Source: an uncultured Nitrososphaeraceae archaeon
GTDB taxonomy: Archaea; Thermoproteota; Nitrososphaeria; Nitrososphaerales; Nitrososphaeraceae
Length of the DNA stretch: 23,459 nucleotides
Assembly (NCBI GenBank): GCA_963837175.1
Contig: CAWIMJ010000054.1
Span: 1 to 23,459, forward strand
Direction: 5' to 3'
This document shows, one piece after another, positions 1-23,459 of this stretch. Within the stretch, counting starts at the first letter, position 1, and each line of letters begins with the position of its first letter. The notes below the pieces were generated by a model that was not told where the DNA came from, ran no database searches, and was given only the letters and a program-made list of their open reading frames with translations. A program made the position numbers and the translations under genes.

Positions 1-20
1 GCATAATGGAAGCTTAAAGC

Positions 21-100
21 TGTTACCTCTTGTTACCATTTTTGTTATCATTGCTATCACTTCGTTACCTCTGCTATCATCTGTTTCCAACTGTTACCAA
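21..100. repeat. Eight imperfect copies of a TGTTACCA-like motif with ~10-bp period
   Basis: Copies start at 21, 31, 43, 52, 63, 72, 82 and 92 (tgttacc, tgttacc, tgttatc, tgctatc, cgttacc, tgctatc, tgtttcc, tgttacc). Confidence 0.65.
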
Positions 101-315
101 TGCACAGTATTTGAGTTCAGAATATCTATAATAATTCTACCTATATGTGCTAATATTCTAATGAGTTTCTTTTGAAATTAGCTTCTGTTATAATATACAC
201 ATTATTTGTTTCTTATCATACACATATTGTTTTGTATTTAAAATTGCATCGTGTCTAACACATAAACAAGTTTATTCAGCAGTTAATCATTCTTTTTCTT
301 TGAATAATAATAATA

Positions 316-978
316 CTAATAAAATGGATTTAACCATTCCATAAAAGCAGCATAGTTAAGTGAACGCTTATCATAAAGGTAGTCTGAAAGTATTTTTATG
401 AATCTGAATCCATTCTTTAATTGAAATAAGATAACAGGGTCTATTATCTTACCTTTTATTACATTTTCCACATATTGAGAAGCAGTTAGTTTATCTGCAT
501 ATTTATAATAGTTGTATAGTCTTCCACCAATTATAATTCTCCTTAGCTTTAGTTTGATGGCTAACTCTTTTCTTGCATTGTAAAGCATTGTAGCGATTCC
601 TTGACGTCGAAAATCAGGATGTGTTGAGATATCTGCACCATATAGAGTATCTCCACTACTAGGATTATGATTTGTAAACATTCCATATCCGGTAATATCA
701 TACCATGTGTGTTCCATATATTCATCAGGATGTAGTAAAACTATTAGACTACTTGCAGATGCAACTATTTTTCTTCTTGTTTTCCTTCTTCCACTTTGAT
801 TTATTGTTATTTCAGCACAAATCTGTCCTTCTGGAAATACGCGAATATGACTTTCAACGTAAGAGTAAGGCCAAATCATGCCATAAGCAGCCATATCAGA
901 AAAAGATTCTTTTTGTAAATCGATAATTTTGGAGATGTTATTCTTGTGAATATTTCTAATGTTAATTTTGCAAGTCAT
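316..978 (-). CDS. GNAT family N-acetyltransferase
   Basis: 220-aa ORF with the acetyl-CoA-binding motif ISTHPDFRRQGIATMLY and C-terminal DPVILFQLKNGF...YAAFMEWLNP. It resembles the GNAT domain of GNAT/carbon-nitrogen hydrolase fusions. Confidence 0.88.
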   Translation of the reverse strand: MTCKINIRNIHKNNISKIIDLQKESFSDMAAYGMIWPYSYVESHIRVFPEGQICAEITINQSGRRKTRRKIVASASSLIVLLHPDEYMEHTWYDITGYGMFTNHNPSSGDTLYGADISTHPDFRRQGIATMLYNARKELAIKLKLRRIIIGGRLYNYYKYADKLTASQYVENVIKGKIIDPVILFQLKNGFRFIKILSDYLYDKRSLNYAAFMEWLNPFY

Positions 979-1225
979 CAGAGTAGTCTGTGAGTTCTTA
1001 TTATCTACACCTTTGTTAACATTATCAATAAATAATATGAAGCAGAATATTTTTACTTATTCGCGCTTTTATTGACATATAACCACGTAATATATAGACC
1101 CTATTCCTTATTCATAACTAGAGTTCAAAAATGGCTCGCTGGATGATAAGGCTTAGCGGTGTTTAGCGTAGTTATTTAAAATAATAAATTCGCGTTTTAA
1201 TTTGGAGATTCCAAACCCTGTGTTA

Positions 1226-1650
1226 TTAAGATAATATCATGATGCTTTTATCTTCGTAAAGTAAACCTTGTTTAACTTTAGCAATATTATAACCTGTAAT
1301 TTCTAGCATAGCTTCTATTTTATCCAAGTATATGCTTGTATTTCTTTATGCTAAGATCCTTAATTTCGATTGAACAACCTCTTTTGTTTGCTAAAGACTC
1401 ATACCAGTAACCTAGTTCTCCTTTACTGGCAGTAAGTTCTAGACCTAACACTTTAACTCTAATATCTTTATCTTTTGGATATTGGTTAGGATTCTTATAG
1501 TTGTTCTGTAAATTGCATATCTTTAGCATCAAACCTGCCATAATCTAAATCCTCAAATGCTTGTTTTATTACTGGTATCACATTAATATTAGACTTCGTT
1601 ATCAAATGAGTGGCAATCTTTTCTATTTGCTGTTTAATCCAGTATGACAT
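1226..1650 (-). pseudogene. Relic of a family B DNA polymerase C-terminal (thumb-like) domain
   Basis: Joining three frames gives MSYWIKQQIEKI...IKQAFEDLDYGRFDAKDMQFTEQL/KNPNQY...LGLELTASKGELGYWY...SIKKYKHIL/DKIEAMLEITGY. This resembles the PolB thumb (L.K.P..Y, G..i.Y, KY...l..G). Two frameshifts; no catalytic motifs. Confidence 0.55.
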
Positions 1651-1767
1651 TTTCTGCTCATATCATTTAGTCAATTAATTGCAAAATTGTCAGAATATAA
1701 AAAATAATGCTTTGTTGCACGACTCATTTAGATAATCATTCATCTATCTTCCAATACTAATTGATAA

Positions 1768-2753
1768 TTATGTAATGGCTATACTCTGAAACCAATTATA
1801 CAATGATACTTTCAGCATTATCTCCTTTATCATGTTTTCAAATCTAATAGCAGTAACATATTCTCCAAACATTCTCTTAATACAGGAAAAGATAGTTTCT
1901 ACAATCCATCTCTTGCCATAGATGACACTATCCTTCCATTGTTGTAGATCGGTTTTCTGTGATTGTACAGGCTTGTTTCTGAGATAGTGATTTGTTTTTC
2001 TGTATATGGAATTCTTTCGTACCTTTATTGCTGGTCTGATTCCTTTAAATGATAATAGTTGGAAATTCCTGTTACTGTCATATGAACCATCAGCAATAAC
2101 AGATTCTACTGTCTTATTTTGATTTATTGTTATATCATCTATCAATTCTGACAGTACTTTACCATCATGTACTTGTTTGCTGGTTACATCTAATGATATT
2201 ATTTTCCTCTTTTTGATATCAACTGCTACATGTATCTTTAGGTATCCTCTCTTTACATTCCACTTACTTATGTCTAATCCATTCACCTCTATTTGTTACC
2301 TTGATACCAGTCGAATCAACTGCAATTACAAAATAATCATCATTGTTGTTATTGTTTTTGCTGTTTATGTTGATATCCAATCTGTTTATTCTTCTGTTAA
2401 TGTTACTATAATAATCAGGAATGGATGGTAATGTACTTGAAGCGCGTTCTCGTACTACACCTTCGGTTTGTCTATACCAATTTGCATAATTTCTCTAACT
2501 CAACAATCGATTTTTACCTCTGAAATTCCTAAAGTGTAGTTAGAATACTTTTGCTAACTGGTATATAAGGTAGATGAAAGTACACCCTCATGTAGCCAAG
2601 TAATTCGATAAATGAATCTGGATATACAAATTTTCTACCTTCTTTACCTTGATTCATCTTCTCTAATTCAGTAGGCCAGTTATCTATAACATCAAAATCA
2701 AGTAATACCTCACCACGTTTAACAAGAGATTTGTTGTAATTTCTCCAGTTCAT
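1768..2753 (-). pseudogene. IS5-family DDE transposase, disrupted
   Basis: N-terminus MNWRNYNKSLVKRG, with DDE motifs IAVDSTG, IADGSYD and RWIVETIFSCIKRMFG. It is broken by an 89-bp insertion (2475-2563) and a 4-bp duplication at about 2262-2270. Confidence 0.9.
2475..2563. mobile_element. 89-bp MITE-like insertion with TA target-site duplication (IS630-like)
   Basis: TA at 2473-2474 and 2564-2565. The 26-bp imperfect TIRs TACCAATTTGCATAATTTCTCTAACT and TACCAGTTAGCAAAAGTATTCTAACT match at 20/26. Removing the insert plus one TA restores transposase codons CCT TAT AGA CAA (HLPYRQTEG). Confidence 0.85.
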
Positions 2754-3059
2754 ATAAGATGACTATTATCGGTTAGCTAAATGTGTTTATAGCAATGAGT
2801 TGTGCAACAAAGCAAAAAATAACAAAACCACTAATATGGACATGAAGATAGAAAATGGATAATAAAAAGAGGCAGAACAGAAGAAGATTGGAAGAAAAAG
2901 AAGCATACTCATTATCAGTAGAAGATGTGACTTTTATATCAGATTACTTTACTTGGTGTGTCTATAAGCTTAAACGTAAAAAAAGAGAAGAACAACAAGA
3001 AGAAGAGTACAATGCCTATGTAGAATGATAAATCATGCCTATTATTAGCCCATTTATGT

Positions 3060-3149
3060 TTAGATATTTTCTGGTCTAGAGATGAAAGTCTTCAAGGTTC
3101 AGAAAACATTCCAATGCCAGATATTATTGCAAAAGATATTGCAGAAAAT
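3060..3149 (+). pseudogene. hsdM: Fragment of type I restriction-modification methyltransferase (HsdM) C-terminus
   Basis: Translates LDIFWSRDESLQGSENIPMPDIIAKDIAEN, resembling the HsdM tail LDIFWLKDESLED..NLP.PDVIA.EI.E. No upstream part is present. Confidence 0.65.
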
Positions 3150-3555
3150 TATTCCTATAAATATTGCACCTTCTTCTCTCCTCTAGCTGTACTCAACAAA
3201 CAATAGAAACATTTTGTTTTGCCATAATTTGGATTCCTTCTATATGCTCCATCAACTCAATATAAAGGGATCTGTTAGGTTAACGATAAATCTATAGATA
3301 TGGTGTCAAAATAAGAATAAGATATAGTATCAACCAATTTAATTATTTTCTAAAAAAATACACTATATTTTTAACTTGCCGGTGCTAGGTCATCTTGATG
3401 AGATAAAATACGCGCGAATCTTATTTCTCTACCAGCGAATTTAACATATTCTATTACATCATCTGCTACTATATTCAGCCACCCATAATATGATATTTCA
3501 AGTATTATTTCCACATGAGTGATTCGCAAAGGAAAAAATTGTGGATGCTCCTGTA

Positions 3556-3872
3556 TTAGGACCATCCACCAATTGGTTTATCCAGTATTTTTGATCCCTG
3601 CAGCACTTCGTAAAGGAACCATTTGCGACGTTCTGTCTTGTCCAGAATGTCCTGAAGTAGGTTGCTAGTAGGAGAATCTCGGTTCTTATCGCATACCGTG
3701 ATTGCATCACGTATCATCTTACTATATGGCCGTTGTCTTCCATCAAAATCCGAACCATCTCTCCTGGCGGTACCAAGTTGCTGTTATCGTCTTCTATGGT
3801 TTGAAGCTGACCTATGTGACTTATGCTTCGTGTTGTCGTACCGCCTACTCTTCACACACGTTCTGCTACTAT
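3556..3872 (-). pseudogene. dps: Dps/ferritin-like DNA protection protein, 3' fragment
   Basis: AERV*RVGGTTTRSISHIGQLQTIEDDN...EMVRILMEDNGHI/MIRDAITVCDKNRDSPTSNLLQDILDKTERRKWFLYE. TGA stop at 3852-3854 and a frameshift near 3720. The 5' part is missing. Confidence 0.85.
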
Positions 3873-4078
3873 ATGCTCCCCCGCTTTAATCTATGAAAAG
3901 AGAACTATAATCAATGTACGGGATGATAGGGTTTACTTGTTCTTAAAGTACTACTTGATCTATTTGGCAGAAACTTTGTTCTACTTATAGGTAAAGATGG
4001 TAATGAGTGGATTAAAGCTTCAAGAAGTATCTTATCATCACCACAGGTTGAAGATTGCTTTCATTGCTTATACTTCTA

Positions 4079-4729
4079 TTACCAAGTATTCCAATGTACA
4101 ATCGTATGAACTGAGTTGCGAAGTGCAGGTTTAAAATCAGTACCTATGGTATATGCCACAGGAATTAATGCAGCTTGCATGACATCTTTGTATGGAATAT
4201 TCAATATATTTGCAGCCTCTTCTTCATAGAATAGATGTAAGCTTGTCCAAGATGTACCTAAACCAAAGGAGCGAGCTCCAAGCATAAAGCTCCATGCTGC
4301 TGGAGCAATAGAACCCCATACAGCACTCTGCACAACAGTTGGTTGTCCTTCAGTACCAGCTGCTATACATGGTATTACATAAACTGGAACTAGCGCTAAA
4401 TGATCTACCAAATATTCAGCAGAGGAAATAATTCTTTTCTGGGTAGCATTTCGTTTGGGATCCTCAAATTTGATGTTAGTGATTGACGTAGGAAGCTTGA
4501 TATAAGTTTCCCAACCCTTACGAAATAGTTCTGCTAATGCAGCCTTCTTGATAGTATCGGTAACTACTACAAAGTGCCAATTCTGCATATTTGAAGCGGT
4601 AGGAGCTTGTTGAGCTATAGAAATGCATTCTTCAATCACCTCGCGTTCTACCGGACGGCTTAAGTCGAGGCGTTTACGCACTGCACGAGTTGTTGTAAGT
4701 AATTCTTTAGCAGATAGTGGAAGCATCAT
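4079..4729 (-). CDS. Nitroreductase family protein (FMN-dependent)
   Basis: Motifs TTRAVRKRLD, AQQAPTASNMQNWHFVVV, FMLGARSFGLGTSW and IPVAY. Confidence 0.92.
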   Translation of the reverse strand: MMLPLSAKELLTTTRAVRKRLDLSRPVEREVIEECISIAQQAPTASNMQNWHFVVVTDTIKKAALAELFRKGWETYIKLPTSITNIKFEDPKRNATQKRIISSAEYLVDHLALVPVYVIPCIAAGTEGQPTVVQSAVWGSIAPAAWSFMLGARSFGLGTSWTSLHLFYEEEAANILNIPYKDVMQAALIPVAYTIGTDFKPALRNSVHTIVHWNTW

Positions 4730-4889
4730 ATTCTTTACTGTCCTGCAACTATAGAATTAATTAGCTTATTGTTATCAAACTACCAATTTGGTCATCATAA
4801 TCCTTTGTATTAGAAGCAGAGCAGTATGGTTTCTGTATTAGATAAGCTTTGGAACTTTATAAATAGCATTATAATCTCACTAGTTTAGC

Positions 4890-6548
4890 ATGTTCATGTA
4901 TTTAGAAGAATATAACAGCTTAACAAAGATAATATTAATAATTGTGTTACTAGCCTTAGTTTCAGGTACACATGCTTTCAATTCTTCCTTTGCATATGCA
5001 TTAGAAGAAGACGAAAAGGAGCCGGAGAAATTGCAGAATATCGTTATAAATCCCTTATCATCATCCCTAAGCTCCAAGCCTCCTTACTCCTTATTAGATC
5101 CAAACCCATCTTTAATTGACAAAGGTGGCAACCTAATTAATAACATCAGTAAGGTTGCAAACATAACCACATATCGTAGTGGAACTATAGCTGATGGTGT
5201 CTCAAAACTAATTCTTCTTGTATATTCCAACAATACGCTGCAATTTTCAATTAATGGTACAAAGCCTGATGATTTAACAAATGGAACATTAACTAGTCTC
5301 AACCAATCATCAAATGTCAATAATTTATCCTCTACTATCATTGTTAGTCCTCAAAATATTATTAATGGAAAATCAGTTGTTGCTGCCGTATACACACCTC
5401 CAGACTTCTTTAACAATCAATACACTGGAAGCAATAGGATTATCAATGTAAATGTCTCAGATCCAAATAATCCTGCTAGTATACTTTATGAACTTCCAAT
5501 ACATCTATACCGTCCTCCTGTCATTCTTATCCATGGCATTTGGACTAATTCAAAAGAGACCTGGGTAGAGAATAGTTTCACTAAAATTAACTTCAGTAAA
5601 ACATTGAAAGATAGTGGCTTTAATATTACTTTTGCCAACTACGAAAACCATAATTCTGAAACATTCGATCCATATGCAATTAAAACAATTGGAAATTATG
5701 GAATAGACGCAACTAGAAATGCAATATATAAGATACTTGAAGGGTATCATAACCAATCAATAGCAGCATCCCAAGTAGACGTAGTAGCTCATAGTATGGG
5801 TGGTTTGATGGCTCGTGGCTTTGTACAGGAGCCTGATTATATAAAACAGGATAACTTTATGAAAGGTTCAATTCACCGATTGATAACTCTTGGCACACCA
5901 CATTTTGGTGGAAACTTATCACAGATTCTGGATCGTTATAGTGATCACTTGTATTGCCGTATTGGATTAGAAATAAAACCACCAACACAGAATTGCGAAG
6001 CTCAATTAGGCGGGCAATTAGAAGACTTGAAAATTATTTTCAACAACACCTACAAAGTACCAATTGATCAAGGAGGTGTTAAGGCATTAATCCCTGGAAG
6101 TATTGCCTATTCCCACTTATGTCAAACAAATGTAACATCATATGCTATTGCAGGTAGATGGAATCCAAAGGCTACTGTCAGCCATGTTGTACAAGAAGGT
6201 CTTTATAGAAACATTATAGAAAATGGTAATTTTGATTTAGATAAGGATGGGTTCAATGACCAAAATGATCTGGTGGTAAGCGTAAAAAGCCAGCTTGGTG
6301 GCCTTCCAAATCAAACTCGCCAATCAGAGAGCAATAATATTCCCAATAATGATAATATTCCCAATCAGAGAGCAGTATATCCTAATATTGTCCATGCACC
6401 AAGGTATACAAAAGGTACAAACATATATTCGGAAACAATGTCACCGGATATTCAGCAAGATGTCATAACATTGCTTGGCTCTTCAGCGGAGAATAAATTT
6501 AGTGATGCCATTGGAATAGGTTCTGTATGTCATATTCCTACAAAGTAA
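4890..6548 (+). CDS. Secreted/membrane-anchored alpha/beta hydrolase (lipase/esterase, PGAP1-like)
   Basis: N-terminal hydrophobic signal (IILIIVLLALVSG), oxyanion segment PVILIHGIW, nucleophile elbow VAHSMGG, LITLGTPHFG, NDLVV (Asp) and IVH (His). Confidence 0.85.
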   Translation: MFMYLEEYNSLTKIILIIVLLALVSGTHAFNSSFAYALEEDEKEPEKLQNIVINPLSSSLSSKPPYSLLDPNPSLIDKGGNLINNISKVANITTYRSGTIADGVSKLILLVYSNNTLQFSINGTKPDDLTNGTLTSLNQSSNVNNLSSTIIVSPQNIINGKSVVAAVYTPPDFFNNQYTGSNRIINVNVSDPNNPASILYELPIHLYRPPVILIHGIWTNSKETWVENSFTKINFSKTLKDSGFNITFANYENHNSETFDPYAIKTIGNYGIDATRNAIYKILEGYHNQSIAASQVDVVAHSMGGLMARGFVQEPDYIKQDNFMKGSIHRLITLGTPHFGGNLSQILDRYSDHLYCRIGLEIKPPTQNCEAQLGGQLEDLKIIFNNTYKVPIDQGGVKALIPGSIAYSHLCQTNVTSYAIAGRWNPKATVSHVVQEGLYRNIIENGNFDLDKDGFNDQNDLVVSVKSQLGGLPNQTRQSESNNIPNNDNIPNQRAVYPNIVHAPRYTKGTNIYSETMSPDIQQDVITLLGSSAENKFSDAIGIGSVCHIPTK

Positions 6549-6708
6549 CCATAATAAACATAATTACAAGTGGGCATACACATCGTTATTTGTATGATGG
6601 AATTGTGCCGAATTACATAGTTACTAATTTCTCTATTCTTTGTTGCCAAATTGTAAGTCTACAGTGATTAGAAAAAGAGGTCTAGGAATATTATAATTCA
6701 TGGATTGC

Positions 6709-6889
6709 TTAGCCACCAATATTCAAGGCATATGATATTTCAGATTTAGTGAGTACGTATGATAATGGATAGTTAATCTTGTCTGTCTTGATAGGATCAT
6801 CTTCTAGAATTCCTAGGATACAAGCCATCTTCAATAAGTAAGTATTGTTCAAACAGTAGAAGGAAAAGAATTTCCTTTTTGACTGTCAT
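6709..6889 (-). pseudogene. Small hypothetical protein, frameshifted by a 4-bp duplication
   Basis: ATG overlaps the upstream stop (ATGA, 6886-6889). Reads MTVKKEILFLLLFEQY/LLKMACILGILEDDP...NIGG*. TAAGTAAG at 6835-6842; span 181 = 3n+1. Confidence 0.4.
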
Positions 6890-7635
6890 TTGTTAAAATT
6901 TATCTGAGTGTTATTGTTATTGCTTCTTGCACAATCTGTTTCATAGCCAGTCACTATGCCATCTTCAGCTTTCAAATAGAAATACTTGGCTCCTTCTCTT
7001 GATGCATTAAACATTTTGATTAAAAGATCAGTTGACAATACTACTTCACCATTTGTTTCTTTCATTATCATGACTTTTTCCTGAAGCTCTTCTCTTTTCT
7101 CTTTCAGGCTTTCAATCTCTCTATCCTTATCTGAAAGCATCTCTGAGACATCATATAGTTCCTGAGTCGGTTCTCTAGCTTCCAATTGTTGATTTAGTTG
7201 GTTATGAAAAGTCGCAGATTCTTGCTTATTTTGCTCATATGAGTCATTTTCTGCTAGAACGATTCTAGCACCTCCTGCTTGTGTTGTATTTTGTGTGATT
7301 AGTAGCAGCATTGCCTTCTTTTTCTTCTCTTCTCCGCCCATTTTCCCAGCCTCCCGTTTCTTTGGATCCTTTGACTCTGGAGGAAGGTATTTTCGTATAG
7401 TTGCTTTAGACTATAAATCCACACAATCATGTTCTATCTTATCCCTGCAATCTTCAGGAGGCATCTTCTCCTCATCTCTTAGGATAATATATAATTCGAT
7501 GATGTATTGATTGGCTAGTCTCTCACCTTTCTGCCTTAGTTCATTCAGAACATCATCATAATGGAGAGAAAGAAAAGAAGATTGGCTTCTGTAGCAGAAG
7601 CCGCTCGAGTTGTAATAGGAGATTATCTATCCCAT
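6886..7635 (-). pseudogene. Coiled-coil hypothetical protein with in-frame premature stop
   Basis: The frame upstream of the 6886-7341 ORF continues YDDVLNELRQKGERLANQYII...HDCVDL*SKATIRKYLP. TAG at 7411-7413, probably from TGG. The true start is uncertain, with a further TAG just after ATG 7635. Confidence 0.65.
7563..7602 (-). terminator. Possible terminator-like hairpin
   Basis: GGCTTCTG-tag-CAGAAGCC 8-bp stem (7584-7602) followed on the minus strand by a pyrimidine/T-rich run. It lies ~40 bp downstream of the 7644 stop. Confidence 0.3.
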
Positions 7636-7643
7636 AGTGAAGG

Positions 7644-8485
7644 TTAAGAACAATGGTCACATTTTCCCTGAAGCATCTTTGCCTTAAGTTTTATACTATT
7701 AGTCAACTTAGTTAACTGTTCATTAAATTTTCTACTATCGTCTTCCTTTCTTTTCTGAATGATATGATAGTTAGTAATGTCGGCAGATATTTCAGGATTA
7801 CGAACTATATTATTGAGTGTAGTAACAAGATTATCCGCTCGCTTTTGATCGAATAAATGAAGATGAAACCATTTATTATTTGATATAATACCTCTCTCTC
7901 CTTTAGGATTACGTTTAAAGATAAAACCGTTCCAAGTATTGATATCATCAACTTCAGTTAGTGTGTGATTAGCTATTCCTTCTATGTCGAACGATGGTTT
8001 GGGTTCTACTCTTGAATTTTCATTGTCAGGTTTTATTATTTCTTCTGTTTCCTTTCTTATTCTTTCCTTAAGTTTCTCAGCAACTACAGCAAATAATTCA
8101 TCTGTTTTCTTCTCAGATTCTATGACTACATCTAATGAGGAGGATACTTCACTATGTCCAGTTTTCAGATGCTGTCGAAACTCTTTTCCATATTTGAAGT
8201 TCGTGAAAAACGACCCCAAATTGTAAATGGGCGATCTTTCATATTCTTCAATAAATTCTTTAACTAATGTATCACAATGTTGCTTACGTTCTTTAGTCCT
8301 CTTGTTCGTACGTTGGATAAAAAACTGGTTAATATTGGCCCAATGCTTGTTAATATAGTTAGATATTTGCTGGCGTTTGGTAGTCCAAGGAGAGCATCTA
8401 TTTGGCTTCCAAATATCGCAATACCTACAGATGATACTATGGCTATTGGAACCAAGATCATCAATGACTTGATGAAGCTTTTCAT
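7644..8485 (-). pseudogene. Membrane-anchored hypothetical protein split by a homopolymer frameshift
   Basis: The hydrophobic ORF 8264-8485 joins the 7644 frame at the T6 run (8319-8324). One extra T gives ...ILTSFFIQRTNKRTKERKQH..., a TM segment followed by basic residues. Span 842 = 3n+2. Confidence 0.65.
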
Positions 8486-8674
8486 GTAAACTTCTATAGC
8501 TTCCTATAGCTGGAAATATAAATGAACTACCAATCTTCTTGAACTTCATTACAATTAGCTAATCCCATAAACTCGTCTAGCGTTATATAGCTGGTTCGAT
8601 TCCATCAACCGATCGTTTACAACTTATGTGACATATCCAAACAACCGTAAACTTGACAGAACTAGGAAAAGAAA

Positions 8675-9650
8675 TCAATAATAGTTAGAATCTCCTTTTG
8701 TATTGAAGTACAGCTTTTCTTCTATGGCGTCTTGAAATGTTTTGTGAGGATATTCTAGGCGTTCTTTTCGTATTGTTGTTGATGTTGCTGTTAGCATACT
8801 GGAATTCATACGTTTTGAATAATTACGAATTAGAGCATTCTGTCCATCACGCCATGTTGAGCAGAAGTTCTGTCCAGTATATTCGTTTGAACCATCTTGA
8901 CCAAAGTGCCACATGGTAACAATCCATGTACTATGTTCTGGGATGGGAAGACTTTCATATCCACCTGCAACAGACTTGCCGCACTCATCAACTATCCTTG
9001 ATAACTTTTCTTCCACTCTTGTCAATGCATTAGATAATCGAATAAGTCCACTAGTATCAGTAACTATTGGTGCATTAGAACATGCCACAACAACAGTTAC
9101 CGTATCTGTCCTGTGTACAGTAGTTCTAATTCTAAGGTTATTACTAATATTCAAGAGAGGTAGGTCTATGAACTTACTTACAGGGTGTGATGTGTATTTG
9201 GATGATGACGATGATGAAGATGAAGAGACTATAGTCCAGATATCTGGTACTTGGAACTTCAGATGTATATCGTGGAGAGAGTTGTTATCTAGAGGAAGTT
9301 CTTTGATTATGTTGCAGATAGGTACGATTAAGATTAGGATTAGGATCTATGACAGAAGAAGCAGAATCAGTGACACCGATGACAGATGATACCCCCATAT
9401 GGTTAGGTGTCATCGGTTTAGCAAACTTAATACCCTTCAATGTATAAAATGCAAGAGCTGAATTGTATGCTAATTCAATCTCATCATTAGCTTTCAATTC
9501 CGAGATCTTGTTACGGAACGTTCCATGTGTCATTTTATACTCCTTTCCATTTACTTCAAATCTTAGGAAATCAAGGTAAGAGAAGGTTCTGTGTTCTACA
9601 AATACCAAGTAAGCCATATATTCTTGCATGGCATCATCAAGCTCACTCAT
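8675..9650 (-). pseudogene. ~324-aa hypothetical protein, candidate replication initiator (N-terminal wHTH-like; Rep_trans-like C-terminal motifs), one frameshift
   Basis: MSELDDAM...HGTFRNKISELKANDEIE continues after a shift in the ATCCTA tandem repeat (~9325-9346) into PICNIIKELPLDNNSLHDIHLKF...WIVTMWHFGQD...LIRNYSK...IRKE. Span 976 = 3n+1. The Rep call is inference. Confidence 0.6.
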
Positions 9651-9855
9651 TTGTAGAATATCAACTGTAGCGTAACCACTGGTACCTGTCACTGTCATCA
9701 GACGTGTCATCATAAAGTTTACAACTCCTTTCTTCTGCAGTCTGTTGTATTCTGCAAGTATTCTGCAAGTATAGTTTAGCAATAATATTCATGAATGCAC
9801 TCAATAGGCCATCATCAATTTTGTATCATCATCTATGTTTCTTGCAACCTGTTAT

Positions 9856-10029
9856 TCACTCTGCCATACTTCCTGTATGAGCGGCTATAACTTTTCCAAT
9901 TTGCTTATCAAGCCTCATACCGTTAACCCAGATTGTGGAAGAAACATTTCCATTATTATGTAAATTCAATTTGTGGTTATAACGGACTTCAGCATTGTAA
10001 GTTTGCTTTGACATTTCTAAGCAACTCAT
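9856..10029 (-). CDS. Small hypothetical protein (57 aa), not in ORF track
   Basis: MSCLEMSKQTYNAEVRY...HTGSMAE*. The ATG overlaps the upstream TGA (ATGA at 10026-10029). Confidence 0.5.
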   Translation of the reverse strand: MSCLEMSKQTYNAEVRYNHKLNLHNNGNVSSTIWVNGMRLDKQIGKVIAAHTGSMAE

Positions 10030-10460
10030 TGTACCTTTTCTTTCTTACCTATAACAGCAAAGAATTGTCCATTTACTATTTTGATAGGATCTGTGCCAAC
10101 GAGTTCAAAGTCTTTAATTGCTAAGAATTGATTGGCTTGTTCTATTGGCAATATCTGAACTTGAACCGTTCGATAGTTTGACCTTTTACCAAAATATTGC
10201 TGCTGTTTTCTAGATTCATATTCTGCTTTCATGTTCTTAAAAACAATAAAGCCACCATCTTGATTTCTCTTTACGGTGTAATGCTCTTCTCCTAGTGTTA
10301 TTTGATATCTGTCTTCTTGCTTTAGCTGTGACTTTATATCATCAGGTAGGCTTTCCCATCTACAATAAATCGAACCTTTCTGAGATAGTCGCCAAGGAGC
10401 TTGGACTGATGTTATTGATGATGATGGTGGTGGTGCTTGGCTATTATTATTGCTACTCAT
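10026..10460 (-). CDS. Hypothetical protein (~144 aa)
   Basis: Intact ORF within the co-oriented element cluster. The likely start is MSSNNN at 10460, overlapping the upstream gene end. Confidence 0.7.
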   Translation of the reverse strand: MSSNNNSQAPPPSSSITSVQAPWRLSQKGSIYCRWESLPDDIKSQLKQEDRYQITLGEEHYTVKRNQDGGFIVFKNMKAEYESRKQQQYFGKRSNYRTVQVQILPIEQANQFLAIKDFELVGTDPIKIVNGQFFAVIGKKEKVQ

Positions 10461-10639
10461 TATGTGCATCAGAACCTTTACTATCTCTGAATTTGTTTAC
10501 ACACTCCTTACAAAGTAATAGTGAAACTTTTCCTTTTTTTCCTACTTTAACTTTGATCTACAGTGGTAGCTCCTGCAAAGCATCCAACTGCTTCACATAG
10601 GCTTTTATTTACTTCAGAAGATATTATACCCTGACTCAT
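10453..10639 (-). pseudogene. Small Zn-finger protein (CxxxxC...CxxC), frameshifted
   Basis: MSQGIISSEVIKSLCEAVGCFAGATT/IKVKVGKKGKVSLLLCKECVNKFRD...*. One extra base near 10558-10562; span 187 = 3n+1. Confidence 0.7.
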
Positions 10640-10662
10640 AAAGGTCTTGACTCCTGTGGGTT

Positions 10663-10713
10663 TCGAGGTTTGCTTGGTTGCAGGGTCCAAAGCTACGATC
10701 AAGCAAACCTCGA
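10663..10713. repeat. Long inverted repeat/hairpin
   Basis: Perfect 14-bp arms TCGAGGTTTGCTTG (10663-10676) and CAAGCAAACCTCGA (10700-10713). They extend inward with G-U pairs on the + strand. Confidence 0.85.
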
Positions 10714-10798
10714 CTATTCTTTTTTGATCTAATCCTCAGCGATTGATTCATTAGCTGAAATCTTGCTAAATCATTAATCAAAATGCAAATTCCTATTA

Positions 10799-11321
10799 TC
10801 ATTTCTTATGTTCTCCTTCATCGTCTGATAAGGCTTTGACGAGCCGCAATGCAAATTTCAACTCAGCAATTTTTTCTTTATTCTCTTCAGCATATTCAGT
10901 TAAGGCTACAAATAAATTTTCTAATATCCTCATGGGATTATAAAGAAGTCTCTAATACGTAATCTACCGAGGGTTTAGCATTAATCGTATTCTTATCATG
11001 ATCATTCCATACAAAAAGTCCATACCCACTATGAAGAAATACTCTTGTTGACCCCACTTCACCCACGGTTATTTGAAAATCCCATTTATCGTATTTAGAC
11101 ATAAGCGACCGCATGTTTTCAAATATTGCTTCATAAGCTCTGACGACATCGTCTCTTGAATTTCCATCAGTTGGTAGATATGTTAGTACCTTCAACCAAC
11201 GTTCCGCTTGTACGGATATGTTTACTCCCGCTGCTTTGGCTTTCTCTATTACCTTCCTATCGACGCCGAGTGTTAGCTTGTGCTTCGTAGACTCATTACT
11301 CATATCTTCACTTTGTTGCAT
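10799..11321 (-). pseudogene. Ribbon-helix-helix (CcdA/CopG-like N-terminus) regulator, frameshifted
   Basis: N-terminal KLTLGVDRKVIEKAKAAGVNIS. After a shift near 10950 the frame continues LLYNPMRILENLFVALTEYAEENKEKIAELKFALRLVKALSDD...*. Span 523 = 3n+1. Confidence 0.7.
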
Positions 11322-11336
11322 ACACGTACAATTAAC

Positions 11337-11438
11337 ACGGGTTATATTTAAACATATACGTATAAATTATACGGGTTATATTATTTACAGGAATAACAAT
11401 TTCAGATAAAGATGGAATTGGTGGCTCTTATATAACCC
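11337..11438. promoter_or_regulatory. Putative operator repeats upstream of the RHH gene
   Basis: ACGGGTTATATT at 11337-11348 and 11371-11382, a partial inverted copy ATATAACCC at 11430-11438, and the palindrome TATACGTATA at 11355-11364. Confidence 0.45.
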
Positions 11439-11482
11439 CTATATTTACGGCGAGATTTATTGCTAGCAAGTTAAAAGAACCT

Positions 11483-12880
11483 TTAACCCATATTTTCTAA
11501 CTTCTTACTTGTTAATATCTCTGGTTTAACTTGTGCTAATTTTGGATTCTGTTGTATCATTGACATAATCTGACTGAACTGTTGATTCATTTCTTCACGT
11601 ATCTTTTTTATATCTTGCTCGTATTTTTCTGATATTGCTTGAACTTTCGCATTTTCAGCTTCCTTGATTTCATCGAAAGCAGACGGAACTAACGGATAAG
11701 AACACTTTGAGCAATATTTATTTTCTATTGCATTAACCAATTTGCAACGGGGACAACTTAGTACTGATGGTCTTCTTTGCATGATAGCAGCCTCTTCAGT
11801 TATGATACCATTATGTACAAGGATTTGGTTCTTCAAATCATTTCCCATTCTTGTTTTAATATACCTTGAGCCTTGTTTTGAATTCATAGACCATCTTACT
11901 TTCTTCTTTAAAGCATAATCAGGAAGGAAATCAGAATCAGAAGTAATTGCAGAATGGCGTATGCAGTAAGGATTCCACTTCTTTGTTTTTAAGAAATGCT
12001 CAAGTTTTTCTCTTTCTTCTTCTCCATCATTCAATTCACCTTTTTTCAATAGTCTAACTATTCTTTTCCTTAGTTCTTGCATCATATTCCATAATGCTTT
12101 AGGTTTTAATGGAGAACCATTACGTAAATTACAAATTAGTCTAGCATTTGGTTCATTTTTAAATGGATGCTGATTTAGCCAATCACGAACATATGGAAAA
12201 GAACAAGTCAACAGCACAGGACCGGCACCGGTCTTTGCCTCATGTGGAATTTCTCCCTCTCCATACTTTTCCCTTAATCTAATGTGTTTTATTTTTAGTA
12301 AGGTGATTTCATGAGGTCGTGCATCTAAGTCCCACATTAAAGTTAAAATTGCTTTATTTCTTATGTATGGTTCATATTTTAATATAGTTAATAGTTCATC
12401 ACGTTCCCATATTTCTGTTTCAGTATAAGGACTAAGACGTTTAGTAGATCTTTGCTTTATTTTAACAAAATCTGGAGTAGTCCATTCACATTCTGATAAT
12501 TGCTCAGATATGTGCGATTCAGATTGAATATATTGTTGCTGTTGTATGCTATGAACATTGTATAACCATCTGAAAAAGAGTTTTGTTCTATTTAGATAAT
12601 GATTCCAAGTAGTAATCCATCTTTTGTCTGGATCTTGTTGAGCATCCTTGATTTTTGTGTTTAGAAAGGATGTAATTTGTTCTTTTTTGTTTATACTGTA
12701 AAATCCTTCAGGTCCAAGAAACCTTGTAAAGTCTATAATTACCTTGAGATTATTAATTTGGTGATTTTCAGAAGAACCCTTATCTTGCATATATCTATAA
12801 AAATCCATAATTATCGATGCATTTTTCTTGTTTGAAAGAGAATCAACCTTACTTAATAAAGTCGAAATTTTGATGGACAT
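11483..12880 (-). CDS. Tyrosine recombinase/integrase with C-terminal Zn ribbon and coiled coil
   Basis: Catalytic residues R (DARPHEI), K (AKTG), YCIRH (HxxR variant), RW and Y (SRYI). C-terminal CPRC...CSKC. Adjacent to the tRNA 3' end. Confidence 0.92.
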   Translation of the reverse strand: MSIKISTLLSKVDSLSNKKNASIIMDFYRYMQDKGSSENHQINNLKVIIDFTRFLGPEGFYSINKKEQITSFLNTKIKDAQQDPDKRWITTWNHYLNRTKLFFRWLYNVHSIQQQQYIQSESHISEQLSECEWTTPDFVKIKQRSTKRLSPYTETEIWERDELLTILKYEPYIRNKAILTLMWDLDARPHEITLLKIKHIRLREKYGEGEIPHEAKTGAGPVLLTCSFPYVRDWLNQHPFKNEPNARLICNLRNGSPLKPKALWNMMQELRKRIVRLLKKGELNDGEEEREKLEHFLKTKKWNPYCIRHSAITSDSDFLPDYALKKKVRWSMNSKQGSRYIKTRMGNDLKNQILVHNGIITEEAAIMQRRPSVLSCPRCKLVNAIENKYCSKCSYPLVPSAFDEIKEAENAKVQAISEKYEQDIKKIREEMNQQFSQIMSMIQQNPKLAQVKPEILTSKKLENMG

Positions 12881-13049
12881 TATTATTCTTTGATTCCTCT
12901 TCCTTTATTGCACCTACTAATCTCTTTGGAAGTATCAAAATCTGCAATGGCAATTATTTCATTTTCTCTAAATACTAAATTATGAACTCTTATTATTTGC
13001 AAGACATATAGTATTATTCTAGTTCTAGTATATGAATTCGTATATATAA

Positions 13050-13181
13050 TGCGGTCACCGGGACTTGAACTCCCGCTCTATCATTTGTTAAAGATAGAGT
13101 CCCGGGTTACGGGCTTACTTCGCACTTGCATATATAAATGCATGGAAGGCCAGTGTCCTAACCAAACTAGACGATGACCGC
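13050..13181 (-). tRNA. tRNA-Gly(TCC) with two introns (37/38: 13116-13142, 27 nt; 53/54: 13070-13100, 31 nt)
   Basis: Acceptor stem GCGGTCA/TGACCGC + A73; D arm GTCTAGTTTGGTTAGGAC; anticodon TCC (13146-13144); T stem CCGGG/CCCGG with TTCAAGT loop. Both introns fold into BHB-type motifs. No encoded CCA. Confidence 0.93.
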
Positions 13182-13241
13182 ATTAAATAGCCAACATGAA
13201 ATGGATATTAAATCTTAACGATTAATGCTTGACAAGAATAG

Positions 13242-13808
13242 TTATCTTTCCTCTGGGAATATATAGTTAAGGAGTATATCAATCGCCTTATCTTTCGATT
13301 TCTTCTTGTAGTTTTCTAGACTTTTTCTTGGAACATCTAATGCCTTTTCTTTTTCAACTTCCTCAACAGGTCTATGATCTAATGCGCCTTCAAATTGAAC
13401 TTTGTATCCCTTTAATTTAGATACTACTGTAGAATCATAAATATCTCTAAGCCAAACAGAACCTACGAAATAAATGTACGGCGGATTAACCCTAGTTTTA
13501 ATCATATTTATAACACGATCGAACGTCTGTGCTACATTTTCTGAAGAAGAGTCTATTGCGATTATCTTTTCTTCAACTCCTCCTTTCACTAACTCCTCTT
13601 TTATAAGTTTGCCAGATTTCTCATTTGCAACAACTATGATCAATGTTTTTTGTTTGTCGGGTTTTGATTCCCTGATAATTTTAAAGGTGCCCTGGCATAC
13701 ATTCACCCGTTCTTTTATATGATCGGGCAATCCTCCATCAGTAGATTTCCCTCTATTTATACCGTAGAGGATAATCAGATTTCCATCTGTAAAGCGAAAT
13801 TCGGACAT
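13242..13808 (-). CDS. Hypothetical protein, DUF218/YdcF-like
   Basis: LIILYG...LPDHIKERV and IKEELVKGGVEEKIIAIDSSSENVAQT resemble a degenerate DUF218 pattern. Intact 188-aa ORF. Confidence 0.6.
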   Translation of the reverse strand: MSEFRFTDGNLIILYGINRGKSTDGGLPDHIKERVNVCQGTFKIIRESKPDKQKTLIIVVANEKSGKLIKEELVKGGVEEKIIAIDSSSENVAQTFDRVINMIKTRVNPPYIYFVGSVWLRDIYDSTVVSKLKGYKVQFEGALDHRPVEEVEKEKALDVPRKSLENYKKKSKDKAIDILLNYIFPEER

Positions 13809-14283
13809 TATTTAACTAATGCAGGTCATCATAGTTTAATTTATACATTCTTCTAATAAAAAAATGTATATTGGAAATGATTAGTAAGAGGATATTGTAT
13901 CCTGTCAGGAACCCAGCAAAGGGTTTTGAAGCCAGAAGCCTAAGATATTACTAAAGGTATTGCTTAAACAACAGTTGATAAATAGAGATATACTAGCAAT
14001 AACATAGATATTATCTTCCCGACTGTTGCTATTGATTATGTCATACATGCAATCGATATCACACAATGCTCGTGCTATCAATGATACTATCTATTGCTGA
14101 TATATGCTTTCATTTAGAAATTTTTGTTTTATACAAAATATATATGGTATTATCAGCTTTCATGTATACATAAAAAATGAGCTTGAATAGTTACAATATT
14201 CAAAATGAACGCAATTTTTGCATAAAATAAGTCACCAGGTAAGTTGATTTTTAATTGTGTCTATGGTGGAATTATTGTTATCA

Positions 14284-14757
14284 TCATCCACTTCTCTTGC
14301 TGTAATCCCAAGTAGAAAAGTAACTAGGTGATATTTCAAAATTACTGAATATCCTTTTTTAACTCCATCCATAAGAGACCTTGCCATAGAATGATCAAGG
14401 CTTCCAAGATACTTGATAATTATCTTTTCAGCTATGGTATGTTATGATTAATATCTTCATTCATTCTAACTTTTCCCTTACCATGAACTCCTTTGTCGGG
14501 GAGGATTCACTTCATCTATACAGTAGTAGATGGTAATGTTTCTTCTTAAACTGTCTATCTTTTTTGAGCTCTTGGATGTTTCATGTATAGTTTGTTGTAA
14601 GTATTATCAAAGTAATACCATATTGGATGAATGTTTGAATATCCTTTTTCATGCACTGATCCCAAATGGATATTTAATTTGCTATTTGTTAAAAATCTCT
14701 TACTTCCTCTTATGTTAGAGGAGCATTGAACCCGTGGCTAGCATTAAGAACTCTCAT
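14284..14757 (-). pseudogene. Pyridoxamine 5'-phosphate oxidase-like (split-barrel flavin/F420-binding) pseudogene
   Basis: Multi-frame reconstruction: MRVLNAS...LT*EEVRDF..SKLNIHLGSV..KGYSNIHPIWYYFD...SKKIDSLRRN..IYYCID...KGVHGKGKV...KYLGSLDH...EISPSYFSTWDYSK. One stop and several frameshifts. Confidence 0.8.
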
Positions 14758-15228
14758 TGTCATATACATACACAGCATATACTAGTTGCAGCATATTTCT
14801 TTGGCTCTTTTTTTATAGGGAATCATAAAATCATATCAAATTGATTCAATCCCTTCAGCACCTAACCAAATATGACTTTCAAGTTTTCAAGATAGATTTT
14901 AAGAAGGGTTAGTAATAAAAAAGAGATTTTAATGGTAGCCAATAATGATAAAAACAAAAGAAGACTTATTGTTAAGATGCTTATGCATCTATCCACTAAA
15001 CGACAATAGAGTAGGTAGGTAGGGCTTTTGTACAATTTCTATTCCATCTGCCAACAGAAAAAGAAGTAGACAAGAACAAAACAATTCTGATAATGACGAC
15101 AACGATGCTAATGATAGGGAAGGAGTCAGATAGGAGAAGGATTTAGAGCATCTAAAGCGATTGATTAACATAAAGGCGTTAATATATAGCAAAGTATTCT
15201 GTTTGAAAATAACCATGGCAAACTTTAT

Positions 15229-16170
15229 GTGGCTTATGATGGTAATAATAAATCGGGATCTTCAAGAATAATGAGAAGAACAGAAGAAAAAGCAAGTGAT
15301 ACTCATCTTGATATAGATAATGGTACTATAAACGGTAAAACTAGGGTTAAACCTTTAGCCAAAGTTGTGCAGAGAAAGAAAAAATTAAATTCTCCCATTC
15401 TCATTGCAGGCTTTCCAGGGGCAGGGTTAGTGGGATCGATAAGTACTAGTTATATTATCAACAAACTTCATATGAATCAAATGGCATGTGTAGAATCTGA
15501 GTTCATAGTACCTGGTGTCATTTACGCTGAAGGAAAGCTGAGGCACCCATTTCGCTTGTATTCAAATGAGGAAGGTGATGTTTGCGTACTTGTGTGTGAA
15601 GCGCCTATAATGGTTCATGGTATGTATTCTGTTTTAGATACAGTTGTGAAATGGGCTCTAGATAATAAAGTGAAAGAAGTTATGGTATTAGATGGTATTG
15701 CAGTAGAAGGATTACCTGATTCAAAAAGAGTTCCTATAATCTTGTCAAGCGATGGCAAAGCAGCAGATGCAGCAAACCTAATTCATGATAATAATAACAG
15801 TGACGTAACAAACAAAGAAGAAAAAGATGATGATGATAGTAGTATTTATCCAACGACGGCTTTTATAGGAGGAATAGCTGGCGGAATTTTATCCTCCTGT
15901 TTATCAAATGGTATTGCTTCTAAAGCTTTACTTATATTTGCTGCAAGAGGAATGCCCGATCCAGAAGGATCAGCCATTTTAATAGAATCACTTAGTAAAA
16001 TCACGAATAATGAAAGCCTGAAAATAGATACCCAACAACTTAGAAAGCAAGGAGCTAGTCTAAAAACGAGAATGGAAAAGATAATTCAATCATTTGCTGA
16101 GCAACAGCAAGGACAACAACAACAAGGACAAAACCCTGCCCGAATTAGGGAAGGAGTAATGTATGGATAA
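15229..16170 (+). CDS. PAC2-family proteasome assembly chaperone homolog (Pba-like)
   Basis: Motifs ILIAGFPGAGLVGSI, HPFRLY, GGIAGGIL and MPDPEGSA. The C-terminal MYG is an HbYX motif. Confidence 0.88.
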   Translation: MAYDGNNKSGSSRIMRRTEEKASDTHLDIDNGTINGKTRVKPLAKVVQRKKKLNSPILIAGFPGAGLVGSISTSYIINKLHMNQMACVESEFIVPGVIYAEGKLRHPFRLYSNEEGDVCVLVCEAPIMVHGMYSVLDTVVKWALDNKVKEVMVLDGIAVEGLPDSKRVPIILSSDGKAADAANLIHDNNNSDVTNKEEKDDDDSSIYPTTAFIGGIAGGILSSCLSNGIASKALLIFAARGMPDPEGSAILIESLSKITNNESLKIDTQQLRKQGASLKTRMEKIIQSFAEQQQGQQQQGQNPARIREGVMYG

Positions 16171-16295
16171 TGTTCTTTGAAGCATTTGAATATACGGAGA
16201 AATAGTACTTGGTAGGAAGTATATACTTGCATTAGAATAATAATAAAAATAAAGTAATAGTAGTAGTAGGGAGAGGAGGAAAGGCAAGAATAAAT

Positions 16296-16877
16296 GTGTT
16301 AATAACACGGTGCTGCTGTTTTACTGGTAATAATCTTAATTATTGTTATTGTTATTGTTGCTTCCTCCACCACTCCAATGAGCAGATCCCAGCTCTATAT
16401 GCCACTGCTATGGGTATTGATGCATTGACAGCTCTAATTTTTGGACGTCTATTTGACAAAAAAGGACTGTTGATTCTCATTAGCGTTCCTCTTTTGACTA
16501 TACCCATAGCGCCTTTATTTTCAATGAACTTTAGAGACGTTTTGGTAGGTATAATATTGTGGGTGTCAGTATTAGGTATTCAAGAAACTATTATGAAAGC
16601 TGCAGTTGCTAATATGATCCCAATTGCAAAACGTGGTTTAGTTTTTGGTATTTTCAACGCTACTTTTGGCATAACATGGCTTTTAGGAAGTACATTCATG
16701 GGAATATTGTACAGCCTTTCTATTTCATACATAATCCTTTTCTCTATCATAGTGGAGCTAGTTTCAGTTCCACTGATTTTAATGGTAAGCAATAAAATTA
16801 AGAGATTTAAGGCATACAATCTAGAAGAAGGAATTATATACTTTTTAGGAATGCATAAATTTTTTTCGATATATTAA
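16296..16877 (+). pseudogene. MFS transporter, C-terminal half only
   Basis: QIPALYATAMGIDA...FGRLFDKKG...KRGLVFGIFN. The recognisable part starts at ~16380 after low-complexity TATTGT repeats. The N-terminal TM bundle is absent. Confidence 0.75.
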
Positions 16878-17540
16878 TGCAACAAGTGAAGTTCCTATAA
16901 ATGTGGCAGACAAATAAAGCCACAGATTAGTCAATACGCCGGACAGCAAAGCAGGAGCTAAAGAACGAGCTGGATTCATAGAAGCACCAGATATAAATGC
17001 TAAAAAGAATATGTCTAAACCAACCATGCCTCCTATAGCAATCGCTCCAAAACCTTTCAATCCTTTTGTATTAACTACTATTAGGATAACAGCCATAAGA
17101 AGAGCAGACGCGATTATTTCAACTCCAAAAATTACAGGTAGAGGAAAAGCATAATTTGGAGCATTAGCTCCTAAATTGGCTTCATTTCCTATAATATATT
17201 TTACAAATAGACTCCCTAGTAAAGCACCAATTATCTCTGCAGCAAAATAGTATACTAATTGAATTTTTGTAATATATTTAGTGATCATAAATCCAACTGT
17301 AACTGCCGGATTAAAATGAGCCATTGAGATTTTTCCAAACAAGTATACACCCAAGGCTACTCCAACAAAAGGTGCGAATGCAATAAATGGGATACCTAAT
17401 ATACCATTCATTTTAGCGTCTATTACTACAGAACCAGTAGCAAAAACTATTACAATAAATGTGCCAATAACTTCAGCTACAAACCTCTTTTGATTCTCAG
17501 TTAGATTCTTTGATATCTTGCTTATTAAGCTCTGCTGCAA
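16845..17540 (-). CDS. MIP family aquaporin/aquaglyceroporin, probable arsenite channel
   Basis: AEVIGTF and two NPA boxes (HFNPAVT, SMNPARS). Last gene of the arsM-arsC cluster; its TTG start overlaps arsC. Confidence 0.9.
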   Translation of the reverse strand: MQQSLISKISKNLTENQKRFVAEVIGTFIVIVFATGSVVIDAKMNGILGIPFIAFAPFVGVALGVYLFGKISMAHFNPAVTVGFMITKYITKIQLVYYFAAEIIGALLGSLFVKYIIGNEANLGANAPNYAFPLPVIFGVEIIASALLMAVILIVVNTKGLKGFGAIAIGGMVGLDIFFLAFISGASMNPARSLAPALLSGVLTNLWLYLSATFIGTSLVALIYRKKFMHS

Positions 17541-17961
17541 GTTCCCTTACTCTTCTTTCTATCCCATCTCTTATCTCTCTAACTTTCTCTATTGGTTTAT
17601 CTTTAGGATCTTCTAGCCCCCAGTCTATTACTTTGGGTATATACACAGTAGGGCAGAAATAATTGTCCATGCATCCCATATTAACTACTGTAGTGGCATT
17701 TCTTATCATATCTTCTGTCAAATCCTTTGATTTCTGTTTGCTAATATCTATACCTACTTCTTTCATAACTTGTAATGCTAATGGGTTAATCTCTGAGACA
17801 GGCTTGGTTCCTGCACTTAAGGTTGCATATCCTCTAGGAGCATATTTTCTAAAGAAGCCTTCTGCCATCTGGCTTCGGCCTGCGTTTTGTACGCAAACAA
17901 ACAGAACGGTTTTACCTATTTCTCGTTCTTTAGTTTTTAATTTACCAAATGAAAATTTCAT
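17497..17961 (-). CDS. arsC: Arsenate reductase (LMW-PTP fold, thioredoxin-type)
   Basis: P-loop CVQNAGRSQMAE (CX5R), SAGTKP, resolving cysteines MGC...FCP, and WGLEDP. Confidence 0.9.
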   Translation of the reverse strand: MKFSFGKLKTKEREIGKTVLFVCVQNAGRSQMAEGFFRKYAPRGYATLSAGTKPVSEINPLALQVMKEVGIDISKQKSKDLTEDMIRNATTVVNMGCMDNYFCPTVYIPKVIDWGLEDPKDKPIEKVREIRDGIERRVRELAAELNKQDIKESN

Positions 17962-18003
17962 ATTTGTTTAATCTTCCCCTCCTCTTTCTTGTTTTATCAT
18001 TTA

Positions 18004-18786
18004 CTATTCTTTGACAGCCTTGATAACTAGACTACTAATCTTTCTACTATCATTAACTTCCTCTCCTTCTTTGTAGCATTTGTCATCTAACACTTCAATA
18101 TTTGTAAATCCTGCTTTTCTTATACTATTAAGATAGTTCTCTTTTGTTAATGCGCCATCTATACAACTACACCATTTTTCTGAATCAATTGAGTCCGTCT
18201 CCACTTCTTTATCTGTAACTAAATCTGAAATTACCATTCTTCCTTGACCCTGTTTTAAAATTCGATAAATCTCCTTGAATGTGCTTACTTTGTCTGTAGT
18301 TAAATTGATAACACAATTACTGATAACTACATCTGCGGTGTTATCATCTATAGGAATCCTTCTTTCTATATCACCTTTTCTAAATTCTACATTCGTATAG
18401 CCACCATTATCTTTTGCATTTTTTCTTGCTTTCTTTAACATCTCATCAGTCATATCAATGCCTATTACTTTTCCAGATTCTTTAACTCTATTTGCTGACA
18501 AAAATACATCAATTCCTGCACCAGATCCTAAATCAACAACAGTTTCGTCTTCTTTGAGTTCAGCATGGTTTACGGGTGCTCCACACCCAACTCCAAGTAT
18601 TGAGGGTTTAGGAATAGATTCTAACTCTTTAGTATCATAACCAACAACTGCAGCAGCCTGTATTGGCGAACTTCCTTGCTCGCTGCATTCACAAGGAACA
18701 CAACAACAATTAGAATTTCCTGTTAATGCAATTTTGCCATACCTTTCTTTTACTTTTTCTTTTATATTAGCAGCTGATTCTTGCAC
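18004..18786 (-). CDS. arsM: Arsenite S-adenosylmethionine methyltransferase
   Basis: VKERYGKIA, LGVGCGAP, SAM motif VVDLGSGAGID, ISNCVINL and WCSCIDGA. Cys-rich N-terminus. Confidence 0.92.
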   Translation of the reverse strand: MQESAANIKEKVKERYGKIALTGNSNCCCVPCECSEQGSSPIQAAAVVGYDTKELESIPKPSILGVGCGAPVNHAELKEDETVVDLGSGAGIDVFLSANRVKESGKVIGIDMTDEMLKKARKNAKDNGGYTNVEFRKGDIERRIPIDDNTADVVISNCVINLTTDKVSTFKEIYRILKQGQGRMVISDLVTDKEVETDSIDSEKWCSCIDGALTKENYLNSIRKAGFTNIEVLDDKCYKEGEEVNDSRKISSLVIKAVKE

Positions 18787-18850
18787 ATCAATGTTTTACA
18801 AATAAAACTATTTAAGTTATCAAGGGTAAACAAGTAAACTAAGCACAATT
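18787..18850. promoter_or_regulatory. 64-bp divergent promoter region with candidate operator
   Basis: Inverted repeat GTTTTA-caaa-TAAAAC (18793-18808), a central TATTTAAG TATA-like box, and a direct repeat GTAAAC x2 (18826-18839). Confidence 0.45.
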
Positions 18851-19258
18851 ATGGAAACTAATAGAAAGTTAAAAAATGAACCATTATTACCTGTAATACA
18901 ACCACAACAAGAAGTTTGTGCTTTCAATGGATATGACGCAGATAAACTTATGTCTGAAACTGCAAAATTGAGAAAATTGATTACAAAAAGAGGAACACTT
19001 GAAATACTAATTCCATTGTGTTGTACTACAAATCCTGTAAGACATAAACAATTTAAACAAACAATGAAAGGCTTTAGCACAAGGACATTATCCAACAGGC
19101 TTAAAGAGTTGGAAAAGAGTGGAATATTGGAAAGACAAAGATATAATGAGATTCCTCCAAGGGTTGAATATAGACTTACAAATAAAGGACAGGAACTTGC
19201 TGAATCTGTTATTGGAATACTTCAATGGATGAGGAAATGGGCTAACAAGAAAAAATAG
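18851..19258 (+). CDS. HxlR-family (DUF24) winged-helix transcriptional regulator
   Basis: STRTLSNRLKELEKSGILER and YNEIPPRVEYRLTNKGQEL. Cysteines in EVCAF and PLCCTT. Divergent from arsM. Confidence 0.9.
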   Translation: METNRKLKNEPLLPVIQPQQEVCAFNGYDADKLMSETAKLRKLITKRGTLEILIPLCCTTNPVRHKQFKQTMKGFSTRTLSNRLKELEKSGILERQRYNEIPPRVEYRLTNKGQELAESVIGILQWMRKWANKKK

Positions 19259-19362
19259 CAAGGATAAGTTGTTAATAATGAGATGGTATGAGATCGATGA
19301 TTGCTAAATAATTGAACTAAGAAAGTTTTAATTCTTTTTTCTTCTCCTTCTTCTCCTTCTTC

Positions 19363-19642
19363 TTATTCCTTCCTCCGTCTTCCAGTGACAGTAATATCGT
19401 ATCTTAGCTCGCTCTGCTGTCCTTTCAACAGTCTTCTAATAGAAAGACTTTGTGATAATACCCAGTGCAGTGTATCAATCTCTATCGATAATTTGTCATT
19501 TTCTGAGATTATCTGGGTCTTGTATATCTGTTCTTGCTTCTTCTTTATTTTATTACGTAGTATCTGTTCAAGTGTTTTTAATAAATGATATTGCTGCTTC
19601 TTTTTCTCCTCTTTCTGCTGCCTTCTGTTCCTGTTGATTCAT
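19363..19642 (-). pseudogene. Small helical hypothetical protein, frameshifted near 5' end
   Basis: MNQQEQK/QQKEEKKKQQYHLLKTLEQILRNKIKKKQ...EIDTLHWVLSQ...KE*. Span 280 = 3n+1. Confidence 0.5.
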
Positions 19643-19868
19643 TACCCATTTTATTAAGGATATTTTGACAAGTCCCATGAATAAGATAAGGTGAAGTACC
19701 AACAAGAGACTGAGAGAGGGCGGCCAGATGGAGGTATATTATATATTATTATGAAACTGGAAGAGGAAAGAAGAGGCAGAGCACAGAAGGAAGGAGATTC
19801 TCTTTTCTCTTTTAATTCTACTAACCCAAGTACTTTAAGAGTGATTCTTATTCTCTACATATACGGAT

Positions 19869-20399
19869 ATGGATGATAATAATAACAACTACTACGAACA
19901 TAAGAATGGGCAACAATATCACGAATTCATAAATTTTGCAATACAAGGAATGAATGAGAATGCTCAATTTGCAATCGCAATAGCAGTAGGGATTTTTGGA
20001 ATTCTTGCAATCTTTGTTACGTTAGATACTCATAAGGGCATGACACCACAAGATATATTTTGGAAAAATGCTTTGTGGACAAAACCCCAATGGATTTGGC
20101 TCACTGACATAGTACTATCCATTGCTTATTGGGCTTTAGTTCTCTTTGGAATTCAGAGTTATGTTGGCCGCCGTATATTTGAGGGCCTCATGGGAGATTA
20201 TCTAAAGAAGAAGAACCAGGAGGAGTATTTCAATGATATTGGGGAGATTGCTAAGGAGAACAAAATTGCTAATTTGTTCTACAATGTTATATGGTCAAGT
20301 AATTATGATAAAAAAGACAGATATAAAGGAATGAACATAGTCTTGTCTTTATACATAGGGATTGCTTTCTTACTCTGGTTATTTATTATAATCCTTTGA
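19869..20399 (+). CDS. Hypothetical membrane protein (about 3 TM)
   Basis: 176-aa ORF with three hydrophobic segments. Confidence 0.7.
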   Translation: MDDNNNNYYEHKNGQQYHEFINFAIQGMNENAQFAIAIAVGIFGILAIFVTLDTHKGMTPQDIFWKNALWTKPQWIWLTDIVLSIAYWALVLFGIQSYVGRRIFEGLMGDYLKKKNQEEYFNDIGEIAKENKIANLFYNVIWSSNYDKKDRYKGMNIVLSLYIGIAFLLWLFIIIL

Positions 20400-20758
20400 T
20401 ATCAACTTCGACTGATAGACAAACAAAAACTATTCACCCGGTAGAAGAAGATAATCGTGATTGATAGTCGTCTTCTTCTGTTACTGCTACAGAGAACAAC
20501 AGAGAATGAGTCCAACCTAGATTAATGATGAATGAGTAATCTTGTTAAAACTGCTGTGATTACTTTGTTGTTGTAGTAGTTTATACGGATGCATGTCGTT
20601 GATAGTTTACCATCTATGAGATGGACAAGGTGAGCCCAATATATTCACAACTCTGGTTTTACTACGATAAAGATGCAGGAAAATTCTCGATAACCACATC
20701 TAAATTAGCCAAGAAACCTCCTTAATTTTTAAATTGAACCCCTATAGCTACCTAAATA

Positions 20759-22057
20759 ATGGCTAGTCTAGTAAAACAGCCTTCACTTTTTCCTATATTA
20801 TTGGTTAATTTTGTAGGTACTCTTGGCTTTAGTATTGTTCTACCTTTTCTGGTTTTTTTAGTCATGAAATTTGGAGGTAATGCTATAGTTTATGGGCTAC
20901 TCGCCGCTACTTATCCTGCTTTCCAACTTATTGGAGCTCCAGTATTAGGAAGGTGGTCTGATATTTTTGGACGGAAAAAAGTCCTTCTATTGAGTAATGT
21001 AGGAACATCGGTTGGTTGGATACTATTTCTTTTTGCATTATCTTTGCCTTCTGAAAAATCTTTTGGTATTGATATCGCCTTCCTTGGAACATTTGTCATT
21101 AATGTTCCATTGCTTGTCTTATTTCTTGCCAGAGCTATTGACGGTATTACCGGTGGGAATATCTCTATTGCCAATGCCTATCTTGCGGACCTTTCATCAG
21201 ATAGAACAAGGAGTAAAAACTTTGGAAAAATGGCAATATCTTCCAACCTTGGATTTATTCTAGGTCCTGCACTAGCTGGAATTTTAGGTGGAACTATCTA
21301 TGGAGCAATATTACCAGTTCTAGGAGCATTAATTCTATCTTTGGTCACGTTAATTGTAATATATTTTCTATTAAGAGAATCTAAGCCTTCGTCAGAAGAA
21401 ATATTAGTTCCGGAAGAAGGAACCATCAGAAAAGTTTTCTCGCAGGAATGCAGAGAACCCTATTCCACGGTAAGCACTAAAAAACCTAGATTGTGGGATG
21501 TTTTCAAACTAAAACATATTTCTTTTTTACTTGTATTATATTTTTTGATATTTCTTGGATTTAATATCTACTATGCTGCCTTTCCGACCCATGCAGCTAA
21601 TGATCTAAAGTGGTCAGTAACACAGTTGGGAATATTTTATGCAGTATTAAGTGGAATAATGGTTTTGGTCCAAGGTCCAGTTTTACGTAAAGCATTAAAA
21701 AAATTCTCCGAGGAAAAATTAGTAGTAATTGGTAGTTTGATTTTAGGTACAAATTTTATTTTATTTGTATCAAATAATATTGTATCAGTCAGCGGGGCTG
21801 TAATACTATTTGCAGTTGGTAACGGTCTTATGTGGCCCTCTTTCATGTCCATATTGTCAAGACGTGCAGGATCAAAACTTCAAGGAGCAGTACAGGGAGT
21901 TGCAGGCAGTTTTGGAGGCCTGGCGAGTATCGTTGGATTAACAATAGGAGGACTTTTGTATAATTTATTTGGAGGAACTACTTTTCTATTTAGCGCTGGA
22001 GTAATATTGGCTGTTTTTGTCATGTCTTTTCGACTATTGAAAAAGAAAGAGGCTTGA
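20759..22057 (+). CDS. MFS transporter (TetA/DHA1-like efflux)
   Basis: Motif A (GRWSDIFGRKKVLL), ARAIDGITGGNISIANAYLAD, and antiporter motif C (GFILGPALAG). About 12 TM. Confidence 0.92.
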   Translation: MASLVKQPSLFPILLVNFVGTLGFSIVLPFLVFLVMKFGGNAIVYGLLAATYPAFQLIGAPVLGRWSDIFGRKKVLLLSNVGTSVGWILFLFALSLPSEKSFGIDIAFLGTFVINVPLLVLFLARAIDGITGGNISIANAYLADLSSDRTRSKNFGKMAISSNLGFILGPALAGILGGTIYGAILPVLGALILSLVTLIVIYFLLRESKPSSEEILVPEEGTIRKVFSQECREPYSTVSTKKPRLWDVFKLKHISFLLVLYFLIFLGFNIYYAAFPTHAANDLKWSVTQLGIFYAVLSGIMVLVQGPVLRKALKKFSEEKLVVIGSLILGTNFILFVSNNIVSVSGAVILFAVGNGLMWPSFMSILSRRAGSKLQGAVQGVAGSFGGLASIVGLTIGGLLYNLFGGTTFLFSAGVILAVFVMSFRLLKKKEA

Positions 22058-22588
22058 TTTGGTAAGTCAGATCTTTTTTTAAAGTCACAGTTTCCTCTTC
22101 TCTTTTTCTAATTCTTCATAAGGTTGATTTAAATATTTCATATTCGATATGTCTTTATCCAGTCACAAGTTAGAACGAAAATGAAATACTATCAAATTGG
22201 GATTCATTTGAAAAAGAATAATTTTATTATTACCAACGAACATAAAACGGAAAGTATGTCTGCAATTATTAAGACAAGGCAAGGTGGACCAAGTTATTTC
22301 TGCAGAACAAAATTCCGGCATTTCATTAGATAAATATTCTTTTTGAAACGTCTTTCTTTACCAGATATTTTTCGTAACCTCTTTTGCAGTATTTTATTAT
22401 GCAGAATGTCTTAGAGTATTTTAATGGTGTTGGTGTTGTTGTTTTTGTTGTCGTATTGAAAAATGTTTTTTGTCATAGTGTTATATCGCATTCCAAAAGT
22501 ATGCAGTTTCTGCATTATGAACAAGAGAAATCCGATGCTACCTATACGAAAACCATAATCTAGTATATTTTTAACTGTTGTAATATTA

Positions 22589-22969
22589 TTATTTATTATC
22601 TTTTGTAGTAGTAGCAATGACGTCATATGGATAACAAATCTCCTCAATCAAATTTACTGTTGTGATGGATGATGATAGTGATGTTGGCTTTCTTTTTGGT
22701 AATGATGATTGTTTTTCTTTTTCTTTATTATTGTAATCATTGTTGTCATAATAATCAAACAAAATTAACACTAAAATCTTACCGTCTAAATCTATATAGT
22801 CTCTAGAGGAGGTATCGTCTGATAACCTTTGTATTGTTGAATAGACCATCTTTAAATGAATAATATGTTTTTTGTACCCCACATCTTTGTCCAAAAATTG
22901 ATTTAATAATAATTCAAAATCATTGACTGAGGAGGCTGAATCGTACATGAGAAAAAGTTTGGCTTTCAT
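22589..22969 (-). CDS. Hypothetical protein
   Basis: 126-aa ORF with ATG start and a low-complexity C-terminus. No recognisable motif. Confidence 0.45.
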   Translation of the reverse strand: MKAKLFLMYDSASSVNDFELLLNQFLDKDVGYKKHIIHLKMVYSTIQRLSDDTSSRDYIDLDGKILVLILFDYYDNNDYNNKEKEKQSSLPKRKPTSLSSSITTVNLIEEICYPYDVIATTTKDNK

Positions 22970-23079
22970 TTTTTATTATTTATCTTTCTTTTTTCTCCTT
23001 CTTTTACTACTACTATTATACTATTATTAAAATAAAATAAGATACAATAAAAAACCTATACTTAAATTAGACTTAAGTA

Positions 23080-23459
23080 TTATCGTTCGCGCTTATATTT
23101 AATAAGATAGTCGTTAGGGTGATTTCCATCCACATAAGTATTAGTGTTGTCGTGAACCATCATATTATGAATTATTTTCTCTGAAAATCTTGTATCATTT
23201 ACGTTGTAAATATCCTTCAAGTCCCTAGTTATTTCCAGGCCTGACATACCACTAGGTTCAGCCTTTAACCTATTTTCAATAAAAGATTTTGCGTATTTTG
23301 CAGCGGTTTTGTTTAATTCTGTATCTGGAGTATTTCTAATTTCATTGTCTAACCAAGGATTAAGTGATCTAAGAGTGAGTCGTTGGTATTTGTGACTTAG
23401 ATCGTTACTATTGTTGTTGCTGCTGTTATTGCTGCTATTGTTATTATTATTGCTACTAC
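23080..23459 (-). CDS. 3' end of a gene running off the window (N/S-rich linker, possible C-terminal wHTH)
   Basis: Open frame from the window edge: SSNNNNN...DLSHKYQRLTLRSLNPWLDNE...FIENRLKAEPSGMSGLEITRDLKDIY...YLIKYKRER*. Confidence 0.7.
   Translation of the reverse strand, partial: SSNNNNNSSNNSSNNNSNDLSHKYQRLTLRSLNPWLDNEIRNTPDTELNKTAAKYAKSFIENRLKAEPSGMSGLEITRDLKDIYNVNDTRFSEKIIHNMMVHDNTNTYVDGNHPNDYLIKYKRER

What the first reader, a model, noticed from the sequence alone, without database searches (positions are those of the whole stretch)
6709..12880. Cryptic tRNA-Gly integrative element with an unfamiliar compact backbone
Minus-strand order: integrase(Zn ribbon) - RHH - hairpin - Zn finger - two coupled small ORFs - Rep candidate - membrane protein - coiled-coil protein - small ORF (seen after frame repair). 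No capsid, conjugation or packaging gene is recognisable. It resembles an integrated small plasmid or virus satellite and may represent a poorly described archaeal element family (inference).
Basis: partly seen in the sequence, partly recalled or inferred. Interest (0 to 1): 0.75.

Follow-up and report, generated by a model that had tools for sequence, protein, structure and literature searches.

The report
Archaeal integrated element with Rep-like gene
Next to a glycine tRNA gene of a soil ammonia-oxidising archaeon sits a small plasmid-like integrated element whose conserved partner of the integrase is an unnamed protein that looks, by predicted fold, like a rolling-circle replication starter.

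Summary
The gene string is real. A two-intron tRNA-Gly (13050-13181, minus) is followed by an intact tyrosine integrase with a C-terminal zinc ribbon, an RHH gene, a conserved hairpin, a small Zn-finger gene, two coupled ORFs and a 'Rep candidate'. Six same-genus loci lose homology to the window at the tRNA 3' end (13016-13053), so the block is an insertion. No second att copy was found and the left end is undefined. The 'membrane protein' is not supported. The Rep candidate is one roughly 320-aa protein with an N-terminal winged helix and a C-terminal TBP-like double saddle. It has no Pfam, PHROG, NCBIfam or PDB sequence match, but 1051 cluster representatives in metagenomes. In 18 of 20 related loci it lies 0.8-5 kb downstream of an integrase, often beside a tRNA. 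One such element is bounded by a 19-bp repeat and is 11 kb long. The fold matches TBP (Z 7.4) and the Rep_trans initiator RepDE (Z 6.7), as reported in 2026 for the archaeal Rep-Arvir family, but with reversed domain order and no sequence link. The three frameshifts are absent from otherwise identical short-read contigs, so they are probably assembly errors. Verdict: a thaumarchaeal cryptic integrated element with a probably new Rep_trans-like initiator family.

The parts
13050..13181 (-). tRNA-Gly(UCC) gene with two introns. It is the integration target and attL side. The T loop differs by one base from all 6 relatives (13065 C versus T).
   Evidence: Rfam RF00005 at 26 bits, model positions 1-71; missed by ARAGORN; alignment with relatives.
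13016..13049 (.). tRNA trailer in which homology to same-genus genomes ends. This is the right junction of the inserted block.
   Evidence: Blastn end points at 13016, 13016, 13024, 13024, 13033 and 13053 in 6 loci; alignment; loose ends of metagenome contigs at 13024, 13049 and 13050.
11483..12880 (-). Tyrosine recombinase (integrase), 465 aa and intact, with a C-terminal CxxC...CxxC zinc ribbon and a coiled-coil tail.
   Evidence: PF00589 E 8.4e-4, below cut-off; NCBIfam XerA_Arch E 7.3e-6, below cut-off; PHROG integrase E 6.5e-11; homologues in 27 of 41 genomes.
11319..11446 (.). Two direct 30-nt repeats (11319-11348 and 11353-11382, 83% alike) and one inverted partial copy (11430-11446) between the integrase and the RHH gene. 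Candidate operator or iteron-like sites.
   Evidence: the repeat finder D10 and I2. The function is inferred.
10799..11321 (-). RHH-like gene. It is split in the window into 127-aa and 44-aa ORFs by one extra base at 10949, and is a single ORF in relatives.
   Evidence: CcdA/RHH E 0.0016, below cut-off; fused ORF in L088; base absent in X1 and X2 contigs; 176 stop-free codons after its removal.
10663..10713 (.). Hairpin or palindrome with 21-nt arms and a 9-nt loop, upstream of the Zn-finger gene. It is conserved in four copies.
   Evidence: the repeat finder I1; alignments: 15 pairs, 3 with compensatory changes.
10453..10639 (-). Small Zn-finger gene (C..GC...LCxxC), 61 aa when read without the extra base at 10560.
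   Evidence: intact 61-aa ORF in L088; base absent in X1 and X2 contigs; frame restored.
10026..10469 (-). o147, a conserved hypothetical protein, translationally coupled (ATGA) to o57.
   Evidence: 63 other proteins up to 95% identical in metagenomes; rare in species genomes, 6 of 201 including the own genome.
9856..10029 (-). o57, a small ORF coupled to o147.
   Evidence: 93% identical ORF in L088.
8675..9782 (-). Rep candidate, with an N-terminal winged helix and a C-terminal TBP-like double saddle. The likely start is at 9650. One extra base at 9321 splits it in the window.
7565..8670 (-). Variable insert carrying o301 (7644-8549), which is absent from the collinear relative.
   Evidence: L088 joins window 8671 directly to 7564; loose ends at 7564 in X1 and X9; 5 homologues only; 3 weak matches in 120 other family genomes.
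6886..7564 (-). Coiled-coil protein gene (o151 plus its upstream part), interrupted by an in-frame TAG at 7411-7413. A homologue sits in the second element on contig C2.
   Evidence: Divergent contigs read TGG there (7412 T>C). No identical contig covers the codon.
6709..6852 (-). o47, a small ORF of doubtful reality. Window 6799-7015 has an 89% copy on contig C8. The left end of the element is not defined.

Best explanation
This is a cryptic integrated element (plasmid-like, with no virion or conjugation genes) inserted just 3' of a two-intron tRNA-Gly gene of a soil Nitrososphaeraceae archaeon.

Shown: it is an insertion relative to same-genus genomes. Its integrase is intact. It belongs to a set of elements in ammonia-oxidising archaea whose only widely shared genes are a tyrosine integrase and, 0.8-5 kb downstream on the same strand, a roughly 320-aa protein made of a winged-helix domain and a TBP-like double-saddle domain.

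Inferred mechanism: the integrase recombines a short att at or near the tRNA 3' end to excise a circle. The wHTH/TBP-fold protein then acts as the replication initiator of that circle. Most likely it is a Rep_trans-like rolling-circle nickase. The winged helix would bind an origin repeat or hairpin, and the invariant Tyr (in RNYSK), with conserved His, Asp and Glu on the sheet, would nick it and link covalently. The RHH and Zn-finger proteins would be the regulators.

The three frameshifts in the window are probably assembly errors, so the element may be functional. Its distal att is not identifiable.
For: Insertion. All 6 same-genus loci lose homology at 13016-13053. In G002 and G005 the far side continues into sequence that lies on contig C22 in this genome. 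An independent 1138-nt contig of run X2 bridges the integrase and the tRNA without differences.

Family. The N half of the Rep candidate matches 37 of 121 family genomes including the own one, often several times per genome. Both halves lie adjacent in 19 of 20 fetched loci; the twentieth is cut by its contig end. An integrase-cluster ORF lies upstream on the same strand in 18 of 20 loci. ARAGORN finds a tRNA directly upstream of the integrase in 7 of 20. L033 has an exact 19-bp repeat of the tRNA-Ala 3' end 10.96 kb away, E 6.9e-6, and its cargo is a DNA methylase, an HNH protein and a TPR protein. A second element on contig C2 of this genome has the order tRNA, integrase, RHH, hairpin, Zn finger, coiled-coil gene, divergent Rep. 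The profile finds 1051 cluster representatives at E<=1e-3. It occurs in 6 of 43 genomes of a second family of the order and in none of the other 257 phylum genomes sampled.

Rep function. The N domain is a winged helix (best Z 9.4, rmsd 2.4, 64 aligned). The C-domain model has pLDDT 88.7. VIA gives TBP Z 7.4 over 149 residues and RepDE 4cwc_A Z 6.7 over 156 residues. Foldseek gives TBPs at E 1.5e-4 to 1e-3. In BFVD, an uncharacterised Inoviridae protein ranks 2 and 'GST REP' of Inoviridae ranks 13, among giant-virus TBPs. This is the same hit pattern that Wang et al. 2026 report for RepSNJ2 (PMC13107129, section 26 read). Among 105 sequences W, D and Y are invariant and H, H, C, K, R and E are at least 90% conserved. 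All lie in predicted strands, in the order D...D...Y...E, as for RepDE D46, D142, Y191, E214 (paper). The ESM Atlas nearest named clusters are DUF7845 at 0.81 and 0.80, a lead only.

Frames. Contigs of X1, X2 and X9 that are otherwise identical lack one base at 9321. Contigs of X1 and X2 lack one base at 10560 and one at 10949. Removing each restores 370, 63 and 176 stop-free codons. All three genes are intact in L088.
Against: - No second att copy: the best match is a 12-nt chance-level hit (E 0.23), and nothing appears within 3 mismatches.
- No contig showed an excised circle or an empty site (contigs only, no raw reads).
- The nine loci around the closest integrase relatives (54-81% identity) hold no Rep-family ORF. 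The integrase is therefore shared with other backbones and the 'backbone' is modular.
- TBP scores as high as or higher than RepDE, and no match reaches Z 8. A non-catalytic DNA-binding saddle fits the fold equally well.
- There is no sequence-level link to Rep-Arvir (hhalign probability 0.23%) or to any Pfam family.
- I could not superpose coordinates, so the active-site geometry is untested.
- The motif is YxK, not the YxxK of Rep_trans.
- The hairpin is conserved only in the close subgroup. In 13 other loci no common hairpin was found.
- An in-frame TAG at 7411-7413 is not contradicted by any identical contig.
- The runs laid may include the sample the genome came from, so the indel evidence is not fully independent.
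Confidence: 0.6

Rival explanations
1. The element is the same, but the wHTH/TBP-fold protein is not a nuclease. It would be a DNA-bending origin-binding initiator of theta-type replication, or simply the element's master transcription regulator, using the saddle as TBP does.
For: TBPs are the top fold matches (Z 7.2-7.4; Foldseek probability about 1.0). An N-terminal winged helix is typical of regulators and of iteron-plasmid Reps. Iteron-like direct repeats lie at 11319-11382. Krupovic et al. 2019 caution that wHTH proteins of such elements may be regulators (PMC6563490, section 13 read).
Against: The invariant and near-invariant residues are Tyr, Asp, His, His, Glu, Lys and Arg on strands. 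That is a catalytic-looking set rather than the hydrophobic DNA-contact surface of TBP (the latter recalled). RepDE aligns over more residues than TBP, 156 against 149. Inoviridae Rep-type hits appear in BFVD.
Confidence: 0.25
2. It is a dead remnant: an element that integrated long ago, lost its distal att and is decaying in a tRNA-linked island together with IS copies and repeats. It no longer moves or replicates.
For: No attR was found. There is a TAG in the coiled-coil gene. The neighbourhood is a mosaic of an IS and multi-copy repeats. A 1.1-kb insert (o301) is present relative to L088. The C2 copy has a split integrase.
Against: The integrase is intact. The three frameshifts vanish in identical short-read contigs. 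Thaumarchaeal att sites can be as short as 8 bp and need a close empty-site relative to be found (PMC6563490, section 6 read).
Confidence: 0.3
3. It is a provirus or virus satellite whose structural genes are unrecognisable ORFans, for example a pleomorphic membrane-vesicle type virus.
For: Rep-Arvir proteins occur in pleolipoviruses and lemon-shaped viruses (PMC13107129, section 28 read). Several ORFs (o147, o57, o301, coiled-coil) have no known family. o147 is abundant and highly conserved in metagenomes but rare in genomes.
Against: No predicted membrane protein is present. There is no ATPase, spike or capsid match. The att-bounded relative L033 carries restriction-modification-like cargo rather than structural genes.
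Confidence: 0.1
4. It is not an element at all, only lineage-specific chromosomal genes that happen to lie beside an integrase.
For: No att pair was found, and GC content (0.35-0.37) is not distinct from other parts of the contig.
Against: The genes are absent at this locus in 6 of 6 same-genus loci. The Rep family is multicopy, patchy and integrase-linked. A collinear copy exists in an unrelated metagenome contig.
Confidence: 0.03

Closest known systems
Thaumarchaeal cryptic integrated elements (CIE) of Krupovic et al. 2019 (PMC6563490; sections 6 and 13 read)
   Same: A tyrosine integrase next to the 3' end of a tRNA gene, intron-containing tRNAs included. Small size, mostly ORFans, RHH and wHTH genes, no virion or conjugation genes, and short att sites that are hard to find.
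   Different: That paper states that CIEs have no discernible signature gene and that many lack an identifiable replication protein. Here a specific wHTH/TBP-fold protein recurs with the integrase. I could not see the supplements, so I cannot say whether any of their 74 elements carries it.
Rep-Arvir family (DUF7845, PF25227), RepSNJ2 of betapleolipovirus SNJ2 (Wang et al. 2026, PMC13107129; abstract and sections 26 and 28 read, other passages by term search)
   Same: An archaeal mobile-element protein that combines a TBP-like fold related to Rep_trans with a winged helix. It is carried by integrase-bearing elements at tRNA-type sites. Its structure hits are TBPs and Inoviridae Reps. A conserved Tyr and acidic residues are present, and a hairpin serves as a candidate origin.
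   Different: The domain order is reversed (wHTH first, saddle second). The size is about 320 aa against about 545-660 aa, and there is no third domain. There is no PF25227 match and no profile-profile signal. The Tyr motif is YSK rather than KHYYM. The hosts are Nitrososphaerales, a group the main text does not name (0 occurrences of 'Nitroso').
Rep_trans (PF02486) rolling-circle initiators, RepD/RepDE of pT181-type plasmids (PDB 4CWC, 4CIJ)
   Same: A double TBP-like saddle (Z 6.7 over 156 residues and Z 4.7 over 130). The conserved Asp, Asp, Tyr and Glu occur in the same order along the chain.
   Different: There is no sequence similarity. The motif is YxK instead of YxxK. A winged helix is fused. 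The hosts are archaeal. Catalysis is untested.
TATA-box binding protein
   Same: It is the best overall fold match (Z 7.2-7.4; Foldseek E 1.5e-4).
   Different: TBP is a core transcription factor of about 180 aa without a winged helix. It is single-copy and not linked to integrases. The conserved polar residues here have no counterpart that I know of in TBP (recalled).

Membership tests
Tyrosine recombinase / phage integrase (PF00589) | Match to the catalytic-domain profile above the curated cut-off | tested here: not met
   PF00589 scores 19.6 bits against a cut-off of 27.1, E 8.4e-4. NCBIfam XerA_Arch scores 25.7 bits against 220. The PHROG integrase family matches at E 6.5e-11. This is a divergent member; the superfamily assignment rests on three concordant sub-threshold or PHROG hits.
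Tyrosine recombinase / phage integrase (PF00589) | Catalytic R..K..H-x-x-R..[H/W]..Y residues | tested here: inconclusive
   ARPHE, IRHS, RWS and SRYIK stretches are visible in the translation. No residue-level alignment to a characterised enzyme was made.
Thaumarchaeal cryptic integrated element | Integrase-bearing block absent from the same site in related genomes | tested here: met
   6 of 6 same-genus loci diverge at 13016-13053.
Thaumarchaeal cryptic integrated element | Flanking direct repeats (att) | tested here: not met
   None was found in the 23.5-kb contig. The feature is met in the relative L033, with a 19-bp repeat.
Thaumarchaeal cryptic integrated element | No virion, packaging or conjugation genes | tested here: met
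   Pfam, PHROGs and NCBIfam scans found none.
Rep-Arvir (DUF7845, PF25227) | Match to PF25227 | tested here: not met
   0 of 12 members match at E<=1, whereas HGPV-1 ORF14 matches at 1e-115. hhalign of 105 sequences against 7 DUF7845 sequences gives probability 0.23%.
Rep-Arvir (DUF7845, PF25227) | N-terminal TBP-fold catalytic domain followed by a central wHTH | tested here: not met
   The order here is wHTH at residues 1-75, then the saddle at about 110-320.
Rep-Arvir (DUF7845, PF25227) | TBP-like fold with an absolutely conserved Tyr | tested here: met
   Fold. Invariant Tyr among 105 sequences.
Rep_trans (PF02486) | Match to PF02486, or a structural match to RepD/RepDE | tested here: inconclusive
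   There is no Pfam match. 4cwc_A gives Z 6.7, rmsd 5.1, 156 aligned, tied with TBP.
Rep_trans (PF02486) | Catalytic Tyr in YxxK with three metal-binding acidic residues at the sheet centre | not testable with these tools
   The motif here is YxK. Model coordinates could not be superposed, and no biochemistry is available.
TATA-box binding protein | Stand-alone two-repeat saddle, a core single-copy gene | tested here: not met
   The saddle is fused to a wHTH. The gene is multicopy, patchy (37 of 121 genomes) and integrase-linked.

The most novel reading that the evidence does not exclude
The wHTH/TBP-fold protein founds a third branch, specific to ammonia-oxidising archaea, of the Rep_trans / Rep-Arvir rolling-circle endonucleases. 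The domain order is permuted and the protein is about half the size. It marks a large family of self-replicating, tRNA-integrating plasmids of Nitrososphaerales. A minimal replicon (this gene plus its origin hairpin or repeats) could then serve as the first vector backbone for these genetically intractable organisms.
Probability: 0.4. Interest if true: 0.75.

Novelty: new variant of a known kind. Interest (0 to 1): 0.6.

Why it matters
Ammonia-oxidising archaea drive soil and ocean nitrification. To my knowledge they have no genetic system (recalled). Their integrated elements were catalogued in 2019 with the remark that no signature gene exists and that replication proteins are often unidentifiable. 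This locus leads to a concrete candidate: an unnamed family with 1051 cluster representatives that travels with integrases at tRNA genes. Its fold ties it to the rolling-circle initiators just recognised in haloarchaeal and thermococcal viruses and plasmids. If confirmed, it would extend that replication mechanism to a further archaeal lineage and give these elements a classification handle. It would also point to a minimal replicon for vector building. A practical by-product: three apparent pseudogenes in this assembly are probably single-base insertion errors.

Tried and rejected
- **Att search.** blastn-short of 12881-13260 against the rest of the contig gave only a 12-nt match (13081-13092, inside the tRNA's T-loop insert, against 6886-6897; E 0.23). 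I rejected it as att because the 89% copy on C8 (window 6799-7015) runs straight across that point, and because relatives keep homology to 13016. Pattern searches for the tRNA 3' end with 3 mismatches found only the tRNA itself.
- **Att in related loci.** A repeat was found in 1 of 7 tRNA-flanked loci (L033). The other six gave only chance-level 9-12-nt matches within the DNA fetched. None was found for C2.
- **Left boundary by comparison.** The hydrolase (4890-6548) has roughly 70% relatives in G001 and G005, but only the gene itself is shared, not its flanks. No boundary could be derived.
- **Backbone conservation.** tblastn of 12 ORFs against 18 loci around integrase relatives hit only the integrase. 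A profile search of 9 of these loci found no Rep. Clustering of 1477 ORFs from 21 loci gave only two shared families plus their antisense shadows.
- **o301.** It is essentially an ORFan in 120 other family genomes (3 weak matches).
- **Common origin hairpin.** In 13 related loci there was no shared inverted repeat. In 4 of 13 an inverted repeat lies 50-160 bp upstream of the Rep start.
- **Sequence-level identification of the Rep.** Pfam, PHROGs, NCBIfam and a PDB profile search (best E 0.056, dynactin, judged noise) all gave nothing.
- **First whole-protein model.** It had pLDDT 67.7. Its Foldseek hits (COR domain, TM 0.17) were discarded as meaningless. The VIA list was filled by the winged helix, so the C domain was folded alone.
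- **Metagenome scan with o147.** It returned a single 2.6-kb locus.
- **Circular or empty-site forms.** No joint across the element appeared in contigs of X1, X2, X4 and X9. These are contigs, not reads, so this says nothing about absence. Joints that skip 63-66 nt inside the tRNA (X4) and 229 nt in the integrase (X4, one contig) were not followed.
- **Closed or unseen sources.** Supplements of both papers were not seen. Table S2 and data file 1 of PMC6563490 and Tables S4-S5 of PMC13107129 could show whether this family or Nitrososphaeria homologues were already listed.
- **Literature searches for prior description.**: no paper joins Nitrososphaer* with Rep_trans. The 3 papers include the two read.
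- **Unpublished genome.** Counts over the 20 loci include L049, which comes from the unpublished genome G055. Without it the counts are 17 of 19 (integrase upstream) and 6 of 19 (tRNA). L049 is in neither alignment A1 nor A2.

Full report
**Setting.** The window is a whole 23,459-bp contig (C54) of a 3.8-Mb, 58-contig genome, 91% complete. GC content is about 0.31-0.37. Its relatives are large-genome members of one family whose sister families have 1-2 Mb genomes. I take it to be a soil Nitrososphaeraceae ammonia oxidiser, from genome size, GC and the soil or rhizosphere origin of every run that holds the stretch. The taxon name itself is my inference.

**The observation.**
- ARAGORN finds no tRNA. 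Rfam's tRNA model aligns end to end at 13181-13050 on the minus strand, with 29- and 38-nt inserts in the anticodon and T loops (26 bits, just under the 29-bit threshold). The anticodon loop reads CUUCC..., hence Gly(UCC) by my reading.
- The same gene, inserts included, is 88-91% conserved in six same-genus loci, so it is a real two-intron tRNA.
- The integrase (465 aa) is intact. It hits integrase profiles weakly but consistently and ends in a CxxC...CxxC ribbon and a coiled coil.
- The RHH call rests on a weak CcdA-type match (E 0.0016).
- The hairpin (21-nt arms) is real. It is conserved with three compensatory pairs in four copies: the window, a metagenome relative, and contigs C2 and C20 of the same genome.
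- The 'membrane protein' is not supported. Only a 73-aa alternative frame inside o301 is hydrophobic.

**It is an insertion.** In all six same-genus loci, homology to the window runs through the right flank and the whole tRNA, then stops at 13016-13053. The alignment shows a shared 30-nt trailer in three relatives and then unrelated sequence. In the window the tRNA's T loop carries one base unlike all six relatives. Beyond the tRNA, G002 and G005 continue into sequence that lies on contig C22 in this genome. Metagenome contigs also break away at 13024, 13049 and 13050, while one X2 contig bridges the integrase and the tRNA exactly. The right junction is therefore well placed.

The left one is not. 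No copy of the tRNA end or trailer exists in the contig. The genes further left are an alpha/beta hydrolase, a nitroreductase, an IS and a GNAT. They too lack synteny with relatives. Krupovic et al. 2019 report thaumarchaeal att sites with a median of 17 bp and as short as 8 bp, which need an empty-site relative to be recognised (PMC6563490, section 6). My failure is therefore not strong evidence of decay.

**The 'Rep candidate' is one gene.**
- ORFs 9285-9782 and 8675-9154 match the N and C halves of single 270-370-aa proteins in other genomes.
- The missing middle motif (…LPLDNNSLHDIHLKF…) is present in the frame of the C half, so one frame shift separates the halves.
- Starting from this protein, 37 of 121 family genomes have it, often in several copies and often broken, but 0 of 6 same-genus genomes do.
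- In 20 fetched loci, both halves are adjacent in 19. An integrase-cluster ORF lies upstream on the same strand in 18. A tRNA directly precedes that integrase in at least 7. This is a lower bound, since ARAGORN also missed the window's tRNA.
- L033, from a closed genome, has an exact 19-bp repeat of the tRNA-Ala 3' end 10.96 kb away. Between the repeats lie the integrase, small genes, the Rep-like gene, a TPR protein, a DNA methylase and an HNH protein. It is a plasmid-like cryptic element with defence-type cargo.
- A second element sits on contig C2 of the same genome, with the order tRNA, frame-split integrase, RHH, the same hairpin, Zn finger, coiled-coil gene and a divergent Rep-family protein (A2 profile E 5.7e-16).

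**Against a fixed backbone.** All-against-all clustering finds only these two families shared across loci. The nine loci around the closest integrase relatives (54-81% identity) contain no Rep-family ORF. The association is one-sided. The Rep nearly always has an integrase, but this integrase clade also serves other elements.

**A close relative and the frames.** A 2.6-kb metagenome contig (L088) is 85.7% identical and collinear with window 11077-8671. It then continues at 7564-7429, skipping 7565-8670. The o301 block is therefore a variable insert, and loose ends at 7564 in two runs agree. In L088 the RHH and 44-aa ORFs form one ORF, the Zn-finger gene is an intact 61 aa and the Rep is an intact 352 aa.

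I then laid the contigs of four soil runs from three studies on the region. Contigs that are otherwise identical lack one base at 9321 (X1, X2, X9), at 10560 (X1, X2) and at 10949 (X1, X2). Removing each base in silico reopens 370, 63 and 176 codons. One of these runs may be the assembly's own source, so a strain variant is not excluded.

The TAG at 7411-7413 in the coiled-coil gene stands where the C2 homologue has Trp, and where divergent contigs read TGG. No identical contig covers it, so it is unresolved.

**What the conserved protein is.**
- No Pfam, PHROG, NCBIfam or PDB sequence match exists.
- A profile search of 1.84 billion representatives finds 1051 proteins at E<=1e-3 and 215 at E<=1e-30.
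- In a phylum-wide sample it occurs in 6 of 43 genomes of a second family of the same order and in none of the 257 others.
- The N-terminal 75 residues model as a winged helix (Z 9.4).
- The C-terminal domain, folded alone with 105 sequences, gives a confident model (pLDDT 88.7, pTM 0.83) of two beta-alpha repeats.
- Its matches are TBPs (VIA Z 7.2-7.4 over 146-150 residues; Foldseek E 1.5e-4 upward) and the Rep_trans rolling-circle initiators RepDE (4cwc_A, Z 6.7, 156 residues) and RepSTK1 (4cij_A, Z 4.7).
- Among viral models, giant-virus TBPs are mixed with Inoviridae proteins, one of them named REP.

This is the pattern that Wang et al. (2026, PMC13107129, section 26) describe for RepSNJ2. 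They show by mutagenesis that RepSNJ2 is a Tyr-dependent initiator, and they name its family Rep-Arvir (DUF7845).

The ESM Atlas independently puts DUF7845 clusters next after the protein's own cluster (0.81, a lead only). The present family is not DUF7845. There is no PF25227 match (against 1e-115 for HGPV-1 ORF14). hhalign probability is 0.23%. The domain order is reversed and the protein is about half as long.

The invariant W, D and Y, and the at least 90% conserved H, H, C, K, R and E, sit in predicted strands. They follow the order Asp...Asp...Tyr...Glu known for RepDE and RepSNJ2 (paper). This is why I favour a nickase over a mere DNA binder. The geometry was not checked and the motif is YxK, not YxxK.

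**Mechanism proposed.** The steps are marked as shown or inferred.
- Shown: the insertion beside the tRNA, the intact integrase, the recurrent integrase-Rep pairing, an att-bounded relative, and the TBP/Rep_trans-like fold.
- Inferred: the integrase excises a circle. The wHTH domain binds an origin, with two candidates: the conserved 10663-10713 hairpin, and the 11319-11446 repeats between the integrase and RHH. The saddle nicks through the invariant Tyr and starts rolling-circle replication. RHH and the Zn-finger protein regulate.
- No circular form was seen (contigs only).

**Comparison and novelty.** As a class this is a thaumarchaeal cryptic integrated element (2019). As a replication module it works like Rep-Arvir and Rep_trans but fails the sequence and architecture tests for membership in either.

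Searches of the paper library found no text that joins Nitrososphaer* with Rep_trans, and no description of this family. The Rep-Arvir paper's main text has no 'Nitroso' word.

I rate it a new variant of a known kind. The element itself is ordinary. The conserved wHTH/TBP-fold protein is the interesting part.

**Limits.** The counts over 20 loci include one locus (L049) from an unpublished genome (G055). The genomes searched are samples. The fold scores are in the range where a shared arrangement does not prove a shared function.

Noticed in passing
window 1667-2821: An IS with a DDE_Tnp_1 transposase (1768-2286, Pfam E 3e-23). Copies at 97-99% lie on contigs C13 and C34, and copies at about 78% lie on C39, C24 and C36. 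The window copy carries a nested 95-bp insert (2473-2567) that recurs alone on C13, C34 and C58 (MITE-like). Contig C15 holds the uninterrupted target (window 1667-1707 joined to 2814-3168).
   Followed up: partly
window 9321, 10560, 10949: There are three single extra bases relative to otherwise identical short-read contigs of two or three runs, and none lies in a homopolymer. The assembly may carry similar insertion errors elsewhere, creating false pseudogenes.
   Followed up: yes
window 16834-19240: A 2.4-kb stretch (MIP channel gene 16845-17540, a 154-aa ORF and a SAM methyltransferase 18004-18786) is 93% identical to contig C39:47993-50405, a recent duplication. A truncated MFS gene (16296-16877, 193 aa) abuts it.
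   Followed up: no
window 4729-4779: A roughly 50-bp sequence just upstream of the nitroreductase start recurs at 84-91% in many contigs of this genome (C7, C8, C41) and in all six same-genus genomes. It could be a dispersed promoter-like or miniature repeat.
   Followed up: no
window 1-210 and 23116-23459: The contig's left end is a repeat found on more than 10 other contigs at 76-90% identity. Its last 344 bases are identical to the first 344 of contig C17, so C54 probably joins C17.
   Followed up: no
window 13077-13142: Two contigs of run X4 (depth 36 and 10) skip 63-66 nt inside the tRNA-Gly gene, spanning from the T-loop insert to the anticodon-loop insert. They may come from an intron-poor tRNA-Gly allele or a paralogue in co-occurring relatives.
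   Followed up: no
L079 (G000:C2) 4957-6964: Downstream of the second element's Rep lie a 330-aa ORF with a Bergerat-type ATPase-looking motif (my reading, no Pfam match at E<=0.001) and a 400-aa ORF. The pair could be cargo of a defence type.
   Followed up: no
window 6799-7015: The end of the coiled-coil gene and the sequence downstream of it have an 89% copy on contig C8 (23359-23576), with no other element gene nearby. Metagenome contigs of three runs carry that copy with a common breakpoint at 6799.
   Followed up: partly
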